DNA of 43,512 nucleotides, from positions 1 to 43,512 of the IMG/VR virus record IMGVR_UViG_2563366800_000009. One strand, 5' to 3'. This DNA is from a virus. Its lineage: Duplodnaviria > Heunggongvirae > Uroviricota > Caudoviricetes. The number at the start of each line of letters is the position of its first letter. Within the stretch, counting starts at the first letter, position 1. The notes below the pieces were generated by a model that was given only the letters and a program-made list of their open reading frames with translations, made no database searches and was not told the origin of the DNA. Both the position numbers and the translations under genes were made by a program. Positions 1 through 43,512 of the stretch are shown here, piece after piece.

Positions 1-933
1 ATGGACAACGACAAAATTGATCAACACAGCGACGAAATTGAAGTTGAGAGCGAAGAAAAAGAGCGCGGCAAAAAAATAGAAATAGATGAAGACCGACTCC
101 CCTCCCGGGCGATGGCAATTCATGAGCATATCCGCCAGGATGGTGAAAAAGAGCTGGAACGCGACGCAATGGCGCTACTGTGGTCAGCCATTGCGGCGGG
201 TCTGTCGATGGGCGCTTCGTTACTGGCAAAAGGGATATTTCATGTCGAACTGGAAGGTGTGCCGGGCAGCTTCTTGCTGGAGAATCTCGGTTATACCTTT
301 GGTTTTATTATCGTCATTATGGCCCGCCAGCAATTATTTACCGAAAATACCGTGACTGCGGTACTACCCGTCATGCAAAAACCGACAATGAGCAACGTCG
401 GCTTACTTATACGGTTATGGGGCGTCGTGCTGCTGGGTAATATTCTCGGGACAGGTATTGCGGCGTGGGCATTTGAATATATGCCTATCTTCAATGAAGA
501 AACTCGCGATGCATTTGTCAAAATCGGCATGGATGTGATGAAGAACACCCCCAGCGAGATGTTTGCCAACGCGATCATTTCCGGCTGGCTGATCGCCACT
601 ATGGTTTGGATGTTTCCTGCAGCGGGTGCGGCAAAGATTGTGGTGATTATATTGATGACCTGGCTTATTGCCCTGGGTGACACCACCCATATCGTGGTCG
701 GTTCTGTTGAAATCCTCTATCTGGTGTTTAACGGTACGCTGCACTGGAGCGATTTCATCTGGCCCTTCGCACTACCTACTTTAGCGGGGAACATCTGCGG
801 CGGCACCTTTATCTTCGCGTTAATGAGTCATGCACAGATTCGTAACGACATGAGCAATAAGCGTAAAGCAGAAGCACGCCAAAAAGCAGAACGTGCGGAA
901 AACATTAAGAAAAATTATAAAAACCCGGCATAA
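1..933 (+). CDS. yfdC: Inner membrane protein YfdC, formate/nitrite transporter family; host gene flanking argW
   Basis: 310-aa ORF with multiple hydrophobic helices; recognised as YfdC; sits immediately upstream of argW as in E. coli K-12. Confidence 0.8.
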   Translation: MDNDKIDQHSDEIEVESEEKERGKKIEIDEDRLPSRAMAIHEHIRQDGEKELERDAMALLWSAIAAGLSMGASLLAKGIFHVELEGVPGSFLLENLGYTFGFIIVIMARQQLFTENTVTAVLPVMQKPTMSNVGLLIRLWGVVLLGNILGTGIAAWAFEYMPIFNEETRDAFVKIGMDVMKNTPSEMFANAIISGWLIATMVWMFPAAGAAKIVVIILMTWLIALGDTTHIVVGSVEILYLVFNGTLHWSDFIWPFALPTLAGNICGGTFIFALMSHAQIRNDMSNKRKAEARQKAERAENIKKNYKNPA

Positions 934-1008
934 ATGGCGAGGGTTTAAGCAATCGAGCGGCAGCGTACTTACCCCGCACTCCATTAGCGGGTATACTCAT
1001 GCCGCATT

Positions 1009-1083
1009 GTCCTCTTAGTTAAATGGATATAACGAGCCCCTCCTAAGGGCTAATTGCAGGTTCGATTCCTGCAGGGGACACCA
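1009..1083 (+). tRNA. argW: tRNA-Arg (anticodon CCU); prophage integration site (attL side)
   Basis: 75-nt cloverleaf read by eye: acceptor GTCCTCT/AGGGGAC, anticodon loop CTCCTAA, T-arm GGTTCGATTCC, discriminator A plus CCA. Confidence 0.9.
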
Positions 1084-1199
1084 TTTATCAGTTCGCTCCC
1101 ATCCGTACCAGTCCGCAAAATCCCCTGAATATCAAGCCTTCCGTATATTCACGGTTCGTCATGGTTCGCGTCAGATCGTTGACAGCCGCACTCCATGAC

Positions 1200-1244
1200 G
1201 GGTAAAAAGTGGATAAAATAATTTTACCCACCGGATTTTTACCC
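1200..1244 (+). promoter_or_regulatory. Repeat cluster directly upstream of intS: GGGTAAAAA (1200-1208) inverted relative to direct copies TTTTACCC (1222-1229) and TTTTTACCC (1236-1244); candidate recombination-protein binding sites or intS control region
   Basis: Repeats seen in sequence; last copy abuts the intS ATG. Confidence 0.4.
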
Positions 1245-2402
1245 ATGCTCACCGTTAAGCAGATTGAAGCAGCAAAGCCGAAAGAAAAACCATACCGCCT
1301 TCTCGATGGTAATGGCCTGTACCTTTATGTTCCTGTATCCGGGAAAAAGGTATGGCAGCTTCGCTACAAGATTGACGGTAAGGAGAAAATCCTGACCGTC
1401 GGAAAATATCCGCTTATGACTTTGCAGGAAGCAAGGGATAAGGCATGGACTGCGAGGAAAGACATCTCGGTTGGCATCGATCCGGTAAAGGCGAAAAAGG
1501 CTTCGTCTAACAACAATTCATTTAGTGCGATTTACAAGGAATGGTACGAGCACAAGAAGCAAGTCTGGTCAGTAGGCTATGCAACTGAACTTGCCAAAAT
1601 GTTTGATGACGACATTTTACCCATCATCGGCGGTCTTGAGATTCAGGATATTGAGCCGATGCAACTGCTGGAAGTAATCCGCAGATTTGAAGATCGCGGT
1701 GCAATGGAACGAGCCAATAAAGCCCGCAGAAGATGCGGCGAGGTTTTCCGTTACGCTATTGTCACCGGCAGGGCTAAATATAACCCGGCACCTGACCTTG
1801 CTGACGCCATGAAAGGATACCGCAAGAAGAACTTCCCGTTTCTTCCTGCCGACCAGATCCCGGCATTCAACAAAGCACTGGCAACATTTTCAGGAAGTAT
1901 CGTATCGCTCATTGCTACCAAAATTTTACGCTACACCGCCCTAAGAACGAAAGAGCTTCGTTCCATGCAATGGAAGAACGTCGATTTTGAAAACAGGATT
2001 ATCACCATCGACGCCAGTGTGATGAAGGGACGCAAAATTCATGTGGTCCCGATGTCAGACCAGGTGGTTGAACTTCTCACTACGCTAAGCTCCATCACTA
2101 AACCAGTATCAGAGTTTGTTTTTGCCGGGCGCAACGATAAGAAGAAGCCGATCTGCGAGAACGCGGTGCTGCTTGTGATCAAACAAATCGGCTATGAAGG
2201 TCTGGAAAGCGGTCACGGATTCAGGCATGAATTCAGCACGATTATGAACGAGCACGAATGGCCTGCTGACGCTATTGAAGTGCAACTGGCACATGCCAAC
2301 GGCGGATCTGTGCGTGGGATTTACAACCATGCTCAGTATCTCGATAAGCGCAGAGAAATGATGCAGTGGTGGGCGGATTATCTCGATGAGAGGGTGGCAT
2401 AG
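1245..2402 (+). CDS. intS: Tyrosine integrase IntS (P4-like family), 385 aa
   Basis: Protein begins MLTVKQIEAAKPKEKPYRLLDGNGLYLYVP, recognised as KplE1 IntS; ORF track extends it upstream to a GTG at 1209 but the ATG at 1245 gives the known 385-aa length; adjacent to tRNA. Confidence 0.9.
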   Translation: MLTVKQIEAAKPKEKPYRLLDGNGLYLYVPVSGKKVWQLRYKIDGKEKILTVGKYPLMTLQEARDKAWTARKDISVGIDPVKAKKASSNNNSFSAIYKEWYEHKKQVWSVGYATELAKMFDDDILPIIGGLEIQDIEPMQLLEVIRRFEDRGAMERANKARRRCGEVFRYAIVTGRAKYNPAPDLADAMKGYRKKNFPFLPADQIPAFNKALATFSGSIVSLIATKILRYTALRTKELRSMQWKNVDFENRIITIDASVMKGRKIHVVPMSDQVVELLTTLSSITKPVSEFVFAGRNDKKKPICENAVLLVIKQIGYEGLESGHGFRHEFSTIMNEHEWPADAIEVQLAHANGGSVRGIYNHAQYLDKRREMMQWWADYLDERVA

Positions 2403-2645
2403 CGCCACCTATAAACCGTGCAATAATCAAACTCACATGCGCATCGTTGATGATGTATGTGATCACCACAAATATCACATCTGGACTAGTTCCGTCTTCA
2501 TGCGTAGGTATCTGTTCACGCCTCCATTTCTGCAAATCCTAAAGATGAGGTTTTGGGATATCTTTTTATCCTCAGTTCTCTATCCATTCTACAAAGCAGT
2601 AATGAACCATCACAGTGTGATAGTGAGACATCCGCTACGTTAATT

Positions 2646-2671
2646 GCAGAGAAATGATGCAATGGTGGGCG
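2646..2671 (+). repeat. Degenerate duplicate of the intS 3' end (compare 2350-2375); integrase C-terminus remnant
   Basis: 26 bp with one mismatch to 2350-2375; would encode REMMQWWA as at the IntS C-terminus. Confidence 0.6.
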
Positions 2672-2742
2672 AACTGGTTACCATGCAAAACATCATGTCT
2701 TATAACGTAAATAATTATAGCTTCATTATATAAAGCCATTAT

Positions 2743-4695
2743 CTAACGAAGCCATTGGCTTGGTTTTTGTTTCAGTATATGTATCGCCCCTTGACCGGAA
2801 GCTGCCTGTTGTGCAGTTGCTAGCGTCACTATGTAGGTATTCCCTACTGTTCTTGGTTGAGTAAGGTTAAACTGCAGCGGTGAAGTATCACAGGATATGT
2901 ATTCTATTCCTGAATCAGAAGTCACCTGAAATTCAGTATATAATACACTACCGGAAGAGATAGAAATGTGAATTGCTATCTCACCTCCAGTGTATACAAA
3001 AGGTATACTTGGCATATTTGAAAAATCCTTAAAGTTAAGCATTGACGATGAACTAATAACCTCTTTGCCTACGTCATTAGTAAGTTGAACCGGTTTAGTG
3101 TAATCATAAGCCAGTAGAACGTAATAGTTTACAAAATTTACAAAACTTGAAGACGCCTTTGAAGAGCTATGCCATGTTTTTTTATTGTCCACACGGTATA
3201 TGGATTGGATGTTTAGAAACTCACTTGCCGTTGCTCTTTGCAGTATACCAGTACCTATGCCAAAATGGATATTACCAACGTCAAACACGTGGTCCTCGAC
3301 ATTTCCTGTAGTTGATAATATCGCGATATCAGGCTCTGCACTATCTTCAAGCGCTTCACTGCATTTTTCAAAGTACATAGAACCAACAGACCAACTAACA
3401 GCGTTAACAGTAGCTAAACCAGCGCCTGCTGTGGTTTCAGCTATTAATGTTCCTATTCTTGATGCCAATCCTTGCCCGAGAGTGACACCGGCACCTATGA
3501 GCTGTGGGGTTAAAGATGATGAATACGGATCATACCCATAGGACAAAGATTTTGATGTGTTATACGCAGCGACGACACCAAATTCAACACCATTAACGTT
3601 TACGTCTCCGGTTTCACCGGAGAAACCATGTGCCAAAGAGACACCTCTTGCACAATCAATTCCCATATATTGATTTACTTTATGATACCAACTCCCAAGA
3701 AGTACAATTCCAACTTCTGTGGCATTATAAGCATATATAATGTCTGTGACAGATTCTGCAACTACACCAAAACCATAAAAACCGTAAGGCGCAACATTGT
3801 TAGCATCAATATTTAATGTACCAATGTGCCTAATTCCACGAACTTGTTGTTCAGGCAATGAAAGATCCGGGGATGTTCCTACTGGTTTTTTGCTGGCGCG
3901 AACTACAGCCTTTCCACCCCATGAATAGCCACTCATCGCTTTAATAGTTGCGCCGTTTGTTTCCATCACTAAATACGATGGGATAACAACTTCATCGCTA
4001 ACAAAATATGTACAACCAGGCGTTAACTCAATAAACCCTGTTTTAATTGCCATGTTAATTGCATTTAAACAATCACTTTCAGAATAAGGTTTGGCGCCGA
4101 AGTTCTCTGGGGTGTTTAAGTTAAACCCATTAAGTAGTCCAACGCATATCCAATTATCATCTGGATGGCTTCCAGCATCAACATCATAACCGCCTTCTAC
4201 TATATCTTTCCTGGCATAAAAATACATGTTTCCATCAGGATCGTTATCATAAAGAACAGCATAGCGCTCATCATCAATATGTCCACCTGATGAAAAACTA
4301 ATATCAGACTTAAAATAGAAGTTAAGTCTGAAATGATTTTTTGCCCATACAGAAAATTGATCAGGATCATACTTCAGCACATTCGGAAAATAGAACTGCT
4401 GCGCCCCATACGCATCATAAACAGCCATAGAATGGCCCTGTACAGTAACGAATTTGGCAATCTGTCCGTTATATACCGGATATCCAGCAGCGTTAATGAT
4501 GATTGGCTGCGAAACAGGAACGTGAGAGCCGTCTTCGTTCTCCACATAAACCTGAATCTGGTTTTCAGGATTTACCGGGTCAGTGTCAATTTTACCGATA
4601 TAAATTTTGCCATTGGCAACCGCTTTAAAAGAACGCGCCATAGTGAAGAGTTGCGAAGGCATTGATACGATCACATTGGCTGTAATGTCTGTCAT
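2743..4695 (-). CDS. Tailspike protein; P22-type N-terminal head-binding domain with divergent receptor-binding/enzymatic domain
   Basis: N-terminus [34 protein letters not shown]...[13 protein letters not shown] matches the conserved P22/Sf6/HK620 tailspike head-binding domain; the rest is distinct. Confidence 0.85.
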
Positions 4696-4751
4696 TTAAT
4701 TTGCTCCAGATACAAGGAATCACCGAAGCATGGCTACGATGAATTTTGGGC

Positions 4752-4777
4752 ATAAAAAAACCCAGCCGAAGCTGGGT
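4752..4777 (-). terminator. Rho-independent terminator between ant and tailspike gene
   Basis: Hairpin CCCAGC-TTCG-GCTGGG followed by a T-run on the minus strand. Confidence 0.55.
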
Positions 4778-4795
4778 TGTCGCGTTGGTTATCTG

Positions 4796-5674
4796 TCAGT
4801 AGTTATGTACTGAAGGAGGTAATTCTTTATTCTTAAGTCTCATCCATGCGGAAAGATTCGCTGGTCCGTCTGGCTCATTGATATCAACATCTCGTGTGTG
4901 ATTGATTAAAACGTCTCTCGCCATTCCGATAACATACGAGAATTCATGACCGTAGTCGTAGCATCTGCCGGAATAGTTCGATTGAACTTGTTTTAATGCC
5001 GGATACAGTTCGCGGAATAATGCCTGTGAACGGTTAGCATAATCCCATAGCCATACAAGGCTGTTTGCTTCTTTTGCAGAAAGCTCGTTTGCTTTCTTCT
5101 CTTGTTTGCCGATAAACTCGCCTTCAAGCACTACCCTGTGGATGTACTCTACGGCCAGCGGGATTTGTTCAATTGAAAGTTCATCAATGCTGTCAATACC
5201 AAAACGCTGATGAACCATATTGTATGCATCGTCATAGCGAAGTCCTTTCTTTCCTACCAGCATGTTTACTGCATCGCGTAGCGGCGTTCTTTCCTCAACA
5301 GTGGTTTTCTTGCCTTTCACATACTCGCCATGTTTGCGAATTGAAGGTAGAACTTCTGCTGTTACCCACTTGCGGAATTTGTGCGGGACCGAACCTTTAT
5401 TGACAGCATCGCGGCAGCGCAGAACCAATGTATACATACCTGATTCGCTAACAATGCTTAGATTCTGCTCACCACCAAGGGTGTAACTTAAAGTTACTCC
5501 CTTTTCATCGTCATCAAGTGCAGTAAGCGCCTTGCGTGAGTTAGTCAGGGTTAAAGCATCACAAACATCTTTTGCTACAAACCACGGCTCACCGCATTTG
5601 TTGATGACGCGGATTTCACTGTCGCCGAATTTGAAGATGGTGAAATCGTTTTGTGCCTTTGCTATACTTTTCAT
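4796..5674 (-). CDS. ant: Antirepressor Ant (BRO-N plus antirepressor C-terminal domain)
   Basis: Position downstream of arc as in P22 immI; ATG at 5674 has an AGGAAA RBS; ORF-track start at 5740 is a TTG. Confidence 0.7.
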
Positions 5675-5736
5675 GTCAATATTTCCTAATCCGATTTGTT
5701 GATACCGAAGCCCTGACTGTTCCCGCAGTTGGGGCT

Positions 5737-5910
5737 TCAACTTTTTGCTAGATTACCTTTAGAACTATCCCGCCTTAAACTATCCACTAACCGCATTACC
5801 ATCTCGGTATTTATTGAGCGACCATTTTCTTTCGCTGACTTCTCGATTGCTAACTTAACCTCTAATGGGATGCGCAAAGGGTACTTTGGTGCGTCTGACT
5901 TGACTATCAT
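5737..5910 (-). CDS. arc: Arc-like ribbon-helix-helix repressor
   Basis: [35 protein letters not shown] resembles P22 Arc; GGAGG RBS before the ATG at 5910. Confidence 0.7.
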
Positions 5911-5928
5911 ATTACCTCCAATCAATTT

Positions 5929-5945
5929 GGTATAACCGTTATACC
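5929..5945. promoter_or_regulatory. 17-bp near-perfect palindrome GGTATAACCGTTATACC between divergent arc and mnt; candidate operator
   Basis: Palindrome seen in sequence in the divergent promoter region. Confidence 0.4.
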
Positions 5946-5998
5946 ATTGTGATCGCAGTGATGCAATAGTAATATCACCAAAATGCTATGGAGGTGGT

Positions 5999-6235
5999 AT
6001 GTCACGCGAAGAGCCGCAAATAAATATCAGGATTTCCAAAGAGTTAAAGGCAAAGGTTAAAGCCAGGGCGCAACATAACAAGCGTTCCATGAATGCTGAA
6101 ATAATACAGATTATCGAAGATGCTGTTTGTGGTAGATCGCTTAATAGCAATGAATTTGCTCAGAAAGAGGCTGACAAATTCAGGGATGCGCTGATTGAAA
6201 CACTGAAAACCATGTATGGTAAGGATGCAAAATGA
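5999..6235 (+). CDS. mnt: Mnt-like ribbon-helix-helix repressor
   Basis: N-terminus PQINIRISKELKAKVKARAQHNKRSMNAEIIQIIEDA resembles P22 Mnt; divergent from arc-ant. Confidence 0.7.
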   Translation: MSREEPQINIRISKELKAKVKARAQHNKRSMNAEIIQIIEDAVCGRSLNSNEFAQKEADKFRDALIETLKTMYGKDAK

Positions 6236-6441
6236 ATAAAAAACAGTTTATTAAGTCAAAAACATCAAGCAAGGAAGAGCTAGAGAAAGAGCTAAACTCC
6301 CTGAAATATGCTCTGTGTCTGGTTTACTCAAGACTGCCAATGGAAGATAAAAACGCTATTTACAATGAAATGATTAGCAGCCTTGATTTTAACGATAGAG
6401 ACCTAGCATCCCACCTCAACAGCTTCCGCGTCCCTGAGTAA
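6232..6441 (+). CDS. Hypothetical 69-aa protein, translationally coupled to mnt
   Basis: ATGA start/stop overlap with mnt; AT-rich. Confidence 0.5.
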   Translation: MNKKQFIKSKTSSKEELEKELNSLKYALCLVYSRLPMEDKNAIYNEMISSLDFNDRDLASHLNSFRVPE

Positions 6442-6601
6442 TTCTGTTGCGGATTTGCTTCTTGCGGTGGTTTAGGCTGGAGAGCTTGGCTTCTGCTTCC
6501 GATATTTGCGCATCCAGATCTTTAAGTTCAAGATCTGAAAGTCGCTGGTCAAGCAGGGTTTGATTCAACTCGATGTTGTTCAGGCGTTCTTCTATGGTCA
6601 T
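6416..6601 (-). CDS. Hypothetical 61-aa coiled-coil ORF convergent with and overlapping the 69-aa ORF
   Basis: Heptad-like sequence MTIEERLNNIELNQTLLDQRLSDLELKDLDAQ; no clear RBS. Confidence 0.3.
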   Translation of the reverse strand: MTIEERLNNIELNQTLLDQRLSDLELKDLDAQISEAEAKLSSLNHRKKQIRNRITQGRGSC

Positions 6602-6626
6602 ATTGTTACCTTAGTGGGAGGTTGGC

Positions 6627-6983
6627 GTGAATGGTCAAACAATCATCATAATATTACTGAGCTTAATAGTTGCTAAGTTATATCCCCAAATCGGTTATAT
6701 TTCCCTAGTTGTCTGTACCTTGGTGGTCTTGGTATACGGGATATATAAAGTTTTTTCTTGGCTATTGCGTTTTAATGCTGCAAGAAAAACTATTTGGATC
6801 ATATTATTAGCAGCTATTGCAGCAACACCAGTGGGAATAGGGTATATCATAGATATTTTTTACCCTTCAAAAACAAAGGCATGGGTCATCGTCATTTGCT
6901 TTTACATCGCAGGTGTTTTTTTATTTGCTTTTCATTGGTGCTTTGTAAAGATTAATGAATACATATCAAGGGAAAAAAACTAA
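6627..6983 (+). CDS. Small integral membrane protein (about 4 TM helices) at the P22 sieA position; candidate superinfection-exclusion protein
   Basis: GTG start with GGGAGG RBS; strongly hydrophobic; visibly AT-rich; between mnt and the end of the late operon. Confidence 0.6.
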   Translation: MNGQTIIIILLSLIVAKLYPQIGYISLVVCTLVVLVYGIYKVFSWLLRFNAARKTIWIILLAAIAATPVGIGYIIDIFYPSKTKAWVIVICFYIAGVFLFAFHWCFVKINEYISREKN

Positions 6984-7006
6984 TATATGCCGTCCATGGC
7001 ATTTAG

Positions 7007-8755
7007 TCACTGCTGTGTTGCCTCAGTGGCAAGCAGCGGTCTGATGGCATTTGCAGCGTTACTTAATGCTCTTTCATAGGCTGGCGTTCCTGCCTTGGTG
7101 TTTGCCAGACGTAAGAGAGCATTCCTAGCCATAGGGCTTTCATAAACCCTCGACATAAGGCCAATCCCTGTTTCCCCAGCCAATAGCGCGCCTCCGGTTT
7201 TTAGGTTACCAATAACCCTTACCAAAGGCGCGAGTGTCATGCCAGTCTTCGTCACAACATTAGCCTCAGATGCTCTTTTGGTAGCATCGAGAATAGATAA
7301 CATCCCCTCTATCTCTTTTCCGTTCTTCCCACCAAATACAGTTTTAAACACCTGACCATTTGCTTGTTTTTGCAGCTTGCCAAGCTCGGTCATCATTTTC
7401 TGAGGGCTGTCACCTACCTTGTCAGCTATTTTGCTGATATATGCCGCCCTTAGCATGTCTTTACCTTTTTGATCGAGTTTCCCGTACAATCGAGCTATAT
7501 CTGACCCATATTGTCCATACACAATGGTATTTACAGCCTCGGGAGTTAAATCTCCTTTGTTTAGAACGTTTTTAAGGCGCGTTTGAGTTACATGTGTTGC
7601 CATTTTTGCATAATCAGCTTTTCCCGCTCTCCATGCTGAAGCATCTTTTGGGCTAAGTCCTTTCGCTATAGATTTACTAAGGCTATTGGTTAGCGAGTTA
7701 TAGACCCTGTCGACCATTGTTTGCGACATTGATGGCAGAACTGTACGATCGCCTTTTACGTCAATGCGGAACTGAGTTCTCAGCTTATCAAGTAACTCAA
7801 AGGCATCATCTCCATTTGTTATCTCCTGAATGGCATTCTTATAATCATTAAGCGCAGAAATGGTCTGGGTGTCAGAAACACCTTTAAGTTTCCCAAGTTC
7901 GTTTACTGCTCCGTCGATAGCTCTTATGGCGCCACTTGTATCAACTGGCTTTCCAACCATTCTTCCTGACAGGCTGTTTAGTTTTGACTTGGCTAACGAT
8001 TTTTCCCTTGCAACGCCTGACTTTAGACTATCAACGACTACAGATGGATCGTAGTCGCCGTATTTTTCGGTGAAGCGATTAACAAGCTTGGTTCTGGCAT
8101 CCTGCTGTGCGGCTCTCATTGGTCCAGTACCAGCTATGACTCCTTCTGAGTAACCCTGCAGTTGATTGCCAAGTTTTGTTTTTGGAGGAACTACATCCGA
8201 TGTCATAACTGGTACATCTGCCGCAGCGGCACGCTTGAGCAATTGCTGATCTGCTGGTGATATTTCGCCACGAACAGCAGTAATTCCACGCCCTATTCCC
8301 TTTGCTGCTGCGGAAAGAACCCCCTGAGCGGCAAGGTTAACTCCGGCGTTTCTTGCTGCATTTTGTGCGAAATCGCCTTTCTGATTTGCGGCCTCTGCCA
8401 GTGATCCAATAGCCATACTTCCTGCCGTTCCAACTCCTGGAACTAAATACCCGCCAATTGTTTCTCCAGCTTGAGCGTAGGAGTCTGTCGGTCTGTCTAC
8501 TGGACGATAGACATCATCCAATACTTTTGGCCCGCCTAACCCCTGACTAATAGCGTTAATCAGGCTTGCACCGCCCTGCAGCACATCGAACGGAATGTTT
8601 ACCAGGCCGCGACCGGCCTGCTCTGCGCTCTGCAACAGAGACTGCTCTTGCGGTTGAGCTGGCTGCTCATCAAACTGATCAAAGAAGTTACCCTCTGCCG
8701 CTGGAGTTTCCGGTTGAGGGATGGCTTCATCAAATTGGTCGAAGAAATTCGCCAT
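7007..8755 (-). CDS. Ejection (E) protein, P22 gp16-like
   Basis: 582 aa; size and position at the end of the late operon match P22 gene 16. Confidence 0.7.
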   Translation of the reverse strand: MANFFDQFDEAIPQPETPAAEGNFFDQFDEQPAQPQEQSLLQSAEQAGRGLVNIPFDVLQGGASLINAISQGLGGPKVLDDVYRPVDRPTDSYAQAGETIGGYLVPGVGTAGSMAIGSLAEAANQKGDFAQNAARNAGVNLAAQGVLSAAAKGIGRGITAVRGEISPADQQLLKRAAAADVPVMTSDVVPPKTKLGNQLQGYSEGVIAGTGPMRAAQQDARTKLVNRFTEKYGDYDPSVVVDSLKSGVAREKSLAKSKLNSLSGRMVGKPVDTSGAIRAIDGAVNELGKLKGVSDTQTISALNDYKNAIQEITNGDDAFELLDKLRTQFRIDVKGDRTVLPSMSQTMVDRVYNSLTNSLSKSIAKGLSPKDASAWRAGKADYAKMATHVTQTRLKNVLNKGDLTPEAVNTIVYGQYGSDIARLYGKLDQKGKDMLRAAYISKIADKVGDSPQKMMTELGKLQKQANGQVFKTVFGGKNGKEIEGMLSILDATKRASEANVVTKTGMTLAPLVRVIGNLKTGGALLAGETGIGLMSRVYESPMARNALLRLANTKAGTPAYERALSNAANAIRPLLATEATQQ

Positions 8756-8765
8756 TACTCCCTCC

Positions 8766-10187
8766 TTATGGGAGATAGCCGTATTTAGCTTTGAACTGAG
8801 ACGCTAATGCCGGGTTTGCTTTCAGTGCCTGGATAGCTGCTTCCGGTGCTTGCCCTGTTGTGCCTGCCTTCTGCTGATCCTTCTGTGATTTCCTTTCTGA
8901 CACATATGTATCGTATCCCTGCGAGCTGTAGCCCATAGATTCAGCTTCGCGGCCCGCCACCTTTTGCAGTACAGAATATTGGCTGCGAATTTCTCCAAGC
9001 TGCTTTTTCACCACGTCAGCTGGTTGTGTAACATCGAGGCGGGCGATCAGGTTTTCGAGCTTGCTTCCTTCTGCGTTCGAAAGTGCTCCCAAGCCTCTGA
9101 GCATCTGAACGTTCTGAACGAAAGCGCCAGATTTCAGTTCCTCAATAGCGTTTCTGTTTTCCAGCCCTTCAGCAGAGGTCATGGCGTCAGGGTAGCGACC
9201 TTCAACCCGACCGACGCCTGCCAGGTCTCCCTTGTTCATCAGAGAGTCAATCTTCTCGATCCCCCTCTCGCCAGTGATTAGAGATTCGTTATATCCGTTA
9301 TTACCCTCAAGCCACTTTCTGGCCTGCCCCATTCGCGCGCCGGTTGCTGGCTTGCCGGTTAAAGGGTCAACTCCCGTAGAGGCGATTTGAGAGTTTAACG
9401 CCAGGGTGTCCATGTCCTGAACGTCGCCATATTTTTTAAGCGCCGCCTGTGACTGCCTGTATACGTATTTATCGTGATTCAGACGAGCCATCTGAGCGCC
9501 ATATGAGAGCTGCTGCCCCTGTCGCGTGGTGGCGTTCTGCATGTCAGCCTGACGGATGCTTTCATCCAATCGCCCTTTCTCAAGTTGGCGACCAACCATC
9601 TTGTCCTGAACAGCAAACGCATTTTCTGGTCCAAGCGCACCGAGAGACATAGTAGTCAGCATGTGTGATAGCTGCTCTGGATTCTGGATACCTGTCTGAA
9701 TCATCCAGTCAGCATTCGCCCCCACGCGATTTAACCTGTCCTTGTTGTCAGTAATGAATTTACTGTAGGCTTCCGGTCCCTGAGAAAGAGCGACGTTAGC
9801 CCTCATGGCTAAATCGCCCATATCGTTGCGTTGCTGATCATTAAGACCGGAAAACGCCTGTTGTGCCTGTGCAACAAACGCTGGATTTTCCTGGGCAAAC
9901 TTAAATAGTCCCGATGGATCACCAGAAGCCCATGCATCAGCGTGAACCTTATTGAACGCACTAATCGCTTTCTGTTGCTGTTCCTGATTGTAAATATCAG
10001 CAACTCCAGCCAGACCACGTAACGCGGTCAGACCAACGTTATTTGCACCTGAGCGAGCCAGTTCATTGTTTTCGCGGATCAGACCAAGCGTTGCGTTAAT
10101 GTCGCTTGCCTTTGGCGCATTCTCATTTTGCGTACCGATGCCAGCCAGAAAACCACCAGAATTAATACCCTGTTGCCACGTAGCCAT
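8766..10187 (-). CDS. Ejection protein, P22 gp20-like
   Basis: 473 aa, position and size match P22 gene 20. Confidence 0.7.
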
Positions 10188-10197
10188 TGATTACTCC

Positions 10198-10890
10198 TTA
10201 AAACAACGAGCCAAGCAGACCAAGACCGCCGCCGATCGCAGCCCCCCACGGAGTTGATGAACCAATTAATTTCGCAAGTCCGGCCCCAGCAATAGCACCA
10301 GACGCACCTCCGCCAATAGCAGATTGCATTGCTGATGGTCTGTTGGCATTTGCCGCTGCAAGAGCCGCACTTTGCTGCGAAATCTGACTCATGTTGTTGG
10401 CATATGTCTGCCCGGCGTTTGCCTGACCTTGCAGTGCGCCAAGACCAATATTTGCCAGATTCTGGTAGTTGTTCATCTGACCAGATAGCCATTGCTGACC
10501 AAGCGTTGGTGCGATTGTTGCTAACTGATTACTGGTTGCGGTGGAACCCAATCCACCTGTTGCTTCCGCTGCCGCCAGACTCTGATAGCGAGCCTGACCA
10601 GCAAGATCTTTGTACTGCTGAGAGTTGTAATACTGGTTAAGCGCCTGACCTTGCCCCTCCAGAGACGATAAGTTTTCGAGGCTTCCGACATACTTATCAG
10701 CCAGAGGAGTAAACGGCTTCAGGTTGTTCATGATGGTGTTGAACTGCTGATTTTGCAGGTCTGCTGCATACTTCTGAGCTTCTGCGGCATACTTTGCGCT
10801 TTTATCAGAACTGCCACCTTTCCCACCCTTTTCAGGGCAATAAGGTTCCTCGCCGCGCAGTTTTCTGCCCAGCTTAAATGCATATAACAT
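10198..10890 (-). CDS. Ejection protein, P22 gp7-like
   Basis: 230 aa, Gly/Ala/Gln-rich with hydrophobic C-terminus; position matches P22 gene 7. Confidence 0.65.
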   Translation of the reverse strand: MLYAFKLGRKLRGEEPYCPEKGGKGGSSDKSAKYAAEAQKYAADLQNQQFNTIMNNLKPFTPLADKYVGSLENLSSLEGQGQALNQYYNSQQYKDLAGQARYQSLAAAEATGGLGSTATSNQLATIAPTLGQQWLSGQMNNYQNLANIGLGALQGQANAGQTYANNMSQISQQSAALAAANANRPSAMQSAIGGGASGAIAGAGLAKLIGSSTPWGAAIGGGLGLLGSLF

Positions 10891-10892
10891 GG

Positions 10893-11348
10893 CTATCTCC
10901 CGTGATTCAGGAAGTCGATTAGTTCTTCGCGTGTGGCGCTGTAAAAAGTCACGTCATCCACGCCTTTGAAGTATTTCTTGATGGTTCCTACACGCTTAAG
11001 GCCAATCATCGCGCAATACATCTGACCGTGGCGGAATTTGCGTGCAGCGAACGATGTGACGCACTGAACGGTGGTGTTAGTCAGAATGTATCGCCAGAAC
11101 GCCAGCCCGATTTCCTTGCTGAATCCGCGAATCTCTGGCAGGTACATGGCGTGGCAATCTAATGTCAGCGGCTGAATCTCCTGATAGTAAACAATGCCGC
11201 CGAACTGCCCGTGCACGTTCACCTCAAAGTAACGGCAATCAGGTTTGTAGTCGTATCCATCACCGTTGTTGCTCCCGGCAATAATGTCAGGGTGATTTCC
11301 GACTGCTTCGATCAGGTCGATGTTTCGCGTTGGTTTGAACTGAATCAT
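10893..11348 (-). CDS. Virion assembly protein, P22 gp14-like position
   Basis: 151 aa; synteny only. Confidence 0.5.
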   Translation of the reverse strand: MIQFKPTRNIDLIEAVGNHPDIIAGSNNGDGYDYKPDCRYFEVNVHGQFGGIVYYQEIQPLTLDCHAMYLPEIRGFSKEIGLAFWRYILTNTTVQCVTSFAARKFRHGQMYCAMIGLKRVGTIKKYFKGVDDVTFYSATREELIDFLNHGR

Positions 11349-12196
11349 TACTGCTCCGCGATTATCTTGATGGTTGTGGCAGTAAACGCCGCACCATTTG
11401 ACTGAATAGTTAACGTACTGCCATTTGTGGCAAGAAAGCCGTCTTTATCCACGCTGAAGAACGTAGCTAACAGGATGTTGTCGGTTGTTGTCGCCGCATT
11501 ACGACTGCTGACCAGTGTGTCAGGAACAGAGCCGGAAAAGGTTAGCTGCATTGACCTGTTGGAGGTTCCGCTGGGCCACGTGCCGACAATCGACAACTTG
11601 AAGAGCAGGGTTTTGTTCTCGTTGAACACAACCATCTTGTTGTTAACTGTGTCGAAGAATGGTGCCAACGAGCCGGATGACGGCGTGAGCGTTTTCAGCA
11701 GGCTAACAAGGTTGGTCGGCGCTGTCGGGATGGTTACTGATACGCCAGAGTAAACAACCTCTGACTTCTTGCGAGTAGTGGCATACTCCAGAGCATCGAT
11801 GCGCGTTTCATGGTCTGAAACCTGCGATTCCAGCGACTGAACTCTGGTATCAAGCGATGCAATATCGCTTTCATTCTGAGCTATTCGTGTTTCATGTTCC
11901 TGAAGAGTTGATTCTGCCTGGCTGATTCGCTCCTCATGATTAACAAGCGTTGCTTCCGCAGCAGAAATTCGCTGCTCATGGTCAGCGAGAATCACATCCT
12001 GCTCATCGTTCCTGACTTGTGCGTCATAAGCACCCTGTCCGGCCTCGTTGGCTTTGTTCGCCACGTTACCAACATCAGTACCCTGTGCGATAACGTAAAG
12101 CAGATACGACTGCGAGAAGATATTGCGTGGAAGGACTGATGTGTCGAGCCGTGTAGCCTGAATGATTACCGGCACATTGAGATTCGAATCCGCCAT
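11348..12196 (-). CDS. Tail needle protein (P22 gp26-like) with coiled-coil core
   Basis: Coiled-coil segment [39 protein letters not shown]; position after tail hub gene. Confidence 0.65.
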
Positions 12197-13614
12197 TACT
12201 CAATCCTTATCTGGCAGCCAGACAGAGTGACAGGTGACTTCGTGATAACGCGCAATTTGAAACCAATGTTTTTCCTGATGCGCCCTACTTTCTTCCACAA
12301 AACGCGTTTGTCGTAAACGAACGGTTCATTCTGCTCAATCATCTGCTCACGCCCGTAATTGATGCCGTCAGTGGTTGCAGAGAGGAACAGGCGGTCGGCG
12401 TACTGAGCTACGCCAGTGGATGATTCCACCTCCAGATCGAAGCATCTGGCGTTATCCGCTTTGAACAGTGGAGTAAACAGCAGGTGTTCCTGTTGAAGCC
12501 CATACTGACTGCTGATATCGAACTGCAATTTCCCGGTCACGGACTCCAGCTTATCGCCGCACGTTATTTGGTTGCCTTCGTAAATGAAGTCGATAGCGCG
12601 GTACACATCGTCATACAGGCCTGTTTTCAGTACACACCATTGCGGGCCATTGGAGCTTGAAGATGCGTCGTAAACAAGAACATGGCGCGGAAGGTGGATA
12701 ATCAGCAACTCATGCGCATCAAACCGCAACGATTCCATCACGCCATCAGCCAGTTCATCAGCAGTGTAGGAGCGGAGGATTTTCTCAATGCTCGCACTGG
12801 CGATTGGTGACACCTGACCGGAGCCGATGATGTACACAGACGGCGCACCTGTTGCCGGATTGCTGATGAACGCATATGAATCAGCAAACGGCGTTTTGCA
12901 GTAGGTTCCGGCGATTCCTTTTTGCACCATCAACGATGGCTGGGCGACATACAAAGCGGCACCAACAGTGGTTGCGCCCGTCAGGGAGAAATATTCAATC
13001 GTCGATGAACCAAAGCAGACGATGAAGTCTCGCCATGTACCTATGCCGATGATGCCATCAGGCTGAGATTCTGCGCGATATTGTGCGCTGTATCGGTCAG
13101 GATGTGATTCGTCTTCAAGGTCAGTGATAAACCATGAATCAGTACCGTCTTTTGACCACGCATAACGCCCACGTAAGCGCGTAATGTCACGAACTGAACC
13201 TAACTCGTACTGTGTGAATCCGCTGTCTGTAGGCCAGTTTGAGACGGTTTTAACCGTGCCATCATAGCGATACTCGACCAGTTGACCATTAACACCTACC
13301 GCCTGTGATGTCCGACCATGAGCCATTGATACTCGACCACTTCCGGCAACATCACCGACTTCACTTTCTCCTTTGTACAGCTTCCCACCACACACACGAT
13401 AAACAGCATTCTGCGCCATGTTGTACTCGACGCCGCGCGATACGCCGTTCACATCAGAACGTTTGGCAATGCCCGGGAATGAGCGAAGATATCCGCTGCT
13501 GTTAAGGATTTCTTTTGGTGTAGCCAACATATTCACTGGCAGATAGTCGATATAGTCGGCGTTTCGAAAGTCTTTGCCGACGCCTTTCATAAGCGGAAGT
13601 TGCTGAATCGGCAT
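12196..13614 (-). CDS. Tail hub protein, P22 gp10-like
   Basis: 472 aa, same length and position as P22 gp10. Confidence 0.75.
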
Positions 13615-14114
13615 TATTCGCTCCCGTTATCGCAAGGTTCCTTTCGCTGGAAGTAATTCCAACCGTTCCACTTCGCCAACTGGTTACCACTACCAACAGG
13701 CATACGGTTTGGATAACCGGACTTACATTTAGCGGCTTTTGCTCTGTCCATTGCAGACAGTTTGACGAGTCGCTCTTTCCCGTATCTGGCAGTGGTTATA
13801 AGTTTTGCAGGTGCTTCCAGCGCATAATCCGGTGCAATGCGGCAGGCAAGGTTGAAAATGATGGCATTGATAGCGTTATTTGATAAACCGTGCTCATCGC
13901 CCGGATCCGGAGCAACATCTGCATCAGCAAAAATGTAGCCAACGTTGATACCAGGTGACGCATCACCGCCAAGCCATTCAGCCATCATCATTTCAAGGTC
14001 GTTGACGCCGTCTTCCATAGACTGCGGTTCGACATCTGTTAACGTGGCATTTGATGCCACACCGAGCTTACGTAATGCCGCAAGGACTAAATCACCCTTC
14101 GTTGTCAGGTTCAT
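13614..14114 (-). CDS. Tail accessory protein, P22 gp4-like
   Basis: [33 protein letters not shown] resembles the P22 gp4 N-terminus; start chosen at internal Met. Confidence 0.75.
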
Positions 14115-14316
14115 CTGCTGCCGCCTTAGGTTTTCGACCAGGCTTTTTACGCTGTTTTTCTTCTGGCTCTGCAACATCCTTCAAAAGGTCATCAGGATGT
14201 GAAAACCAGCCAGCATCCAGATATTCCTGAAGCTCTTCGGCTTTCACGATTTCAAAGTCGTATCCAACGCCTTTCCATTTCTTCATGTCTCCATGACGAA
14301 AGATCATGTGTGTCAT
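14092..14316 (-). CDS. Hypothetical small protein between coat and gp4 genes
   Basis: ATG at 14316 with GGAG RBS; basic C-terminus. Confidence 0.4.
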
Positions 14317-14328
14317 GCTTGTCTCCAG

Positions 14329-14353
14329 ATAAAAAAGGGAGCCGAAGCTCCCT
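14329..14353 (-). terminator. Rho-independent terminator/attenuator just downstream of coat gene
   Basis: Hairpin GGGAGC-TTCG-GCTCCC followed by a T-run on the minus strand. Confidence 0.55.
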
Positions 14354-14360
14354 CTGGTTA

Positions 14361-15656
14361 TCACGCGGTCTGGTTAGGCAGACCAACACCAATTGCCTCT
14401 GGTCGTACAGCACATGCTGAATACCACACAGCAATACGGCACTTACCAGACAGAGTGTTGATATCACCCTGCGTTGCGAAGATGCCGTTAACACCAATAC
14501 CTGGAATGCTGAAGGAAGACGTTTTCATGCCAGCAAACAGTTCATGGGTTACCGGGATCGGCTGAGACAGCAGGCGGATTGAGTCATCAGCCCAGAACAC
14601 GTTAGCGGTGGTTGTTGCCACGTTCAGAACGTTTACCGGAGTGGTATCAGCAAGAGATGTGTTTACATTAGCGTAAGCCTTCTCTTCTTTTGTCAGTGAC
14701 GCGTCATCCAGTGCAATCGGTTTCGGCGTGATTTCGATGTGAGTACCATCGATCACACGGGTGATTGAGAAAGTCGCATCATCAGTCAGCACGTTCTTCG
14801 CCATCTGAGACAGGAATTTCACACCAGTGAAGCTGATTTTGTCGCCGCGCTTAAATCCGGTGGTGGAGGATACGGTCACCGTTGCAACACGGTTGTCGAC
14901 GTTCTCTTTGTTACCATCGGTATCAAGGGTGTATGCCTGCGGCTTAAACTTCTGCGCACCAGAAACAGTTACACCAGTAGCGGTTGACTTGGTAACTGCA
15001 GGAAGTTTCGGTGAGCGAAGAATTTCATCAAAGCCAGCAATCTGACGCTGAATAGTACCGTTGCGATACGCGTCTTCAGGAACGCGACCGAAGATGTCAC
15101 CATCTACAAGATTGCGGCCTGCTTTGCGGTAATCGTCAGGGTTCAGGAAGTAACTGATGCCCATGTCGCGGTTTAGCTCACGGGAGAACATCAGACGTTC
15201 TGCATCAGACACAAAATCCCAGCCAGACAGGCCAGTAGATGGACCAATTGCGCGGGTATCGTGAACAACAAGCGAGCCCATTTCAGTTGCCTGTTTTGCA
15301 ATTGCTGACTCAATGTTATTCGCCAGTTTTTTGGCGGATGCCTGGATGCGACGACGGTAAGAACGCTCATCACGCAGGTCATCTGCACGAAGCTCGAAGA
15401 AATCGTTATCCGGATCGCCCATGTTGCATTTCACGGAGAGTTCCAGAATCCCGGTTGCGTTGCCAGTTAAATCCCAGCCAGTCTGGGTTGGCGCTTCCTG
15501 CTCAACAGGCATCCACACGGTGTTGCTTGAACGCTGCATGGATTCTGCCGGAGGGGTGTATTTTGTCACTTTGGACGCCATTGGCGTCAGGTTCTGGACT
15601 GTTTCGATGATTTCATCCAGAGCATACGTGACCAGTTGACCTTCATTTAATGCCAT
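14361..15656 (-). CDS. Major coat protein (P22 gp5-like, HK97 fold)
   Basis: 431 aa; N-terminus [27 protein letters not shown] and many segments match P22 coat protein. Confidence 0.9.
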
Positions 15657-16567
15657 TATCGAATTCCTTTATTCAGTTGCGCCTTGAGCTTGCGGTATGT
15701 CTCCACATCACCTTTGTTTGCTGCCGCTTCCATCTGCTTTTCAATCGCAGAGATATTTGCAGCAACAGCGTGTCCCTGAATGGGTTCATCAGGTAACGGG
15801 GCTTCTGAGACAGGCTTTGCTCGAGGCTTGAGAGTTAAACGTTCTGACAGTCGAGTGAGTTCAATCAGCGCGGATTGCCCGTCCATCGCCAGCAACTGGC
15901 GTGTTTTCTCAGGATTAGCACCAAGGTGATACATGAGAGCGGCGGATTTCTCCGGGAAGAGGCGCATGATGTCGGCACCGACTGCTGGCGGCACCAGTTG
16001 CATGAATGCATCCTCTTTCTCCTGATAGTCAGGGATATTGAGTTTTTCCGCTGCGTCGTAGTGCTTACGGGCTGCCTCGACGTATTGCGCTGATTGCTGG
16101 GTGAACTCCTGAGTTTTGCGACCCTGCTCGGCGACAGCCCGGCTTCGTGCGTCCATAGCCTTGATCTGCCATTCACTGTTTGCCTGCTGGAAGGCAGCCA
16201 GTGCGCGGCTCTGGTCATAGTCGTACTTAGCCAGTGCATCTTCGGAAAGATAATCGTTAGGGTCTGGTTGTTTTGGTAACTCAGGGTTCACCCGCAGGTG
16301 CTCCGGCAACTCTCCACGCTTAACCGCTTCCATCTGCTGCTCAAGCTCACGCTGGCGTTTGCGTTCAATGCGGCGACGGGCAAATTCAGCATTAGTTGCC
16401 GGGTCTTGTTTTGGTTTCTCATCGTCTTTCAGGACAATCTCGAAGCCTTCTTCCTGACCTGCGTTGTCGTTGGCATTATCGACAACTAAGCCATCAGCAG
16501 ATGCCGCTGCATGATTGCCGGGCAGGGTTAATTCTTCAGAAGCCTGAATGTCGGTGGTTTGGTCCAT
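15656..16567 (-). CDS. Scaffolding protein (P22 gp8-like)
   Basis: 303 aa, acidic, helical; between portal and coat. Confidence 0.8.
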
Positions 16568-16580
16568 GGTTAACTCTCTC

Positions 16581-18746
16581 TTATTGAGGTGTCTCGGCTA
16601 CTCCGCCGGAGGGGATTTGAACTTGACGCATAAGATTCGCGAAATCCATGCGTTGTGAATGAGTCTGGTCTGCATCTTTAAGAAGCAGCTCAGCGTTAGC
16701 ACGAGCATCTTTGCTGCGCTGTTGCTGGAATTGACCTACGAGCTTGAGGTACTCACGCAGTTCTGCCTGCTTGTCGAGGTCCATATTGTTGAAGATTTCC
16801 GCAATCTTCGCGGCGTTGAGTTGGTTTTGGGCTTCAACCTTGGCGGCTTCAACCTGAATCTGCGCCTGTTGGTTCTCTGCCTTGAGCAATTCAGCCTGAC
16901 CTTGCAGAAGGATACCCTGCGCCTGAATTTGCTCTGCTGATGGCTGCTGCGGCTGCTGTTGAGCCTGCTGTACCATCTCCATCTCTTCTGGTGTTTCTGG
17001 TTTCTTCAGCCCCATCATCACCAGTTGCTTGTTCGCGTACTCTCGCATCATCTCGACGCCTTTACCGTCAAGCAGCGTGAAGTATTGCAGCATCAGCATC
17101 TGGAACTCTGGAGTACCTTGCGGTACCTTGGTGAGCAACTCCTGAATCTCTGCGCGGTTCTGTTCCTTCATACTCTGGAAGGATGGTCCAACGTCTGTAT
17201 AGCACTCATAGCGACCGCGAATGTCGTTGAGTGTGACCACATTACCGGACTGGTAATCTACAACTTGCGCGTATAGTTGAACGTCTTTCTCGCTACCATC
17301 TTCAAGTGTCAGCGTTACATGACGAGGAACGTCATAAATATCGTTGACCATTGAGGCATAAATCTCGCCATCACGTCGCATTGCGGTAGCCAGGTTATCC
17401 TGAAACACATATGTCTCAAGGTCTGCCCGCATGTTCAGTTGATTGACGGTATCGAAAGCCACCTGCCCGTTTGCAGCCTCAGCATCAACGCCAAGGCTAG
17501 CGACTTCCTTCACTGCAGCGGTGGCGGCCTCAAGCATGTAGGCGTTGGCCTGCGGAACCTGAGGCTCCTCCATGTACGCAACTGGCGTTGGCGGTAGATC
17601 AGCTCCGTTTTCATCAGTGCGATTGATGAGATAGTACGGATAGGCGTCATCGCCACCGTACATGTGCTCATAACCGGCAATCTGCTCTGGATAGAAGAAA
17701 GGTTTCTTCTGAGGGTTCCGCGCCACGATGTCGGCGTTGAACGACATAATCATGTTGCGAAGTCGCTGCCCGTCTTTCGTCAGCCTTACCACTCCCTCGT
17801 AGCACTCCTTGTCACCAGCGAATGACCATTCTCCATACACTGGAACGATTGGGATATGCTCTCCGGCTATCTTTTCTCGGTCTTTCAGTATCTGCGTGCA
17901 GGTGATGATCGACTTATACACACGACGACGCTTCACCTTACGCTCTGCTACCTTAATGAATCCACGATTAGCCAGGTCGTCGATGACGTCTTTGATATCC
18001 TGCTGGTAATAGCTGACCGGCTCACCTGTCAGCGGGTCGCGGTAGATGAAGACTTTCTCCTTCTTCTCTTCGACCTCGTAATACTCAGCGACGTAGACGA
18101 CATCATTCGATACCCACGGAAACAGCCATGTATCGTTCGGATTCTGGAAAGATGGCAGGGTGTCAGGATCAATACCGTAATCCTCTGCGAACTCTTTCCA
18201 GCCATTGCGCGACAAGGCGTTAATCACCGTGCAGTGCTTAGCGTCGCTCTTATCCATCTGCTTGCTGTTGGCGTCCCATATGACGTGTGAGCAGGCTTCA
18301 TGAATTGGCAGGCGTCGAATTACCTGATTGTTGCTTGTTGGATCGTTGTCTTCGTACTGCGTGACCAGACGCCATGCGCCAACGCCGGACTCTATCTGCT
18401 CACGAACGCCAACGTTAACGGCAATCTTTGCCGTGTTATGGCGCATATCAGTACGATACATACCCATCAATACATCGGCTGCATCAGGATTAGCACCGTC
18501 TTTTGGTCGGAAGAGAACGTCGATAGGGTTCCGGCGCATCTCTGCGACCAGCTTCCTGACCACCGGGCGGACAACATCGAATTGTCCGCGATATTGCAGG
18601 GTGGTGTAGTTTGATAGCCAGTCATCCCATTGCGACACTCGGCTAAAATACAGGTCATTTGTCGCCTCGGTTCTGGCTTCATCGCTCGCCATCCAGTCCG
18701 CGTCAAACTTACACAGAATGGAATTGAGTCTGTTTTCGTCGGCCAT
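16581..18746 (-). CDS. Portal protein (P22 gp1-like)
   Basis: 721 aa with Gln-rich C-terminal barrel region; position after large terminase. Confidence 0.85.
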
Positions 18747-20246
18747 TTAAGTTCTCCGTGCGATGGGCCTGATTGGGGCTGGTATCTTTTTCTCTTTTGG
18801 TTTTTTGATGTCGCGCATCATTTTTGCGAAGCGGCGCATCATGTATGCATAGCGAACGGCTGAGAGAACGTCGTCGTTAAGCTTGACGATTTTCCCGTTT
18901 TCATCACGGTGATAGAGGCGGAACTCCTCAAAGAATGGCTCACAGGTGTTGAATACTTTGAAGCGACCATCGAGCATCATGTCGCGCAATTCAGTGATGC
19001 CAGGCTCAACAGCATTACCGCCATCAGGCCATGTCGCATGCTCCTGTAACATCATAAATCCAGCGTCTGCATACTGCCCTTTGAGCTGCTCACCGCCGCC
19101 CTTCTCATGCTGGTTTCCGTCATGAGGCCATGCGGTTGGCACTTTATGCGCCCATGATTTAACAGCCCCCCATGCCTGAACAGCTGTTTTTTCTTTCGCC
19201 TTCCACACGCGTGAAACGTAGATTGTGTCTGCGTCCTTATCCCACCAAAGCTGAACCTGAGCCTGTGGGTGATCCCATCCGAAATCCATCCCGCCAATCA
19301 CGTAGAAGTGATCAGGACACTCGAACGGCTGACACTTAATAGTCTCTTCCGGTATCTGGAAGATTCGACCACTACCCATCGTAGGAATACCGCGAGCACG
19401 CGCCTCTCTCTCATGCTCAGGATAAGATGCGATGATTTGCTCTTTCTGTTCGTCTGTGTAGTGCTCAGCGTCGTAGATGGTCATGTTGACCACTTTCTGC
19501 GACTTGCTGGGATTCTTCAGGAACTTGGTAACAACGTCAGACATCCCCATCAGCGGGGTAAACGTCAGAATTGAGAATTGACCGTATTTGTTGGTACGGG
19601 TAAGACCTTCGCCATAAATGCTGTATGGTGGCTCTTCGTCAAACCACACGCCGTGGATTGTGTCACCCTGCCAGCGAGCACGGCCTTGCGAGTATGGTTT
19701 GAAGTAGCAGATTGAAATGCCATCTTCAACGCCATCAGCCGTGTGATGCTTAACCAGAAGGTGATCAACAAGGTTCGGAAAGAAAGGAGACTTCTTCCAG
19801 CTAATGATGTCATCTTTCGGTATTGAACCGTAGCCCGGTTCATCATTCTCTTCAATACGACCGCACAGGATGCGTTGAGTCGTTTTGGTTACCGTCTCGT
19901 TTGTCTCGCCGCCAATCCAGAAGACAACAGGCTCATAGAAACGCCTACCTTTCCACTCACCGCCATATTTACCATCAGCAGGATAGCCTTTTGTGCCCGG
20001 ATAACGCCCGGTAAGGTGAAACGCGACTTCAGCAGCACCAGTAAATGACTTACCAATCTGGTTACCAGCCATAAAACAGCGCTCTGGATAGTCATGCCCG
20101 GCGTCGATGAACTCACGCTGTTTGCTGTATGGCGTAAATTCATATAGCAGGTGTGTGTTCCGGTAGTTCTCTTCTTCTTCGAGTAGCTCGAGCAATTCGA
20201 TTTGCTCTTCGTCGCTCAGGTTATCAAGAATCGCGTCCAGTTCCAC
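18747..20246 (-). CDS. Terminase large subunit (P22 gp2-like)
   Basis: 499 aa; overlaps small terminase end; ATPase/nuclease-type sequence. Confidence 0.85.
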
Positions 20247-20712
20247 GGTTGAATAGCTCCTTGATACGAGAGCGTCGCTTATCGCGATCTCCCTTATCAG
20301 GTGTCACGTCTTCAACTTGCGACTGCTCTTTGAGGCCCAAATCACGGGCGATGATATTAGCGTTGAGAAGGTCAGCAGCTGCGCCGGAGAATTTCTGGTC
20401 GTAGATGACTTTCTCTGCTCGCGTGGTGACCCCACAAAAATCTTCGTCAGCGCGAAATCTTCGCCATGTTTCATCGGCTATATCGAGGAACAGGCATAGG
20501 CCGGTGAGCGTCATTGCACGCATCTTGGCGATAGGCTCTTGCGTCACTTCACCCTGATACGAGAATGCTTTCATTTCCCACAGTGGATGCTCTTCCACCC
20601 ATGTGAAATATTCGCAGCATGCTTCCCACAGCACCTCAGGCGATTCGAATTTCGGGTTGCGCCCGTGACTGCTGCGGGCCTCCCAAAATCGGTTGCCCTT
20701 TGGTGCTGCCAT
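20224..20712 (-). CDS. Terminase small subunit (P22 gp3-like)
   Basis: 162 aa beginning [26 protein letters not shown], matching P22 gp3. Confidence 0.85.
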
Positions 20713-20717
20713 ATTGA

Positions 20718-20807
20718 TTATTTCCCTTCTGTTTGCTTATCCCACTCTTCGCGGAATTTGGATGGGTTGTCGAAGCCCTGAGAGCATGAACAAACTTTGA
20801 TTACCAT
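20718..20807 (-). CDS. Very small ORF (29 aa) upstream of small terminase
   Basis: ATG at 20807; below ORF-track cutoff; weak. Confidence 0.25.
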
Positions 20808-21001
20808 TACTTAGCTCCTTCCTGCTTGCCTGTGTTTGATGTCGTTTCAGCAGCAGCCCCAGAGCAATTAACGCTACCCGCAACACCATATCCATAACCA
20901 GTCTTGAAGAAATTGTTGCCAGTAAATTGGTTAACAATCTTCCCGCAGCACGGGCAGCGTTGGCATTGGCAATAAGGGGATTGATTATTCCAGTGATACA
21001 T
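20807..21001 (-). CDS. Hypothetical Cys-rich small protein (64 aa)
   Basis: ATG at 21001 preceded by AGGAG RBS; CQCQRCPCC motif. Confidence 0.45.
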   Translation of the reverse strand: MYHWNNQSPYCQCQRCPCCGKIVNQFTGNNFFKTGYGYGVAGSVNCSGAAAETTSNTGKQEGAK

Positions 21002-21374
21002 CTTGTTTCTCCTGAATGAATGGCAGGAAGTGATTAACCATCCTGTCCAGCATGTAACAGTACGTCTCGTTGGCATCTTCAGGCCTTGTCGTCACGCCGA
21101 CATCAGAGCAAACGTAAAAGCAGACGTGGGCGCACTCATGAACGAGCGTAGCGATCTGCTGATCGAATACTCCAATCAGATAGCATCTCTCACCCGTATC
21201 AGTGTTTTCATAGTTGCTTGCAAGCCCAAGATTGAATGGCTTCTCATCCCCGCTGCCGCCAAGGAATTTATCAGCGTGCTGAAACTGTTCTCTGGTTGTT
21301 GCGAGGTAGACGTGTGCACTTTGAAACAGCGGAATGGTGAACGCCGGGAGTTTGTGCCATTTGGCCTTAGCCAT
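20985..21374 (-). CDS. Hypothetical protein with HExxH motif (LVHECAHV); possible small zinc metallopeptidase
   Basis: 129-aa ORF; HExxH seen in translation. Confidence 0.5.
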   Translation of the reverse strand: MAKAKWHKLPAFTIPLFQSAHVYLATTREQFQHADKFLGGSGDEKPFNLGLASNYENTDTGERCYLIGVFDQQIATLVHECAHVCFYVCSDVGVTTRPEDANETYCYMLDRMVNHFLPFIQEKQDVSLE

Positions 21375-21375
21375 A

Positions 21376-21618
21376 TCACACTCCAGCGGTGAACAGGTCT
21401 AACGCTTCCTTCGATTTACGCACCGCTTCGATAGTACGGGTCGTGATATCTGAATTAGCGCCGCCTGACTGGAAGTGAATTTTGAATAGCTCAAGCTTCA
21501 GTTCGTCAGTGCCAATGAACTGAAATGCTTCTTCTGCTGCTGCGTTCTGGTTCATGACCAGTTTGTAAATCTCTAACTGGAATTTCTGTTCTTCAGTCAT
21601 GGGAATAATCTCTGCCAT
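21376..21618 (-). CDS. Hypothetical 80-aa protein
   Basis: ORF with GGAG RBS; adjacent to HExxH gene. Confidence 0.5.
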   Translation of the reverse strand: MAEIIPMTEEQKFQLEIYKLVMNQNAAAEEAFQFIGTDELKLELFKIHFQSGGANSDITTRTIEAVRKSKEALDLFTAGV

Positions 21619-21874
21619 TGTTGGCTCCGTTTATCCGTTAAAAGGGATATCAATTAAGTTATCCCGTATAGGGTATAAGCCATTGTCGAGACCACTCATT
21701 GAATGGCCTCTGCAATAACCGATGTCTTTCCATCAGTCCGCCACCACAAAGAATCTTTTTTGCCATAAGGCTGGAGGTTCATCTTTCAGTGGCTGCCAGT
21801 GTTATTTCCCCACTTTCTGGCTTGGGTTGTTTCGCGGTGCTGCCGTAATGCAAAAACTGGATTAACCTGCGAAA

Positions 21875-22405
21875 TCACACCATCCCGGGCAAATACATTT
21901 GCACTTCATTTGCCGCTCTCTCGCGTGCAACATGAAGCAATCTTTTTCGCCCACCAACGCCCCACTTAGCCATTTGGCTTGCGCACTGGCTTATCGCTTT
22001 GGTTTCAGTATTGATGATGTGATCGATTCTATTCAGACGGGACATTGCGCCAACGCCGAGACGGACAACCGTTTTGAAAACTTCATAAACTTCGATTTCA
22101 AATTCCGGCTTAATCCATGCTGCATATCTGATTGCCAGAAGTTCAACACCCCACACACCTGGTTCTGCACCACCTTTGATTATTTTAAGTGGTTGAATTT
22201 GTTCCAAAGTGCTTTTTTGCACTTTGGCCTCCAGTGCTTTTATGAAGCGTTTTATCTGCGCGCTACGCAAAAACTGGCTTGGGCGCTGTTGCTCTGTAGC
22301 CTCTCCATTTGCAACTGCTGCTGCATGGAGATCGTTTAAGTTGTAGCGTCCATCCTCATCAACACGAACGGACACACCATTGACAATAACTGTTGGGTAC
22401 TTCAT
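21875..22405 (-). CDS. KilA-N domain protein
   Basis: N-terminal region with YNLNDLH-type KilA-N signature; 176 aa. Confidence 0.6.
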   Translation of the reverse strand: MKYPTVIVNGVSVRVDEDGRYNLNDLHAAAVANGEATEQQRPSQFLRSAQIKRFIKALEAKVQKSTLEQIQPLKIIKGGAEPGVWGVELLAIRYAAWIKPEFEIEVYEVFKTVVRLGVGAMSRLNRIDHIINTETKAISQCASQMAKWGVGGRKRLLHVARERAANEVQMYLPGMV

Positions 22406-22549
22406 CAGTGATTACCTTTTAGTGATGAACCTTGTCACACAGGATTCCGGCCCACAGAAAGGCACCGATCACCAAACCGGCATCCTCAAGGGTCATCCTG
22501 AAAGGTTCTGTGTTCAGAAGTCGCGCGTGTGAAGCGCGTTTGTTGCAGA

Positions 22550-22577
22550 TATAAAAAAGCCCCGCGAATGCGAGGCT
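22550..22577 (-). terminator. Putative rho-independent terminator downstream of Rz
   Basis: Imperfect GC hairpin followed by TTTTTTAT on the minus strand. Confidence 0.4.
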
Positions 22578-22750
22578 AAACCCTGGTATTTGTAATGACT
22601 GGCTCTTATCTCAACGCAGCCCCTTACCGCGCGCCAGATGCTCAATATCAAGCATCAGCAATGAGATGTTTAATCTGGATTCACTCCAGAAGTGATCACC
22701 ACCCTGTCTACAGAGCCAGATGTGAAGGATGATGAGTAAAATTATCGCTA

Positions 22751-23188
22751 TCATCGAAGGCATTGCGTCCTGATGTATTCCTGCAAGTAGTTAACCTGCG
22801 CGGTTATCCTGTCGATTCCGCTTCGTAGACGGTAATAATTGAGTTCAGCATCTGCTGTAAGTCTTGGGCTTTCTCCATCGCCCATGCTGCTGGCTCCGGT
22901 CGTTGACTTTGCACAGGTGGCGGCGACTTGCAGGCGCTTACGACCAGCAGAAACATCAGCACGGAGACTTTCGATAGTCGCATTAGCATCAGCAAGCTCC
23001 TTTGTGTATCTGGCGTCAAGTTCTGCTACATCACGTTGACGCTTCTGCATGTCAGCGATTGTGGATGCGGCCTTATCGCGCTGCTCTTTGTAGGTCATGG
23101 CGTTATCACGGTAATGATTAACCGCCCATGACAGGCAGACGATGATGCAGATAACCAGAGCGGAGATAATCGCGGTGACTCTGCTCAT
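22751..23188 (-). CDS. Rz: Rz i-spanin
   Basis: N-terminal TM helix then coiled coil; directly downstream of endolysin. Confidence 0.85.
22804..22989 (-). CDS. Rz1: Rz1 o-spanin lipoprotein embedded in Rz in the +1 frame
   Basis: Lipobox-like LLVVSAC followed by Pro-rich segment, nested in Rz. Confidence 0.6.
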
Positions 23189-23661
23189 ACCTCAATCTCT
23201 CTGACCGTTCCGCCTGCTTCTTTGAATTTTGCAATCAGGTTGTCAGCCTTATGCTCGAACTGACCATAACCAGCGCCCGGCAGTGAAGCCCAGATATTGC
23301 TGCAACGGTCGATAGCCTGACGAATATCACCGCGATCAATCATCGGTAAAGCGCCACGCTCCTTAATCTGCTGCAGTGCAACAGCGTCCTGGCTTTTTGG
23401 AGAGAAGTCTTTCAGGCCAAGCTGCTTACGATAGGCATCCCACCAACGTGAAAGAAGTTGGTAACGTCCTGCGGCTGTTGATTTGAGTTTGGGGTTTAGC
23501 GTGACAAGTTTGCGAGGGTGATCGGAGTAATCAGTGAATAGCTCTCCGCCAACAATGACGTCATAACCATGATTTCTGGTTTTCTGACGTCCGTTATCTG
23601 TTCCCTCTGACCATGCCAGCATATCGAGGAACGCCTTACGTTGATTATTGATTTCCACCAT
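23185..23661 (-). CDS. R: Endolysin, lambda R-type lytic transglycosylase
   Basis: [39 protein letters not shown]... essentially the lambda R sequence. Confidence 0.9.
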
Positions 23662-23968
23662 CTTCTACTCCGGCTTTTTTAGCAGCGAAGCGTTTGATAA
23701 GCGAACCAATCGAGTCAGTACCGATGTAGCCGATAAACACGCTCGTGATATAAGCGAGATTGCTACTTAGTCCGGCGAAGTCGAGAAGGTCACGAATGAA
23801 CCAGGCGATAATGGCGCACATCGTTGCGTCGATTACTGTTTTTGTAAACGCACCGCCATTATACCTGCCGCGAAGGTACGCCATTGCAAACGCAAGGATT
23901 GCCCCGATGCCTTGTTCCTTTGCCGCGAGAATGGCGGCTAACAGGTCATGTTTTTCTGGCATCTTCAT
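23645..23968 (-). CDS. S: Holin, lambda S-type
   Basis: [39 protein letters not shown]... essentially lambda S, with dual-start motif. Confidence 0.9.
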
Positions 23969-24210
23969 GTCTTACCCCCAATAAGGGGATTTGCTCTATT
24001 TAATTAGGAATAAGGTCGATTACTGATAGAACAAATCCAGGCTACTGTGTTTAGTAATCAGATTTGTTCGTGACCGATATGCACGGGCAAAACGGCAGGA
24101 GGTTGTTAGCGCAACCTCATGCCACCCGCTTTCACGAAGGTCATGTGTAGAAGGCCGCAGCGTAACTATCACTGATGAATTCAGGATAGCCAGTGGCTAC
24201 GGCTCAGTTA

Positions 24211-24286
24211 TGGTGCTGGTTAACGGACTTGAACCGCTACCCATTCGCTTACAAGGCGACTGCTCTACCATTGGAGCTAAACCAGC
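24211..24286 (-). tRNA. Phage-encoded tRNA-Thr-like gene (anticodon UGU)
   Basis: Cloverleaf read by eye: acceptor GCTGGTT/AACCAGC, D-arm GCTC-CAATGGTA-GAGC, anticodon loop CTTGTAA, T-loop TTCAAGT, discriminator A, CCA; one anticodon-stem mismatch. Confidence 0.6.
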
Positions 24287-24291
24287 ATGTT

Positions 24292-24366
24292 TGGCGGGAC
24301 AGCGTGGACTCGAACCACGATAAGAAGGTTAACAGCCTTCCGTAATGACCTTTATACGACTGACCC
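24292..24366 (-). tRNA. Phage-encoded tRNA-Asn-like gene (anticodon GUU), possibly degenerate
   Basis: Anticodon arm GAAGG-CTGTTAA-CCTTC, T-arm CGTGG-TTCGAGT-CCACG, 3' GCCA; acceptor stem has a T-T mismatch and the D-stem is only 3 bp. Confidence 0.4.
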
Positions 24367-24457
24367 AAATAAAAAAAGCCACCGTTGCAACTTAAGAGTC
24401 ACTAACGGCAGCTTATGCGAATAGTGTTGCTCATTTGCTCAATGATGTCAACACGTT

Positions 24458-24946
24458 CTATGCTACATGTTTAATTTTCTCTACACGTTTCCGGTTTTTA
24501 AACGCACTATCCAGAACTGGGTAAATCATAAACAACGAAGCATTGAGGATTTCGTCAACTTCCCGGCGACAGGTTGCGAGCGATGGTTTTTGAATACGCC
24601 CGCCGCCCCGGCATAACATCTTGCGAGGTCTTGCGACACGATGATAGTAAGATGCAATGGCATGCTTGGAAGATCCATGAGCGTAGTAGCTGAGGAGGAT
24701 GCCAAAGGCTTTCTTGTCAATGCACATGACGGAATCGACGACCTGAGAAATCAACATTCCATCATCATCATTACACATTGGCCTTGTCATAACTCTTCCC
24801 GGCTCTACGCTCTCCATGAACTTCGCTATTACGCTGCTCATGCGCTTTTCCAGACGACCTGAATAAACCCATGCGCCCCACAGTTCAAGCCAGCCATTCA
24901 GCCAATCGTGCTGTTCTTTGGTGAGGTTTATTTCTCTTATGCTCAT
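24458..24946 (-). CDS. Q: Late-gene antiterminator Q
   Basis: WGAW and C-x-DDD motifs resembling Q proteins of the phage 21/933W type; lies between nin region and lysis genes. Confidence 0.7.
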   Translation of the reverse strand: MSIREINLTKEQHDWLNGWLELWGAWVYSGRLEKRMSSVIAKFMESVEPGRVMTRPMCNDDDGMLISQVVDSVMCIDKKAFGILLSYYAHGSSKHAIASYYHRVARPRKMLCRGGGRIQKPSLATCRREVDEILNASLFMIYPVLDSAFKNRKRVEKIKHVA

Positions 24947-25131
24947 CGTCTTCCCCTCTTGCCCTGTTTGACCATCAGGACGCCGTTAACTATTACGTGA
25001 CGCTCGCCTTTGCTGTCTCGGTTGTACTTGAGCACTGTTCCTCTTGCGCAGGAAAGCATCCTTGCCACTTCGGTCTGATTGCCTCGTGTCTGGATAAGAA
25101 GCTCTGGTATCGTTTGAATTGTGGCGTTCAT
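24943..25131 (-). CDS. Hypothetical small protein (62 aa) between rusA and Q
   Basis: ORF overlapping Q start and rusA end. Confidence 0.4.
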   Translation of the reverse strand: MNATIQTIPELLIQTRGNQTEVARMLSCARGTVLKYNRDSKGERHVIVNGVLMVKQGKRGRR

Positions 25132-25490
25132 GCGTTCTCCAGTTCGGTGATTTTTATTCCAAGCCTTCCACCTGGTACTTTCACACCACGAATTACGCGA
25201 ATGTCATCGAATTGCTCGTCGTCTTCCGCAAATCCGGCGTGGATAAGGGAGTCGAGTAAACCTTTCAGGATGTTGTCGAGGTCGCGGCGGCGGGAGTCCG
25301 GAACGTCTGCGATTACTTTGATGCGGAGTCGTGATTTGGTGAAAATGTCTAACTTAAGTTGGCGGATGATTTGCTGAACGTCTTTTCGGTATTTCTGGCC
25401 TTTATCGCTGATGTAGTATTGGCTTCCCCGTCTTCGCCAGTAGGTATTCACCGACGGCGGGTATGGAAGCACAAACTGATATTCGTTCAT
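25128..25490 (-). CDS. rusA: Holliday junction resolvase RusA
   Basis: 120 aa with RRRDLDN motif and overall match to RusA. Confidence 0.9.
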   Translation of the reverse strand: MNEYQFVLPYPPSVNTYWRRRGSQYYISDKGQKYRKDVQQIIRQLKLDIFTKSRLRIKVIADVPDSRRRDLDNILKGLLDSLIHAGFAEDDEQFDDIRVIRGVKVPGGRLGIKITELENA

Positions 25491-25777
25491 GGCTTAATCT
25501 TCCCCTCCTTCAGTAGTATCGCCTGCGTCCTGATCACGCCTTCGAGGTGGTAAAGTCTGGCGTCTTTGTTGTCGAGATTATGGGTGCGTCGGTCGATTTC
25601 ATCGTGACACGCGCTACAAGCCCATGCGCCGATCATGTCGTCAGGTTTCATTCCCGTTCCGCAAATTCCAGCCATCCGGTAATGTGCCAGAACTGTAGTT
25701 TCAGGATTGCCATTGCATATGCCGTAAATACGTACCTGGCATTCTCTGCCACGTGCTTCTTTGCGTAGATTAGCCAT
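25487..25777 (-). CDS. ybcO: YbcO-like protein (DUF1364), putative nuclease
   Basis: 96 aa, Cys/His-rich; position upstream of rusA as in DLP12. Confidence 0.65.
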   Translation of the reverse strand: MANLRKEARGRECQVRIYGICNGNPETTVLAHYRMAGICGTGMKPDDMIGAWACSACHDEIDRRTHNLDNKDARLYHLEGVIRTQAILLKEGKIKP

Positions 25778-25982
25778 TTACCTTCCCTCGCAATTGAAGA
25801 ATTGACTGAAGGTCTTTTTTAATAAATATGCGAGTGCGAATTGAGCAGTAGTTTTCCTTCATTCTGGCGTAGTAATAGTCCTTTCTTTGCTTAAGTTTGT
25901 TGGCATCCGCTGTCATCCAGTCTTTTACAGCAAACTTAATTAACCAGCGGTGGCAGAGATACCATTTCAGGTAATCACTCAT
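25770..25982 (-). CDS. Hypothetical 70-aa nin-region protein
   Basis: ORF overlapping the upstream small gene. Confidence 0.45.
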   Translation of the reverse strand: MSDYLKWYLCHRWLIKFAVKDWMTADANKLKQRKDYYYARMKENYCSIRTRIFIKKDLQSILQLRGKVNG

Positions 25983-26145
25983 CGTCTTCTTCCTCGTACA
26001 TTGAGCTATTCGGATCGCTCATCAGTTCTGCGCAGCAGTGCTCACACACATGAACTTCCAGCACATGCAGCTTCTGACCGCAGTTAGCACACGTTAAAGC
26101 TCGCTCGACGCTTTCTTGTTCGTAACTTCGATTTTGGTCAATCAC
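25975..26145 (-). CDS. Small zinc-ribbon nin-region protein (NinD/NinF-like), 56 aa
   Basis: Not in ORF track; GTG start with GAGG RBS; CANCG...CEHCC motif. Confidence 0.45.
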
Positions 26146-26324
26146 CTTGTTTTCCTCGCACGTTCTCTAAGCCACCGGATATCCCACAGGTGAGCCGTGT
26201 AGTTGAAGGTTTTTACATCAGATTCTTTTGGGATTGGCTTGCGTTTATTTCTGGAGCGTTTCGTTGGAAGGTATTTGCAGTTTTCGCAGATTATGTCGGT
26301 GATACTTCGTCGCTGTCGTCTCAT
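26142..26324 (-). CDS. ninE: NinE-like protein
   Basis: [27 protein letters not shown]... recognised as NinE family; start at internal Met. Confidence 0.65.
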
Positions 26325-26731
26325 TCGTACCTCCTGTCGGTAAATCTGACACCCTGACCAATAGCCCATGCTGTCGTGTACTCAATCAGACTTGCCATAC
26401 GCTTCACACTCATCTGCGCGCTGCTTTCGCGAATGTTGACGTATTCGCCTTCAAGCCCGGGCAAAACATCAGCTTCCTGCTTTGTTGCCACTGCATGACC
26501 GCTTATCAACAAAACCTTCCATTGCTCTGGTTTTAACCATTTGCCGCACCATTGAACCTGACAAGCGATATCCGCCAGCATCGCGTGAAATTTTGCGTTC
26601 TGGTCAAGGTTGCGCTTGTAGTCAGTAATGCGGATGGTGACTGGCTTGTCTTTATCGAGTGGTGTTGCGAGGATGGCGTTGATTGCGGCTTGCTGTTGTT
26701 GCTTACTTCGGAGGAAGATTGTTTGCTTCAT
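26321..26731 (-). CDS. ninB: Recombination protein NinB
   Basis: Resembles lambda NinB ([25 protein letters not shown]...); start at MKQTIFL. Confidence 0.85.
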
Positions 26732-26769
26732 CGTTACTCCTTCACTTTGACTCCAGCAGCGCGAATCCG

Positions 26770-27015
26770 TCATTCGCATTCACTAATTGCGTCGTTATAA
26801 CCAAATGTGACCCCATCCTCGAAATCGGTAGAAAATGCCTCACGCTCTCTTTTTCCAGGACACTCAATCTCAATAGCTGCTCGCGATGCCTGCCACGCTT
26901 GCCAATACATCTCAACCATATTGGCGTATATTTTATTTTTATGATCACATCCGGTGTAATTTTCAAACCATTCTTCAAACTGCTTTCTTGATTCGTCCAT
27001 ATTCCTCTCCATCAC
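26770..27015 (-). CDS. Hypothetical 81-aa protein
   Basis: ORF in nin region. Confidence 0.45.
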   Translation of the reverse strand: MMERNMDESRKQFEEWFENYTGCDHKNKIYANMVEMYWQAWQASRAAIEIECPGKREREAFSTDFEDGVTFGYNDAISECE

Positions 27016-27338
27016 TAGACTTTGTGCTGTTCTGAAATAACACGAGAAAATGCCTCACGCCGCCATTCTTTGCTGCGCTCAATGTCATCCTGCATATCTT
27101 TAAATTCGACATTTTTCCTTGATTTCTGCAAGGTGTAACCGCATCGGGCCATGTACCAAAGAAAGGTGTCAATAACATAGATATGCCCATCTCTGGCATT
27201 ACCGTTTTCGTTAGCATTCCCAATTGTGTCGTGCATAGCATTAAACACATCTTTCTGGTCGTGAAAGTCGCGTAGAAAGCCAGGAAGATATTCGCCGCTT
27301 TGCAACCATTCAATTAATCCATTTTCGTTACTCATCAT
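27015..27338 (-). CDS. Hypothetical 107-aa protein
   Basis: ORF in nin region. Confidence 0.45.
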   Translation of the reverse strand: MMSNENGLIEWLQSGEYLPGFLRDFHDQKDVFNAMHDTIGNANENGNARDGHIYVIDTFLWYMARCGYTLQKSRKNVEFKDMQDDIERSKEWRREAFSRVISEQHKV

Positions 27339-27362
27339 CCCTCTCCGTCAGCGTGCTGGATG

Positions 27363-27551
27363 TTAGTTAAGTAGCGTAAATGTGTAATCGTCATCGTGTA
27401 GTACTTCGTCGTGCACATAAATAAATCCGCCTTCATGTGTAATGTACAGATCGCCTAAATCATCTCGCTCAGGCTCAATATGACGCTGGCAGAATGGGCA
27501 ATACTGCGCATGTTTAGATGGTTCACTCACGCTATCACCTCTCACTTCCAA
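27363..27551 (-). CDS. Hypothetical 62-aa protein with C-x-x-C motif
   Basis: ORF in nin region. Confidence 0.35.
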   Translation of the reverse strand: MEVRGDSVSEPSKHAQYCPFCQRHIEPERDDLGDLYITHEGGFIYVHDEVLHDDDYTFTLLN

Positions 27552-27633
27552 TCCAATAAAAAAGGGCTACTGTGTAAATAGTCCCTGTTATTAGCTCAGT
27601 GATGTAGATGGTCATTGCTTCATCTCCCTTTCC

Positions 27634-27641
27634 ATTTCATC
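27634..27641. repeat. Left copy of 8-bp target-site duplication ATTTCATC
   Basis: Identical to 30083-30090. Confidence 0.8.
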
Positions 27642-27678
27642 GTAAGCGTGCAGCAAGAACCGTATTGACGGGGATGTG

Positions 27679-29217
27679 TTATTCAGTCGGCAGTGCTACG
27701 CGCCAGGGGAGCAGTTCGCCGACCCGGTTTATCGGCCAGTCGGCTATGACGTCAAGGACATAGCGGAGGTAGCTTTCTGGCTCCACTCCGTTCAGTTTGC
27801 ACGTCCCGATCAGGCTGTACAGCAGCGCTCCCCGCTCTCCTCCATGATCCGAACCGAAGAACAGGTAGTTTTTGCGGCCCAGACTGACCATCCGCAACGC
27901 ATTTTCAGCGATGTTATTGTCCGCCTCAGCCCAGCCATCATCTGCATAGTACGTCAGCGCCGGCCACTGGTTCAGGGCGTATGCGAACGCTTTCGCCAGT
28001 TCTGAGTGTCGCGACAGGGTTTTCATCTTTTCACGCAGCCAGCTTTCCAGGGATTTCAGCAGCGGTTTCGTTTTCAACTGACGTTCGGCAAGGCGCTGCT
28101 CCGCCGTCATTCCCCTTATCTCTGCCTCGATGGCGTACAGTTCGCCGATCCGTTTCAGCGCTTCCTCCGTCAGGGCTGACGGGGTGCGAACGTGCACATC
28201 GTGGATTTTACGGCGGGCGTGAGCCCAACAGGCGGCTTCCGTTATCCGGCCATCCCGGTACAGCTCGTTGAACCCGGCGTATGCATCCGCCTGCAGTACA
28301 CCACTGAACCCCGCAAGATGGGTCTGCGGATGGATGCCTTTTCTGTCCGGGCTGTAAGCGAACCACACCGCCGGCGCCAGCGTTGACCCGGCGTTACGGT
28401 CGTCACGAACGTAGGTCCATAACCGCCCGGTCTTCGTTTTCTTATTGCCTGGCAACAGCACCGGGACAGGCGTGTCATCAGCATGGAGCTTACCGTCAGT
28501 CAGCACATAGTCCTGAAGCGCTTCTTCCAGCGGTGACAGTAGCCGGCAGCATGCATCCACCCAGCCCGACAGCAGTGAACGACTCAGCTCCACGCCCTGG
28601 CGGCCGTACATTTCAGACTGGCGGTACAGCGGGGTGTGCTCTGCATACTTTGAGATCAGCACGCGGGCCAGCAGCCCCGGTCCTGCGATACCCCGCTCGA
28701 TGGGCCGTGAAGGCGCGGGGGCCTGCACGATGGCATCGCACTGAGTACAGGCATGCTTTTCACGTACAGTCCGGATAACCCGGAAGACGCTGCGCATCAA
28801 CTCCAGCTGTTCGGCGGCATCCTCACCCAGATAGCTCAGTGAGCCTCCACATTCCGGGCAGCATGACGCTGCCGGCAGCAGCCGTTTTTCATCGCGGGGG
28901 AGTGATTCGGGGAACGGTTTGCGGGTGCGGGTTTGACGCAGCGGGCGCTGCACGGCCGGGGCGTCAACCCGACCGGTAAGGGTATCACTTTCTTTCTGAA
29001 GTGCCTTCAGGTCAGCTTCCATCTGTGCGATACGACGGGAGACTTTTTCGGAGCGGCTGCCGAAGTTCATCCGGCGCAGCTTATCCAGCTGTGCCTGCAG
29101 ATGGTCTATTTCGCGTTCACGCTCGTTCAGCTTTTCCAGCAGGGCACGGTTCAGCGCCTCCTGTTCGGCAAGGAGACGTTTCAGTGCATTGATATCGTCA
29201 GGAAGTGAGCTGCTCAT
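27679..29217 (-). CDS. tnpC: IS66-family transposase TnpC (orf3)
   Basis: 512 aa with coiled-coil N-terminus, CPECG zinc motif and DDE-type core typical of IS66 transposases. Confidence 0.9.
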
Positions 29218-29265
29218 ACCGGGTATATTACCAGGCTCATTCAGCGTCGACCAGGATAAAGAGGC

Positions 29266-29613
29266 TTACAACATAGTCAGGGACGTAAGCAGTCTTTTAG
29301 GCTGCCGCCAGTCGATACCTTCAAGGAGCATCGCCAGCTGTGCCGGTGTGAGGAACACTTTGCCATCCCGGGCTGACGGCCAGGCGAAGCGGCCGCGCTC
29401 CAGCCGTTTGGTCAGCAGACACAGTCCATCGCCGGTAGACCAGAGGAGCTTTACCTGACTGCCATTACGCCCACGGAAGATAAAAACGTGACCTGACATC
29501 GGATCGTCTTTCAGCGTCGTCTGCACCTTTGCCGCCAGGCCGTTGAAGCCATTTCTCATATCGGTGATACCGGCAACCAGCCAAATTTTTGTCCCGGAAG
29601 GTAACGGGATCAT
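29266..29613 (-). CDS. tnpB: IS66-family accessory protein TnpB (orf2)
   Basis: 115 aa, MIPLPSGTKIWLVAGITDMRNGFNGLAAKV typical of IS66 orf2. Confidence 0.85.
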   Translation of the reverse strand: MIPLPSGTKIWLVAGITDMRNGFNGLAAKVQTTLKDDPMSGHVFIFRGRNGSQVKLLWSTGDGLCLLTKRLERGRFAWPSARDGKVFLTPAQLAMLLEGIDWRQPKRLLTSLTML

Positions 29614-30011
29614 CGCTTCAGTTCCTGTATCAGCAGAGTCAGGAGCTTTTCGCTGACATTGCCATTGAAGCGGAGCGTCCCGTGCCGGAACGTTACCTCA
29701 CAGCTGATACTGAGGGTTTTCGGGTCCTCTGCGAGCGATTCTGGCTGTTCGGCAGCTGCATCGAGAGTCACAGGAAGTAGCTGGGGGCTCTCTGAAGAAG
29801 GTAATAGCAGCTTTCCCTCGCGCCATTGTTGTCGCCATTTGAACAACAGATTGGCGTTAATGCCATTTTCAAGAGCAAGTTTTGAGATGGATATCCCGGG
29901 TTCACAGGAGGCAGCAACGAGCTGCTGTTTAAATTCGGGAGGATAATTAGGGCTGCCTTTTCGCCTGCCGGGAGTCACATTTTTCTGCATATCTGACACT
30001 TTGGTTCCCAC
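29610..30011 (-). CDS. tnpA: IS66-family accessory protein TnpA (orf1)
   Basis: 133 aa, overlapping tnpB as in IS66 elements. Confidence 0.8.
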   Translation of the reverse strand: MGTKVSDMQKNVTPGRRKGSPNYPPEFKQQLVAASCEPGISISKLALENGINANLLFKWRQQWREGKLLLPSSESPQLLPVTLDAAAEQPESLAEDPKTLSISCEVTFRHGTLRFNGNVSEKLLTLLIQELKR

Positions 30012-30078
30012 TACTTATTTGGTGGACACCACTTTGTCTAATTCGTCAGATTCTGACCAGACGGTTCAGGCTGTACGC

Positions 30079-30330
30079 TTACATTTCATCAATGTCAACG
30101 TCATCAGGAAGATGGGAGCAATACGCCGCTATACCATGATGATTTATCTCATACCCTTTGAACGTTACCATCTGGCGCGTAATCTCAACTTCGTTCAGGA
30201 ATCCGTCATCGCATAACTGCCTGGCTATTTTCGATTTGGTCTGGATTATTGGTAGTGCCTGTTCTTTCAAAGCGCATGATATTTGTGCATCCCATGCCTT
30301 TTCGAGAATGGCTAATTGTTTTTTATTCAT
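30079..30330 (-). pseudogene. Small phage gene downstream of helicase whose last 6 codons are replaced by the IS66 end (C-terminally truncated)
   Basis: ORF runs into the IS right end and stops at TAA inside GTAAGCG; joining the flanks restores ...DIDEMEREMKQ-stop. Confidence 0.55.
30083..30090. repeat. Right copy of 8-bp target-site duplication ATTTCATC
   Basis: Identical to 27634-27641. Confidence 0.8.
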
Positions 30331-31766
30331 CAGAATCCTCCTTTCTTCTTGGACTGAGGTTCCTCGCGTTCACGGCGGCGCATTTCAGCAGACTGTTGGT
30401 CTGTGTCATAAATAGCGCCATTTGCCTGAATGCAATACACCGTGCCGGTATTGCCATGACGATTGAGACGAAGGATTAGTTCAGTTTCACCAGGTGGAAC
30501 ACTGTCATCAAAAGCGCCTTCACGATGGATCCCAACCCAATAATCGCAATCCTGTTCAATCTGCCCTGTATCTCGTGAGTCACTTGGTAATGGGCGTTTA
30601 TTGGTTCTGCTTTCCAGTGCGCGGTTAAGCTGCGTCAGAAGCACAACAACGCAATCAAGCTCTTTGGCAAGGTTCTTCAGTCCTTTGGTGATCATGCCGT
30701 AAGCAAGGTCGTTGCGATCGGCCTTCTCAGCGGTCATTAGTGTCAGGTAATCGACCAGAATCATGCCAACACATCCTTTTTCTCGCTTGATTCGACGGCT
30801 TTCGCTGACGATTTGAGCCAGAGATAATCCCGGCGTGTCGTCGATGTAAAGCAGGTCGATTTCACTCAAGCGATTGGCTGTTTCGATCGCCCTGTTGAAG
30901 TCACCATCGTAATCACCCTGATAGCCGTCATCGGCGTCATTTGTCGCCGGAAGGTAAAAAATATTCGGGTTAACACCTGACTTCTGCCCTACCAGTTTTT
31001 CCAGTATCTGGTCACCTGGCATTTCAAGGCTGAACATCAGAGCGGGCTTTTTCTCATGCACTGCGCAGTTGATTGCCATCTGGCTGTATAGCGTCGTTTT
31101 CCCCATCTTAGGGCGAGCGCCAATGACAAACAGAGAGCCTTTCACCAGACCTTTCGGTGACAGCATCCTGTCCAGCGATGGGATCCCTGTGCTCATTCCC
31201 CGTTGTTCGCCTGATGGATCAAATCGCTTCTCAAGGTCGCTAACCCAGTCTTCCATGACCTCACCAAATGAGCGAAGGCCGCGACGCGATCCGGTTTTTG
31301 CATGGTCTGTCAGTTGCGTGAAAATCGCCTGAATAGCTTCGTACTTCTGCGTTGCAGTCATTCCATTGCGGGAATAGAGCAATTCCGTCGCTTCAGTCAT
31401 GCGGTTGATGGCGTAGCGTTCCATTGCGGTTTCGCGAACCTGCATTGCATAAGCAACGATGTTTGCTGCGCTTGGCGTGTTCTTTGCGATCTCAGCGATA
31501 TAAGCAAAACCGCCAACAGACACCGTTAACGATTTACGCTCCAGTTCATCGAAAAGCGTCAGGCCATCTACTGGCTTTTGCTCACGGTGCATTCTGGTTA
31601 TTTCTTCGAAAAGGATTTTGTGTGGTCGGCTGTAAAATGAATCAGGCTTCAGCATCGCCAGAACTTTCTGGACGCGCTCACTGCTGTCATCATCCAGAAG
31701 CAATCCACCAATCACCGCCTGCTCTGCCTCGATGCTATGGGGCGGCGCATAAAAATTATCGGTCAT
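30330..31766 (-). CDS. Replicative DNA helicase, DnaB-like (P22 gene 12-like)
   Basis: Walker A GARPKMGKT and DnaB-family sequence; start at ATG 31766 with GAGGG RBS. Confidence 0.9.
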   Translation of the reverse strand: MTDNFYAPPHSIEAEQAVIGGLLLDDDSSERVQKVLAMLKPDSFYSRPHKILFEEITRMHREQKPVDGLTLFDELERKSLTVSVGGFAYIAEIAKNTPSAANIVAYAMQVRETAMERYAINRMTEATELLYSRNGMTATQKYEAIQAIFTQLTDHAKTGSRRGLRSFGEVMEDWVSDLEKRFDPSGEQRGMSTGIPSLDRMLSPKGLVKGSLFVIGARPKMGKTTLYSQMAINCAVHEKKPALMFSLEMPGDQILEKLVGQKSGVNPNIFYLPATNDADDGYQGDYDGDFNRAIETANRLSEIDLLYIDDTPGLSLAQIVSESRRIKREKGCVGMILVDYLTLMTAEKADRNDLAYGMITKGLKNLAKELDCVVVLLTQLNRALESRTNKRPLPSDSRDTGQIEQDCDYWVGIHREGAFDDSVPPGETELILRLNRHGNTGTVYCIQANGAIYDTDQQSAEMRRREREEPQSKKKGGF

Positions 31767-32583
31767 CGTGTTCACCCTCACGAACTTTCAGGTAGGTATT
31801 ATCGTTAAGCAGGAAATCAAATCCCTTTTTGTGCCAGACAGTTCCGCGTTGATGGTTTGGGCGCTCTTCGAACATCCATCGGCAATTTTCGCCTACGTAG
31901 CTCAAATAATTTCTCCAGTCCTGCATCGTGAACCCATGCCCGTCAAGCTGGCGGGTTATCACTCCGGCTTTGCGCCAGAACGTTCGGATCTGGTTTTTAC
32001 GCTTGTCATTCAGTGCGCGGATTCTTGGCGCTTCAGGAAGGATTTCGTGGTAAGCATCGACAACATCCTGACAGCTGACGGAAGGTTTTTTCTTGTCAGA
32101 CTTTTTGTCTGCTGTGGCACTCTCTAATACGTCAGTATTAGAGATATTATTTATATTATTGTTTATGGACAACTGTTGGACAACCGTTGGACAATCTCCG
32201 CTGAGAGCCGCACCATTACTGGTGTTTGCGTTGGACAACTGTTGGACAACCGTTGGACAATTTTTTGCCTGAAAATCGTCATATTTAACGATTGTAAACA
32301 GGCTAAATTTCTTCCCCATCGAGCAAATATTAAGCATACCTTTCGACTCAAAAGTCCGTAATAAGCTCCGAACTTTGTTGTCGGGGATGAATGTTTCTCT
32401 GACCAGCGACGGGCGTCCAGTTATCATCTGACCGCGCTCAACAGTTATCGGACCGATATCCGTATTGACGACAGTAGATTCGTGATTAGCCTTGAGGATT
32501 AAGTGAAGCCAAAGATGTACTGCCTGAGAGTCCTTATAGAGCCTGCTGTCCATAAACTGGCGGTGTATAGAGACATACCCCAT
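31756..32583 (-). CDS. Replication initiator, lambda O/P22 gene 18-like, containing the origin iterons
   Basis: Iteron array lies inside the ORF; AGGAGG RBS before ATG at 32583; directly upstream of the helicase gene. Confidence 0.7.
   Translation of the reverse strand: MGYVSIHRQFMDSRLYKDSQAVHLWLHLILKANHESTVVNTDIGPITVERGQMITGRPSLVRETFIPDNKVRSLLRTFESKGMLNICSMGKKFSLFTIVKYDDFQAKNCPTVVQQLSNANTSNGAALSGDCPTVVQQLSINNNINNISNTDVLESATADKKSDKKKPSVSCQDVVDAYHEILPEAPRIRALNDKRKNQIRTFWRKAGVITRQLDGHGFTMQDWRNYLSYVGENCRWMFEERPNHQRGTVWHKKGFDFLLNDNTYLKVREGEHDDR
32165..32263. repeat. Phage replication origin iterons: two clusters of three 11-bp repeats TTGGACAAC(T/C)G, followed by an AT-rich segment
   Basis: Six tandem or near-tandem copies seen at 32165-32197 and 32231-32263. 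Confidence 0.75.
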
Positions 32584-32633
32584 ACTGGATGCCTCCTGAT
32601 GTTGTACAGGGTTATGCCTGTAATCAGCTAACT

Positions 32634-32794
32634 TAACGACGCCCATGTTTCACTCCTGCTTTGGCTAGTCTGTAAACACCAACAAGGCGCTCTGCGAACG
32701 CCCTGTTATTTGCTGCGGCTACCACTAATCCCTCAGGTGAATCAGGGTGTCGAATCTCTTCTTTTTCCTGGTATTTCTTACGACGTTTTGTCAT
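32634..32794 (-). CDS. Hypothetical small basic protein (53 aa) between cII and the O-like gene
   Basis: ATG with AGGAG RBS; not in ORF track. Confidence 0.4.
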
Positions 32795-32828
32795 AATTAC
32801 TCCTGTGGATTGATCCAGTCTTTCTACA

Positions 32829-33107
32829 TCAGGCCTCGAAGAATTCGCCGTTCTTCGGGGCTTTTTCTTTTGTCAGCATTCTGGCTACTTTCTTAGCCAG
32901 TTCCGCCAACTCCTCGTCTTCAACACCCCACTCCAGTACAGCCAGAAGCATGGCCATCTTTGGGATAAAGCTGTCTTTCCATCGCGAAATTTGCGATTCA
33001 TTGATCCCTAATGCGTCGGCCACCTTTCGCTGACCACGTACAGCAATTCGATTCAGGATGTTGCTTGTAATTGCATTCGCTTTCTTGCGAGTACTTGTAA
33101 GTTGCAT
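32829..33107 (-). CDS. cII: Transcriptional activator CII
   Basis: SQISRWK...MLLAVLEWGVEDEELAELAKKVA closely resembles lambda CII. Confidence 0.85.
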   Translation of the reverse strand: MQLTSTRKKANAITSNILNRIAVRGQRKVADALGINESQISRWKDSFIPKMAMLLAVLEWGVEDEELAELAKKVARMLTKEKAPKNGEFFEA

Positions 33108-33164
33108 ATGTAAGTATTTCCTTAACTAATAAGAAGTTATGCGCATCAACTTATGTGCGTTGTA

Positions 33165-33209
33165 TTCCCGCATTTCGGCGGGAATGAGGACCATGACTGT
33201 TAAAGAGCG
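33165..33209 (-). promoter_or_regulatory. nutR site: boxA (CGCTCTTTAACA on the transcript strand) followed by boxB hairpin (TCCCGCCGAAATGCGGGA)
   Basis: boxA matches the rrn-type consensus; perfect 6-7 bp stem hairpin; located between cro and cII. Confidence 0.6.
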
Positions 33210-33215
33210 GTGTTA

Positions 33216-33410
33216 CTATTTGTTTTTCTTGTTGCTTGGGAAAGGACGAACTTCCTCTCCAATCACACTGCCATCAGGCTTTACCGTAACCATGATGTTA
33301 CGGCCTGCCAGAATGGCCTTGCTGATAGCGCACTGGATTACACCAAAGTCACTGGCTGCTTTAGCCTGTCCATGGATTTTGGCGTAATCGGCAAGTGTCA
33401 TTCGAATCAT
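33216..33410 (-). CDS. cro: Cro repressor
   Basis: [32 protein letters not shown]...PFPSNKK resembles lambda Cro; GGAG RBS before ATG 33410. Confidence 0.85.
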
Positions 33411-33439
33411 ATGCACTCTCCGTTATTAACCATGAATAA

Positions 33440-33481
33440 AGAATACTACAGGTATTCAAAGCAATCAATACTCAGGGTATT
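33440..33481. promoter_or_regulatory. oR operator region with pR (and pRM): inverted repeats AATACTACAGGTATT (33442-33456) and AATACTCAGGGTATT (33467-33481); pR -35 TTGATT and -10 TATTCT on the minus strand
   Basis: Palindromes with the same half-site as the oL copies; promoter hexamers at 17-bp spacing. Confidence 0.55.
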
Positions 33482-33516
33482 TTTAGTTTAAGTACCTTAG
33501 CTATTAGAATTAAGCT

Positions 33517-34233
33517 ATGGAAAATAAAAAATCACTGACGACAGAACAGCTCGAAGACGCTAAGCGGCTTAAGGCTTTGTATGAGTCAAAAAAGAAAGAA
33601 TTGGGAATAACCCAATACTCAATCGCTGATGAACTGGGTATCACCCAAGGAGCGGTAGGGCATTATCTTAATGGCAGAAACGCGCTAAACGTTGAGGTTG
33701 CATCTGGTTTTGCACGATTGTTGCAAGTCTCAATTGCTGATTTTAGCCAGTCAATTGCTGCCAAGGTTGCAGAACAGGCAGAAAGCCTTAAGAGCGATGC
33801 CAACGTAAGGTATGCAGGGGAATACAGAGCAGGAAAGAGGTATCCGGTGTTAAGCAGTATCCAGGCTGGCTCGTGGTGTGAAGCATGCGAACCATACACC
33901 ATTAAAGACATAGATGTTTGGCTTGAGTCTGACGCGCATATTCAAGGTAATGCGTTTTGGCTTAAAGTGGAAGGTGATTCAATGACGGCACCGGTTGGGT
34001 TAAGCATTCCAGAGGGAACATTCGTTCTTTTCGATACCGGAAGGGAGGCGATCAACGGCAGCTTGGTCATAGCAAAACTTTCTGACTCTAACGAAGCAAC
34101 ATTCAAGAAGCTGATAATCGACGGCGGAAATAAATACCTCAAGGGACTTAATCCTGCATGGCCTCTCGTGCCAATCAATGGAAACTGCAAGATTATAGGC
34201 GTTGCAATTGAGACAAAACTAAGGCTGGTTTGA
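33517..34233 (+). CDS. cI: CI repressor (HTH N-terminal domain, S24-peptidase-like C-terminal domain)
   Basis: LTTEQLEDAKRLKALYESKKKELG and C-terminal LKVEGDSMTAP...TFKKL resemble lambda CI; divergent from cro. Confidence 0.9.
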   Translation: MENKKSLTTEQLEDAKRLKALYESKKKELGITQYSIADELGITQGAVGHYLNGRNALNVEVASGFARLLQVSIADFSQSIAAKVAEQAESLKSDANVRYAGEYRAGKRYPVLSSIQAGSWCEACEPYTIKDIDVWLESDAHIQGNAFWLKVEGDSMTAPVGLSIPEGTFVLFDTGREAINGSLVIAKLSDSNEATFKKLIIDGGNKYLKGLNPAWPLVPINGNCKIIGVAIETKLRLV

Positions 34234-34250
34234 TCACGCAAGGGGCGATT

Positions 34251-34619
34251 ATGGTTGGAACCGCTATAGCAAGCTTTTTTGGGATGTTGGCAATCTCGAC
34301 AATTTACGGCTTAGCGCATGCTTTTATTGCGAAATCTCTATCAGAAAAAATAAGCCAGGCTTGGGCGCATAGATCAGCTCGTTTCATGATTCTTGTGATC
34401 ATAGCAATACAAGGGATATCTGCATTTATCCTCTATGGATCAAGCTTATACCTATTGTATCAAGGCGCGACATTTACGCCTTACACCAGTGATTACGGAA
34501 CTCTATACGATGGTAGTGAAGACATCACTGTGGCTTGGATCGTCTTTGGTTTATCTATGGCCGTGTCTGTTGTAGCAGACATCATTAAGGTAATTCTCGT
34601 CTTAACCTTCGCTGACTAA
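34251..34619 (+). CDS. Small membrane protein (about 3 TM helices) directly downstream of cI at the rexAB-equivalent position
   Basis: AAGGGG RBS before ATG 34251, 18 bp after the cI stop; hydrophobic segments. Confidence 0.6.
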   Translation: MVGTAIASFFGMLAISTIYGLAHAFIAKSLSEKISQAWAHRSARFMILVIIAIQGISAFILYGSSLYLLYQGATFTPYTSDYGTLYDGSEDITVAWIVFGLSMAVSVVADIIKVILVLTFAD

Positions 34620-34750
34620 CCCATAATCCCGGCAGCAATAGCTATCGGGATCCACTTCACATATCCCGCATAAAAATCACTGAACAAGCAGACAGCGAAA
34701 AAATAAATATCCTTTGTATTCATTTGTTTATCATTATTTCATCAAAAATA

Positions 34751-34792
34751 AATACCTTGGGTATTTACACAATAAAATACCTACAGTATTCT
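34751..34792 (+). promoter_or_regulatory. oL/pL: operators AATACCTTGGGTATT (34751-34765) and AATACCTACAGTATT (34776-34790); -35 TTTACA (34764-34769), -10 TATTCT (34787-34792)
   Basis: Same half-sites and same 25-bp spacing as oR. Confidence 0.5.
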
Positions 34793-34838
34793 TTAGCCAT
34801 CAGCAGGACGCTGGAAGCCAAACGGAACAGATTGGCAG

Positions 34839-34879
34839 GCTCTTTAACATTGATGGGATTGTCCCGCCGAAATGCGGGA
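34839..34879 (+). promoter_or_regulatory. nutL site: boxA GCTCTTTAACA then boxB hairpin TCCCGCCGAAATGCGGGA
   Basis: Same boxA/boxB as nutR in opposite orientation, upstream of the N gene. Confidence 0.6.
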
Positions 34880-34986
34880 ACCAAAGAGTAGTTGGCTTTG
34901 GGGTGGCGTGAAGTGCAGCTGCACGACGGCAACCGGAAGATAAGCACCCGGCGCGTCACCGCCAAAGTCAATCATCGGAGGTCAAC

Positions 34987-35292
34987 ATGACAGTAGTCAT
35001 TACATATCTGGCTGACGATAACGCCAGAAATCGCCGCAGAGCACGCAGACAGGCTCAACGTGAACAGGCAATGCAAGAACAGCGATTGGCACGAAAAATT
35101 GCGCTAAAGCTCTCTGGTTGCGTCAGAGCAGATAAAGCAGCATCACTCGGAAGCCTTCGCTGCAAGAAGGCAGAAGAAGTCGAGCGTAAACAGAACCGTA
35201 TTTACTACCGCAAGCCACGCAGTGAAATGGGGGTGACTTGTGTTGGTCGCCAGAAAATGAAATCAGGCAGTAAGCTACTGTATGAGGGGTGA
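34987..35292 (+). CDS. N: Antitermination protein N
   Basis: Arg-rich motif NARNRRRARRQAQ near N-terminus; C-terminal RKQNRIYYRKPRSEMGVTCVGRQKMK resembles lambda N. Confidence 0.75.
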   Translation: MTVVITYLADDNARNRRRARRQAQREQAMQEQRLARKIALKLSGCVRADKAASLGSLRCKKAEEVERKQNRIYYRKPRSEMGVTCVGRQKMKSGSKLLYEG

Positions 35293-35295
35293 GAT

Positions 35296-35484
35296 ATGCA
35301 TAAATGTCAGTTCTGTGGATACATGTTTGAATCAAATGAAATGCAACGTATTTCGTTAAACCTTATCGGTAGGCCATACAACATTTGCCTAGGATGTAGC
35401 GAGAAATACAAAAACAAAGACATGTGGGACGACAATAAAAACGATATCGACTGGAATAAAGTGCCATGTATTGATGATAGTTAA
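35296..35484 (+). CDS. Hypothetical zinc-ribbon-like small protein (62 aa)
   Basis: CQFCG...CLGC motif; GAGGGGTGAG RBS. Confidence 0.5.
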   Translation: MHKCQFCGYMFESNEMQRISLNLIGRPYNICLGCSEKYKNKDMWDDNKNDIDWNKVPCIDDS

Positions 35485-35494
35485 AAATAATTAT

Positions 35495-35567
35495 GCCGCA
35501 TAGTCGGCCTTCTTTTGGCATAAACAACAGAATAAACACTGCACTGAATTATTTGAGGTGAGATATG
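35495..35567 (+). repeat. 73-bp direct repeat, copy 1 (ends with RBS and ATG of the downstream gene)
   Basis: Identical to 36021-36093. Confidence 0.85.
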
Positions 35568-36014
35568 GAAGAACAAGCAAACAAGATTCTCGTAGAACTA
35601 CTGCAAAAAGCCAGTAATGGAATAGACGCGGCTGTTTCATTTAGCCAGGCACAGATTCCTGATGTTGTTCATCAGTTGCTGCTATGGAATATGGTTGACA
35701 GTCTGATTAAAACATTAATGGCCATTCTAACAATCCCACTGGTTTTCTGGTTTATGAAGAAGCAGTGCCAAAGAGTTGAGACAGGTAAAATCGGTGATGA
35801 AGGATATTCATGGGAGAAAGGAAATCCCAAATACAGGCCGACAATGGTTTGGGATAGCAAAGGTGATATTAATCTTCTTATCATGCCATTGGTTGTAGTT
35901 TTGACTCTGTGGGGGATTTTTATTATTGGTGTAGTAACCAATATGACTTGGTTAAAAATTTGGCTGGCCCCAAAGCTTTACCTTATCGAATATGCAGCAT
36001 CATTGGTTAAGTAA
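35565..36014 (+). CDS. Membrane protein (2 TM helices) in the pL operon at the sieB-like position; candidate exclusion protein
   Basis: 149 aa; flanked by perfect 73-bp direct repeats; AT-rich. Confidence 0.6.
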   Translation: MEEQANKILVELLQKASNGIDAAVSFSQAQIPDVVHQLLLWNMVDSLIKTLMAILTIPLVFWFMKKQCQRVETGKIGDEGYSWEKGNPKYRPTMVWDSKGDINLLIMPLVVVLTLWGIFIIGVVTNMTWLKIWLAPKLYLIEYAASLVK

Positions 36015-36020
36015 TTTCAG

Positions 36021-36093
36021 GCCGCATAGTCGGCCTTCTTTTGGCATAAACAACAGAATAAACACTGCACTGAATTATTTGAGGTGAGATATG
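36021..36093 (+). repeat. 73-bp direct repeat, copy 2
   Basis: Identical to 35495-35567. Confidence 0.85.
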
Positions 36094-36561
36094 ACAAAAT
36101 CATGGAGCGTACCTTTTCCTGAATCAGAAACTGAACATGATGGAATGCCTGTTTTCTGGAGATTCCAAGCGACAGTTGAAGAAGATGGAATCAAAATATT
36201 CGCACTTCAATATATAGCTTTTCATCAGACAGAGCATTATGCATGGTTGGTTCCTGCGCATTGGATTGTTAATTTTAAACCAGCACCAAATCAGTGGTTA
36301 CAGGAATGGAAACAAAGGAGAAATAGATATGCAATTAAGAAAGTAGCAAAAAATGCAGAAAGATCTTTTGCGTTCCCGACGAAGAAACTTGCCATTGAAA
36401 GTTTATTGCGCCGGAAGAAATACCATTTGATGAGAATCAAACAAGATTTGGCTGTTGTATCAACTCTTGTTGATGGGATGAAGAATATTGATACATCAAC
36501 ACCAGATATTGAATATAACTTTGGACACAACCAAGAAACAGAAAATTGGGTGTTTTATTAG
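36091..36561 (+). CDS. Hypothetical 156-aa protein
   Basis: Start supplied by repeat copy 2; no recognisable motif. Confidence 0.55.
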   Translation: MTKSWSVPFPESETEHDGMPVFWRFQATVEEDGIKIFALQYIAFHQTEHYAWLVPAHWIVNFKPAPNQWLQEWKQRRNRYAIKKVAKNAERSFAFPTKKLAIESLLRRKKYHLMRIKQDLAVVSTLVDGMKNIDTSTPDIEYNFGHNQETENWVFY

Positions 36562-36704
36562 TATGAATAAGCACTGTGTATTCATTCCAACGAGTGAATA
36601 CACGGAGCAATGTCGCTCGTAACTAAACAGGAGCCGACTTGTTCTGATTATTGGAAATCTTCTTTGCCCTCCGATGTGAGGGCGATTTTTTTGATGGAGG
36701 ATAT

Positions 36705-37673
36705 ATGAGTGAAGTAACAGATTTAGTTGTTATTGAAAAAGCAAATGCAATGACTGTATTTCAGTCTGCCGACCAGATTGAAGAAATCCTTCAAAAGGTT
36801 GAACGTGAAGTTATGTCCTTTGTGCCTGATATCACAACGGCAAAGGGCAGAAAGGAGATCGCTTCTCTGGCGTATAAAGTTGCGCAGACGAAAACATATC
36901 TCGATGGTCTTGGAAAAGACCTTGTTGCTGAACTGAAGGAAATTCCAAAGCTAATTGATGCCAACCGCAAGACAGTGCGTGATCGCCTTGATGAGCTGAA
37001 ATCCAAGGCACGCCAGCCTCTTACTGATTATGAGGAGGAACAGGCACGGATTAAAGCCGAAGAAGAAGCTAAGGCAGCAGCTGAAGCTCTCGCAAAGCAA
37101 ATTGAGTCTGACCATGAAATAGCTATTTTGATGGATCGCGAATTTGACCGCCAAAGAGAAGAGGCAAGACTCAAAGCGGAGCAGGAAAAGCGAGAGCATG
37201 AAGAACGCTTAAAAAGAGAAGCTGAAGAGAAAGCCAGAGCAGAAGCCGAAGCAAAGGCAAAAGCCGAAATTGAAGCAGCAGCAAGGCGAGAAGCAGAAGC
37301 TAAGGCCGCAGCGGAACGTGCAGAGCGTGAACGCATTGAAGCCGAGCAACGAGCACAGCGCGAAGCAAAAGAGGCAGCAGAACGAGCTGAAAGAGAAAAG
37401 CAGGCGGCAATTGAAGCAGAACGCCGAAAAGCACAGGAGGAGGCTGAACGAATCCGGCGCGAGGCTGAAGCAAAAGAGCAAGCCAGAATAGCAGAAGAAA
37501 AAAGAATCAAGGACGAAGAAGAGCGTAGAGCAAAGGATAAAGCTCACCGGAAAGAAGTAAATAACAAAATACTTGCTGACCTTATCAAGGTTGGCGCATC
37601 AGAAGATGTTGCTAAAAATATCATAACAGCCATCGTAAAAGGCAAAGTATTCGCAACAAAAATAACCTACTAA
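36705..37673 (+). CDS. Coiled-coil protein with long Ala/Glu/Lys/Arg-rich low-complexity region (TolA-like repeats)
   Basis: GGAGG RBS before ATG 36705; about 150 aa of EAKAKAE/AERAERE-type repeats. Confidence 0.55.
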   Translation: MSEVTDLVVIEKANAMTVFQSADQIEEILQKVEREVMSFVPDITTAKGRKEIASLAYKVAQTKTYLDGLGKDLVAELKEIPKLIDANRKTVRDRLDELKSKARQPLTDYEEEQARIKAEEEAKAAAEALAKQIESDHEIAILMDREFDRQREEARLKAEQEKREHEERLKREAEEKARAEAEAKAKAEIEAAARREAEAKAAAERAERERIEAEQRAQREAKEAAERAEREKQAAIEAERRKAQEEAERIRREAEAKEQARIAEEKRIKDEEERRAKDKAHRKEVNNKILADLIKVGASEDVAKNIITAIVKGKVFATKITY

Positions 37674-37697
37674 TAAAACCAACATAAGGAACCACCC

Positions 37698-37844
37698 ATG
37701 ATTTACGCAATCGCGGGAGGCGCTCGCATGGGTGCCTTCCAATTAAATGAATCTTTACTTGAACGAATCACCCGTAAATTACGTGACGGATGGAAACGAC
37801 TCATCGACGTACTTAATCAGCCAGGAGTTCCAAAAAATGGATAA
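37698..37844 (+). CDS. cIII: CIII (FtsH inhibitor stabilising CII), 48 aa
   Basis: Not in ORF track; ...ESLLERITRKLRDGWKRLIDVLNQPGVPKNG resembles lambda CIII. Confidence 0.8.
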   Translation: MIYAIAGGARMGAFQLNESLLERITRKLRDGWKRLIDVLNQPGVPKNG

Positions 37845-37950
37845 AACACTTATGGCTATTCAGACTAAATTCACTATCGCCACTTTTATTGGCGATGAAA
37901 AGATGTTTCGTGAGGCCGTCGAAGCCTACAGAAAATGGAGGTCTAAATGA
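37837..37950 (+). CDS. Small protein (37 aa) immediately after cIII; Kil-like by position
   Basis: Overlaps cIII stop; called by synteny only. Confidence 0.4.
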   Translation: MDKTLMAIQTKFTIATFIGDEKMFREAVEAYRKWRSK

Positions 37951-38135
37951 TTCCGGTAGAGCTGGCGAAAACTCCAGAGTTAAGTCGATTAAAAAGAGAA
38001 TATCACATTGCTGAGGCTCGTTACTGGCGTAAAGCGGGAGATAAATCAAAGAAACAACTTTGTTTATGGCAAGCGCAAAGAGAGCGCATGAATGAGCGCG
38101 AATTTCTTTCCGCCCCATCCGAATTACCATTCTGA
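37947..38135 (+). CDS. Hypothetical 62-aa protein
   Basis: ATGA overlap with upstream ORF. Confidence 0.4.
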   Translation: MIPVELAKTPELSRLKREYHIAEARYWRKAGDKSKKQLCLWQAQRERMNEREFLSAPSELPF

Positions 38136-38143
38136 GGTGAATT

Positions 38144-38824
38144 ATGGGAACTGCGACATTAATACTCGGTGAGTCTGGCACCGGAAAATCAACCAGCATG
38201 AGAAATATCAATCCAGAGGAAGCAATACTTATAAAACCAATAGGCAAGCCGCTACCATTTAAATCAAAAGAATGGCTGGCATGGGATGCCAGAGCAAAAA
38301 AAGGAACCGTAGTTACCACTGACAAATGGGACGTAATAGTTTCCGTAATTAAGCGTGCTCACGAATACGGGAAAAGAATCGTTATTGTTGATGACTTCCA
38401 GTATGTGATGAGCAATGAGTTTATGCGCCGCTCAGAAGAAAAATCGTTTGATAAATTTACTGAGATAGGCCGCCACGCATGGGAGGTGATTAAGGCTGCA
38501 CAGGATGCACCTGATGACCTGAGAGTCTATTTTCTTGCGCACACCGAAGAAACCCCTATGGGGCGCGTGAAAATGAAAACTATCGGCAAAATGCTGGACG
38601 AGAAAATCACTGTCGAAGGCATGTTTACTATAGTTCTTCGCACTCTTACCCGCGATGACCAGTTCTTTTTCACCACGAAAAACAACGGTGCAGACACTGT
38701 TAAATCCCCAATGGGAATGTTTGATTCCAATGAGATTGATAACGATCTCTCTTTCGTCGATGCCACTGTTTGTGATTACTACGGCATCAATAATGTTCAT
38801 CAAATTAAGGAAAACGCCGCATGA
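38144..38824 (+). CDS. P-loop ATPase, RecA-core-like (Sak4-type recombination ATPase)
   Basis: Walker A GESGTGKST and Walker B IVIVDD. Confidence 0.65.
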   Translation: MGTATLILGESGTGKSTSMRNINPEEAILIKPIGKPLPFKSKEWLAWDARAKKGTVVTTDKWDVIVSVIKRAHEYGKRIVIVDDFQYVMSNEFMRRSEEKSFDKFTEIGRHAWEVIKAAQDAPDDLRVYFLAHTEETPMGRVKMKTIGKMLDEKITVEGMFTIVLRTLTRDDQFFFTTKNNGADTVKSPMGMFDSNEIDNDLSFVDATVCDYYGINNVHQIKENAA

Positions 38825-39408
38825 GCAACGTGATTTTTACTTATAACGAAGAAGCAGCACTGACCGCAGGGCAAGGTGGTTTTATTAACGAAACTGGCGC
38901 TCATATCATTACCATTACTGAAGCAGAACTAAAGCAATCAGAAAAAGGAGCCAAATTTATTGAGTTTTCTGGCGAATCCGACGACGGACGTAAAATCCAA
39001 TATCTTAGCGTCTGTGTTCAGAAAAATGACGGAACGGAAAACAAATTTGGCGCAAATGTCGTTCACGCCATGATGGGGTGTGCCGGGATTGGACAATTAA
39101 CGCAGCATATGGTTTCCGCCAGTAAATTTGTTGCACCTGAATTTCATGGAAAGAAAATCGGGTTAGTGCTTCAGAAAGTATTAACCACAAACAAAAAGAC
39201 TGGCGCAGACAGCTACCAGATGGAAATACGCATCCCGTTTATTGCACAAACAGGTAAAACCCTTAAAGAAAAGGCAGAAGGCAAGCAACCAGAAACTATC
39301 GCCAACATGGTTGCCAATCTCAAAGATAAAGACAATCGCTCTAAAAACGTAAGCCAGAATCATGCAGATGATTATGGTTACAGCCAGAACGATTACCCTC
39401 CTTTCTGA
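38821..39408 (+). CDS. Putative ssDNA-binding protein partner of the ATPase; acidic C-terminal tail ending DYPPF
   Basis: C-terminal tail resembles the SSB DDDIPF-type tip; coupled to the ATPase gene. Confidence 0.45.
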   Translation: MSNVIFTYNEEAALTAGQGGFINETGAHIITITEAELKQSEKGAKFIEFSGESDDGRKIQYLSVCVQKNDGTENKFGANVVHAMMGCAGIGQLTQHMVSASKFVAPEFHGKKIGLVLQKVLTTNKKTGADSYQMEIRIPFIAQTGKTLKEKAEGKQPETIANMVANLKDKDNRSKNVSQNHADDYGYSQNDYPPF

Positions 39409-39431
39409 TTACTGAAAATAAGGCTCCCATT

Positions 39432-39728
39432 ATGCCAGCGCCTCTGTATGGTGCGGATGACCCGCGCAATTGCTCCGGTAGCTCCAAGGCGGAGGTGCTG
39501 GAAAATATCAAAAACATTTTCGACACGTTTATCGATCTGCCACCAGAAACAAAAGCAGAACGGATGTACCGACGCGATATACAACTCGCGTTAAAAGATG
39601 AGAAGGACCGAACAAACGAAACAGCAATGAGACCGTTGCGAAAAGCGACAATAGACAAATTCCCTGAATATATCGACCCGCGCCTGCGTAATTACCGCTC
39701 ACGCTATGGCGCTATCAGTAATGACTGA
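39432..39728 (+). CDS. Hypothetical 98-aa protein
   Basis: ORF in early-left region. Confidence 0.45.
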
Positions 39729-39903
39729 GGAATTTACCATGAGAGGGCTTGCATACAATCCCGGCATTCTTCCGGCAGAAATGATTATTCGCCAACGCGT
39801 AAAGCCAATGCCATCGAGAGAGGAATTGCTTAAGAGAAATTCTTTTCCGTCAGTAAATCAAAACAAATATCTGAATGCGATGTTGCGGAGTGGGAAAAAA
39901 TGA
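39706..39903 (+). CDS. Hypothetical small protein (likely starts at ATG 39739)
   Basis: GAGGAA RBS before 39739. Confidence 0.4.
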
Positions 39904-40361
39904 AACAAATGTCACTAATTGAGATGGATGGATTTCTGAAAGGTAAATGCATTCCAAGTGATTTAAAGGTTAACGAAACAAACGCTGAATATCTTGTCCG
40001 TAAGTTCGGTGAACTTGAATCAAAACTGGAAACGGCGTTGCGGGAGTGTCGTTCTGCTGGAATCACGATTGATAACCTTGAGGCTAAATGCGCGAAGATG
40101 GCTGCTGAAAATACCTCGCTTAAGCAATCTGAGAAGGAATTTAATGACTTTTGTCGTGAGGAGTTTAGCGAATGGGAAGATGATGTTACTGAAACCCAAG
40201 CCACCGACGCTTTCCTGGCTGAAATTGAACGCAAAGCAATCCGCAAGTTCATTAACAGCATTGAACACATCCTGCGTGACAAGCTGTCTCCGTATGACAC
40301 CGAAGAGATGCTTGAGGCTATGCGTATTTTTCTGGAAGAACAGGAAGGTGAGCAAAAATGA
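39900..40361 (+). CDS. Hypothetical 153-aa protein sharing the ATDAFLAE motif with Ea22-like proteins
   Basis: Motif [15 protein letters not shown]. Confidence 0.5.
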
Positions 40362-40663
40362 CGATCACAAAACAACGTGTAGAAGAAATCATATCCCGTA
40401 TTGAAATGTATGGGCATGGTGCCGGGTATACCGCTGATGAGGTTTATGACCTTGCTGTACTGGCGCTGAATTTATCAAATATCGCAAAACTCAAGCGATA
40501 CGAGCTTGATATGGATGGTTGTGACTCGTTCGGTCAGGATTGTGGCGCTGACATGACTGAAGATTCTGATGGCGATTATGTCCTGTTTGATGACGTAGTT
40601 AAGTTGTTTGAGTTTGATACATTCGAAAGCCCAGCAAAGGAGGCAACCAGTGAGCAAGATTGA
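40358..40663 (+). CDS. Hypothetical acidic 101-aa protein
   Basis: ORF overlapping neighbours. Confidence 0.45.
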   Translation: MTITKQRVEEIISRIEMYGHGAGYTADEVYDLAVLALNLSNIAKLKRYELDMDGCDSFGQDCGADMTEDSDGDYVLFDDVVKLFEFDTFESPAKEATSEQD

Positions 40664-41447
40664 CTATCAGGCACTGCGTGAAAAGGCAGAGAAAGCAACT
40701 AAAGGAAGCTACATCGTAGGGCATACATCTGTTAACCAGCACGGCAATTTAACAGGAGTTTTTGTTTGTCAAAAATGGAAAGGAGAGCCAGGTGGCGTGA
40801 TTGCAGAATGTCACGTTAACTGCCTGGTTGAAACAGATGCTCAGGCTTATGCAAACGCTGAATTTATTGCTGCCTTTAATCCAAATGTTGCGCTGGCACT
40901 ACTGGATGAACGAGATGCATTAAATGAACGCCTAGCCGAACTGGAGGCTGATTTAGCAGGGCTGGCCGAAGACCACCAGAAAGCGACTGAGTCAATTAAG
41001 CAGGCTGATGCAGCTGTTAAGTTGGCACACGAGAAGTTTTCGGCGCTGGCGGCGGAGAATGCGGGGCTGAAAGACACTCTATCAGCAGTGATTGACCGCA
41101 GTAACGAGCCTGATTATCAAAGCATCGGAATGGGCTGTGGTGTTGAGGATAACGGTCTTCAGACTGACGGTTATAACGCCTGTGAATATGGATGGCGCGA
41201 AGCAATGGATCGCATTTACTCAGAAGTTATTCCAGACACTATTCCTGAAACCCCGGCGACAGACGCCTTCCTGGCTGAAGTGCGGGCGCATGACCTCAAC
41301 GCTTTCATTCGGCATCACAGTGCAGAACTGGATGCGCATATTAAAAACGGTGGTGAGCAGTTCGACGAAAAATCAGTACGCATCAGAGACATCATCGTCT
41401 CAGCCCGCTTGTTCAGGGAGCAGATTCGCAAGGAGGCCGCCCAATGA
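40653..41447 (+). CDS. Ea22-like protein
   Basis: GTG start with AAGGAGG RBS; coiled coil; [17 protein letters not shown] motif. Confidence 0.6.
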   Translation, partial: SKIDYQALREKAEKATKGSYIVGHTSVNQHGNLTGVFVCQKWKGEPGGVIAECHVNCLVETDAQAYANAEFIAAFNPNVALALLDERDALNERLAELEADLAGLAEDHQKATESIKQADAAVKLAHEKFSALAAENAGLKDTLSAVIDRSNEPDYQSIGMGCGVEDNGLQTDGYNACEYGWREAMDRIYSEVIPDTIPETPATDAFLAEVRAHDLNAFIRHHSAELDAHIKNGGEQFDEKSVRIRDIIVSARLFREQIRKEAAQ

Positions 41448-41821
41448 GCAACATCGACAAACAGGCGCTGCGTGAAATCGCAGCGGCAGCAGTTGGCGCA
41501 CATGAGCGCCTTAGTGTTATGCCGCCTGATGACATTTTCGATATCTCACTGGCAGAAGGAACTCAGCTTGATGCAGATATCACTGCCTTGAACGCGCTGA
41601 ACTCCGCAGCCAACCCCGCCACCGTGCTGGCGCTGCTGGATGAGCTGGAAGCCGCAGAGAAGCGAATCGCTGAACTGGAAGCGAAGCTCGATAGCGCAGA
41701 TAAATTGCAAGATAGCGCATTTCGTCATGGTCTTCAGCATGGCTTCAGTTTTGGTCAAACGGATAATCAGGCTGGATTTGAAGAGTGCTTATCTGCCTAT
41801 GGCACCGGTAAAGGAGAGTGA
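41444..41821 (+). CDS. Ea22-like N-terminal paralog (125 aa)
   Basis: N-terminus DKQALREIAAAA parallels the KIDYQALREKAEKA of the preceding gene. Confidence 0.5.
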   Translation: MSNIDKQALREIAAAAVGAHERLSVMPPDDIFDISLAEGTQLDADITALNALNSAANPATVLALLDELEAAEKRIAELEAKLDSADKLQDSAFRHGLQHGFSFGQTDNQAGFEECLSAYGTGKGE

Positions 41822-42096
41822 ATGTGAAAAATTATCTCAGCAATTTAGCCAGCATGCTTCAGGGGATTGCAGGTGTCATTTCAGACGGCGAGCGGGTGCA
41901 GAAAGAGTGCCCTGCGCACTTAAAGTCAGCACTACTCGAGGCTTCTCACGCGCTAGATGGTCAATCGGTCAGGGTCAATTATCCGCCTAATGGAAAGCCT
42001 GAAATTGTTAATGCCCGCGGACACCATCGACCGCTTACCTTCCGGGAACGAGTGGCAATCCGCTTACTTGGTGGCAGGACGGAGATTCGCCCATGA
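41818..42096 (+). CDS. Hypothetical 92-aa protein
   Basis: ORF, GTG start. Confidence 0.4.
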   Translation: MNVKNYLSNLASMLQGIAGVISDGERVQKECPAHLKSALLEASHALDGQSVRVNYPPNGKPEIVNARGHHRPLTFRERVAIRLLGGRTEIRP

Positions 42097-42899
42097 GCAC
42101 TATTACCAGAGAACTGGCAAAGCTGTTCAGAAAAATTACGAATTCTGAAATTGATGCGGAGGGTAACGCTCATGTTGTTTTATCTCCTGCTGATAGCCTC
42201 CTGATTAATAATGCGCGTATCGCGCTGGCATCGCTCGAAGCGGAGCCTGTGGCGTGGGCGCACAGATTAATCAACAAGCGTAACGGAGTCGTTCACCCTT
42301 GGGTTTACGGTAGCGCAGAGGCGTGTCCAAGCGAGGGGGATATCTTCAATATTGAGGTAATGCCGCTCTACACCGTCCCTCCAGCGCCGGTATCTGTGCC
42401 CGCTGCGATGGAAATTGATGATGACTTTGACAGCGCGTTTGAACACGGAAAAGCTGTCGGCTGGAACGCCTATCGCGCCGCCATGCTTCAGGCCGAACCT
42501 GTAAGTAATAGTGATGAGTTACCGCTGGACTATCTGCAAGGACACAAAGACGGCCTGGAGTGGGCTGCACAATTGGCAGAAGCCAATCATCCGCAAACAG
42601 GTGACTGGTTGTACGACGACCAAATCGATCTTGCCAGGGCGATTCGCAAAGGTCCGGATATGCCTACTGTTCAGGGTGGCAACTCTCCGGTGATTCCGGA
42701 TGGTTGGATTCCAGTAAGCGAGCGGATGCCAGGCTCACAAGAGTGGGTAATCGTGTTCGCTAAATGGGATAATCAGCAGGTCTTGTGCTGGGATGATGTG
42801 GCAAATCGCTGGACAGATTTTGAAGACCAATCCTACTACGCCTATATGTTCACCCACTGGATGCCGCTGCCAGAACCGCCGGAGCAGGATGGTGAATGA
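42093..42899 (+). CDS. DUF551-domain protein
   Basis: C-terminal WIPVSERMPG...THWMPLPEPP typical of DUF551. Confidence 0.55.
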   Translation: MSTITRELAKLFRKITNSEIDAEGNAHVVLSPADSLLINNARIALASLEAEPVAWAHRLINKRNGVVHPWVYGSAEACPSEGDIFNIEVMPLYTVPPAPVSVPAAMEIDDDFDSAFEHGKAVGWNAYRAAMLQAEPVSNSDELPLDYLQGHKDGLEWAAQLAEANHPQTGDWLYDDQIDLARAIRKGPDMPTVQGGNSPVIPDGWIPVSERMPGSQEWVIVFAKWDNQQVLCWDDVANRWTDFEDQSYYAYMFTHWMPLPEPPEQDGE

Positions 42900-42985
42900 T
42901 GCCGCCAGTTAAAGTTGTGATTATCACTTTGGTGATGATAGTGATTGCGAGAATCATGTCTGGTGAAATTGGGTGGATATGGTAA
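42896..42985 (+). CDS. Small hydrophobic peptide (29 aa)
   Basis: ATGA overlap with DUF551 gene; single TM-like stretch. Confidence 0.3.
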   Translation: MMPPVKVVIITLVMIVIARIMSGEIGWIW

Positions 42986-43018
42986 TGGCTAAGGCAGCAG
43001 CAGAGCGCAACTAACAAT

Positions 43019-43045
43019 CCTCGCACTCGCGGGGATTTCTTTTAT
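43019..43045 (+). terminator. Putative rho-independent terminator
   Basis: Hairpin CCTCGC-ACTC-GCGGGG followed by a T-rich run. Confidence 0.4.
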
Positions 43046-43086
43046 CTGAACTCGCTACGGCGGGTTTTGTTTTATGGAGATGATAA

Positions 43087-43254
43087 ATGCACTTCCGAGT
43101 TACAGGTGAATGGAATGGAGAACCATTCAACAGGGTTATCGAAGCAGAGGACATCAACGACTGCTATAACCACTGGATGATATGGGCGCAGATAGCACAT
43201 GCAGACGTAACCAATATTCGAATTGAAGAACTGAAAGAACACAAAGCCGCCTGA
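43087..43254 (+). CDS. ypdJ: YpdJ-like small protein (55 aa)
   Basis: GGAG RBS; sits immediately upstream of torI as ypdJ does in KplE1. Confidence 0.45.
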   Translation: MHFRVTGEWNGEPFNRVIEAEDINDCYNHWMIWAQIAHADVTNIRIEELKEHKAA

Positions 43255-43268
43255 TGGCGGTTTTTTAT
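43246..43268 (+). terminator. Rho-independent terminator
   Basis: CCGCC-TGAT-GGCGG hairpin followed by TTTTTTATT. Confidence 0.6.
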
Positions 43269-43276
43269 TGCCTGAT

Positions 43277-43292
43277 TTGCAGGTTCGATTCC
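43277..43292 (+). other. 16-bp exact copy of the argW T-arm segment (TTGCAGGTTCGATTCC; compare 1054-1069); att-core-like element upstream of torI
   Basis: Exact 16-bp identity seen in sequence. Confidence 0.5.
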
Positions 43293-43311
43293 CTATTCGG
43301 AGATAGCACTC

Positions 43312-43512
43312 ATGCAACACGAACTACAGCCTGATTCACTGGTTGATTTGAAATTCATCATGGCCGATACTGGCTTCGGTAAAACCTTCATCTATGACCG
43401 GATTAAGTCCGGCGACCTGCCAAAAGCCAAAGTTATCCACGGGCGAGCAAGATGGTTATATCGTGACCATTGTGAATTCAAAAATAAGCTCTTAAGCCGC
43501 GCCAATGGGTAA
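43312..43512 (+). CDS. torI: Recombination directionality factor (excisionase) TorI
   Basis: MQHELQPDSLVDLKFIMADTGFGKTFIYDRIKSGDLPKAKVIHGRARWLYRDHCEFKNKLL, recognised as KplE1 TorI; the window ends at its stop codon. Confidence 0.85.
   Translation: MQHELQPDSLVDLKFIMADTGFGKTFIYDRIKSGDLPKAKVIHGRARWLYRDHCEFKNKLLSRANG

What the first reader, a model, noticed from the sequence alone, without database searches (positions are those of the whole stretch)
20985..21374. 129-aa protein with an HExxH motif
The translation contains LVHECAHV, a minimal zinc-metallopeptidase signature, in a very small protein. Small phage HExxH proteins can act as regulators cleaving repressors or as anti-defence proteases, but I cannot place this one in a family.
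Basis: seen in the sequence. Interest (0 to 1): 0.5.

Follow-up and report, generated by a model that had tools for sequence, protein, structure and literature searches.

The report
Small conserved phage zinc-protease-like protein
The 129-residue protein is real and belongs to a large, unstudied family of tiny phage proteins that keep the full metal-binding and catalytic signature of a zinc protease. It usually sits next to the DNA-packaging genes, and its target and role are unknown.

Summary
ORF 20985-21374 (minus strand) encodes 129 aa with HECAH at residues 79-83, preceded by a GGAG ribosome-binding site. One HExxH is about what chance gives in this window, so the motif alone proves nothing. 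Conservation does: among 129 divergent relatives (23-49% identity) the only invariant residues are H79, E80, H83 and E103.

E103 lies 19 residues after H83, at the start of the next predicted helix. That is the gluzincin arrangement. An AlphaFold model (pLDDT 85) gives the zincin core topology. A family profile hits only zinc metallopeptidases among PDB sequences (myroilysin, E=0.006).

The window is an E. coli P22-like prophage. The gene lies in the Q-dependent late operon, between the lysis cassette and the small terminase gene. A terminase gene lies within three genes downstream in 125 of 155 related loci.

Best reading: a soluble, stand-alone minimal zinc metallopeptidase made late in infection as an accessory function. 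Its substrate is unknown.

The parts
20985..21374 (-). Gene for the 129-aa HExxH protein (called MP129 here; PHROG 1365; homologue of ST64T Orf-129 and P22/HK620 hkcC)
   Evidence: ORF listing. PHROG 1365, E=2e-37. 61% identity to ST64T Orf-129 and 35% to hkcC. PGAP annotates the gene as a hypothetical protein, WP_001029634.1.
21126..21140 (-). Codons for H79-E80-C81-A82-H83: two predicted metal ligands and the predicted general base, on predicted helix 74-91
   Evidence: Sequence. Invariant in 129 divergent relatives. Helix assignment from the AlphaFold model.
21054..21071 (-). Codons for N102-E103-T-Y-C106-Y107. E103 is the predicted third metal ligand, at the start of helix 103-127, 19 residues after H83
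   Evidence: E103 is the majority residue in all 132 rows; Y107 in 128 of 132; C106 in 107 of 132. Helix.
21324..21362 (-). Codons for K5-W-H-K-L-P...I14-P-L-F17, an N-terminal 'KWPK..(I/V)P(L)(F/Y)' motif that the profile aligns to the N-terminus of mature myroilysin (STKWPNGSVITVGLYGG)
   Evidence: Conservation table. HMM alignment to myroilysin over profile positions 5-112.
21165..21188 (-). Codons for residues 63-70 (RCYLIGVF), the predicted beta-strand just before the active-site helix. In zincins this position is the substrate-binding edge strand
   Evidence: Strand 63-69 in the model. Y65, G68, V69 and F70 are conserved. The role as edge strand is inferred from general zincin knowledge.
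21372..21384 (-). GGAG ribosome-binding site (21381-21384), the TGA stop of the upstream gene (21376-21378) and the ATG of MP129 (21372-21374): a tight stop/start junction
   Evidence: Sequence read on the minus strand.
21376..21618 (-). Upstream neighbour: 80-aa DUF2560 protein (the P22 orf80 family)
   Evidence: Pfam PF10834, E=1e-43. Adjacent to MP129 homologues, on either side, in 67 of 162 loci. However, only 8 of 79 loci with a near-identical DUF2560 carry an MP129 homologue.
20807..21001 (-). Downstream neighbour: an unannotated 64-aa Cys-rich ORF (CxCxxCxCC) with an AGGAGA ribosome-binding site; it overlaps the last 17 nt of MP129
   Evidence: Sequence. Intact in all relatives that have it, and a 47%-identical homologue keeps the CxCQRCPCCGK motif. 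No PHROG or Pfam hit.
20224..20712 (-). Small terminase subunit (P22 gp3 type), the next gene downstream
   Evidence: Pfam GP3_package, E=9e-30; PHROG 606.
21875..22405 (-). KilA-N domain protein, two genes upstream
   Evidence: Pfam KilA-N, E=7e-18.
22558..22577 (-). Terminator-like hairpin with a T-run, between Rz and the KilA-N gene. Late transcription must read through it to reach MP129
   Evidence: Consensus scan: 8 pairs, 6 of them G-C. Read-through by Q-modified polymerase is inferred.
24458..24946 (-). Q-like antiterminator at the head of the same-strand late operon
   Evidence: PHROG 943, E=2e-89.

Best explanation
MP129 is a soluble, cytoplasmic, stand-alone minimal zincin-type (gluzincin-like) metallopeptidase.

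Proposed mechanism (inferred, not shown):
- H79 and H83 on the active-site helix, and E103 at the start of the following helix, hold one metal ion, most likely Zn2+.
- E80 activates the metal-bound water as general base.
- A substrate peptide lies against the strand formed by residues 63-69, just before the active-site helix.
- Y107, four residues after E103, sits where thermolysin-type enzymes have a residue that supports the first histidine ligand.

Expression: the gene is an accessory gene of the Q-dependent late operon of a P22-like prophage. It is co-transcribed and tightly coupled with the genes around it, and it is made together with terminase and head proteins.

What is shown: the gene is real and under selection; the four residues are invariant; the fold is predicted with good confidence; the position in the late operon is clear.

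What is inferred: metal binding, proteolysis and the biological role. My best guess for the role is cleavage of a host or competitor protein late in infection (counter-defence or host takeover). A packaging-linked role is the main alternative.
For: Conservation:
- H79, E80, H83 and E103 are the only invariant columns among 129 relatives at 23-49% identity; G50, G93 and Y107 are above 90%.
- The family is large: 816 clusters at 50% identity with E<=1e-3, nearly all about 120 aa and single-domain.

Fold:
- The H83-E103 spacing is 19 residues, and E103 opens a helix.
- The model (pLDDT 85, pTM 0.79) has the order strand-strand-helix-strand-strand-helix(HExxH)-helix(E). This matches the zincin core described in PMC5512222: a beta-sheet, an N-terminal helix, then an HExxH helix and a Glu helix.

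Remote similarity:
- The family profile against all PDB sequences gives only 9 hits at E<=10, and all are zinc metallopeptidases. Myroilysin (E=0.006) aligns over profile positions 5-112; the others are BMP1, tolloid-like protein 1 and peptidyl-Lys metalloendopeptidase.
- 19 of 129 members weakly hit Pfam SprT-like (best E=1e-4). Further weak hits include DUF4344 (2 members) and, among other single-member hits, Astacin and M48 (1 member each).
- BFVD gives 31 phage proteins with E<1e-3; the few that carry a name are called SprT-like, PolyVal metallopeptidase, Metalloprotease or IrrE.

Physical properties: pI 5.25 and no hydrophobic segment, so the protein should be soluble.

Context:
- The gene order on one strand is Q, S, R, Rz, KilA-N, DUF2560, MP129, 64-aa ORF, TerS, TerL.
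- No convincing promoter of its own was found.
- A terminase gene lies within +3 genes on the same strand in 125 of 155 loci, and the median gap to the downstream gene is 3 nt.
- In an N4-like phage and a phi29-like contig the homologue sits among small early genes. In one contig it abuts a Tad2-like anti-Thoeris gene. These placements fit a host-directed role.
Against: - No Pfam, NCBIfam or PADLOC model reaches its threshold.
- The PDB profile hits are partly driven by the HExxH helix itself.
- No biochemical or genetic data exist for any member; hkcC is listed as 'unknown function'.
- Late expression is unusual for an anti-defence gene.
- P22 virion composition (my own knowledge, not tested here) gives no hint that the protein is packaged.
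- Truncated or frameshifted copies exist in some prophages, so the gene is dispensable there.
Confidence: 0.7

Rival explanations
1. Packaging-linked protease. MP129 acts with or for the DNA-packaging and head-assembly machinery. It might process a virion or packaging protein, or remove proteins that obstruct the DNA to be packaged, in the way SprT/Spartan-type proteases remove DNA-protein crosslinks.
For: Position is strikingly conserved across unrelated terminase types. A terminase gene lies within +3 genes in 125 of 155 loci, covering at least 15 of 26 MP clusters. In distant members the gene lies between TerS and a 489-aa gene that is probably TerL, between TerL and the portal gene, or between the adaptor and gp10-like genes. 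Weak SprT-like hits occur in 19 of 129 members. Some variants carry a Lys-rich C-terminal tail. In 27 loci a second, unrelated HExxH gene (PF18894) sits between MP129 and TerS.
Against: P22 and HK620 keep the homologue far from the terminase genes, in the ant moron. In N4-like and phi29-like genomes it sits among early genes. MP129 is acidic (pI 5.25, net charge -7), so it is not an obvious DNA binder. The slot between lysis and terminase genes is a general accessory-gene hotspot in lambdoid phages, which dominate the sample.
Confidence: 0.2
2. ImmA/IrrE-type anti-repressor protease. MP129 would cleave a phage or host repressor to control the lysis-lysogeny decision.
For: Like MP129, IrrE uses HExxH plus a downstream Glu (my own knowledge). 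One BFVD hit is labelled IrrE, but weakly (E=6e-3, TM 0.35).
Against: The window protein gives no Peptidase_M78 hit at E<=1, and the family is not among the 25 most-hit of the 26 Pfam families hit by 129 relatives at E<=0.1. Its immediate neighbours are DUF2560 upstream and, downstream, a 64-aa ORF followed by TerS, not a repressor gene; the CI-like repressor (33517-34233) lies 12 kb away and points the other way. Expression from the late operon comes after the lysis-lysogeny decision.
Confidence: 0.03
3. Metal-binding but not a peptidase. The HExxH...E site would bind Fe or Zn for a different chemistry (for example the alpha-ketoglutarate/HExxH hydroxylases), or it would be purely structural or regulatory.
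For: The best NCBIfam hit is TIGR04267, an aKG-HExxH-type peptide beta-hydroxylase (E=0.002, 18 bits, residues 75-104). Structural matches to solved peptidases are weak.
Against: That hit is far below its cutoff of 40 bits and covers only the HExxH-to-NE stretch. The invariant E80 is the classical general base of zincins. The full-length profile matches are to peptidases. At 129 aa there is little room for a cosubstrate pocket (inference).
Confidence: 0.07
4. Chance motif in a spurious or decaying ORF.
For: About one HExxH is expected by chance in the open frames of the window. A 129-aa mirror ORF exists on the plus strand.
Against: There are hundreds of homologues with an invariant motif, a ribosome-binding site, tight coupling to neighbouring genes, and a confident predicted fold.
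Confidence: 0.01

Closest known systems
ST64T Orf-129 / P22 and HK620 hkcC (PHROG 1365)
   Same: True homologues: 61% and 35% identity over nearly the full length, about 120-130 aa, with HECAH and NETYCY retained. All lie in late-operon accessory slots of P22-like phages.
   Different: hkcC sits in the 'ant moron' between gene 16/sieA and mnt, not next to the terminase genes. None has a known function. The P22 copy is not annotated as a CDS in the P22 RefSeq record.
Gluzincins of the thermolysin type (HExxH plus a Glu on the next helix)
   Same: MP129 has HExxH on a helix, an invariant Glu 19 residues after the second His (the thermolysin spacing, H146 to E166, from my own knowledge) preceded by Asn, and a beta-sheet N-terminal subdomain.
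Astacin-family metzincins (myroilysin, BMP1, TLL1)
   Same: These are the best sequence-profile matches in the PDB. The alignment covers the N-terminal 'WP..(I/V)P(Y/F)' motif, the beta-strands and the HExxH helix.
   Different: The metzincin signature HExxHxxGxxH is absent. Position +3 is Phe. Position +6 is Cys or Leu and is not conserved. There is no Met-turn or lower subdomain, and the third ligand is Glu.
SprT-like / Spartan / Wss1 family (PF10263)
   Same: It is the only Pfam family hit repeatedly by family members (19 of 129, best E=1e-4). Some databases label relatives 'SprT-like'. It is also a small zincin core.
   Different: The score is below the Pfam threshold (12.7 against 25.6 bits). 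There is no conserved third His after HExxH. MP129 is acidic and has no zinc-ribbon or basic DNA-binding region.
Zincin-like MPTase domains of phage and plasmid polyvalent proteins (Iyer et al. 2017, PMC5512222)
   Same: The described core is the same (sheet, N-terminal helix, HExxH helix, Glu helix), and these domains also belong to phages and biological-conflict settings. One BFVD hit carries this label.
   Different: MP129 stands alone and is not a domain of a large injected multidomain protein. It gives no Pfam MPTase-PolyVal hit.
PF18894 'Putative phage metallopeptidase'
   Same: It is also an HExxH protein encoded just upstream of the small terminase gene. In 27 related loci it lies directly after the MP129 homologue.
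   Different: No detectable relationship beyond the HExxH turn: hhalign probability 1.5%. It is 212 aa long.

Membership tests
Zincin-like metallopeptidase superfamily (gluzincin arrangement) | HExxH on an alpha-helix, conserved across the family | tested here: met
   HECAH at residues 79-83 lies inside predicted helix 74-91. H, E and H are invariant in 129 divergent relatives.
Zincin-like metallopeptidase superfamily (gluzincin arrangement) | Third metal ligand is a Glu on the helix that follows the HExxH helix | tested here: met
   E103 is invariant and is the first residue of predicted helix 103-127. It lies 19 residues after H83.
Zincin-like metallopeptidase superfamily (gluzincin arrangement) | Core of a beta-sheet with an N-terminal helix before the two C-terminal helices (definition in PMC5512222) | tested here: met
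   The model has strands at 11-13, 20-25, 50-56 and 63-69 and a helix at 28-37 before helices 74-91 and 103-127. The definition was read. This rests on a predicted structure only.
Zincin-like metallopeptidase superfamily (gluzincin arrangement) | Significant 3-D superposition on a solved zincin | tested here: inconclusive
Zincin-like metallopeptidase superfamily (gluzincin arrangement) | Binds Zn2+ and hydrolyses peptide bonds | not testable with these tools
   Needs purified protein, metal analysis and activity assays.
SprT-like (Pfam PF10263) | Score above the Pfam gathering threshold | tested here: not met
   12.7 bits against a cutoff of 25.6, E=0.12, covering residues 73-91 only. 19 of 129 relatives hit weakly, best E=1e-4.
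SprT-like (Pfam PF10263) | Third ligand is a His downstream of HExxH, and a basic DNA-binding or zinc-ribbon region is present (features taken from my own knowledge of SprT, Spartan and Wss1) | tested here: not met
   No conserved His after H83; the invariant residue is E103. pI 5.25, net charge -7.
ImmA/IrrE (Peptidase_M78, COG2856) | Match to the family model | tested here: not met
   The window protein gives no hit at E<=1. The family is not among the 25 most-hit of the 26 Pfam families hit by 129 relatives at E<=0.1.
ImmA/IrrE (Peptidase_M78, COG2856) | Encoded next to its Xre/CI-type repressor substrate | tested here: not met
   The immediate neighbours are DUF2560 upstream and, downstream, a 64-aa ORF followed by TerS, none identified as a repressor. 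The CI-like repressor is 12 kb away on the other strand.
WLM (Wss1-like metalloprotease) | Match to the family model | tested here: not met
   No Pfam hit for the window protein at E<=1, and the family is not among the 25 most-hit of the 26 Pfam families hit by the 129 relatives at E<=0.1.
Metzincins / astacins (M12A) | Extended motif HExxHxxGxxH with a third His, plus a Met-turn | tested here: not met
   The sequence is HECAHVCFYVC. Position +3 is F86 and position +6 is C89, which is Leu in most distant relatives. The profile similarity to myroilysin and BMP1 (E=0.006-0.2) covers only the N-terminal subdomain and the HExxH helix.
PolyVal MPTase (domains of polyvalent proteins) | Domain within a large multidomain injected protein; match to the Pfam MPTase-PolyVal model | tested here: not met
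   The protein is a stand-alone 129 aa. The family is almost entirely about 105-140 aa and single-domain. No Pfam hit.
PF18894 PhageMetallopep | Profile similarity | tested here: not met
   hhalign of the family profile against the 212-aa PF18894 neighbour gives probability 1.5%.
PHROG 1365 (Orf-129 / hkcC family) | Full-length match to the family profile | tested here: met
   E=2.1e-37, residues 1-125 against profile positions 3-121 of 127. tblastn matches to ST64T orf-129 and HK620 hkcC.

The most novel reading that the evidence does not exclude
MP129-family proteins may be dedicated late-stage proteases tied to the packaging module. They could destroy host immune sensors that recognise terminase, portal or capsid proteins at the moment those triggers are made. 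Alternatively they could clear protein obstacles from the DNA being packaged. Either would explain why a 120-aa zincin gene has repeatedly settled beside terminase genes of unrelated types. It would also give the unannotated P22 gene hkcC a function.
Probability: 0.15. Interest if true: 0.7.

Novelty: new member of a known kind. Interest (0 to 1): 0.4.

Why it matters
The family is large: 816 clusters at 50% identity. It has no Pfam model, its PHROG carries no function, and genome pipelines label its members 'hypothetical'. Yet it keeps a complete catalytic signature in about 120 residues, which places it among the smallest predicted zincin cores.

Homologues exist in the model phages P22 (hkcC, not annotated as a CDS in the RefSeq record), HK620, ST64T, L and epsilon34. 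Deletions, catalytic-dead alleles and substrate trapping are therefore straightforward experiments.

If the substrate is a host defence or packaging-related protein, this would add a proteolytic mechanism to phage counter-defence or assembly. If the gene has no phenotype, it remains an ordinary accessory gene.

Tried and rejected
1. Named-family placement. Pfam, NCBIfam and PADLOC searches with the window protein found nothing above threshold. The aKG-HExxH hydroxylase hit (18 against 40 bits) covers only the motif region, so I treated it as motif-driven.
2. PDB by sequence. The close-homologue profile (A1) gave only a spurious hit to cathepsin A. The diverse profile (A2) gave metallopeptidases only.
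4. Obligate DUF2560 pairing. The two genes are adjacent in either order in 67 of 162 loci, which looked promising. But only 8 of 79 loci with a near-identical DUF2560 carry an MP129 homologue, and DUF2560 occurs in 164 phage records against 81 for MP129. I conclude they share an accessory slot and are not an obligate module.
5. Relationship to the neighbouring PF18894 metallopeptidase: rejected (hhalign probability 1.5%).
6. Second copy in this prophage (an hkcC-type paralogue in the ant region): none found.
7. Own promoter (a moron expressed from the prophage): the scan found no more promoter-like sites than shuffled sequence gives, and none just upstream of the gene. This is weak evidence only.
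8. Literature. Searches for hkcC, DUF2560, SprT-like with anti-defence, and phage-encoded HExxH metalloprotease found no functional study of this family.
9. The first attempt to fetch loci with the very diverse alignment failed because it had no conserved stretch. A motif-selected sub-alignment solved this.

Full report
**1. The observation**

The ORF at 20985-21374 on the minus strand starts with ATG and encodes 129 aa. Residues 77-84 read LVHECAHV, and the HECAH codons lie at 21126-21140. A GGAG ribosome-binding site lies 6 nt before the ATG. The stop codon of the upstream gene is 1 nt from that ATG (TGA-T-ATG).

The motif is the only HExxH in any open frame of at least 60 aa in the window, but composition predicts about one such occurrence. 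By itself it is therefore not significant. A 129-aa ORF of identical length on the opposite strand (21003-21392) is a shadow of this gene.

**2. Is it a conserved gene and a conserved motif?**

A search of the 5.8-billion-protein collection returned 206 homologues, nearly all 120-136 aa. They come from Escherichia, Salmonella, Citrobacter, Klebsiella, Enterobacter, Yersinia, Pantoea, Erwinia and metagenomes, and those that carry a source name are almost all called 'hypothetical'.
- Of the 120 listed, 115 contain HE..H. Four of the five exceptions are frameshifted or truncated fragments and the fifth is a NinF chimera.
- A profile search of 1.84 billion cluster representatives found 816 clusters at E<=1e-3 and 232 at E<=1e-10.
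- In an alignment of the query with 128 of these representatives (23-49% identity), the only invariant columns are H79, E80, H83 and E103. G50, G93 and Y107 exceed 90%, and C106 is the majority residue in 107 of 132 rows.

**3. Anatomy and predicted fold**

E103 lies 19 residues after H83 and is preceded by Asn in most members ('NE[TA][FY]CY'). From my own knowledge, this is the thermolysin-type gluzincin spacing (H146 to E166).

AlphaFold2, run with a 53-sequence alignment, gives mean pLDDT 85 and pTM 0.79. The elements are strands at 11-13, 20-25, 50-56 and 63-69, and helices at 28-37, 74-91 (carrying HExxH) and 103-127 (opening with E103). This is the core that Iyer et al. define for zincin-like metallopeptidases: a beta-sheet with an N-terminal helix, followed by an HExxH helix and a Glu-bearing helix (PMC5512222).

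The protein is acidic (pI 5.25, net charge -7) and has no hydrophobic segment, so it should be soluble and cytoplasmic.

**4. Remote homology: for and against**

In favour of a zincin:
- A profile of the 129 diverse members, searched against all PDB sequences, gives only nine hits at E<=10, and all are zinc metallopeptidases. Myroilysin (E=0.006-0.0095) aligns over profile positions 5-112, including an N-terminal 'KWP...(I/V)P' motif and the strands, not only the HExxH helix. The remaining hits are BMP1, tolloid-like protein 1 and peptidyl-Lys metalloendopeptidase.
- Scanning all 129 members against Pfam gives SprT-like for 19 (best E=1e-4) and DUF4344 for 2. All other families are single-member hits; they include Astacin and M48 alongside unrelated families.
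- BFVD returns 31 small phage proteins at E<1e-3, from Pseudomonas, Ralstonia, Erwinia, Achromobacter, Acinetobacter, crAss-like and other phages. The few that carry a name are labelled SprT-like, PolyVal metallopeptidase, Metalloprotease or IrrE.

Against, or at least not in favour:
- The window protein reaches no Pfam, NCBIfam or PADLOC threshold. SprT-like scores 12.7 bits against 25.6. TIGR04267, an aKG-HExxH hydroxylase, scores 18 against 40.
- Foldseek against the PDB finds nothing significant, and the AFDB library was not available.

I conclude that superfamily-level assignment (zincin, gluzincin arrangement) is well supported by sequence logic and by the predicted topology. Membership of any named family is not supported.

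**5. What family it does belong to**

It is PHROG 1365, function unknown (E=2e-37).
- Among sequenced phages it is 61% identical to ST64T Orf-129, with equivalents in phages L, ST104, ST160, SE1, epsilon34 and g341c.
- It is 42-43% identical to 180-194-aa variants in mEp515, mEp010 and MagusPhagus, which carry a Lys-rich C-terminal tail.
- It is 35% identical to hkcC of HK620 and P22.

The P22 hkcC ORF (L089:1489-1866) keeps HECAH and NETYCY, but it is not annotated as a CDS in the P22 RefSeq record. Casjens and colleagues list hkcC as a gene of unknown function in the 'ant moron' (PMC2629481).

Several Salmonella phages carry both an Orf-129-type and an hkcC-type copy (two places per record). 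This window has only one copy.

PGAP calls the gene a hypothetical protein (WP_001029634.1). This allele occurs in only 25-28 of 5426 complete E. coli genomes, always on the chromosome.

**6. Genomic setting**

The window is a P22-like (Lederbergvirus-type) prophage of E. coli. It carries a CI-like repressor, CII, an O-like replication protein, a DnaB-like helicase, NinB and RusA. On the minus strand the order is Q (24458-24946), holin, endolysin, Rz, a terminator-like hairpin (22558-22577), KilA-N, DUF2560, MP129, a 64-aa ORF, TerS (gp3), TerL, portal and so on down to Ant and the tailspike.

No promoter-like site beyond the shuffle expectation lies upstream of MP129. Expression from the Q-dependent late transcript is therefore the most likely mode. 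This is inferred, not shown.

**7. Comparative context**

I analysed 162 IMG/VR loci falling into 29 MP clusters at 80% identity.
- The downstream neighbour is on the same strand in 148 of 161 cases, with a median gap of 3 nt.
- A terminase gene from one of the ten largest terminase neighbour families lies within +3 genes in 125 of 155 loci, covering at least 15 of 26 clusters.
- Lysis genes lie within three genes upstream in 57 loci.

The sample is dominated by enterobacterial lambdoid prophages, in which this slot is a known accessory-gene hotspot. More distant members give a mixed picture:
- between TerS and a 489-aa gene that is probably TerL (L091);
- between TerL and the portal gene (L256);
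- between the adaptor and gp10-like genes (L085);
- four genes upstream of TerL and abutting a Tad2-like anti-Thoeris gene (L084);
- among small early genes of an N4-like phage (Moonfish gp75) and of a phi29-like contig (L086);
- beside ParE, Rha and Bro genes in a Rodentibacter prophage (L088).

So the gene is an accessory gene with a marked, but not universal, preference for the packaging-module boundary.

**8. The DUF2560 neighbour**

DUF2560 is adjacent on either side in 67 of 162 loci, which suggested a two-gene module. However, among 79 loci with a near-identical DUF2560 only 8 carry an MP129 homologue within 3 kb. DUF2560 also occurs in 164 phage records, including P22, Sf6 and HK620, against 81 for MP129. 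I conclude that they share a slot and are not an obligate pair.

**9. Mechanism proposed**

Shown:
- The gene is real and under selection.
- H79, E80, H83 and E103 are invariant.
- The fold is confidently predicted, with the HExxH helix followed by the Glu helix.
- The protein should be soluble.
- The gene lies in the late operon.

Inferred:
- H79, H83 and E103 bind one Zn2+.
- E80 is the general base for a metal-bound water.
- The strand at residues 63-69 binds the substrate backbone.
- Y107 buttresses the site.

Role:
- Most likely (about 0.35 of the total) is cleavage of a host or competitor protein, that is, counter-defence or host takeover. This fits the early-gene placement in lytic phages and the Tad2 neighbour.
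- Next (about 0.2) is a packaging or assembly-linked function, which fits the adjacency to terminase genes.
- A repressor-cleaving ImmA-like role is unlikely.
- A non-peptidase metal enzyme cannot be excluded (about 0.07).

**10. Novelty and verdict**

This is not a known, characterised protein. It is a new, unclassified family within the well-known zincin metallopeptidase superfamily, and it is notable for its minimal size and its position. I found no paper on its function.

A specialist would not be very surprised by a small phage zincin. The value lies in a clean, testable catalytic prediction for a gene present in P22 itself. Interest: 0.4.

Noticed in passing
window 20807-21001 (-): An unannotated 64-aa Cys-rich ORF (MYHWNNQSPYCQCQRCPCCGK...) with a strong AGGAGA ribosome-binding site overlaps the last 17 nt of MP129. 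It occupies the slot where phage L and ST64T carry the Dec decoration gene. It is intact in all close relatives, and a 47%-identical homologue keeps the CxCQRCPCCGK motif. It has no PHROG or Pfam hit, and PGAP does not annotate it in strain H6.
   Followed up: partly
L013:4376-5014 and 26 other loci (neighbour family 5): In 27 related prophages the MP129 homologue is followed directly by a second, unrelated HExxH gene: PF18894 'Putative phage metallopeptidase', 212 aa, which PHROG 513 labels 'transposase'. The small terminase gene comes next. This gives two different metallopeptidase-like genes in tandem ahead of the packaging genes.
   Followed up: partly
L089:1489-1866 (P22 NC_002371.2, about 13849-14226): Phage P22 carries an intact 125-aa homologue (hkcC) with HECAH and NETYCY. 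It lies between sieA and orf59a/mnt and overlaps the annotated sieA promoter. The P22 RefSeq record has no CDS there.
   Followed up: partly
Phage records CP051285, NC_014900, NC_031019, DQ003260 and others: Several Salmonella P22-like phages show two matching places per genome: an Orf-129-type copy next to the terminase genes and an hkcC-type copy in the ant moron. Two paralogues in one 41-kb genome suggest non-redundant roles.
   Followed up: no
L084:5729-6004 and 6001-6570: In a metagenomic phage contig a 189-aa family member overlaps the stop codon of a Tad2-like (Thoeris anti-defence 2, PF11195) gene. ParB_N, thioredoxin and ABC-ATPase genes lie nearby, upstream of the terminase gene.
   Followed up: partly
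P0116-P0120, P0127, P0128; L082:5001-5585 (phage mEp515): A subfamily of 173-194 aa adds a C-terminal acidic linker and a Lys/Arg-rich tail (...KKGKRKPKAKEA.VPRVMSFKRG) to the zincin core. It sits at the same lysis-terminase position in 53-kb lambdoid phages.
   Followed up: no
P0033, P0040, P0061, P0077, P0113: Some prophage copies are frameshifted or truncated before the HExxH motif. One 87-aa protein annotated 'NinF' is a chimera whose C-terminal part is the MP129 C-terminus. This shows decay and recombination of the gene in some lysogens.
   Followed up: no
window 27679-29217 (-): A 512-aa transposase (PHROG 688, E=3e-264) sits between the replication genes and the nin region of the prophage. 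It is probably an IS element inserted into the early-right operon.
   Followed up: no
window 21003-21392 (+): A 129-aa ORF of exactly the same length lies antisense to MP129. I treat it as a shadow ORF, because all homology evidence is on the minus strand.
   Followed up: partly
window 22558-22577 (-): A strong terminator-like hairpin (8 pairs, 6 of them G-C, then a T-run) lies between Rz and the KilA-N gene, inside the late operon. The KilA-N, DUF2560, MP129 and terminase genes therefore depend on Q-mediated read-through, unless an undetected promoter exists.
   Followed up: no

Follow-up and report, generated by a model that had tools for sequence, protein, structure and literature searches.

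Two tRNA-like genes between the late antiterminator gene Q and the holin gene of a P22-like prophage raise the question whether they encode working tRNAs or are remnants, and what a phage would gain from carrying a tRNA-Asn together with a tRNA-Thr. The DNA analyzed, here called the window, is the whole stretch of 43,512 nucleotides of IMG/VR record IMGVR_UViG_2563366800_000009. An original prediction, made from its letters only, regarded the Thr gene as near-canonical and the Asn gene as possibly decaying, and named codon supply and resistance to tRNA-targeting nucleases as other options.

As argued below, both genes very probably encode functional elongator tRNAs of the late-leader module of phages 21 and Sf6, with a synthesis timed by Q and a role in codon supply as well as in the replacement of host tRNA by nuclease-resistant tRNA. 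This reading is built on the identity and position of the genes, their conservation and covariation, the codon bias and the published rescue of cells by tRNA-Thr21 of phage 21. While late proteins are made in large amounts, the pair would ensure that the Thr codon ACA and the Asn codons AAC and AAU can still be read. It would do so in two ways that do not exclude each other, i.e., (a) by supply, as the late genes overuse these codons relative to the host, and (b) by replacement, with tRNA-Thr standing in for the single host tRNA-ThrU when it is destroyed by OLD-family Toprim nucleases. The pair is already known, since it is annotated in phages 21 and Sf6, and an identical tRNA-Thr was reported in 2025 to act against OLD. 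What is new is small: a fixed U4·U69 mismatch in tRNA-Asn, a predicted nuclease resistance of this tRNA, and a strongly structured spacer between the pair and the holin gene.

Genomic context

Judged by its sequence, the window is a P22-like prophage, with a tailspike head-binding domain, an antirepressor gene with a sar RNA, and an integrase gene beside a tRNA-Arg(CCU) gene (Table 1). The latter is one of three tRNA genes that ARAGORN found in the window, and its site is presumably an argW-type attachment site, as used by Sf6-like phages. The sar antisense RNA overlaps the start of the antirepressor gene, the product of which contains Bro-N and P22_AR_C domains; this region is an immI region of the P22 type. 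An IS66-family element, consisting of a gene for a 512-aa transposase with IS66 domains and small upstream ORFs, separates the nin region from the replication genes. The products of the early-left operon include a Sak4-like annealing ATPase, an SSB and an anti-RecBCD protein of the Abc2 type. A gene for a KilA-N domain protein is found in the interval from the lysis cassette to the small-terminase region, where CAVP773, the closest relative in E. coli, contains other small genes.

The other two tRNA genes constitute the pair under study. ARAGORN accepted both and returned exactly the predicted coordinates within 24211-24366, with both genes on the minus strand. Their E-values in Rfam RF00005, calculated for the whole window, put both far beyond chance, and their scores (Table 1) exceed the gathering score of 29. 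The pair is flanked by Q and the lysis genes, which is indeed the classic position for tRNA genes in lambdoid phages. At the protein level, Q shows 94% identity to that of phage 21. The first late gene downstream of the tRNA genes is the holin gene, annotated as holin/anti-holin in Sf6. The ORF that follows, for which no Pfam match was obtained, was assigned to an R-type endolysin by synteny.

Table 1. Features of the late-leader region and of other parts of the prophage; positions are those of the window.
Feature	Position	Strand	Basis or remark
tRNA-Arg(CCU)	1009-1083	plus	ARAGORN; adjoins the tyrosine integrase gene
Tyrosine integrase	1209-2402	plus	
Antirepressor	4796-5740	minus	Bro-N and P22_AR_C domains
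sar antisense RNA	5676-5742	plus	Rfam 71.6 bits
KilA-N domain protein	21875-22405	minus	E = 7e-18
Rz	22751-23188	minus	lysis cassette
R-type endolysin ORF	23185-23661	minus	synteny; Sf6 homologue annotated endolysin
Lambda-S-type holin/antiholin	23645-23968	minus	Pfam Phage_holin_3_1 PF05106, E = 2.4e-30
Untranslated spacer, tRNA-Thr to holin dual start (AUGAAGAUG), ~240 nt	23969-24210	minus	folding
tRNA-Thr(UGU)	24211-24286	minus	ARAGORN; Rfam RF00005 61.5 bits, E = 4.7e-11
tRNA-Asn(GUU)	24292-24366	minus	ARAGORN; Rfam RF00005 55.3 bits, E = 2.3e-09
Leader RNA, 50 nt ('aRNA' of phage 21)	24367-24416	minus	phage 21 misc_RNA 4652-4701
tR' intrinsic terminator	hairpin 24414-24376, U-run (U7) 24375-24369	minus	strong hairpin and U7 in the fold
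Late promoter PR' ('pQ promoter' in phage 21)	24427-24453	minus	aligned with the promoter annotated in phage 21
Q, late antiterminator, Q21 type	24458-24946	minus	Pfam Phage_antitermQ PF06530, E = 1.1e-24
IS66-family element	27679-30011	minus	512-aa transposase; small upstream ORFs 29266-29613 and 29610-30011
Sak4-like annealing ATPase	38144-38824	plus	
SSB	38821-39408	plus	
Abc2-type anti-RecBCD protein	39432-39728	plus	phrog_656, E = 6e-44

The late leader and expression of the tRNAs

Read along the minus strand, the proposed module consists of Q21, PR', a short leader RNA, tR', tRNA-Asn, tRNA-Thr, the structured spacer and the holin gene. From the end of Q through both tRNA genes, the window contains only two differences from phage 21, both in the promoter spacer. 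PR', with its -35 box TTGACA at 24451-24446, and tR' were placed by homology to the annotated records of phages 21 and Sf6, and by folding. In the Sf6 record, tR', qut and PR' are annotated at the equivalent place, and the misc_RNA of phage 21 abuts tRNA-Asn, which starts there at position 4702. A generic scan for promoters and terminators called neither PR' nor tR'; PR' was missed because its -10 box is weak.

Both tRNA genes share the strand of Q and lie directly after PR' and tR', ahead of the lysis cassette, as befits members of a late-leader module. The tRNA-Asn gene starts one base past the leader and tR', and the tRNA-Thr gene follows after another 5 nt. This leaves no space for a tRNA promoter, so the tRNAs would be produced essentially only by read-through of tR', i.e., by Q-dependent late transcription. 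From this arrangement and the established knowledge of Q, we infer that antitermination of the Q21 type is needed for expression of the tRNAs in the prophage. RNA polymerase modified by Q would read through tR', and the tRNAs would be made at the onset of late expression. Host tRNA-processing enzymes would then cut them from the late transcript, as general knowledge of tRNA processing suggests. In BTP1, which contains a homologous pair, the start of the lytic operon was mapped immediately downstream of the tRNAs, which were left out of the list of highly expressed genes (PMC7067206).

Structure of the two tRNAs

The tRNA-Asn has a complete conserved core, with U8, A14, G18G19, U33, a GTTCRA T-loop and an encoded CCA end. 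The identity elements for the Asn synthetase are G34, U35 and U36, i.e., the anticodon GUU, and discriminator G73; all of them are present in the sequence, and charging is predicted. Alignment with cmscan revealed a non-standard U4·U69 pair in the acceptor stem and another, U13·U22, which reduces the D stem to 3 bp. The T-T mismatch and the short D stem had thus been recognized correctly.

The description of tRNA-Thr as near-canonical is borne out by its Rfam score, the better of the two, but not by all of its structure. A G27·A43 mismatch atop the anticodon stem, also found by cmscan, leaves a stem of 4 bp, and the conserved core is present except for A14, a nearly universal base in tRNAs that pairs with U8. 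Recognition by the Thr synthetase depends on G1-C72, C2-G71, G35 and U36. These are all found in the sequence, together with A73 and an encoded CCA, and charging is predicted here as well. At position 14 (24273 in the window) the tRNA-Thr has C14, which is U14 in a few relatives. Its 15:48 tertiary pair is A-U, where the host thrU has G-C.

Distribution and conservation

The 168-nt block with the two tRNA genes is 100% identical to that of phage 21 (AJ237660), S135 and several Salmonella and E. coli phages. It is identical also in Sf6, the record of which lists 'tRNA-Asn' and 'tRNA-Thr, similar to phage 21'. In E. coli chromosomes, both genes are annotated by PGAP, and the block was found in 369 of 5,426 complete E. 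coli genomes (about 7%). In addition, 120 IMG/VR loci were recovered with a pattern built on the unusual D arm of tRNA-Asn. The array is Asn-Thr in 96 of these loci and Asn-(thrU-like copy)-Gly(UCC) in 7, and the rest contain Asn-Phe-Thr-Arg(UCU) and variants thereof.

These data bear on the proposal that tRNA-Asn is a decaying pseudogene. The U4·U69 and U13·U22 mismatches and an Rfam score below that of tRNA-Thr would agree with it, but the pattern of variation makes it highly improbable. Across 56 colinear loci, nucleotide diversity was 0.0059 for tRNA-Asn, the lowest of the block, and 0.0100 for tRNA-Thr, as compared to 0.044-0.057 in the adjacent non-coding spacer; both tRNA genes are 4-10 times less diverse than this spacer. 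In 18 distinct IMG/VR variants of tRNA-Asn, 90.2% of the cells were paired, and compensatory double changes were present at five true pairs (5:68, 6:67, 7:66, 28:42, and 29:41). The covariation score was 0.156 vs. 0.062 in shuffles, none of 500 of which reached it, and slid partners scored 0.052 at most. The mismatches are themselves conserved: 4:69 is unpaired in 16 of the 18 variants and 13:22 in all of them, and both are kept across three acceptor-stem haplotypes. Furthermore, GUU, G73 and CCA are intact, the Rfam score is well above the threshold, and the gene is identical in phage 21, Sf6 and ST64T.

Similarly, 94.5% of the cells were paired in 20 variants of tRNA-Thr, with double changes at four pairs and a covariation score of 0.133 vs. 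0.074 in shuffles (0/500), and G27·A43 was unpaired in all 20. Stem covariation together with low diversity indicates that both genes are under purifying selection, tRNA-Asn most strongly. Thus, the irregular pairs, U4·U69 and U13·U22 in tRNA-Asn and G27·A43 in tRNA-Thr, are fixed traits maintained by selection or tolerance and do not reflect decay.

The gene that is degrading in some lineages is rather that of tRNA-Thr. In the ST64T lineage (L007:786-866), the anticodon arm of the Thr homologue is disrupted; this homologue is not called by ARAGORN and scores 42 bits in Rfam, whereas the tRNA-Asn is identical to that in the window. Hence, tRNA-Thr can be lost or remodelled with tRNA-Asn being kept, and tRNA-Thr appears to be dispensable in some hosts.

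A chimeric Thr-like gene was found in eight IMG/VR loci (L019, L042, L089, L091, L100, L108, L109, and L121). It matches the phage gene over nucleotides 1-25 and is thrU-like thereafter, with a 3-bp anticodon stem (ACUGA/UCAUC) in which the 3' CNG is lost. It is not called by ARAGORN, and Gly(UCC) is the next gene downstream. In L119, the phage 5' part is joined to the exact host thrU sequence. Such chimeras point to recombination between phage and host Thr genes.

A possible role in codon supply

The predicted role of the pair in codon supply, for which a comparison of late-gene codon usage had been proposed, is supported in spirit. In 18 late genes (5,762 codons), compared with a host sample of only 31 E. 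coli K-12 genes (12,612 codons), ACA is used 16.3 vs. 4.9 times per 1000 codons, i.e., 3.3-fold more often, which is the second-largest absolute excess of all codons. AAC and AAU together amount to 50.9 vs. 38.5 per 1000, an excess of 12.4. The largest absolute excess in the late genes is that of GGA, which can be read by the cassette partner Gly(UCC), and AGA, readable by the partner Arg(UCU), is enriched 7.6-fold, the second-highest ratio after AGG. These counts fit the classical codon-supply explanation.

Could codon supply be the whole explanation, with any nuclease resistance being an accidental by-product of sequence divergence? The excess of ACA and Asn codons argues for it, as does the capacity of the Gly(UCC) and Arg(UCU) variants of the cassette to read other codons that are enriched in the phage. 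However, host tRNA-Asn, the sole reader of AAC and AAU, is encoded by four genes in K-12 and is not rare; codon supply does not explain an extra phage tRNA-Asn. Moreover, AGA, AGG and ATA are 4.5- to 8.4-fold enriched, yet the phage has no tRNA for these codons, a lack that codon supply does not explain. Considering also the fixed mismatch in tRNA-Thr discussed below, we deem codon supply unlikely to be the sole function.

Nucleases that cut host tRNAs

In P2-lambda interference, the effector is P2-OLD, which cleaves host tRNA-ThrU(UGU) and thereby kills the cell (Govande et al., NAR 2025, PMC12445682). The cleavage sites follow the C of paired CNG motifs in the anticodon stem, at nucleotides 28-30 and 40-42. 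Phage tRNAs of the type Thr(UGU), including tRNA-Thr21 of phage 21, rescue cells from P2-OLD, and for tRNA-Thr21 the rescue depends on the anticodon (PMC12445682). Site 1 of tRNA-Thr21 is hardly cleaved in vitro, a resistance that was credited to its shortened anticodon stem and to altered pairs near the cuts, including C28U/G42A (PMC12445682). The tRNA-Thr of the window has all these features, i.e., the anticodon UGU, a stem shortened at 27:43 and no paired CNG motif. Its stem is GUCGC/GCGAA, with U28-A42 and with CNG on neither strand at 28-30 and 40-42, whereas the host stem is ACUGA/UCAGU. The identity of this tRNA with tRNA-Thr21 was established from the GenBank record of phage 21 and from features described in the main text of PMC12445682.

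Since the features of the stem match the published resistance determinants, the fixed G27·A43 'defect' is most likely functional; small blemishes of a phage tRNA can thus be part of its function. By its identity with the phage 21 molecule, the tRNA-Thr of the window would be a cleavage-resistant substitute for host tRNA-ThrU. The suggested nuclease resistance is therefore supported by published experiments for tRNA-Thr, by way of the identical tRNA-Thr21 (PMC12445682), but for tRNA-Asn it is a prediction.

These observations can be weighed against codon supply as the sole function. A paired CNG motif would be expected, by our estimate, in only ~1/16 of random stems, so its absence is in itself no evidence of selection. 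On the other hand, G27·A43, one of the two published resistance determinants, is fixed in 20 of 20 variants while the neighboring pairs remain paired, and stem shortening with loss of the 3' CNG is seen again in the independent chimeric allele, the thrU-like one. The low frequency of P2 old, which was found in 17 of the 5,426 E. coli genomes (0.3%) as compared to 369 for the tRNA block, is again in favor of codon supply; in any case, P2-OLD alone cannot explain the retention of the cassette. The same applies to the trigger of P2-OLD. Rescue by tRNA-Thr21 was demonstrated with a plasmid-borne tRNA in cells that co-express OLD and lambda Gam; Gam triggers P2-OLD, whereas co-expression of P22 Abc2 with P2-OLD was non-toxic (PMC12445682). 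A search of the prophage for Gam found none; it encodes Abc2 instead, also without Bet and Exo, and the known OLD trigger is thus absent. PADLOC, applied to 10 ORFs in search of a self-encoded tRNase or defense system, returned nothing meaningful.

Another relevant nuclease is AriB of PARIS, likewise an OLD-family Toprim nuclease. Its cuts fall between nucleotides 40 and 41 of the host tRNAs for Lys (UUU), Thr (UGU) and Asn (GUU) and depend on U39, A41 and U16 (PMC12409363). Host Asn(GUU) is also a substrate of P2-OLD, although it is cleaved more slowly than ThrU (PMC12445682). Both enzymes thus attack host Thr(UGU) and Asn(GUU), and this opens the option that the pair is a counter-defense cassette in which both tRNAs are selected for resistance to such anticodon-stem nucleases. 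Both tRNAs of the window differ from those of the host at all three AriB determinants: tRNA-Thr has A16, G39 and G41 (host: U16, U39 and A41), and tRNA-Asn has A16, C39 and U41 (host: U16, U39 and C41). Furthermore, the paired CGG/CCG motif of host tRNA-Asn is absent from the anticodon stem of the phage tRNA-Asn (GAAGG/CCUUC). Phage T5 neutralizes PARIS only with its tRNAs for Lys, Thr and Asn together, and a resistant tRNA-Lys(UUU), the main target of AriB, is necessary for rescue (PMC11464382; PMC12409363).

Against this option, ARAGORN found no tRNA-Lys(UUU) gene in the window, the 120 related cassettes contain none either, and 13 of the 120 Asn copies do contain a paired CNG motif. Outside conserved positions, phage and host tRNAs differ at 24 of 52 sites in Thr and at 33 of 52 in Asn. 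With roughly half or more of the variable sites being different, differences at six chosen sites constitute weak evidence. In addition, the resistance of tRNA-Asn is a prediction, and the tRNA-Asn of P1 keeps the UAAUCA motif. Selection of both tRNAs for counter-defense is, therefore, doubtful. An extended form is more speculative still, and we consider it improbable. It holds that the cassette is a portable, Q-timed counter-defense module directed against P2-OLD, PARIS AriB and their relatives, that tRNA-Asn is a second resistant replacement with U4·U69 and A16/C39/U41 as resistance determinants, and that the spacer releases the tRNAs from the late mRNA. A defense role of tRNA-Asn, and any defense role in this particular phage, are hypotheses. 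They raise the questions whether tRNA-Asn, too, is a resistant replacement, and why the cassette is kept in ~7% of the genomes when P2 old is found in 0.3%.

Nucleases that cut in the anticodon loop were considered as well. Evasion by mutation of the loop, as in the van den Berg type, was rejected, as the loops (CUUGUAA and CUGUUAA) are identical to those of the host. HepS of Gifsy-1 cleaves tRNA-Thr in the anticodon loop with a preference for GGU; the unchanged Thr loop gives no reason to expect resistance to it.

The spacer upstream of the holin gene

The untranslated spacer between tRNA-Thr and the dual start of the holin gene has a minimum free energy of -91.4 kcal/mol, as compared to -61.4 ± 4.7 in shuffles (z = -6.39). 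A consensus of 60 pairs was obtained from 47 IMG/VR variants, with 99.4% of the cells paired. The changes among these 47 variants are all one-sided and wobble-compatible, without compensatory double changes, and the structure is, therefore, not proven. The spacer may act in the release of the tRNAs or in the control of holin translation.

Comparison with known systems

Cassettes with related contents are found in several other phages. In Stx phages, the Q-dependent late transcript includes the tRNA genes ileZ-argN-argO, which follow Q/PR', precede the first late genes and are usually explained as a supply for rare codons. Plunkett et al. reportedly described these genes in 1999 in phages such as 933W. 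The isoacceptors differ from those in the window, as 933W has Ile and Arg tRNAs that read rare codons. Klebsiella-type phage cassettes add Arg(UCU), and in Mulock (L008) the array Asn-Phe-Thr-Arg(UCU) occupies the same late-leader position.

The order Asn-then-Thr is also present in unrelated phages, i.e., Mulock, P1 and N4. P1 (L009), with adjacent trnA-trnT genes, and N4 (L010), with Asn-Ser-Thr-Pro, have the two anticodons of the window in this order, but their tRNA genes are not located in a Q-dependent late leader. The Thr genes of P1 and N4 are about 80-85% identical to that of the window, whereas their Asn genes are of another lineage, with all stem positions paired. Unlike tRNA-Thr of the window, that of P1 keeps a 5-bp stem with a paired CUG/CAG motif. 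G39 is present in all five Thr(UGU) genes compared, i.e., those of the window, Mulock, P1, N4 and T5; the host thrU has U39.

The T5 set (Burman et al. 2024, PMC11464382) shares the isoacceptors Thr(UGU) and Asn(GUU) with the window, and in both phages position 39 of these tRNAs is not U, and the surroundings of the 40|41 cut site as well as U16 are changed. In contrast to T5, the window has no tRNA-Lys(UUU), the sequences are only distantly related, and resistance to AriB is predicted. Of the tRNA-Thr reported to rescue cells from P2-OLD (tRNA-Thr21 and tRNA-Thr6; PMC12445682), the window shares the sequence of tRNA-Thr21, including UGU, the 27:43 mismatch and C28U/G42A. Whereas the published rescue was obtained with a plasmid-borne tRNA in the presence of OLD and Gam, the prophage has Abc2, and its tRNA would be expressed late.

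The closest counterparts are the pairs of phages 21 and Sf6, which have the same 168-nt block, position, gene order and 5-nt spacing as the window. The pair is also present in BTP1, SPN9CC, SfI, HK446 and many E. coli prophages. With respect to phages 21 and Sf6, the tRNAs of the window are no different, but the surrounding mosaic is: the Q allele is Q21-like in the window and diverged in Sf6, and in the window this module is combined with lysis genes of the lambda-S type and with P22-like virion genes.

Follow-up and report, generated by a model that had tools for sequence, protein, structure and literature searches.

A complete IS66-family insertion sequence of 2,441 bp (27642-30082, minus strand) interrupts a small gene of a P22-like prophage in the window, the whole stretch of 43,512 nucleotides that was analysed. 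The explanation we favour, with a probability of roughly 90%, is that an ISEc22-type IS66 element transposed into the tail of this prophage gene, with an effect that would be neutral to mildly deleterious. The insertion is an ordinary event of an already known kind, routine and not surprising, and no evidence contradicting the insertion itself was met.

Judged by gene content and similarity, the host is a P22-like prophage of the Sf6/HK620/IME10 type, integrated at tRNA-Arg(CCT) within a single E. coli lineage (GCA_000408625.1). It has the features of Lederbergvirus-type phages, namely a head, portal, terminase, tailspike and ejection module, an early region of lambdoid type and an integrase located at a tRNA. 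With IME10 the structural half shares 94% identity, and with HK620 the early-left end shares 97%. Apart from the insertion the prophage is complete, with int, tailspike, portal, coat, both terminase subunits, Q and the nin genes, and among the early genes O-like, helicase, cII, cI, an N-like antiterminator gene and xis are present. The attL core CTGCAGGGGACACCAT (1069-1084) lies at the 3' end of the tRNA gene, and the matching attR core is found 74 nt past the end of the window, which gives a prophage length of 42,517 bp. Both cores are the same as the annotated attP core of HK620. Another 16-mer, TTGCAGGTTCGATTCC, occurs at 1054 and 43277 and would have placed attR within the window; it was rejected as att core because HK620 carries it upstream of the xis-like gene and has CTGCAGGGGACACCAT as its attP core.

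The ends of the element follow from its inverted repeats and the target-site duplication. The terminal repeats, GTAAGCGTGCAGCAAGAACCGT at the tnpC end (27642-27663) and ACGGTTCAGGCTGTACGCTTAC at the tnpA end (30061-30082), are 22 nt long and complementary at 19 of the 22 bases (86%); both start with GTAAGCG, at the tnpA end when the minus strand is read. Inverted repeats of IS66 elements are reportedly imperfect, about 20-30 bp long and start with 5'-GTAAGCG. The element is flanked by two copies of the 8-mer ATTTCATC, at 27634-27641 and 30083-30090. An exact 8-bp flanking duplication had been claimed in the first-pass annotation, and on re-inspection the two 8-mers are identical to each other; that 8-mers at positions preset by the inverted repeat ends agree exactly has a chance probability of about 1/65,536. 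The target duplication of IS66 elements is 8 bp (PMC6778807). Together with the inverted repeats, the A-B-C gene order and the domain set of TnpC, the duplication displays what is characteristic of the IS66 family.

All three genes of the element lie on the minus strand. The accessory gene tnpA (29610-30011) encodes 133 aa from a GTG start and matches Pfam HTH_Tnp_1 (PF01527, E=1.4e-12); an alternative RefSeq call is a 126-aa form that starts 21 nt further downstream. Its stop shares 4 nt (29610-29613) with the start of the accessory gene tnpB (29266-29613, 115 aa; TnpB_IS66, PF05717, E=1.6e-38), and both matches score above their Pfam cut-offs. After a gap of 48 nt follows tnpC (27679-29217), which encodes a DDE transposase of 512 aa and ends 37 nt before the end of the IS. 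TnpC matches DDE_Tnp_IS66 (PF03050) with E=1.2e-106 and a score of 356.7 bits against a cut-off of 23.1, and also scores above the Pfam cut-offs for LZ_Tnp_IS66, zf-IS66 and DDE_Tnp_IS66_C (PF13007, PF13005, PF13817). On matching copies RefSeq lists TnpA as WP_014639829.1 or WP_016241213.1, TnpB as WP_000612626.1 and TnpC as WP_000099170.1. These Pfam domains and the near-identical RefSeq-labelled copies agree with the initial description of a 2441-bp IS66-type element. That description counted three transposase ORFs; there are indeed three ORFs, of IS66 type, but the transposase is TnpC alone, TnpA and TnpB being accessory proteins according to the RefSeq annotation of the matching copies. 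The element is structurally intact; its three ORFs are whole, its sequence is one base away from widespread copies, and it may be able to transpose.

Over its full length the element is identical at 2440 of 2441 nt to six other E. coli chromosomal copies of the ISEc22 family, which have the same gene order and inverted repeats and likewise show 8-bp duplications. The single private base of the window copy, at 28961, changes TnpC by D86A relative to these six. Five of them are flanked by perfect 8-bp duplications and one by 9 bp, and three are located within or between prophage genes. Their sites include a tail fibre gene, a tail-fibre assembly gene and, in strain 40EC, a position between genes of nin-region type (DUF1364/DUF1133). 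The proteins of matching copies carry the RefSeq label IS66-like/"ISEc22 family", and it is by this naming that the element would be of the ISEc22 type; to count as a named ISfinder entry or isoform, an element should agree with the ISfinder reference sequence in at least about 95% of nucleotides or 98% of amino acids. In one published table ISEc22 is 2,454 bp long (PMC5001619), as compared with 2,441 bp for the window element. Moreover, some copies with the same label, such as those in CFT073, align only to IS positions 1-2073, at 97%, and diverge beyond. In view of this partial match the window element may be an isoform, or a hybrid with a different tnpA end. ISEc8, an IS66-family element of E. 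coli O157:H7 and others, shares the three-gene layout and is co-linear throughout, with matched spans of about 2,442 bp, but is only 88.6% identical in nucleotide sequence and is thus a separate IS.

The interrupted gene (30079-30330, minus strand; WP_016246165.1/EOW22007.1) belongs to phrog_2239 and retains 83 of its 89 codons. It directly follows the gene for a DnaB-type replicative helicase (30330-31781, minus strand; Pfam DnaB and DnaB_C) in the same operon, and the two are translationally coupled, the start of the 83-aa ORF and the helicase stop having one base in common (TGATG). The last codons of the ORF read GAT GAA AT|G TAA, in which the IS terminus provides the G of the ATG codon and the whole TAA. 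Ends of IS66-family elements read GTAAG..., and therefore the inserted end yields an in-frame TAA. This traces the premature stop to the right end of the IS, as originally suggested. The displaced last 22 nt of the gene (GG AAA GGG AGA TGA AGC AAT GA), which encode EREMKQ*, are found on the other side of the element at 27612-27633 (minus strand). When the flanks are joined so that a single 8-mer remains, the six additional codons that the first-pass annotation had noted are restored, and the ORF has 89 aa and ends in ...DIDEMEREMKQ*. The phrog_2239 profile has 89 positions, of which the rebuilt protein covers 1-89 (E=3.2e-63) and the 83-aa product positions 1-83. Further downstream, an unannotated hydrophobic ORF of 26 codons (27535-27615, minus strand), the peptide of which is conserved in L001 and L002, starts with an ATG that shares bases with the former stop of the 89-codon gene (ATGA); it is uncoupled by the IS and retains its own GGAG.

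The uninterrupted form of the locus exists in nature. E. coli 317 has an empty site with one copy of ATTTCATC, and its annotated gene product (WP_001036028.1) is 89 aa long and ends in EREMKQ*. A single ATTTCATC marks the empty site in L002, and the empty site with an intact gene is present in phage mEpX2, of which the gene is gp49 (270 nt); many complete genomes carry the empty site as well. The length of 89 aa in both E. coli 317 and mEpX2 refutes the possibility, raised at the outset, that the gene naturally ends at the same position, as far as close relatives are concerned. The occupied site was found in none of 5,426 complete E. coli genomes, and an exact 37-mer across the left junction had no match in GTDB species-representative genomes. 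The source assembly GCA_000408625.1 and three read-set assemblies with neighbouring run numbers, SRR639988, SRR641920 and SRR640125, were the only places where it occurred. The event had been called recent, which the perfect duplication, the one difference in 2,441 positions and the complete genomes free of the insertion favour weakly, although it is undatable.

The distribution of the junctions bears on whether the insertion could be an assembly artefact, in which scaffolding put a multi-copy IS in the wrong place and the 8-bp repeat arose by chance. The source is a scaffold of draft quality, only the NCBI scaffold documents the left junction, and short-read contigs break inside the IS, as a repeat would cause them to do (L005 stops 28 nt into the element, L006 and L007 at 29059). 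However, in three independent read-set assemblies the host gene runs straight into the IS end at the right junction with 100% identity, and the flanks rebuild the known empty site exactly with one 8-mer, which is not expected from a mis-join. An artefact is thus hardly conceivable.

The gene that received the element seems to tolerate such loss. It is an accessory cassette with a naturally variable C-terminal tail: it is precisely missing in OkiPb01675, and Sf6, IME10 and HK542 are also without it. A natural nonsense allele of 85 aa occurs on at least 22 contigs, and in other genomes an IS3-family truncation leaves 77 aa. The 85-aa allele (P0028) was considered as a second IS66 insertion close to the first, which was ruled out since it results from a GAG-to-TAG point mutation. 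All invariant or nearly invariant alignment columns of the 89-aa protein fall before residue 76. For an accessory gene with so variable a tail, the truncated protein probably does no harm, or the phage can probably do without it, and of all consequences of the insertion the truncation probably matters least. Searches with the 89-aa protein gave no match in Pfam and nothing credible among PDB profiles (best E=0.13). Its AlphaFold model is confident (pLDDT 90), and its Foldseek matches are all weak and of winged-helix/PadR/MarR-like type (E about 0.01-0.03 and TM about 0.5 at best), a hint of a small DNA-binding fold short of an assignment. A counterpoint to harmlessness is the helix predicted at residues 80-88, which is mostly lost by the truncation and through which a PadR-like winged-helix protein could dimerise. 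Against a role of this helix, the fold matches are weak (E of 0.01 or higher) and more distant homologues do not have the tail.

All functional consequences of the insertion we infer from sequence. The IS itself hit the 8-mer ATTTCATC, six codons ahead of the stop of the 89-codon gene, and staggered cleavage followed by repair duplicated this 8-mer. The IS genes are co-oriented with the early-right operon of the phage, and a simple scan, blind to Rho-dependent polarity, found no terminator-like site on the minus strand within the IS. Despite the insertion, early-right (PR) transcripts probably extend into the nin genes and Q, through an operon that would be 2.4 kb longer upstream of Q. The main cost would be 2,449 bp of extra DNA, composed of the 2,441-bp IS and the duplicated 8-mer, by which the prophage would have grown from 40,068 to 42,517 bp. 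The headful of P22 is 43,400 bp (PMC8402733, PMC10345575). With a P22-like headful of about 43.4 kb, a stand-in that may not be the value for this capsid, the terminal redundancy would drop from about 3.3 kb to about 0.9 kb. For the headful size of Sf6 no figure was found in the literature searched. On balance the insertion would be neutral to mildly deleterious, as is typical of prophage decay.

A more severe outcome can be considered, in which the insertion cripples the prophage and leaves it locked in the chromosome as an early step of domestication, either because polarity blocks Q and the late genes or because the oversize genome lacks the terminal redundancy required to circularise. The IS makes a headful-packaged genome 6% longer, and a redundancy of about 0.9 kb, if the P22 headful is assumed, is near the quoted spread of headful cutting. 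Oversize P22 genomes with transposon insertions are said to exceed the headful and to be defective in single infection. There, too, an insertion in a headful-packaging genome of P22 type consumes terminal redundancy, but the window prophage, with 42.5 kb, does not reach the P22 headful of 43.4 kb. The closest precedent is Sf6, a P22-like, headful-packaging phage integrating at argW, the replication genes of which are 98% identical to those of the window and which likewise carries an intact bacterial IS, IS911, in a non-essential nin-region gene. Sf6 repeatedly shed this IS when selected for fast growth, and its loss speeds up the life cycle (PMC5630979). This would be in line with a burden, yet Sf6 is viable with the IS in place, and its deletion left late-gene transcription unchanged (PMC5630979). 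The two cases differ in several respects. IS911 belongs to the IS3 family, its target gene is another one, the Sf6 deletions that remove it measure 1.2-4.0 kb as compared with 2.44 kb for the window element, and it is transcribed against the late genes of Sf6, whereas the window IS runs with the operon. Furthermore, Sf6 is proven viable and the window prophage is known from sequence alone. Since the IS is co-oriented, the operon strand shows no terminator-like site and the phage has an N-like antiterminator, we consider crippling of the prophage unlikely, and a mild effect on an otherwise complete prophage is preferred.

An opposite effect, in which the insertion is adaptive, is far less likely again. 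A promoter of the IS or read-out from tnpC would drive the downstream nin genes in the repressed lysogen, or the 83-aa protein would have a changed activity that benefits the host. The IS genes do face the nin genes, with only the 37 nt after the tnpC stop in between, and the same small region of another E. coli (L030) received an independent IS66-family element that is 85.7% identical and has the same ends. On the other hand, a promoter scan gave nothing outward-facing in the IS, IS elements hit prophage genes often and at scattered positions, as some of the six other copies illustrate, and the confinement of the occupied site to the source assembly and three neighbouring-run read sets shows no sign of spread. 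A broader proposal, to which we attach comparably little belief, is that the region just downstream of the helicase is a preferred landing zone of IS66 elements, where rewiring of nin and Q or loss of redundancy domesticates P22-like prophages. Its sole support comes from the window and L030, different strains in which IS66-family elements inserted independently less than about 400 bp apart in homologous sequence, and from the copy of strain 40EC. If true, it would mean a reproducible IS66 route to the domestication of P22-like prophages instead of random insertion.

For annotation, the "hypothetical protein" WP_016246165.1 can be recognised as the IS-truncated allele of an 89-aa phage gene, and beyond this the significance is small. 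The prophage nevertheless presents a clean natural case of an IS running with the early-right operon of a prophage that packages by the headful, which can be compared with Sf6 and its IS911. The lysogen could serve to ask what amount of terminal redundancy is required by a P22-like phage.

The element lies between two copies of the 8-mer ATTTCATC (27634–27641 and 30083–30090). The first-pass annotation had given this duplication and its coordinates; both are exact, the copies being identical by script. With both positions already set by the inverted repeats, identical 8-mers would arise by chance with a probability of about 1/65,536. The intervening 2,441 bp (27642–30082) end in 22-nt inverted repeats, GTAAGCGTGCAGCAAGAACCGT and ACGGTTCAGGCTGTACGCTTAC, complementary at 19 of 22 bases, and have a G+C content of 54–61% against about 47–48% in the flanks. 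Three intact ORFs are found, all on the minus strand: tnpA (29610–30011, 133 aa; Pfam HTH_Tnp_1, E=1.4e-12), tnpB (29266–29613, 115 aa; TnpB_IS66, E=1.6e-38) and tnpC (27679–29217, 512 aa; DDE_Tnp_IS66, E=1.2e-106, with LZ_Tnp_IS66, zf-IS66 and DDE_Tnp_IS66_C). The tnpA stop and tnpB start overlap by 4 bases, and tnpC follows tnpB after 48 nt. All three had been called transposase ORFs, but only TnpC is the transposase.

The earlier assignment to the IS66 family is secure, in view of these Pfam matches and of the RefSeq labels of near-identical copies, whose proteins are named "IS66-like element ISEc22 family transposase", TnpA and TnpB. Its precise ISfinder name is not secure. ISEc8 is co-linear with the element at only 88.6% identity, some copies labelled as ISEc22 family (e.g. 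in CFT073) match only IS positions 1–2073 at 97%, and the length tabulated for ISEc22 is 2,454 bp (PMC5001619). Possible readings are a 2,441-bp isoform and a hybrid whose tnpA end differs. Matches to the element, counted at any level of identity, occur in 4,060 of 5,426 complete E. coli genomes. Six full-length copies that were fetched are identical to each other and differ from the window copy by one base, IS position 1320 (window 28961; G here, T in the six). As a result TnpC residue 86, in the linker past the leucine zipper, is Ala instead of Asp. The donor copy may already have carried this difference. Five of the six have perfect 8-bp duplications (GGTCATTT, GGAAAATG, TACTTACT, AATTCAAC, GAAGCAGG) and the sixth a 9-bp repeat; their targets lean towards A+T and lack a clear consensus.

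Prophage genes are frequent targets of ISEc22-type elements. In strain 40EC a copy identical at 2440 of 2441 positions (NZ_CP070920.1 locus L017, 1501–3941) lies between DUF1364 and DUF1133 genes, of nin-region type, in another lambdoid prophage, and of two more, one lies in a tail-fibre assembly gene (L018) of a prophage and the other in a tail-fibre gene (L022). In another E. coli prophage (GCA_900449085.1, UGCE01000001.1; locus L030), a different IS66-family element (3293–5732; 85.7% identical, 8-bp duplication GTTTAATG) disrupts the counterpart of the 107-aa gene at window 27015–27338. In the window this gene is the second one downstream of the insertion site, and IS66-family elements have hit this short region twice, independently.

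The uninterrupted site is common. The joined flanks are matched in 744 of the 5,426 complete genomes, and each of matches H17–H40 spans the junction as one aligned piece at about 98–99% identity. E. coli 317 has a single ATTTCATC and an annotated gene of 270 nt (89 aa, WP_001036028.1) that differs from our reconstruction by one substitution; gp49 of phage mEpX2 is the same 270-nt gene, behind a 98.3%-identical replication module. The element with both flanks was found in none of the 5,426 genomes, and the species-representative genome collection had no exact match to a 37-mer over the left junction. A search for exact matches to the 83-aa product (WP_016246165.1/EOW22007.1) did locate the occupied site, both on scaffold KE137202.1 (GCA_000408625.1), which agrees with the window at 100% over 12.2 kb, and on contigs from SRR639988, SRR641920 and SRR640125 that are 100% identical across the right junction. 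Since three read-set assemblies contain this junction, a scaffolding artefact is ruled out and the insertion is real, restricted to a single lineage or a handful of isolates. It had been described as recent. The perfect duplication, the intact ORFs, the single base difference and the lack of the insertion in complete genomes, where the empty site is common, fit a young event but do not date it.

The interrupted gene (30079–30330, minus strand, 83 codons) has a start codon that shares one base with the stop of the upstream DnaB-type helicase ORF (TGATG) and ends GAT GAA AT/G TAA GCG, so that the G of the final ATG and the entire TAA are contributed by the IS terminus. Removal in silico of the element and one 8-mer copy gives an 89-codon ORF ending DIDEMEREMKQ, which bears out the proposed truncation and its six restored codons. 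The reconstructed protein matches phrog_2239, a family without known function, over positions 1–89 of 89 (E=3.2e-63), and the 83-aa product over positions 1–83; a Pfam search gave no match. The gene is a precise cassette. It is missing from E. coli OkiPb01675, whose flanks are otherwise 97.5–99.3% identical to the window, and from Sf6, IME10 and HK542, as judged from matches that begin at the helicase stop. In the OkiPb01675 locus (NZ_AP042478.1, L001) the absence is near-exact, 3571–3574 corresponding to window 27612–27641 plus 30091–30330, and the break points fall at the short start/stop overlaps, with a 4-nt shared junction.

The truncated product is probably harmless, or the phage can dispense with it. 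In the family alignment the invariant and nearly invariant columns all precede residue 76; the tail past LPDD differs between members in both length and sequence, and some homologues naturally stop at 83–85 residues. An 85-aa allele, caused by GAG-to-TAG at codon 86, is found in at least 22 contigs with otherwise intact prophages (e.g. GCA_032011425.1, L023, 3501–3758), and at least 24 contigs carry an IS3-family element that cuts the gene off past about codon 68 and leaves a 77-aa product (e.g. GCA_037957285.1, L008, 3501–4973). This reading is tempered by the AlphaFold model of the 89-aa protein (pLDDT 90), in which a helix at residues 80–88 overlaps the lost tail. The C-terminal helix of small PadR/MarR-type winged-helix proteins can mediate dimerization, and the predicted fold resembles these weakly (best E 0.01–0.03, TM about 0.5).

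Transcription probably still crosses the element. The IS genes are co-oriented with the early-right operon, a terminator scan of the minus strand within the IS found no site, and the phage encodes an N-like antiterminator, which makes read-through to Q plausible. Transcribing the additional 2.4 kb would postpone read-through to Q by tens of seconds at usual elongation rates. The insertion also uncouples the 89-codon gene from an unannotated 26-codon hydrophobic ORF (MTIYITELITGTIYTVALFYWIGSER; 27535–27615, minus strand), whose ATG overlaps the stop of the intact gene (ATGA) and which retains a GGAG eight nt upstream. Its peptide is kept in OkiPb01675 and in E. coli 317 (MTIYITELVTGLLVIAGLFIWG...), although in the latter the DNA diverges past about 57 nt. 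It may be a small membrane peptide missed by annotation pipelines.

The window is a P22-like prophage, with tRNA-Arg(CCT) (1009–1083), integrase, tailspike, ejection proteins, coat, scaffold, portal and terminase followed by lysis genes, two tRNAs (Thr-TGT and Asn-GTT, 24211–24366, minus strand), Q, nin genes, the IS, the helicase gene, an O-like gene, cII, cro, cI, an N-like gene, recombination and ea genes and a xis-like gene. Its structural half is 94% identical to IME10 and its early-left end 97% identical to HK620. The att core CTGCAGGGGACACCAT matches the HK620 annotation; attL is at 1069–1084 and attR 74 nt past the window end on the same scaffold. An exact 16-mer, TTGCAGGTTCGATTCC, occurs in the tRNA-Arg T-arm (1054–1069) and directly upstream of the xis-like gene (43277–43292). 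It was rejected as attR given the HK620 core and the true attR outside the window. HK620 has it at 1677–1692 of its record, annotated as integration-promoter/cII-binding region, and the repeated 16-mer may either descend from an older att site or match regulatory sequence by coincidence.

The prophage measures 42,517 bp. Subtracting the IS and duplication (2,449 bp) leaves 40,068 bp, inside the 38–40.4 kb range of its relatives. P22 packages 43,400 bp (PMC8402733, PMC10345575). If the capsid behaves like that of P22, the insertion would leave about 0.9 kb (2%) of terminal redundancy in place of about 3.3 kb (8%). Sf6, with IS911 in one of its nin genes, is the nearest precedent. Deletions removing that IS were selected repeatedly and gave faster lysis with unchanged late-gene transcription, and longer terminal redundancy is one reason proposed for their benefit (PMC5630979). 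The suggested effect of the insertion on nin transcription is unproven, and the Sf6 precedent gives it no support. The insertion is a routine IS event in a prophage, already in public annotation; truncation of the small gene is probably its least important effect, and packaging is the likeliest real cost.

Follow-up and report, generated by a model that had tools for sequence, protein, structure and literature searches.

hkaS, a conserved membrane-protein gene behind the HK620-type cI repressor, as a possible exclusion gene of lysogens

Genes that are co-transcribed with a prophage repressor are made in every lysogen, and in the cases that have been studied (rexAB, stk, hex) it depends on them which other phages are able to grow there. 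The question raised by the locus considered here is what the gene in this position contributes in a P22-like (Lederbergvirus-type) E. coli phage or prophage, of which the structural half resembles IME10 and HZ41 and the early region resembles HK620. The window, that is the whole stretch of 43,512 nucleotides that was analysed (IMG/VR record IMGVR_UViG_2563366800_000009), carries behind the cI repressor gene an open reading frame for a protein of 122 amino acids (34251–34619, plus strand). An earlier note on this DNA placed the frame at the equivalent of the lambda rexAB locus, did not recognise its product, and proposed a novel single-gene membrane protein acting in exclusion or abortive infection.

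As an open reading frame, the gene is already on record. It is hkaS of coliphage HK620 (AAK28867.1), with 99.2% amino acid identity, located in an immunity region that is 99.4% identical to that of HK620 at the DNA level and next to a cI that is 99.6–100% identical to the cI of HK620/mEpX2. The HK620 product was annotated as 'unknown' in 2001, and the gene is labelled 'HkaS protein' in HK630 and 'hypothetical protein' in other records. Over its full length (residues 1–122 of 122) the protein matches PHROG 6534 (E 2.4e-79), which is annotated as unknown function, and there is no difference between this entry, HK620 hkaS and the gene in the window. Since the gene has been annotated as hkaS since 2001 and is included in PHROG 6534, the word novel is overstated for the reading frame itself; the statement that the protein is not recognisable holds in so far as no characterised relative was found. 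Neither a mention nor a functional study of hkaS was found in the literature searched, the HK620 genome paper (Clark et al. 2001) lying outside it. The 16 phage records that contain hkaS are exactly the 16 of which cI is at least 99% identical to the cI of the window, and they include the P22-like podoviruses HK620, HZ41 and HF4s, Lambdavirus HK630, mEpX2 and HK140, and two Stx2c-converting phages. Of 5,426 complete E. coli genomes, 146 (about 2.7%) also carry the gene, always on the chromosome and always as a 'hypothetical protein'.

The position of hkaS follows from the anatomy of the immunity region. Divergently from cI, on the minus strand, lies cro (33216–33410), which matches PHROG 35 (transcriptional repressor) as well as the HK620 cro annotation. 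Putative OR operators, to which no strand is assigned, can be placed at 33441–33457, 33466–33482 and, for a third site, about 33490–33506, on the basis of the pattern AAATACnnnnnGTATTT, the HK620 annotation and conservation across diverged loci. The hexamer TAGAAT at 33505–33510, 6 nt before the cI ATG, is assigned as a pRM-like −10 element by analogy with lambda; a TAGAAT or TACAAT hexamer is conserved 6–8 nt upstream of the cI start in diverged loci, which would fit a lambda-like pRM and a leaderless cI mRNA. The cI gene (33517–34233, plus strand) encodes a repressor of 238 amino acids with HTH_3 and Peptidase_S24 domains and ends with TGA at 34231–34233. On the same strand, hkaS runs from ATG at 34251 to TAA at 34617–34619, and is preceded by a Shine–Dalgarno sequence, AAGGGG (34240–34245), which was read from the sequence, lies 5 nt before the start codon and is kept as a purine-rich element in homologous loci. 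The good ribosome-binding site described earlier is thus present, and the distance between the cI stop and the hkaS start, given before as 18 bp, is a gap of 17 nt. A scan of the window gave neither a promoter-like nor a terminator-like site in the gap from cI to hkaS, and no Rfam RNA families were found in 33000–36200. Thus hkaS has the arrangement of a repressor-operon accessory gene, on the cI strand, after cI and before oL, and without a promoter or terminator in between, and the slot is indeed the one that is occupied by rexA-rexB in lambda.

In the region beyond hkaS, operator-like palindromes and a pL-like promoter are likewise present, as the earlier note had proposed; nutL and N come next. 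The OL operators, placed by the same pattern and the HK620 annotation, are at 34705–34721, 34750–34766 and 34775–34791 (plus strand), and a promoter scan indicates a sigma-70-like pL at 34764–34792 on the plus strand, with −35 TTTACA (34764–34769), a 17-nt spacer and −10 TATTCT (34787–34792). The nutL site (34838–34879, plus strand), with boxA GCTCTTTAAC at 34839–34848 and a boxB hairpin at about 34863–34878, was assigned by transfer of the HK620 annotation, from the sequence and by its conservation. The first gene of the pL operon encodes the N antiterminator (34987–35292, plus strand; PHROG 271, E 6.9e-36; Pfam N_peptide below threshold). A hydrophobic minus-strand reading frame of 35 amino acids (34616–34723) was considered as a convergent small toxin-like gene and rejected; its ATG falls within one of the operator-like palindromes, and in relatives just 3–28 codons of the frame are left.

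Regarding the end of the transcript, the best candidate (tImm) is probably a GC-rich hairpin at 34626–34651 on the plus strand. The segment 34610–34750 folds to −21.6 kcal/mol (z −2.1), with this hairpin in both the MFE and the centroid structures, and in the first 60 nt past the hkaS stop codon the hairpin is formed alone (−13.7 kcal/mol, z −4.3). Its position is kept in relatives: a GC-rich hairpin is found 15–35 nt after the hkaS stop in all 12 diverged loci that were compared, with folding energies of −12.8 to −18.5 kcal/mol (z −1.7 to −5.0) and with stems that differ in sequence between loci, mostly on a CCCGG...CCGGG theme. In two of the 12 (L021 and L025) it is followed by a U-tract, as in a canonical terminator. 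The feature annotated as 'tIMM' in HK620 maps to 34701–34731 in the window, over an operator-like palindrome which every HK620-type locus has kept; the feature can more probably be read as a third, or additional, OL site. Synonymous-codon identity at the 3' end of hkaS is just slightly raised (0.45–0.58 versus 0.28–0.51 elsewhere), which gives no indication of a recombination boundary or RNA element at this end and implies that the conservation there is at the protein level.

That hkaS is a genuine gene is confirmed by its conservation. In IMG/VR, the 122-codon frame is intact in 80 of the 80 loci retrieved, representing 24 protein alleles, and a cI stop codon is present about 17–19 nt upstream in all 79 of these for which upstream DNA is available. 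Homologues down to 52% identity keep a length of 121–122 amino acids, the ATG and a purine-rich Shine–Dalgarno sequence, and 22 columns are invariant across 28 sequences of the family. In pairs with unsaturated dS, synonymous sites being saturated in most pairs, dN/dS (Nei–Gojobori) is 0.14–0.20 for hkaS and 0.017–0.03 for the adjacent cI. A chance reading frame or a decaying remnant could explain why the N-terminus is frameshifted in a few database entries (P0006, P0007, P0009), but this reading is contradicted by the dN/dS values of hkaS, the intact frame in every IMG/VR locus, the nearly constant length and invariant columns, and the conserved start codon and Shine–Dalgarno sequence, as well as by the confidence of the AlphaFold2 model (pLDDT 92 from just seven sequences), and can hardly be taken seriously.

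The predicted product is a compact three-pass inner-membrane protein with its N-terminus outside and its C-terminus inside. Three hydrophobic segments (about 3–27, 44–70 and 93–121; Kyte–Doolittle), the AlphaFold2 model and the charge bias of the loops agree on this, in line with the roughly three transmembrane helices that had been proposed before. The layout would be TM1 (about 3–27), a basic cytoplasmic loop (28–44), TM2 (about 44–70), an acidic periplasmic loop with a beta-hairpin (71–92), TM3 (about 93–113) and a conserved C-terminal tail (114–122). Among 28 family members, loop 1 has on average 5.2 lysine and arginine residues, and loop 2 has 0.4 of these and 3.0 aspartate and glutamate residues; by the positive-inside rule, this bias implies that the N-terminus is out, loop 1 in, loop 2 out and the C-terminus in. 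In the AlphaFold2 model (pLDDT 92.1, pTM 0.79, seven input sequences), helices are formed by residues 2–29, 31–38, 41–73 and 89–121, with a short beta-hairpin in the periplasmic loop. Conservation is strongest in the C-terminal tail I-(L/F)-V-L-T-F-A-D, where the mean entropy is 0.5 bit as compared to 1.2–1.4 elsewhere. A basic cytoplasmic juxtamembrane motif (K33-x-x-Q36-A-W38-x-H40-R41-x-A43-R44-F45) is conserved as well, as are the periplasmic ends of the helices (G3/A5/S8/F9/G11; S65/Y67/L69/Y70/T74; A95/W96/F99/G100), and within the membrane Q54 in the middle of TM2 and the pair D110/K113 in TM3 are invariant. The most variable parts are the tip of the periplasmic hairpin, in a loop that is acidic and rich in tyrosine and glycine, and lipid-facing positions in the middle of the membrane.

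Searches for relatives gave no link to any characterised protein, including RexB and abortive-infection (Abi) proteins, a relationship to which would have made hkaS a member of a known group. A comparison with lambda RexB gave an hhalign probability of 0.2–0.7% and a BLASTP E value of 3.7; with P22 SieA the hhalign probability was 0.6%, and the cytoplasmic motif of SieA (FnRYPnEAnnFNK) is absent from the hkaS alignment. Pfam returned sub-threshold noise only (Cation_ATPase_C, E 0.0035; TssN), sequence searches of NCBIfam and PDB gave no matches, the defence HMMs of PADLOC-DB v2 gave no family at E values up to 10, and among PHROGs nothing matched other than 6534, holin PHROGs included. When the model was compared with PDB and BFVD by Foldseek, no match had an E value of 0.001 or better, and generic helical bundles were returned at most. 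In a set of 5.8 billion proteins, two profile searches reached saturation with an identical group of 33 clusters, and no hit fell in the range from E 7e-39 to E 10; every cluster belongs to Enterobacterales (Escherichia, Salmonella, Citrobacter, Klebsiella aerogenes, Cronobacter, Hafnia) and none has a protein name. An exhaustive HMMER search of 1.84 billion representatives at 50% identity found the family's own representative and one fragment of 44 amino acids only, and a GTDB scan with one genome per species found no copy of hkaS. Judged by sequence similarity in the sets searched, the family is closed and confined to Enterobacterales.

The neighbourhood of hkaS is conserved. In all loci examined, of which the homologues represent 12 protein clusters, reach down to 52% identity and originate from Salmonella, Hafnia, Klebsiella, Citrobacter, Cronobacter and metagenomes, the order is a divergent cro, cI, hkaS and, after 350–1200 bp, the pL operon. 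The gap between cI and hkaS is 17–21 nt in every examined locus where upstream DNA is present, and in most loci the pL operon is led by an N-family gene, with the replication genes and the N family varying in a mosaic fashion. In loci with an HK620-type repressor, cI is 85–95% and cro 74–92% identical, and hkaS just 49–83%; in amino acids, hkaS diverges 4–35 times faster than the adjacent cI (dN 0.07–0.45 versus 0.002–0.09) at similar synonymous divergence. Two clusters, P0032 (loci L021 and L022) and P0025 (loci L025 and L026), have hkaS behind repressors with unrelated N-terminal DNA-binding domains. When compared to the cI of the window, these repressors are 15–28% identical over residues 1–80 and 85–92% identical in the C-terminal S24 domain. 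L021 and L022 have a P22_Cro-type cro and TTAAG-rich operators, and the gene at the cro position of L025 matched no Pfam family, so that the hkaS cassette is found with three types of repressor specificity. The conserved unit is the C-terminal domain of cI together with hkaS, with specificity determinants on either side that have been exchanged. Relatives of cI without hkaS are those of CharmingMan (77% identity in the C-terminal domain), Fostie (62% overall) and the HK633/Sf6 type (52% overall). In the HK633/Sf6 immunity module, the same slot is filled by an unrelated protein with a signal peptide. Close physical linkage can explain the unit, and leaves room for a functional connection.

What the protein does in the lysogen can be approached by comparison with known systems. 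Exclusion is conferred by every characterised gene that shares a transcript with a lambdoid repressor (lambda rexAB, 933W stk, 434 hex; PMC3564112), and P22 SieA, a small inner-membrane protein with three transmembrane segments, is alone sufficient to block DNA delivery (PMC10461980). Because of these precedents, exclusion is the leading hypothesis: hkaS may encode a lysogen-expressed accessory protein of the inner membrane that excludes superinfecting phages, a reading to which we would give somewhat less than an even chance. Exclusion of any kind, by whatever route, could be put anywhere from below even to just above it. As judged from the anatomy of the locus, hkaS would be the second and last cistron of the HK620-type repressor operon, sharing with cI the transcripts that start at pRM in lysogens and at pRE while lysogeny is being established, and would be translated from its own strong Shine–Dalgarno sequence; the transcript would end at the hairpin before oL. 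The protein would then act at the cytoplasmic membrane of the lysogen against superinfecting phages, and the most probable mechanism would be interference with the entry of the genome across the inner membrane, as with SieA of P22, Imm of T4 and gp15 of HK97. Since hkaS has no soluble domain able to sense infection, a block of genome entry is favoured over killing of the infected cell.

None of the known proteins is a close counterpart. RexB of lambda, which has four transmembrane helices as compared to the three predicted here, is also a small polytopic inner-membrane protein whose gene lies on the cI strand in the slot that separates the cI stop from oL/pL, and both are presumably made in the lysogen; RexB is, however, unrelated in sequence and longer (144 versus 122 amino acids), and hkaS lacks a RexA partner. 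T4 Imm and HK97 gp15 are inner-membrane blockers of phage genome entry that have no sequence relation to hkaS, the sole PHROG match of which is 6534, and that differ in the number of transmembrane segments and in genomic context. These two small membrane proteins, which are cited in PMC11436027, are each sufficient alone for exclusion at the DNA-entry step. Like hkaS, SieA is a single small prophage-expressed protein of the inner membrane with three predicted transmembrane segments and a cytoplasmic motif that is conserved while the remaining sequence diverges (PMC10461980), but it has 162–164 amino acids, is expressed from its own promoter next to gene 16/mnt, outside the repressor operon, and shows no homology to hkaS. 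With 434 Hex and 933W Stk, hkaS shares the gene arrangement of pRM, cI and accessory gene; both confer heterologous exclusion and Hex also affects repressor autocleavage, yet Hex is a protein of about 6 kDa obtained by purification from cell extracts and Stk a tyrosine kinase (PMC3564112), whereas the prediction for hkaS is an integral membrane protein that has hardly any soluble part.

Several further observations can be counted in favour of exclusion. The SieA family shows fast divergence around a conserved cytoplasmic motif (PMC10461980); hkaS has its 4- to 35-fold faster amino acid divergence than cI, and the tip of its periplasmic loop is among the most variable parts. The window is also without a recognisable SieA, SieB, RexA (by tblastn) or RexB, and no HK620 hkaP could be recognised in it either. 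Counted against exclusion are the finding that, in the searches that were run, no exclusion or defence protein already known was homologous to hkaS or similar to it in fold, and the fact that purifying selection combined with fast divergence is also typical of small membrane proteins outside arms races. Furthermore, the most conserved surfaces face the cytoplasm, a pattern that a partner in the cytoplasm would explain no less well than a block of the periplasmic entry machinery, and since the gene is carried by phages of different virion types, the protein is not tuned to one type of virion.

Killing of the infected cell instead of a block of entry can also be envisaged, with hkaS as an oligomeric pore or channel, like RexB or a holin, that is triggered by an incoming phage and then depolarises the infected lysogen. 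Class I holins have three transmembrane segments with the N-terminus out and the C-terminus in, which is the topology predicted for hkaS. Together with the position in the rexAB slot, the invariant polar residues within the membrane (Q54, D110, K113) and a small-residue motif (G3-x-A5-x-x-S8-F9-x-G11) that could mediate helix packing, this makes a pore conceivable. Nevertheless, topology is all that is shared with holins: hkaS is located in the immunity region and not in a lysis cassette, its C-terminal tail is hydrophobic and ends with FAD instead of being charged, and it has no match with holin PHROGs or Pfam families. Neither RexB nor the Abi models of PADLOC show homology, there is no gene for a RexA-like sensor, cI directly abutting hkaS, nor a soluble domain by which the protein itself could sense infection, and a pore-former that is made constitutively in every lysogen would need tight gating, for which no partner is visible. 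We regard an abortive-infection effector of this kind as quite unlikely. A role in the membrane without any part in phage defence, through lysogenic conversion or host fitness, can be considered unlikely too, if less so; hkaS might modulate a host transporter, a protease or envelope stress, or provide immunity to a membrane-active toxin. The immunity proteins against E1-type pore-forming colicins are small and have a three-transmembrane layout, and hkaS resembles these and other small regulators of inner-membrane proteins in size and layout. It is kept intact in prophages of many Enterobacterales, and no role has been assigned to the unrelated secreted protein in the Sf6/HK633 slot. On the other hand, homology to any such family is absent in Pfam and NCBIfam, and the occupants of the slot that have been characterised are exclusion genes (PMC3564112).

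The linkage between hkaS and one type of repressor domain suggests still another role, namely modulation of the lysis–lysogeny switch through the C-terminal domain of cI, by damping or tuning of RecA-mediated autocleavage or by tethering of cI to the membrane, with any exclusion being secondary. The gene is always linked to one type of cI C-terminal domain (85–92% identical), despite N-terminal domains (15–28%), cro genes and operators of other types, and relatives of cI with a C-terminal domain that is at most 77% identical are without hkaS. The best conserved parts of the protein face the cytoplasm, and the slot offers two precedents: 434 Hex blocks RecA-mediated autocleavage of the repressor (PMC3564112), and the switch is shifted by lambda RexA, which binds CI (bioRxiv 10.1101/2021.04.19.439022). 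However, position alone can account for the linkage, as just 17–21 nt separate the genes and recombination events within the cI linker and close to oL would keep the C-terminal domain and hkaS together. Only about 30 residues of hkaS are exposed to the cytoplasm, the protein diverges much faster than its supposed partner, and an interaction of hkaS with cI is purely hypothetical, so that we consider this role rather unlikely. An extended form of the same idea is that hkaS is a membrane-anchored partner of the repressor C-terminal domain, the two forming a functional unit across at least three unrelated DNA-binding specificities. Within such a unit, the membrane protein might adjust how readily the repressor is cleaved, or how much of it is available, in response to what happens at the membrane; superinfection or envelope stress would in this way be coupled to the lysis–lysogeny switch, and phages perhaps be excluded as well. 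We know of no such link between a membrane protein and the repressor in lambdoid phages, and in our view this proposal is improbable.

If hkaS does exclude superinfecting phages, as is tentatively preferred here, it would join the accessory proteins of prophage repressor operons or the single-gene membrane exclusion proteins, which are kinds already known, and would at the same time found a single-gene, membrane-only defence family that is unrelated to those in current defence databases. The gene is present in the model phages HK620, HK630 and mEpX2, including isolates that are handled on E. coli K-12, and in Stx-converting phages, and has been labelled 'unknown' for 25 years; an exclusion function would therefore matter for the prediction of phage host range in E. 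coli. If, on the other hand, the protein works through the C-terminal domain of the repressor, it would add a new layer to a classic genetic switch.

The C-terminal (Peptidase_S24) domain of the cI repressor and hkaS, the gene for the predicted three-TM protein behind it, form what sequence comparison presents as a conserved cassette (window 33820-34619; 2348-3369 and 1414-2478 in the homologous loci L021 and L025). Within it, the cI C-terminal domain retains 85-92% identity, while around it unrelated types substitute for the N-terminal DNA-binding domain of cI, for cro and for both operator sets, so that the cassette is carried with at least three specificities.

A conserved -10-like hexamer (TAGAAT/TACAAT, window 33505-33519) is positioned 6-8 nt 5' of the cI ATG, which suggests that the cI mRNA is leaderless, as in lambda. 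In contrast to this presumed leaderless cI, hkaS has a strong SD, so translation may be more efficient for the membrane protein than for the repressor.

The terminator annotated in HK620 as tIMM, which corresponds to window 34701-34731, overlaps an operator-like palindrome, AAATATCCTTTGTATTC, that is kept in all HK620-type loci. Directly 3' of the hkaS stop there is a hairpin (34626-34651), the structure of which is conserved across 12 loci with differing stems, two of them adding a U-tract. Of these two candidates, the hairpin is the likelier end of the cI-hkaS transcript. Convergent to hkaS, a 35-aa hydrophobic ORF (34616-34723, minus strand) starts within the operator-like palindrome; it is probably spurious, since its frame is not conserved and spans 3-28 codons in relatives. 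One divergent branch (L025 and L026) has a convergent insertion between hkaS and oL, an additional 68-aa gene (MKHDELEEDRAAF...; minus strand, L025 2520-2726 and L026 541-747), with a bidirectional-looking terminator common to hkaS and this gene.

Similarity to HK620 stops at about 35178, within N (34987-35292). The C-terminus of N and the downstream genes for a 62-aa Cys-rich protein (35296-35484), a 156-aa protein (36091-36561) and a coiled-coil protein of 340 aa rich in Glu, Ala and Lys (36651-37673), all in PHROGs of unknown function, derive from other lambdoid lineages. Just 3' of N, the pL operon also encodes a second uncharacterised apparent membrane protein, of 149 aa with hydrophobic, apparently membrane-spanning segments (35565-36014, plus strand; PHROG 3054, unknown function), which would be produced early in lytic growth and not in lysogens.

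In the Sf6/HK633 immunity module, where cI is 52% identical, the slot equivalent to that of hkaS holds an unrelated protein, a 134-aa homologue of Sf6 gene 38 that carries a signal peptide (2409-2813 in the HK633 locus, L018). The slot appears to gather envelope-targeted proteins to which no function has been assigned.

Follow-up and report, generated by a model that had tools for sequence, protein, structure and literature searches.

The perfect 73-bp direct repeats in the pL operon of this lambdoid phage genome (43,512 nt in full, hereafter the window) are best read as two copies of a standard inter-cassette linker of the variable slot after N in E. coli-type lambdoid prophages, a reading to which we give a probability of about 80%. 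The window has the linker twice because two cassettes, the 149-aa and the 156-aa genes, sit in series. An earlier note made from the sequence alone had drawn attention to the repeats, attributing them either to a recent duplication or to a portable translation-initiation linker.

The Repeat Pair and the Anatomy of the Linker

String comparison confirmed that positions 35495–35567 and 36021–36093 are identical (73/73 nt), as the note had claimed. The match breaks off at either end, and the left flanks differ (ATTAT before GCCG in the first copy, TTCAG in the second), each being set by its own upstream gene. The copies lie 526 bp apart from start to start, and a repeat finder scores the pair as 88 nt at 92% identity (35480–35567 and 36006–36093). 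It is the sole long dispersed repeat in the 43.5-kb window besides origin-type iterons and one 34-nt pair, and a 23-nt core of the unit, allowing up to three mismatches, occurs twice in the window compared with 0.00 expected from 100 shuffles. Over 6,450 bp the window is 100% identical to scaffold KE137202.1 of NCBI assembly GCA_000408625.1. Both copies end in GAGGTGAGATATG followed by the start codon of the next gene, in agreement with the ribosome-binding site (RBS) and ATG described before; the ATG of copy 1 opens the 149-aa ORF and that of copy 2, at 36091, opens the 156-aa ORF, which was likewise correctly described as starting within the second copy.

The linker comprises a terminator-like hairpin and T-run (positions 1–22), a conserved spacer (23–52), and a translation-initiation region (53–73). 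The unit is composite, with wide sharing limited to positions 1–37 or 1–52 and positions 53–73 present in a subset of cassettes. The place of the hairpin is taken by either of two unrelated sequences with a T-run after each, and many hairpin variants carry uncompensated mismatches. Terminator activity of the linker hairpin, suggested by its predicted fold, is uncertain, the stem in copy 1 being only 4 bp; the terminator scan matched copy 2 at 36019–36036. A third, diverged copy of the initiation leader, formed by the 3' tail of the N-like gene together with 35281–35298, precedes the 62-aa gene (repeat family D4, 72–76% identity to the other two). A literal search for the linker sequence across 8 million papers of the searchable literature returned an irrelevant match only.

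Table 1. Coordinates of the N-like gene, cassettes, linker copies, and associated features in the window
Feature	Position	Strand	Basis or remarks
N-like antiterminator gene, 101 aa	34987..35292	+	PHROG 271, E=7e-36; weak Pfam N_peptide match
Third, diverged copy of initiation part (TATGAGGGGTGAGATATG)	35281..35298	+	RBS and ATG for 62-aa gene
Cassette 1: 62-aa Cys-rich protein	35296..35484	+	PHROG 19863, uncharacterised family; 35% GC
Linker copy 1, c-type allele	35495..35567	+	Sequence, repeat search
Copy 1, weak hairpin GCCG-CATAGT-CGGC and TTCTTTT	35495-35516	+	4-bp stem, -5.0 kcal/mol
Copy 1, conserved spacer GGCATAAACAACAGAATAAACACTGCACTG	35517-35546	+	
Copy 1, translation-initiation region AATTATTTGAGGTGAGATATG	35547-35567	+	
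Cassette 2: 149-aa protein, two predicted transmembrane segments	35565..36014	+	PHROG 3054, uncharacterised family; 39% GC
Copy 2 with preceding AG, 6-bp hairpin AGGCCG-CATAGT-CGGCCT and TCTTTT	36019-36046	+	Fold prediction
Linker copy 2, same as copy 1	36021..36093	+	Provides RBS and ATG of 156-aa gene
Cassette 3: 156-aa protein	36091..36561	+	PHROG 1636, uncharacterised family; 36.5% GC
Conserved structured non-coding region closing the slot	36562..36704	+	Fold, terminator scan
Sak4-like single-strand annealing protein and SSB, same operon	38144..39408	+	PHROG 2872, E=4e-108; PHROG 743, E=6e-67

Organization of the Variable Slot

The repeats lie in a lambdoid immunity/pL region, with cII and cro on the minus strand and cI, the N-like gene, and the cassettes on the plus strand (table 1). 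The N-like gene is the left border of the variable slot, and many mosaic breakpoints fall at 35290. The cassettes are AT rich, with GC contents of 35.4%, 39.3%, and 36.5% compared with 47.8% for the window and 45–50% for cI, N, and the 322-aa gene. Searches of Pfam, NCBIfam, and PADLOC with the 62-, 149-, 156-, 322-, and 129-aa proteins gave chance-level matches only, and a PHROGs search of the same proteins returned families of unknown function.

The slot is closed by a conserved non-coding region, and the 156-aa gene is an insert at its GCACTG join (36571–36576). The region also contains a 14-bp hairpin (approximately 36574–36605) and a strong intrinsic terminator (36664–36692, terminator scan), and it folds at -50.6 kcal/mol (z=-4.95 vs shuffles). 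It runs straight on from linker positions 1–52 in most relatives (>100 loci), and breakpoints fall at both its ends, 111 at the left and ~100 at the right.

The linker might be kept mainly as a functional RNA or transcription element, either a tL-type termination/processing region or a processed small RNA, with recombination incidental. The continuity of linker positions 1–52 with a structured region of ~130 nt ending in a strong terminator would fit such a role, as would the retention of this block at >100 loci between genes that vary on either side and the presence of predicted terminators with different hairpin sequences after the 149-aa gene in four genera. We nevertheless consider it rather unlikely as the main explanation. 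No Rfam family matched 34500–37000 at E<=1, and the promoter scan of 34200–37000 found only pL at 34764–34792, with no promoter-like site in either linker copy or near the unit; manual reading of the unit for a promoter gave at best 7/12 consensus matches. Furthermore, breakpoints occur within the block (positions 37 and 52), so the block is not kept whole. Function and use in recombination are in any case not mutually exclusive.

Distribution and Alternative Neighbors

The core of the unit is present in ~408 of 5,426 complete E. coli genomes, in 47 of which at least 80% of the 73-mer is covered; at least 120 IMG/VR contigs have it as well. The genes that end at the linker hairpin number at least 12, all unrelated, and include the 149-aa gene, Nmad5 (227 aa), and genes encoding proteins of 66, 83, 62, 87, 80, 156, 107, 228, 60, and 55 aa. 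At least four partners were found downstream, namely the conserved hairpin region (most loci), the 156-aa gene, the 149-aa gene, and a Y8K6-family gene that joins the linker at position 37. The cassettes themselves also change company. The exact 149-aa protein occurs in at least six gene contexts, preceded by a 74-aa gene, an N36-type N tail, or the 62-aa gene; on its other side stands Y8K6, the 156-aa gene, the 322-aa gene, or a set of 82-aa and 56-aa genes. In other genomes, the gene after an identical 62-aa protein is the 156-aa gene, a member of the Y8K6 family, DUF7446, or a 319-aa gene. The search for the unit as a junction among relatives, proposed in the earlier note, thus yielded abundant alternative cargo and supports the portable-linker half of its interpretation.

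Linkers on both sides of a cassette were found at 10 of 158 loci, and the arrangement with both copies of the full 73-mer only in the window and GCA_000408625.1. The contiguous order 62-aa gene–linker–149-aa gene was found in none of the complete E. coli genomes, being present only in draft assemblies and IMG/VR contigs.

The other half of that interpretation, in which perfect identity implies a recent event, fared less well. The same 73-mer allele occurs unchanged in independent single-copy contexts (L007, L045, L103, L138, L143, L145, and L146); its identity is therefore no clock, and recency is not implied. Duplication of the 73-bp segment in situ by slippage or unequal sister exchange, with the identity dating the event, would agree with the 100% match over 73 nt and with the restriction of the double arrangement to the window and one assembly. 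We regard it as improbable, since the invariance of the allele in single-copy contexts removes the need for recent copying and each junction exists alone in other genomes. The parental forms, 62-aa gene–linker–156-aa gene and 62-aa gene–linker–149-aa gene, are found in relatives, and the left flanks of the copies follow their upstream genes. In addition, unequal exchange would double the gene too, and no tandem duplication of the 149-aa gene was seen.

Conservation of the linker (93–100%) is not above that of the cassettes (97–100%), and for this reason selection need not be its cause; the entire gene pool may share a recent common ancestor.

Natural Variants, Alleles, and Breakpoints

Two loci, L138 and L143, correspond to the window minus 35568–36093, with 99.8% and 99.7% identity, respectively, over ~2,040 bp across the joint. 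The segment that they lack is 526 bp long and consists of the 149-aa gene and one linker. On this sequence comparison, the 149-aa gene is accessory, present or absent between near-identical relatives, and not a conserved core gene. The earlier note had suggested that homologous recombination between the repeats could lose or amplify the gene; the two natural variants support loss, and no amplification was seen. A tandem N–62-aa gene–linker–156-aa gene arrangement in L140, considered as a case of amplification, was rejected as a scaffold artefact with an N gap.

The L140 case, a similar-looking duplication, is the point in favor of an assembly origin of the second linker copy in the window, but such an origin is scarcely credible. 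The window has no Ns, a 73-bp repeat is below usual read lengths, and the repeats flank different genes; four other assemblies or contigs, moreover, contain the left junction, and many contain the right one.

Each junction of the window occurs separately in other genomes. The left junction (62-aa gene–linker–149-aa gene) is also present in L125, L126, L137, and L141. In L126, the 149-aa gene and the downstream region are 100% identical, and a t-type partial linker and other genes replace the 156-aa gene; in L137, the left junction is followed by a 52-nt t-type linker. Linkers after the 149-aa gene are t-type (CCTTTATTTTTGG) in 27 of 28 cases. Copy 2 of the window is c-type (CCTTCTTTTGG), an allele tied to the 62-aa and 87-aa genes, and the c-type allele of copy 1 goes with the 62-aa gene in 6/6 instances. 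From the c-type allele of copy 2, where t-type is usual, we infer a crossover within the 17–18 nt hairpin. The usual leader of the 149-aa gene, GGCAGCAAACCACTTATTTGAGGTGATATATG, has ~19 nt in common with the 3' end of the linker, and in Stx-type phages it also stands ahead of the 156-aa gene.

Among 333 BLAST HSPs, the ends form clusters at 35490, 35540–35560, 36010–36020, 36050, 36070, 36570, and 36690–36700, which correspond to linker positions 1, ~50–73, 37, and 52 and to the ends of the closing region. Clustered breakpoints at gene ends are also expected from random illegitimate recombination filtered for intact genes.

Apparently promoter-less single-gene cassettes in series, divided by a repeated separator with an imperfect inverted repeat, bring to mind an integron-like system in which the linker would be the site of a dedicated site-specific recombinase. 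This is highly improbable. Breakpoints lie at five or more positions of the unit (1, ~17–20, 37, 52, and 73) rather than at one crossover point, ~19 nt of plain homology accounts for the junction at the start of the 149-aa gene, and in the loci examined no integrase was called anywhere between cI and the recombination module; the slot has as neighbors the genes usual in lambdoid phages, namely N, cIII, kil, and those for recombination.

The 149-aa Protein

The 149-aa protein has two hydrophobic stretches (approximately residues 43–65 and 100–130), which form helices in the AlphaFold2 model, consistent with the two transmembrane segments reported in the earlier note. The AlphaFold2 models, built with family alignments, are of low confidence (pLDDT 67.6 for the 149-aa and 59.5 for the 156-aa protein). 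The note also called the location of the gene sieB-like, and the likeness proved to be one of position only. SieB of lambda and P22 shares with the 149-aa protein its small size, its membrane character, and the placement of its gene close to N within the pL operon. In contrast to this positional likeness, the 149-aa protein had no Pfam match to SieB (PF14163) at E<=0.1 and no PADLOC or NCBIfam match, and a Foldseek search of its model (pLDDT only 67.6) against viral structures (BFVD) gave nothing below E=1. Homology to SieB was accordingly rejected on sequence and on structure, the latter with a low-confidence model.

Salmonella prophages carry a true SieB gene adjoining the 149-aa homologue, and in Pantoea the homologue is placed after the lysis genes. 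Different predicted terminators (hairpin and T-run) come after the homologues in Salmonella, Citrobacter, and Pantoea, and a hairpin and the short leader after the Cronobacter homologue.

Comparison with Known Systems

An established model explains lambdoid mosaicism by homologous recombination at short boundary sequences that are conserved (PMC3233612, PMC2327257), and for it PMC3233612 cites Susskind and Botstein (1978) on modular evolution and Clark et al. (2001) on the 'bsq' elements of HK620. The linker resembles lambdoid boundary sequences in being a short conserved non-coding sequence at gene boundaries, with flanks that are unrelated between phages, mosaic junctions that coincide with it, and homologous recombination as the proposed route of exchange. 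It differs from them in having a recognizable anatomy (terminator and translation-initiation region) and in being able to recur in series, giving a small cassette array. The GenBank record of CUS-3 carries 'boundary sequence' features; this phage holds the first 52 nt of the linker, which are not annotated there as a boundary sequence.

A second parallel is the promoter-early stem-loop (PeSL), a class of mobile regulatory cassettes of T4-type phages (Arbiol et al. 2010, PMC2839356). PeSLs are, like the linker, intergenic sequences of ~70–100 bp that reach from the stop codon of an ORFan to the next Shine–Dalgarno sequence and start codon with a terminator stem-loop inside, and they too are concentrated in a hyperplastic region, made up of small non-essential genes, and flank genes that one phage has and a near-identical one lacks. 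When flanking PeSL copies recombine, a deletion and a mini-circle are predicted (PMC2839356). However, PeSLs contain a strong sigma-70 early promoter, and none was detected in the lambdoid linker by the promoter scan; the linker cassettes would instead need pL and N antitermination for their expression. The two also differ in sequence and in phage lineage.

The cassettes also recall morons (Juhala et al. 2000; Hendrix et al. 2000; reviewed in PMC3594210; for P22-like phages, PMC2629481) as extra AT-rich accessory genes, absent from close relatives, that have conserved neighbors and are followed by a terminator. In E. coli, Salmonella, Cronobacter, Citrobacter, and Pantoea loci, the 149-aa gene has a predicted terminator of the moron type (hairpin and T-run) behind it, and the stem sequences differ. 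Classical morons, in contrast, have their own promoter, and a simple sigma-70 consensus scan found none for the 149-aa and 156-aa genes, although weak promoters or ones outside the sigma-70 class may have escaped it; several cassette genes, unlike morons, share one standard linker.

Proposed Mechanism

In the linker reading, the 5' hairpin and T-run would act as an intrinsic terminator closing the upstream cassette, and the 3' part (TTATTTGAGGTGAGATATG) is a strong Shine–Dalgarno sequence with the start codon of the downstream cassette. The cassettes, small, AT-rich, and apparently promoter-less accessory genes, would probably be expressed via N-antiterminated read-through from pL. The linker would recombine because, across the phage gene pool, one and the same linker stands between many different cassettes; exchange at the linker or its sub-segments between co-resident phages or prophages could swap, add, or remove whole genes, sparing reading frames and expression signals. 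RecA, or a phage recombinase of the single-strand annealing type (Sak4 here; RecT, Erf, or Rad52-like proteins in relatives), may carry out the exchange. The Sak4-like protein and SSB are the phage's own candidates for short-homology recombination.

The arrangement in the window may have arisen in two steps. A crossover in the ~19-nt shared RBS region would have joined the 149-aa gene to the linker that follows the 62-aa gene. A second, with a 62-aa gene–linker–156-aa gene phage as partner and located at the hairpin end of the linker that follows the 149-aa gene, would have brought a c-type linker and the 156-aa gene downstream of the 149-aa gene. One linker allele would thereby have come to stand on both sides of the 149-aa gene, the direct repeats being a by-product that would open the 526-bp segment to deletion once more, perhaps in circular form. 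Insertion of such an excised circle is indistinguishable from this order of crossovers.

More tentatively, and at what we would judge to be somewhat short of even odds, the post-N slot may be an array of promoter-less single-gene cassettes built on one terminator-plus-RBS linker, the lambdoid counterpart of the T4 PeSL. Linker-by-linker recombination by annealing proteins, including via small circles such as the 526-bp segment, would then be the main route of transfer, and the linker would be kept partly for evolvability.

Significance

The linker fits the known boundary-sequence model and is an expected example of phage gene swapping, not a new kind of element. It bears on the debate about mosaicism, in which homologous exchange at conserved linkers is set against random illegitimate recombination and selection for intact genes, the Hendrix model (PMC3233612). 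For this debate the locus offers a compact and well-populated test case, having a single linker of ~70 nt that adjoins interchangeable genes, a dozen of them or more, as well as natural variants that differ by exactly one cassette and one linker. The linker also marks a hot spot for uncharacterised accessory genes in E. coli prophages, including Stx phages with the 156-aa gene, and can be used as an anchor for mining such genes.

Genomic setting

The locus is a lambdoid immunity and early-left region (Table), identical over 6,450 bp (100%) to scaffold KE137202.1 of NCBI assembly GCA_000408625.1. A hydrophobic 129-aa protein (34230-34619; PHROG 6534, a family of no assigned function) overlaps the end of cI, its gene holding the place of lambda rexA/rexB, and may be a membrane protein expressed by the prophage. 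Between pL and N, positions 34841-34885, read by eye only, carry GGCTCTTTAACA with a small hairpin (CCCGC-CGAAAT-GCGGG) behind it and look like a candidate boxA/boxB nutL site. Five copies of TGGACAAC(C/T)GT at 11-bp spacing form an iteron-like array in two clusters (32166-32272), as expected for a lambdoid replication origin in or near an O-type gene. The recombination module (37947-39408) comprises a Sak4-like annealing protein and SSB, preceded by a 62-aa "recombinase" protein of PHROG 1723; in relatives with the same linker it is replaced by RecT, Erf or Rad52-like modules.

Features of the post-N slot and breakpoint clusters
Feature	Position	Description
cII, cro		minus strand
cI	33517-34233	followed by 129-aa putative membrane protein
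pL-like promoter	34764-34792	
N-like gene	34987-35292	PHROG 271, E=7e-36
Genes after N		62-aa, 149-aa, 156-aa, 322-aa, cIII, kil, Sak4-like/SSB recombination module
Third, diverged copy of last part of unit	35281-35298	TATGAGGGGTGAGATATG; serves 62-aa gene; repeat family D4
Linker copy 1	35495-35567	
149-aa ORF	35565-36014	starts at ATG of copy 1
Linker copy 2	36021-36093	
156-aa ORF	36091-36561	starts at ATG of copy 2
Hairpin and T-run	unit 1-22	copy 2: GGCCGCATAGTCGGCC then TTCTTTT; terminator-like score (scan)
Spacer	unit 23-52	GGCATAAACAACAGAATAAACACTGCACTG
Ribosome-binding site (RBS) and start	unit 53-73	AATTATTTGAGGTGAGATATG; long Shine-Dalgarno match and start codon
Breakpoint cluster	35290	end of N
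Breakpoint cluster	35490 and 36010-36020	linker position 1
Breakpoint cluster	35540-35560	RBS part of linker
Breakpoint cluster	36050	linker position 37
Breakpoint cluster	36070	linker position 52
Breakpoint cluster	36570	GCACTG join; 111 ends
Breakpoint cluster	36690-36700	past strong terminator; ~100 ends

Anatomy of the linker

Sequence comparison within the window confirmed the earlier note's identical 73-bp segments, each with the RBS and ATG of the next gene. The copies agree over 73 nt, end alike in GAGGTGAGATATG and diverge immediately at both ends; with mismatches allowed, a repeat search extends the similarity to 88 nt at 92% (35480-35567 vs 36006-36093). At up to three mismatches, the 23-nt core of the unit occurs twice in the window and in none of 100 shuffles. 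The hairpin of copy 1 lacks its first G and retains a stem of 4 bp. A second, shorter leader, GGCAGCAAACCACTTATTTGAGGTGA(G/T)ATATG, is joined to the N tail; it stands before the 156-aa gene in phages of the Stx type, before the 149-aa gene in other phages, and directly behind a hairpin and T-run in a Cronobacter prophage. We read it and the 73-nt linker leader as probable length variants of one linker.

The hairpin and T-run of the unit are read as a predicted terminator. This is supported by two unrelated hairpins holding the same position, each followed by a T-run, by the structures behind the 149-aa homologues (different hairpins and T-runs in Salmonella, Citrobacter and Pantoea, a similar one in Cronobacter) and by a terminator scan match in copy 2; uncompensated mismatches in many hairpin variants argue against it. 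A promoter scan found no promoter-like site in or near the unit. From established lambda biology, N-modified polymerase from pL would read through the linker terminators, so that, barring promoters that escaped detection, the cassettes would be expressed early in lytic growth or on induction.

The variable slot ends in a non-coding region of ~140 nt (36562-36704) that contains a 14-bp hairpin and, at its end, a strong terminator. Its predicted fold is much more stable than those of shuffled sequences (z=-4.95). More than 100 related loci conserve the region between variable genes, and no Rfam family matches it; it may act as a terminator or processing region of the tL type, or give rise to a processed small RNA.

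Distribution and neighbours

Of 5,426 complete E. coli genomes, 408 contain a match to the unit, which in 47 of them spans at least 80% of the 73-mer; 26 deposited phages match it as well, among them CUS-3, IME10, HK544 and mEp213. At least 120 IMG/VR contigs carry the 23-nt core of the unit, each of them once. We surveyed the neighbours in 124 loci (120 IMG/VR contigs and four E. coli genome loci). The alternative cargo sought in relatives was found: at least 12 upstream genes unrelated to one another end at the hairpin, including the Nmad5 family (~30), 66-aa (~29), 149-aa (~28) and 83-aa (12) genes, the 62-, 87-, 80- and 107-aa genes, the 156-aa gene itself and others. On the downstream side, position 52 (GCACTG) in most loci runs directly into TGTATTCATTCCAACGAGTGAATACACGG..., which in the window lies at 36577, after the 156-aa gene; in a minority the linker leads into the RBS and 156-aa gene, so that this gene itself counts as an insertion at the GCACTG join. 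In other loci the linker extends only to position 37, followed by the RBS of a Y8K6-family gene. Linkers flank a cassette on both sides in 10 of 158 loci, examples being the linker-156aa-linker(37)-Y8K6 arrangements of loci L007, L045, L145 and L146.

Comparing the window with 137 loci, we mapped the ends of 333 high-identity segments. They cluster at several sub-boundaries of the unit, and therefore junctions form at no single point. Together with the many alternative neighbours, this supports the earlier note's portable linker for cassette exchange. In two related loci (L126, reverse strand 330-440; L125, 12527-12633) an ACTAC(Y)GCAA microhomology marks a frame-less fusion between the opening ~36 nt of the 149-aa gene and the 3' tail of an N gene. 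The gene fragment left by this fusion lies ahead of a complete N-tail-62aa-linker-149aa block and is apparently a scar of microhomology-mediated recombination in the post-N slot.

Origin of the double copy

The exact 149-aa protein is preceded by a 74-aa gene, an N36-type N tail or the 62-aa gene, and followed by Y8K6, a 322-aa gene, 82-aa and 56-aa genes, or the 156-aa gene. Four loci (L125, L126, L137 and L141) share the window's 62aa-linker(73 nt)-149aa junction, with variable right-hand sides: a 37-nt t-type linker and Y8K6 in L126, whose 149-aa gene and counterpart of 36566-36704 match the window at 100%, and a 52-nt t-type linker and the closing region in L137. Two others, L138 and L143, have the order 62aa-linker-156aa-322aa and match the window minus 35568-36093 at 99.8% and 99.7%, respectively, over ~2,040 bp spanning the joint. 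The t-type allele, CCTTTATTTTTGG, follows 27 of 28 149-aa genes and the c-type allele, CCTTCTTTTGG, accompanies the 62-aa and 87-aa genes; in the window a c-type copy stands behind the 149-aa gene.

A history of two crossovers would account most simply for the double linker. The first would fall in the ~19 nt common to the linker 3' end and the usual 149-aa leader; the second, inside the 17-18 nt hairpin, would join the post-149-aa linker to the c-type linker that a 62aa-linker-156aa phage carries. The same product would result if an excised circle of the 149-aa gene and linker entered a linker. A recent duplication, one of the two readings that the earlier note drew from the perfect identity, is unnecessary: identity dates no such event because the exact 73-mer is unchanged in single-copy contexts (L007, L045, L103, L138, L143, L145 and L146). 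Separately, an apparent perfect 1,351-bp tandem duplication of N-62aa-linker-156aa (L140, 1123-3814; GCA_000351345.1, KB732598.1) has a run of Ns between its copies and was rejected as a scaffolding artefact, not biological amplification.

Cargo proteins

The three cassettes are AT-rich (35-39% GC vs 47.8% for the window). The 149-aa protein (PHROG 3054) occurs across Enterobacterales at identities down to ~57%. Its N-terminal helix is conserved and its C-terminal WLKIWLAPKLYLIEYA motif invariant; the two hydrophobic segments vary in sequence. Searches of Pfam, NCBIfam and PADLOC gave no match to the protein, nor did a structural search with its modest AF2 model (pLDDT 67.6). The gene does lie after N, as described for a "sieB-like" gene, but SieB identity was rejected: there is no Pfam match, and Salmonella prophages carry a PF14163 SieB gene beside its homologue (L158-L160), on the opposite strand. 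In Pantoea (L164-L166) the homologues directly follow a holin, lysozyme and Rz/Rz1 lysis cassette. From these placements the 149-aa gene moves between early and late operons, always with a predicted terminator behind it.

The 156-aa protein (PHROG 1636; AF2 model unreliable, pLDDT 59.5) is very widespread but unannotated. As 18,239 blocks of the assembly collection index list it, its gene ranks with the most frequent uncharacterised early genes in E. coli prophages. Indexed carriers include kinase-bearing Stx-type prophages; in five Stx-phage-like loci (L148-L151, L157) the exact protein directly follows N, and a eukaryotic-type Ser/Thr kinase gene lies downstream of the repressor region.

Comparison with known systems

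The linker fits the boundary-sequence model of lambdoid mosaicism, homologous recombination at short conserved intergenic sequences (PMC3233612, PMC2327257), which these papers credit to Susskind and Botstein (1978) and Clark et al. (2001). Phage recombination systems can work on homology that is short or diverged (PMC2327257), and the CUS-3 record has "boundary sequence" annotations at other places in this region. The closest mechanistic analogue is the PeSL of T4-type phages, which runs from stop codon through stem-loop terminator to Shine-Dalgarno sequence and start codon and flanks ORFans that are indels between near-identical phages, with excised mini-circles demonstrated (PMC2839356). 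The lambdoid linker shares the stop-to-start layout, the stem-loop and the flanked genes as indels between near-identical phages; it differs in that the scan found no internal promoter. The cassettes resemble morons in most criteria except a promoter of their own, none being detected by the scan. The linker is a clear fresh example of a feature type already known.

Follow-up and report, generated by a model that had tools for sequence, protein, structure and literature searches.

The open reading frame at positions 36091–36561 of the 43,512-nt viral sequence analysed here (the whole stretch, hereafter the window) is a genuine, folded and conserved protein-coding gene, and its product is, on sequence grounds, the orthologue of the proteins encoded by HK97 gene 45 and 933W L0079. 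We show below that it is an accessory, horizontally mobile cassette. The protein is not new, having stood as an unnamed ORF in HK97, H-19B and 933W for around 25 years; what we add is a wider phage family, a confidently predicted fold without a solved counterpart, the placement of the gene as a mobile cassette in the ral interval, and the expectation of early expression.

36091–36561, plus strand: coding sequence of the 156-aa HK97 gp45/933W L0079-type protein (PHROG 1636), from the ORF listing, the PHROG match and identity to named proteins

The frame spans 156 codons from an ATG start. The initial annotation called its product unrecognised, a label that no longer applies: the same protein has long been catalogued as HK97 gp45 (AAF31125), 933W L0079/ST933Wp19 (NP_049479), phi24B vb_24B_11c and PHROG 1636 (E = 2.7e-112; residues 1–156 on profile positions 1–156 of 156), and at least 1000 contigs carry its exact sequence, in every case under the name 'hypothetical' or 'prophage protein'. 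Searching with tblastn, we found a gp45-type protein in 83 phage records, including phi296 and phi315; identity is 100% in 933W, phi24B, BP-4795, Min27, Stx2 phage 86 and many Stx1a and Stx2a phages, and 99.4% in HK97 Gp45 and H-19B. Most 933W-type Shiga-toxin phages carry the gene. Among complete E. coli genomes, 598 of 5426 (around one in nine) have it, in up to four copies per genome, and the major Stx1 and Stx2 prophages are among its carriers. Relatives with 55–85% identity are encoded by Salmonella phage NX263 and in Pectobacterium, Brenneria, Cronobacter, Rosenbergiella and Symbiopectobacterium.

Orthologues from four genera have pN values of 0.18–0.27 against pS values of 0.76–0.90, with synonymous sites saturated; with pN so far below pS, the protein is clearly under purifying selection. 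An alignment of 22 sequences contains 40 invariant columns. Beyond these close homologues, a profile search of 1.8 billion representative proteins returned 87 matches at E ≤ 1e-3 in diverse phages, most of them 130–170 aa long and 18–26% identical. The wider family shares a strand-turn-strand block around an invariant Gly, an 'ETxxxxxxxP' element and a basic motif, K..K....RFAF.TK..A...L..RK..QL.HLKR. The only points in favour of an ORF that is spurious or in decay, a passenger of the conserved intergenic/sRNA block that follows it, are the mosaic nature of the region and the lack of a known function; purifying selection, 40 invariant columns across genera, 87 profile matches at E ≤ 1e-3 and a structural model with a pLDDT of 95.8 make this explanation vanishingly improbable.

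The initial annotation could name no motif in the protein, and our searches agree: Pfam, NCBIfam and PADLOC gave nothing above noise with the single protein (the best PADLOC match was a chance-level Cas1_II, E = 0.018), and searches of PDB sequences with phmmer and with the profile gave chance matches only (E > 0.1). None of the 73 aligned family members matches Pfam. All 73 match PHROG 1636 and most also match PHROGs 13631 and 25384, both unannotated; every PHROG match, for the single protein and for the 73 family members, is to a family of 'unknown function'. An AP2/integrase-arm DNA-binding domain, which the RFAF.TK..A motif had brought to mind, was rejected (hhalign probability 0.4%). We saw no domain fusions in the family. 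The gene was not found on conjugative plasmids, matches in the plasmid collection being phage-like or misassigned records only, and a location in a plasmid leading region, which would have hinted at anti-defence, was likewise not found. A full-text search of the searchable literature found no mention of the protein; the 'gp45' of the OLD preprint belongs to phage HK578 and not to HK97.

The protein had been described as soluble, basic and rich in Trp, and its composition bears this out. It contains seven Trp residues (4.5%), 21 Lys and Arg against 18 Asp and Glu, and no Cys, and has a pI of 9.07 (family median 8.9). Its highest 19-residue Kyte–Doolittle mean is 0.56, compared with 2.69 for the adjacent membrane protein, and neither a hydrophobic or transmembrane segment nor a signal peptide was found by hydropathy or in the globular AlphaFold2 model. 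Charge is polarised along the chain, with a net +12 over residues 57–130 and acidic ends. The gene has a GC content of 36.5%, against 47.8% for the window.

Structure prediction with AlphaFold2, followed by Foldseek as had been suggested with the initial annotation, gave a confident model that matches no PDB entry and resembles only uncharacterized viral proteins. An alignment of 22 close homologues yielded a pLDDT of 61 and that model was not used; adding 51 distant relatives, for 73 sequences in all, raised the pLDDT to 95.8, with a pTM of 0.83. The model shows a compact globular alpha/beta protein. Its strands lie at residues 19–30, 33–46, 50–55 and 83–86 and its short helices at 57–61 and 66–74, such that three long antiparallel strands (19–55) are followed by two short helices, a short strand (83–86), a 33-residue helix (98–130) and an ordered C-terminal tail. 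In this model the central surface is strongly basic, with conserved K84, K87, R91, R107, K109 and R115.

Against 350,542 PDB chains, Foldseek returned nothing at E ≤ 1e-3. Against predicted viral structures it returned 12 matches at that threshold, all labelled 'uncharacterized protein', from phages of Erwinia, Achromobacter, Delftia, Rhizobium, Sinorhizobium, Tenacibaculum and Cellulophaga. These relatives by fold, which include Erwinia phiEa2809 A0A0A0YXB3 and proteins of Achromobacter phiAxp-3, Delftia RG-2014, Rhizobium RHph_N38 and the Tenacibaculum and Cellulophaga phages, match with E values of 2e-7 to 5e-4 at a probability of 1.0, and belong to the same superfamily by profile (PHROGs 13631, 25384 and 28215). 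They are all unannotated, share only 12–25% identity with gp45 and lack its N-terminal SWxVPFPES extension, and the C-terminal GHNxETExW tail seen in the enterobacterial subfamily is missing from most of them. Across the PDB and the predicted viral structures, the fold thus appears to be phage-specific and absent among solved structures.

The gene had been placed in an early pL operon, between a repeat-flanked membrane gene and a coiled-coil gene, and the surrounding genes agree with that placement: cI, a pL-like promoter, N and cIII/kil lie around it, with the repeat-bracketed membrane protein directly upstream and the coiled-coil protein downstream. The order of genes is cI, N, a Cys-rich ORF, the membrane protein, the gp45-type protein, the coiled-coil protein and then cIII and kil.

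33517–34233: LexA-like cI gene
34764–34792, plus strand: pL-like promoter, TTTACA-17-TATTCT, from a consensus scan
34987–35292, plus strand: N-type antiterminator gene (PHROG 271, E = 6.9e-36; weak Pfam N_peptide match)
35296–35484, plus strand: cassette with a 62-aa Cys-rich (CxxC...CxxC) ORF, directly after N (PHROG 19863; GC 35.4%)
35565–36014, plus strand: repeat-bracketed cassette with a 149-aa membrane protein (PHROG 3054; hydropathy 2.69)
36705–37673, plus strand: coiled-coil protein gene of the Sf6 gene 33 type (PHROG 1376)

The pL-like promoter lies at the position expected of pL, is flanked by 22-nt operator-like repeats (family D3) and is the only promoter-like site from cI to the coiled-coil gene. 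For the coiled-coil gene we give ATG 36705 as the probable start, and not TTG 36651, since residue 19 of the 340-aa TTG ORF (36651–37673) is the first to align with PHROG 1376; the TTG falls inside the terminator and small-RNA block described below. The homologue of this protein in HF4s bears the annotation 'similar to phi80 Agt, Gam antitoxin', a putative assignment. Downstream of kil, the window has a gene set that differs from those of 933W (Exo/Bet/Gam) and HK97 (Erf/Abc2). Upstream of pL, a 129-aa multi-pass membrane ORF (34230–34619, plus strand; PHROG 6534, 'unknown function') overlaps the cI stop codon. In the lysogen it probably shares a transcript with cI, as rexAB does in lambda, and it is a candidate exclusion or defence gene.

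The initial annotation had the protein expressed from the second copy of a repeat. Two copies of an 88-nt direct repeat bracket the membrane-protein gene. Their overall identity is 92%, and the final 73 nt (35495–35567 and 36021–36093) are the same in both.

35480–35567, plus strand: copy 1 of the direct repeat, extending into the ATG that opens the membrane-protein gene
36006–36093, plus strand: copy 2 of the direct repeat, extending into the ATG that opens the gp45-type gene
36081–36088, plus strand: Shine–Dalgarno-like GAGGTGAG, with 6 nt from GAGG to ATG, within the shared junction TATTTGAGGTGAGATATG
36019–36036, plus strand: terminator-like hairpin in copy 2, a 6-bp stem followed by TCTTTTGG, from a terminator scan

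Each copy ends in the Shine–Dalgarno sequence GAGGTGAG and an ATG, copy 1 starting the membrane gene and copy 2 the gp45-type gene. Neither copy contains a sigma-70-like promoter by consensus scan, so the repeat provides a ribosome-binding site and not a promoter. Both copies contain a short GC hairpin followed by TCTTTTGG, which folds at −9.7 kcal/mol (z −2.1) in copy 2 and more weakly, at −6.8 kcal/mol (z −0.6), in copy 1, where it lies at 35493–35510; we regard it as only weakly terminator-like. Expression from the second repeat copy therefore holds for the initiation of translation, the ribosome-binding site and ATG lying in that copy, and fails for transcription, where the copy offers a terminator-like hairpin and no promoter. 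Transcription of the gene should instead come from pL.

The repeat is composite. In CUS-3, Gally and N7, the sequence of its first 67 nt is the membrane gene's own 3′ flank, and it also resembles the region 3′ of lambda ral; its last 18 nt or so (TATTTGAGGTGAGATATG) serve gp45 as native ribosome-binding region in HK97 and 933W, lying there directly after N and directly before gp45. A junction of the TATTTGAGGTGAGATATG type (family D2) also stands 5′ of both upstream cassettes in the window. There, N and the 62-aa ORF are linked by GAGGGGTGAGATATG, which the 3′ end of N supplies, and a junction resembling it joins N to the membrane gene in HF4s. The three cassette starts (35281–35305, 35550–35574 and 36076–36100) all carry GAGG(G/T)GAGATATG, and the three cassettes that follow N (62-aa Cys-rich, membrane and gp45-type) have GC contents of 35–39%, compared with 48% for the window. 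From the sequence, GAGG(G/T)GAGATATG looks like a recombination junction for cassette exchange, and the locus like an ordinary lambdoid mosaic recombined at short shared junctions.

We also considered whether the 88-nt repeat corresponds to the 'bsq' boundary sequences of Sf6 and CUS-3, and rejected this: the annotated bsq4 is the downstream tL2a/PreS block, and the repeat corresponds to no more than the 5′ edge of this block, fused to the ribosome-binding site of the gp45-type gene.

A link between the gp45-type gene and the membrane gene upstream, raised in the initial annotation as a matter for co-occurrence analysis, is not supported. They stand side by side in 3 of 5426 complete E. coli genomes, against 598 with a gp45-type gene; those three genomes have the pair with both repeat copies, and none of the 5426 has the full order N, Cys-rich ORF, membrane gene and gp45. 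HK97 and 933W encode gp45 but not the membrane protein; in HF4s, CUS-3 and Sf6 the membrane gene is present and gp45 is missing. The membrane-protein cassette is a module independent of the gp45-type gene. A suspected second case of co-occurrence, in Salmonella phage NX263, proved not to be homologous when checked.

Immediately after the stop codon, a block of about 130 nt (36562–36693) is near-identical to the lambda ral–ea10 gap, to the Sf6 feature 'bsq4 / tL2A' and to the sequence that follows HK97 gene 45.

36574–36605, plus strand: conserved 14-bp hairpin just past the stop codon (−22.1 kcal/mol, z −5.9), near-identical in lambda, Sf6 and HK97
36605–36693, plus strand: homologue of the lambda LPR1/PreS small RNA, 5′ end approximate, ending at tL2a, from near-identity to the lambda block

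The tL2a terminator is canonical, with a stem at 36664–36685 and then a U7 run. In lambda, LPR1/PreS is an Hfq-dependent small RNA from the ral–ea10 gap, with tL2a forming its 3′ end; processing of the form of about 88 nt gives one of about 68 nt, and the RNA activates host dnaN (bioRxiv 10.1101/2024.10.31.621285). This PreS block, for which Rfam has no family, is what the Sf6 annotation calls 'boundary sequence bsq4'. Given the near-identity of the post-stop sequence to the lambda ral–ea10 gap, the gp45-type gene occupies the interval from N to tL2a/PreS, which holds ral in lambda, Sf6 and CUS-3.

HK97, 933W and phi24B resemble the window in having the same protein, at full length and on the same strand of the same operon, with the same tL2a/PreS block downstream. 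In HK97 and 933W, however, N directly precedes gp45, whereas the window adds the 62-aa ORF, the 149-aa membrane gene and the duplicated 73–88-nt junction. In HK97, 933W and phi24B, gp45 directly follows N and the first strong terminator comes after gp45; going by the map, gp45 should be co-transcribed there with N before antitermination.

An early operon position recurs in all ten related contexts examined. In prophages of Pectobacterium, Brenneria, Marinobacterium and Pseudomaricurvus, and in three metagenome or genome-assembly contigs, the homologue lies early-left, between the repressor/replication genes and xis–int; in three of these seven non-E. coli prophage contexts (Pectobacterium, Brenneria and one metagenome contig) it is directly upstream of xis. 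These three (loci L006 6001–6477, L012 6001–6477 and L014 6001–6444) have the gp45-family gene as the last before xis/AlpA and int, not as the first after N. Frequent neighbours in other prophages are genes for orphan DNA methyltransferases, Lar, RdgC, YqaJ/RecT, SSB and HNH proteins. The virulent phages Pantoea LIET2 and Pseudomonas 8P carry a homologue in long arrays of small early genes. In Salmonella phage NX263 (L005 3983–6401), a 64%-identical homologue heads a short operon set among structural genes; further products of that operon are a ParB-like DNA-binding protein and a small protein listed as a fragment of the DNA polymerase III beta subunit. Many close relatives of the phage have no gp45-type gene. 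Lambda, CUS-3, Sf6 and HF4s lack gp45, although their early operons are otherwise similar, and we therefore consider the gene dispensable.

The idea that gp45 serves anti-defence or host takeover, advanced in the initial annotation, is plausible from its position and its accessory behaviour. Clear homology to Ral or Ea10, named there as grounds against the idea, was not found. Homology to Ral/Lar was rejected (hhalign probability 0.1% against lambda Ral, and no match to Pfam Lar_restr_allev), as was homology to the Ssb-like Ea10 (0.15%). The comparison with lambda Ral is one of setting: both genes occupy the N-to-tL2a/PreS interval of the pL operon, and both are non-essential, early and exchanged as lambdoid cassettes, but Ral has 66 aa and gp45 156 aa and the two have no sequence relationship. 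As phi296 carries both ral and a gp45-type gene, they are not simple alternatives. Lambda ea10 is, similarly, an early-left accessory gene beside the same intergenic block, and 933W has both, with its Ea10-like gene located after the gp45-type gene. Oad2 (HK446 gp27, EaE-related) is, like gp45, a small accessory protein of the modular pL operon of HK-type lambdoid phages, although of a different family; it offers a functional precedent from the lambdoid early-left region, which is reported to be an anti-defence hotspot (bioRxiv 10.64898/2026.07.10.737580). For the gp45-carrying phages phi296 and phi315, AntiDefenseFinder reported only methyltransferases, Ral and Gam (PMC12502783).

Our favoured reading, which we put forward tentatively and with somewhat less than even confidence, is that the gp45-type protein is a host-directed early accessory protein that binds nucleic acid or an acidic host factor and so counters a host barrier. 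We draw it as the best explanation because the gene is dispensable, mobile and situated in the early-left operon, because the basic surface of its product is conserved, and because Ral, Gam and Oad2 come from the same region. On this proposal, the gene would be transcribed from pL and translated from the junction GAGGTGAGATATG that it has in common with the neighbouring cassettes. It lies upstream of tL2a, the first strong terminator and the 3′ end of PreS, and expression would therefore be expected at the very start of infection or induction, with the protein among the first made after derepression and absent from the lysogen. The protein would then bind nucleic acid or an acidic host protein early, neutralizing a host barrier in a counter-defence or takeover role such as those of Ral, Gam and Oad2 of the same operon. 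Counted in favour are the basic core, the early slot of ral and the frequent methyltransferase, Lar, RdgC and RecT–YqaJ neighbours. Methyltransferase genes are common in early regions anyway, however, which weakens their weight for counter-defence, and many anti-restriction proteins are acidic DNA mimics, whereas this one is basic.

The conserved basic surface would suit DNA or RNA binding directed at the phage itself equally well. A nucleic-acid-binding factor that aids early transcription, recombination, replication or excision is the main competitor, although in our judgement the less probable one. It would account for the net +12 of the central region, the conserved Lys and Arg residues and the family motif, and gp45 is always found in the operon of recombination genes, xis and int; the adjacency to xis in three of the seven prophage contexts outside E. 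coli might reflect a role internal to the phage, as might the NX263 homologue at the head of an operon with ParB-like and clamp-like proteins. A factor of this kind sits poorly, however, with the dispensability of gp45, absent as it is from lambda, CUS-3, Sf6 and HF4s, and no single recombination system is linked to it: 933W has Exo/Bet/Gam, HK97 has Erf/Abc2 and the window has another set.

Low GC content and cassette-like mobility are also features of morons, and prophage early regions do carry exclusion genes, such as lambda sieB in the N-to-tL2a interval. We nevertheless give very little credence to a lysogen-expressed moron that protects the host, through superinfection exclusion or as a defence gene. 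The gp45-type gene lies on the pL sense strand downstream of N, has no promoter-like site of its own and should therefore be repressed in the lysogen; homologues are present in virulent phages, and PADLOC gave no match.

Extending the host-directed reading to the whole family, gp45/L0079 and its distant relatives would be the founding members of a new class of early effectors that inhibit a specific host immune or DNA/RNA-metabolism factor, a broader claim to which we assign roughly one chance in four. If it were true, carriage of gp45 by most 933W-type Stx phages would matter for their host range and induction biology. Any function established for gp45 would apply to a gene that hundreds of prophages in pathogenic E. 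coli carry.

Taken in full, the window represents a P22-like (Lederbergvirus-type) lambdoid phage genome, and it reads like a complete, circularly permuted genome and not like an integrated prophage with host flanks. A sar antisense RNA at 5676–5742 (plus strand; Rfam RF00262, 71.6 bits) is typical of the P22 immI region. A complete tRNA-Arg(CCU) gene (1009–1083, plus strand) lies just upstream of a 397-aa ORF (1209–2402, plus strand), which we presume to encode the integrase and which converges on a 650-aa ORF, probably the tailspike gene. Genes for tRNA-Thr(UGU) and tRNA-Asn(GUU) are present at 24211–24366 on the minus strand. Phage tRNA-Thr(UGU) genes are reported in a 2026 preprint to be able to counter the P2 OLD tRNase defence (bioRxiv 10.64898/2026.07.10.737580), and by analogy the tRNA-Thr(UGU) gene of the window may therefore be a counter-defence element.

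What the first reader, a model, noticed from the sequence alone, without database searches (positions are those of the whole stretch)
38144..39408. Recombination module is a P-loop ATPase plus SSB-like pair rather than Red or Erf
After cIII and a Kil-like ORF the phage carries a 226-aa Walker A/B ATPase and a 195-aa protein with an acidic tail ending DYPPF (reminiscent of the SSB C-terminal tip), instead of exo/bet/gam or P22 erf/abc. This suggests a Sak4-type annealing system, though the second protein is not a clear-cut SSB.
Basis: partly seen in the sequence, partly recalled or inferred. Interest (0 to 1): 0.4.

Follow-up and report, generated by a model that had tools for sequence, protein, structure and literature searches.

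The report
Known HK620-type Sak4–SSB recombination module

Summary
ORFs 38144-38824 (226 aa, Walker A/B) and 38821-39408 (195 aa, tail ...NDYPPF) lie after cIII and kil and overlap by ATGA.

They are 225/226 and 192/195 identical to HK620 HkaL (Sak4) and HkaK (SSB-HK620). Hutinet et al. 2018 showed HK620 Sak4 to be an ATP-dependent ssDNA binder and annealase. Its cognate tetrameric SSB stimulates it through the last six residues, NDYPPF, which are identical here.

Independent checks agree:
- PHROG profiles: Sak4-like 4e-108, SSB 6e-67.
- The SSB follows sak4 in 75 of 80 related viral loci.

- A P22-type abc2 anti-RecBCD gene is present at 39432-39728, as a divergent allele 61% identical to P22 and HK620 Abc2.
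- The partner is an experimentally established SSB, not a doubtful one.

The real module has four genes: hkaM-sak4-ssb-abc2. It occurs in 187 of 5426 complete E. coli genomes.

Verdict: already known, low interest.

One unexplained lead: the function-unknown HkaM keeps an SSB-like C-terminal tip, [L/I/M]-P-F.

The parts
37698..37844 (+). cIII. It lies upstream of the module in the same pL operon and is not itself a recombination gene.
   Evidence: phrog_550 'CIII', 6e-29. 77% identical to P22 C3 by tblastn.
37837..37950 (+). kil (37 aa). It overlaps cIII by 8 nt and overlaps hkaM by ATGA.
   Evidence: Pfam Lambda_Kil 4e-21 on residues 32-62 of the longer ORF 37747-37950. Same 114-nt length as HK620 kil. 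Junctions read.
37947..38135 (+). hkaM homolog (62 aa), first gene of the HK620-type Rec module, function unknown. It ends ...PSELPF.
   Evidence: 61/62 identical to HK620 HkaM. phrog_1723 2.7e-33. Tip [L/I/M]-P-F kept in 60-68% identical homologs. Named as function-unknown in PMC5928155.
38144..38824 (+). sak4 (226 aa): a core-only RecA-like ATPase and ATP-dependent single-strand annealing protein.
38168..38191 (+). Walker A motif GESGTGKS (Sak4 residues 9-16).
   Evidence: Read from the translation. G9, S11, G12, G14 and K15 are invariant in alignment A2.
38378..38395 (+). Walker B motif IVIVDD (Sak4 residues 79-84).
   Evidence: Read. D83 and D84 are invariant in alignment A2.
38821..39408 (+). 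ssb (195 aa): the cognate HK620-type SSB ('SSB-2'), an atypical OB fold with a disordered acidic/aromatic tail. Its start overlaps the sak4 stop (ATGA).
39388..39405 (+). SSB C-terminal tip NDYPPF, the six residues needed for Sak4 recruitment and stimulation in HK620.
   Evidence: Identical to HK620. Its role is shown by the delta-6 mutant in PMC5928155. The terminal F is nearly invariant in alignment A1. Among 75 Sak4-linked SSBs, 58 end in F and 46 end in PF.
39432..39728 (+). abc2 (98 aa): a P22-type anti-RecBCD (RecC-binding) protein, here as a divergent allele.
   Evidence: Pfam PF11043 Anti-RecBCD_p2, 3.3e-35, 120.6 bits against a cut-off of 25. phrog_656 6e-44. 61% identical to HK620 Abc2 and to P22 Abc2. 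About 94% identical to the allele in Stx-converting phages.

Best explanation
This is the HK620-type homologous-recombination (Rec) module of a P22-like lambdoid prophage. It sits in the N-antiterminated early-left (pL) operon as four tightly packed genes: hkaM, sak4, ssb and abc2.

The proposed mechanism:
1. Abc2 binds host RecC and reprograms RecBCD, so that DNA ends are resected instead of the phage DNA being destroyed. This step is inferred by homology with P22 Abc2.
2. The phage SSB, a tetrameric atypical OB-fold protein, coats the resulting single-stranded DNA.
3. Once on DNA, the SSB's C-terminal tip NDYPPF recruits Sak4.
4. Sak4 is a RecA-core-only ATPase that binds ssDNA only with ATP. 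It then anneals complementary SSB-coated strands.

The expected outcome is RecA-independent single-strand annealing: recombination between phage genomes and probably support of late, recombination-dependent replication.

Steps 2 to 4 were shown experimentally for the 98-99% identical HK620 proteins. They are transferred here by near-identity. The in vivo role in the phage life cycle is inferred.
For: Identity to the characterised pair:
- Sak4 is 225/226 identical and the SSB 192/195 identical, with the NDYPPF tip unchanged.
- Gene lengths, order and spacing match HK620 hkaM-hkaL-hkaK-hkaJ.

Published biochemistry and genetics of the HK620 pair (PMC5928155, read):
- ATP-dependent ssDNA binding and annealing by Sak4.
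- A tetrameric SSB.
- Oligo recombineering raised 15-fold by sak4 alone and about 210-fold with ssb.

Independent checks made here:
- PHROG profiles are Sak4-like at 4e-108 and SSB at 6e-67.
- Pfam AAA_24 scores above its gathering threshold.
- The partner models as an OB fold.
- The SSB homolog lies directly downstream of sak4 in 75 of 80 related viral loci, and 32 of those show the same 4-nt overlap. Tips end in F in 58 of 75, and 13 are exactly DDDIPF.
- Abc2 is identified by Pfam at 3e-35.
- No Red or Erf genes occur anywhere in the window.
- The scan finds no promoter-like site within or next to the module; the only + strand site in 34600-40400 lies upstream of N, which fits one pL transcript.

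The HK620 Rec-module type (Sak4, SSB-2, Abc2) is catalogued among lambdoid phages in PMC12315714.
Against: - Nothing was measured on this exact allele. It differs from HK620 by S67 (A in HK620) in Sak4 and by K146 (Q), E153 (V) and N166 (S) in the SSB. K146 sits where at least 90% of family members have Q.
- The Abc2 allele is only 61% identical to the characterised P22 and HK620 proteins, so its RecC-binding activity is inferred.
- The prophage carries an IS66-type insertion in its early-right region and may be defective. Expression of the module in this host is therefore unproven.
- In HK620 itself, abc2 and hkaM added nothing to oligo recombineering, and Sak4/SSB did not perform strand exchange in vitro (PMC5928155). 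The natural substrate and the contribution to phage growth remain open.
Confidence: 0.95

Rival explanations
1. The 226-aa protein is a generic P-loop NTPase with a function unrelated to recombination, such as a replication, packaging or defence ATPase. On this reading its neighbour is an unrelated small protein whose PF ending is a coincidence.
For: - NCBI names the exact sequences only 'ATP-binding protein' and 'hypothetical protein' or 'DUF669 domain-containing protein'.
- Pfam gives only generic AAA_24 and AAA_22 hits for the ATPase and nothing for the partner.
- NCBIfam gives no significant hit.
Against: - 99% and 98% identity to proteins with demonstrated annealase and SSB activities (PMC5928155).
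- The best structural match is a solved Sak4, followed by recombinases of the RecA/RAD51 family.
- The partner has an OB fold.
- The adjacency and the SSB-like tip are conserved across diverged loci.
Confidence: 0.02
2. Sak4 with its SSB is a true RecA-like strand-exchange recombinase that carries out dsDNA invasion, not merely an annealase. In this view the SSB supplies the missing second DNA-binding site.
For: - The fold is a RecA/RAD51 core.
- In HK620, sak4 plus ssb raised post-conjugation plasmid-chromosome recombination about 20-fold in a recA strain. The authors themselves suggest the SSB may act as a second DNA site (PMC5928155).
Against: - Purified Sak4, with or without the SSB, did not perform strand exchange in vitro and did not stimulate RecA (PMC5928155, abstract and discussion).
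- The protein lacks RecA's C-terminal DNA-binding domain. It is 226 aa and core-only in the model.
- The in vivo crossover frequency was 500-fold below that of RecA.
Confidence: 0.05
3. The module is intact in sequence but is a silent passenger in a decaying prophage, so it has no current function in this genome.
For: - The prophage carries a three-ORF IS66-type element between replication gene P and the nin region (the GC jump is seen).
- Prophage copies are common in E. coli chromosomes (187 of 5426 complete genomes), and many prophages are defective.
Against: - All four module ORFs are full length with intact motifs and near-identity to a viable phage.
- The rest of the prophage keeps intact-looking int, structural, lysis-regulation, replication, immunity and N genes.
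- The IS lies between genes rather than visibly inside one.
Confidence: 0.1

Closest known systems
Phage HK620 Sak4 (HkaL) and SSB-HK620 (HkaK), within the hkaM-sak4-ssb-abc2 Rec module (Hutinet et al. 2018, PMC5928155; GenBank AF335538)
   Same: - Gene order, lengths and spacing are the same.
- Sak4 is 225/226 identical, the SSB 192/195 and HkaM 61/62.
- The NDYPPF tip, Walker A and Walker B are identical.
- The position after cIII and kil in the pL operon is the same.
   Different: - The Abc2 allele is only 61% identical.
- There are four conservative substitutions in Sak4 and the SSB.
- The surrounding phage is a different mosaic: only about 47% of the early region matches HK620, at 97%.
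- Here the element is an integrated prophage.
Sak4 of a staphylococcal phage (ORF016), solved in complex with SaPI2 Stl (PDB 8RC5; PMC11846896)
   Same: - The same family name and the same role as a phage single-strand annealing protein.
   Different: - Only 14% sequence identity.
- A Gram-positive phage.
- It is known there as the trigger of a phage satellite. No such satellite link is known or tested for the E. coli protein.
Archaeal RadB and eukaryotic RAD51 paralogs (RAD51C, RAD51D, XRCC2, XRCC3); bacterial RecA
   Different: - No N- or C-terminal accessory domains.
- It anneals rather than exchanges strands, and does not cooperate with RecA (PMC5928155).
P22 recombination module arf-erf-abc1-abc2
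   Same: - The same location after c3/kil.
- It shares abc2: Pfam PF11043 and 61% identity.
   Different: - Erf (Rad52-like), Abc1 and Arf are absent from the window.
- They are replaced position-for-position by Sak4, the SSB and HkaM, which are unrelated in sequence.
Lambda Red (exo-bet-gam)
   Same: The functional niche is the same: a RecA-independent annealing pathway combined with RecBCD control, encoded in the early-left operon.
   Different: - No Exo, Bet or Gam homolog is present.
- There is no phage exonuclease; resection is presumably left to Abc2-modified RecBCD.
- The annealase is ATP-dependent and needs its own SSB.
PrgE of plasmid pCF10 (PDB 8S4S) and the atypical phage SSBs (N4 gp45 type, Pfam DUF669)
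   Same: - Hutinet et al. relate HkaK to N4 gp45 and to DUF669.
   Different: - 13% identity to PrgE.
- No hmmscan hit to any Pfam family, including DUF669 and the canonical SSB PF00436, at E up to 10.

Membership tests
Sak4 family of phage single-strand annealing proteins (phrog_2872; Pfam AAA_24 PF13479) | Full-length match to the family profile. | tested here: met
   phrog_2872 at 4.2e-108, residues 1-220 on profile positions 1-218 of 219. PF13479 at 30.2 bits against a gathering score of 27.
Sak4 family of phage single-strand annealing proteins (phrog_2872; Pfam AAA_24 PF13479) | Core-only RecA/RAD51-type ATPase fold without the N- or C-terminal domains of RecA. | tested here: met
   [not shown]
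Sak4 family of phage single-strand annealing proteins (phrog_2872; Pfam AAA_24 PF13479) | Intact Walker A and Walker B motifs. | tested here: met
   GESGTGKS at residues 9-16 and IVIVDD at 79-84. The key residues are invariant in 35 homologs.
Sak4 family of phage single-strand annealing proteins (phrog_2872; Pfam AAA_24 PF13479) | An adjacent cognate ssb gene. Hutinet et al. report this for up to 80% of sak4 genes. | tested here: met
   ssb starts 4 nt before the sak4 stop. 75 of 80 related viral loci have the SSB homolog directly downstream.
Sak4 family of phage single-strand annealing proteins (phrog_2872; Pfam AAA_24 PF13479) | ATP-dependent ssDNA binding and annealing, and recombineering activity. 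| not testable with these tools
   Shown for the 225/226-identical HK620 protein (PMC5928155). Transferred here by identity.
HK620-type phage SSB ('SSB-2'; phrog_743) | Match to the family profile and to the type protein HkaK. | tested here: met
   phrog_743 at 6.3e-67. 192/195 identical to HkaK.
HK620-type phage SSB ('SSB-2'; phrog_743) | OB-fold core. | tested here: met
   [not shown]
HK620-type phage SSB ('SSB-2'; phrog_743) | Disordered acidic/aromatic C-terminal tail ending in PF, which mediates partner binding. | tested here: met
   The tail HADDYGYSQNDYPPF is identical to HK620. Residues 177-193 have pLDDT below 50. The terminal F is nearly invariant. 46 of 75 linked SSBs end in PF.
HK620-type phage SSB ('SSB-2'; phrog_743) | Tetramer that binds ssDNA and stimulates Sak4. 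| not testable with these tools
   Shown for the 98%-identical HK620 protein (PMC5928155).
Pfam DUF669 (PF05037) | hmmscan match to the Pfam model. | tested here: inconclusive
   No DUF669 hit at E up to 10 in the current Pfam-A, and none in the precomputed Pfam columns. Against that, NCBI names 98-99% identical proteins 'DUF669 domain-containing', and Hutinet et al. assign HkaK to DUF669 by profile-profile search.
Canonical bacterial SSB (Pfam PF00436) | Match to the SSB profile. | tested here: not met
   No hit at E up to 10, and no PDB sequence hit. The protein works like an SSB but is not a member of PF00436. [quoted passage not shown]
Abc2 anti-RecBCD (Pfam PF11043) | Full-length profile match. 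| tested here: met
   3.3e-35, 120.6 bits against a cut-off of 25, residues 1-98 on profile 1-97 of 97. phrog_656 at 6e-44. RecC binding was not tested.
Lambda Red (Exo, Bet, Gam) and P22 Erf/Abc1/Arf | Any homolog encoded in the window. | tested here: not met
   tblastn of the lambda and P22 proteins against all six frames of the window gives a best E of 0.085.

The most novel reading that the evidence does not exclude
The function-unknown first gene of the module, hkaM (37947-38135, 62 aa), may encode a mimic of the SSB C-terminal tip.

What the evidence shows:
- Its last residues...SELPF, persist as [D/E/K/R]-[L/I/M]-P-F in homologs only 60-68% identical, while the linker just before them varies in sequence and length. 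This resembles the bacterial SSB tip DDDIPF and the phage SSB tip NDYPPF.
- HkaM homologs sit directly upstream of the annealase gene whatever its family: the 226-aa Sak4, a longer AAA_24 type of 287-290 aa, Erf, or a Rad52-like protein.

The proposal is that HkaM is a portable accessory that competes for, or recruits, proteins that dock on SSB tails. These could be host proteins such as ExoI, RecQ or PriA, or the phage annealase itself.

Nothing here tests binding. In HK620, hkaM added nothing to oligo recombineering.
Probability: 0.15. Interest if true: 0.5.

Novelty: already known. Interest (0 to 1): 0.1.

Why it matters
It matters little for discovery. This is a textbook instance of a module that was characterised biochemically in 2018 and catalogued among lambdoid Rec-module types in 2025.

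The practical value is in annotation:
- The exact proteins are still labelled 'ATP-binding protein', 'hypothetical protein' or 'DUF669 domain-containing protein' in RefSeq E. coli genomes.
- The module is present in about 3.4% of complete E. coli genomes (187 of 5426).
- The names Sak4 annealase, cognate SSB and Abc2 can be transferred to these proteins with confidence.

The only open thread is the role of HkaM and of the divergent Abc2 allele.

Tried and rejected
- Pfam scan of the 195-aa protein at E up to 10 gave no DUF669 or SSB hit, only noise.
- NCBIfam gave nothing significant for any of the four module proteins.
- Sequence search of the PDB with both proteins gave no meaningful hit. 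Only the fold search found the solved Sak4.
- Chi sites (GCTGGTGG): none in the window against 1.2 expected by chance, so the count is uninformative.
- Rfam gathering scan found no RNA family inside the module.
- The promoter scan found no credible internal promoter. The terminator-like hits inside the ORFs are weak and close to the chance count, 10 found against 6.1 expected.
- Antisense ORFs over the pair (38432-38803, 38527-38766 and 37813-38325 on the - strand) were set aside as by-products of the coding strand, because the + strand ORFs are 98-99% identical to known proteins.
- Looking for HkaM diversity in the 80 viral Sak4 loci failed. HkaM and Abc2 occur only in the loci whose Sak4 is at least 98% identical, so a separate homolog search was needed.
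- The idea that HkaM is specific to Sak4 was rejected, since its homologs also precede Erf and Rad52-like annealases.
- The idea that SSB-2 is exclusive to Sak4 was rejected, since 64-65% identical SSB-2 proteins follow a Rad52-like annealase in two Salmonella loci.

Full report
**Observation.** The window has the two ORFs exactly as described: 38144-38824 (+, 226 aa) and 38821-39408 (+, 195 aa). The first carries Walker A (GESGTGKS, residues 9-16) and Walker B (IVIVDD, residues 79-84). The second ends HADDYGYSQNDYPPF. The sak4 stop and the ssb start overlap in ATGA, as do kil and the 62-aa ORF upstream. cIII (37698-37844) and kil (37837-37950) precede them.

**What it is.** PHROG profiles name the two proteins directly: phrog_2872 'Sak4-like ssDNA annealing protein' (4e-108, full length) and phrog_743 'single strand DNA binding protein' (6e-67). 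Pfam gives AAA_24 just above its gathering score for the ATPase. It gives nothing for the partner even at E up to 10.

A megablast of the region finds hundreds of lambdoid and Stx-converting phages. The early region of the window is closest to phage HK620 (97.3% over 47%). The HK620 record (AF335538) has genes hkaM, hkaL, hkaK and hkaJ with exactly the same lengths and spacing. Direct comparison gives:
- 225/226 identity to HkaL.
- 192/195 identity to HkaK, with an identical tail.
- 61/62 identity to HkaM.
- Only 60/98 identity to HkaJ/Abc2.

**What is known about the HK620 pair.** Hutinet et al. 2018 (PMC5928155) state that hkaL is sak4 and hkaK is ssb. They report the following:
- Purified Sak4 binds ssDNA only with ATP and does not bind dsDNA.
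- Sak4 anneals complementary strands in an ATP-dependent way.
- SSB-HK620 runs as a tetramer, binds ssDNA and blocks RecA-mediated annealing, yet strongly stimulates Sak4 annealing.
- Deleting its last six residues, NDYPPF, abolishes Sak4 binding to SSB-coated DNA and turns stimulation into inhibition.
- In vivo, oligo recombineering rises 15-fold with sak4 alone and about 210-fold with sak4 plus ssb.
- abc2 and hkaM add nothing in that assay.

The window proteins differ from the HK620 proteins at one and three non-motif positions, and the NDYPPF tip is identical. This mechanism therefore transfers by near-identity. A 2025 survey of lambdoid phages lists the HK620 Rec module (Sak4, 'SSB-2', Abc2, no nuclease) as one of the standard module types (PMC12315714).

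**Independent tests run here.** I collected homologs of both proteins, aligned 35 of each and predicted structures.
- *Gene neighbourhood.* I surveyed the 80 best Sak4 loci from viral contigs. The SSB homolog lies directly downstream in 75 of them, and 32 show the same 4-nt overlap. The SSB tips end in F in 58 of 75 and in PF in 46, and 13 are exactly the E. coli SSB tip DDDIPF. The pairing and the tip are conserved features, not chance.

- The phrase 'instead of ... erf/abc' is half wrong. tblastn with lambda Exo, Bet, Gam and P22 Erf, Abc1, Arf finds nothing in the window (best E 0.085). P22 Abc2 hits 39432-39725 at 61% identity (E 6e-36), and Pfam PF11043 scores 120.6 bits.
- The module is therefore hkaM-sak4-ssb-abc2.
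- The allele of abc2 is not the HK620/P22 one. It is about 94% identical to the allele in Stx-converting phages and TL-2011a. A mosaic joint must therefore lie at or just after the ssb-abc2 intergenic gap.
- The partner is an established SSB, not a doubtful one.

**Distribution and annotation.**
- The sak4-ssb DNA is found in 187 of 5426 complete E. coli genomes, always on chromosomes. There it is annotated 'ATP-binding protein' plus 'hypothetical protein' or 'DUF669 domain-containing protein'.
- All four exact protein sequences are already in public collections.
- RefSeq phage records of relatives already use the name 'Sak4-like ssDNA annealing protein'.

**Context.** The window is a nearly complete P22-like prophage in prophage order.
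- The left end has a host formate/nitrite-transporter gene (1-933), tRNA-Arg(CCT) (1009-1083) and an integrase (1209-2402).
- These are followed by the tailspike and the late genes on the - strand.
- Next come Q, RusA, an HNH protein and NinB/Orf, then an IS66-type three-ORF element, then the P and O replication genes.
- The + strand then carries the pL operon from N to an xis-like ORF at the right end.
- NinB/Orf and RusA give the phage two further recombination functions outside the module.

**A lead noticed on the way.**
- HkaM ends ...SELPF.
- A homolog search found only 19 clusters, all in Enterobacteriaceae.
- In the 60-68% identical members the tip is still [D/E/K/R]-[L/I/M]-P-F, after a variable linker.
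- These homologs sit directly upstream of the annealase whether it is Sak4, a longer AAA_24 protein, Erf or a Rad52-like protein.
- This suggests a portable accessory with an SSB-tip-like ending.

**Verdict.** Interest is low.

Noticed in passing
window 37947-38135 (+); loci L082-L087: HkaM (62 aa, function unknown) ends ...SELPF. Homologs only 60-68% identical keep a [D/E/K/R]-[L/I/M]-P-F tip after a variable linker, which resembles SSB C-terminal tips. HkaM homologs sit directly upstream of four different annealase types: Sak4, a long AAA_24 protein, Erf and a Rad52-like protein.
   Followed up: partly
window 39432-39728 (+): The Abc2 allele is only 61% identical to HK620 and P22 Abc2, but about 94% identical to the allele of Stx-converting phages and TL-2011a. 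The flanking sak4 and ssb are 98-99% HK620-like, so a mosaic joint lies at or near the 23-nt ssb-abc2 gap. The N-terminal 11 residues and the C-terminal RSRYGAISN are conserved.
   Followed up: partly
window 27679-30011 (-): Three transposase ORFs (133, 115 and 512 aa; phrog_1013, phrog_623, phrog_688), arranged as in an IS66-family element. They lie between replication gene P and the nin region. GC is 0.61 here against about 0.47 around it. The element may affect early-right expression.
   Followed up: partly
window 1-2402 and 43312-43512: This is the prophage boundary. A host formate/nitrite-transporter gene (1-933) and tRNA-Arg(CCT) (1009-1083) are followed by a phage integrase (1209-2402) next to the tailspike. 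An xis-like ORF sits at the far right end, so int and xis are at opposite ends of the prophage. From memory, this is the layout of the KplE1/CPS-53 type of prophage at argW.
   Followed up: partly
window 24211-24366 (-): Two phage-encoded tRNAs, tRNA-Thr(TGT) and tRNA-Asn(GTT), lie just downstream of the Q antiterminator gene.
   Followed up: no
window 5676-5742 (+) and 4796-5740 (-): A sar antisense RNA (Rfam RF00262, 71.6 bits) overlaps the start of a P22-type antirepressor gene (Bro-N plus P22_AR_C domains). This is a P22 immI-like region.
   Followed up: no
window 36651-37673 (+): A 340-aa protein whose central part is an extremely charged E/A/K/R-rich repeat-like helix (phrog_1376, unknown function). 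A related phage annotates it 'TolA protein'. It lies between N and cIII in the pL operon.
   Followed up: no
window 25128-26779 (-): The nin region carries further recombination functions: the NinB/Orf mediator (26321-26779), a RusA-like Holliday-junction resolvase (25128-25490) and an HNH endonuclease (25487-25777).
   Followed up: partly
window 39256-39258 (SSB residue K146): The window's SSB has K at position 146, where HK620 and at least 90% of 35 family members have Q (motif T-x-Q-T-L). The position lies outside the OB core and the tail. Its significance is unknown.
   Followed up: no
loci L085 3195-4511 and L086 3195-4518: In two Salmonella loci an SSB-2 homolog (64-65% identical, tips GDTDY and GDMDY) follows a Rad52_Rad22-family annealase rather than Sak4. 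This SSB type is therefore not exclusive to Sak4.
   Followed up: partly
window 39900-42899 (+): A run of coiled-coil ORFs (153, 279, 125 and 268 aa) of the ead/Ea22 type, judged by their similarity to HK620 hkaG. They share segments with one another: the overlapping PHROG hits are phrog_368, 614, 14548, 250, 492 and 1138. They look like a mosaic, internally repetitive gene set downstream of the Rec module.
   Followed up: no
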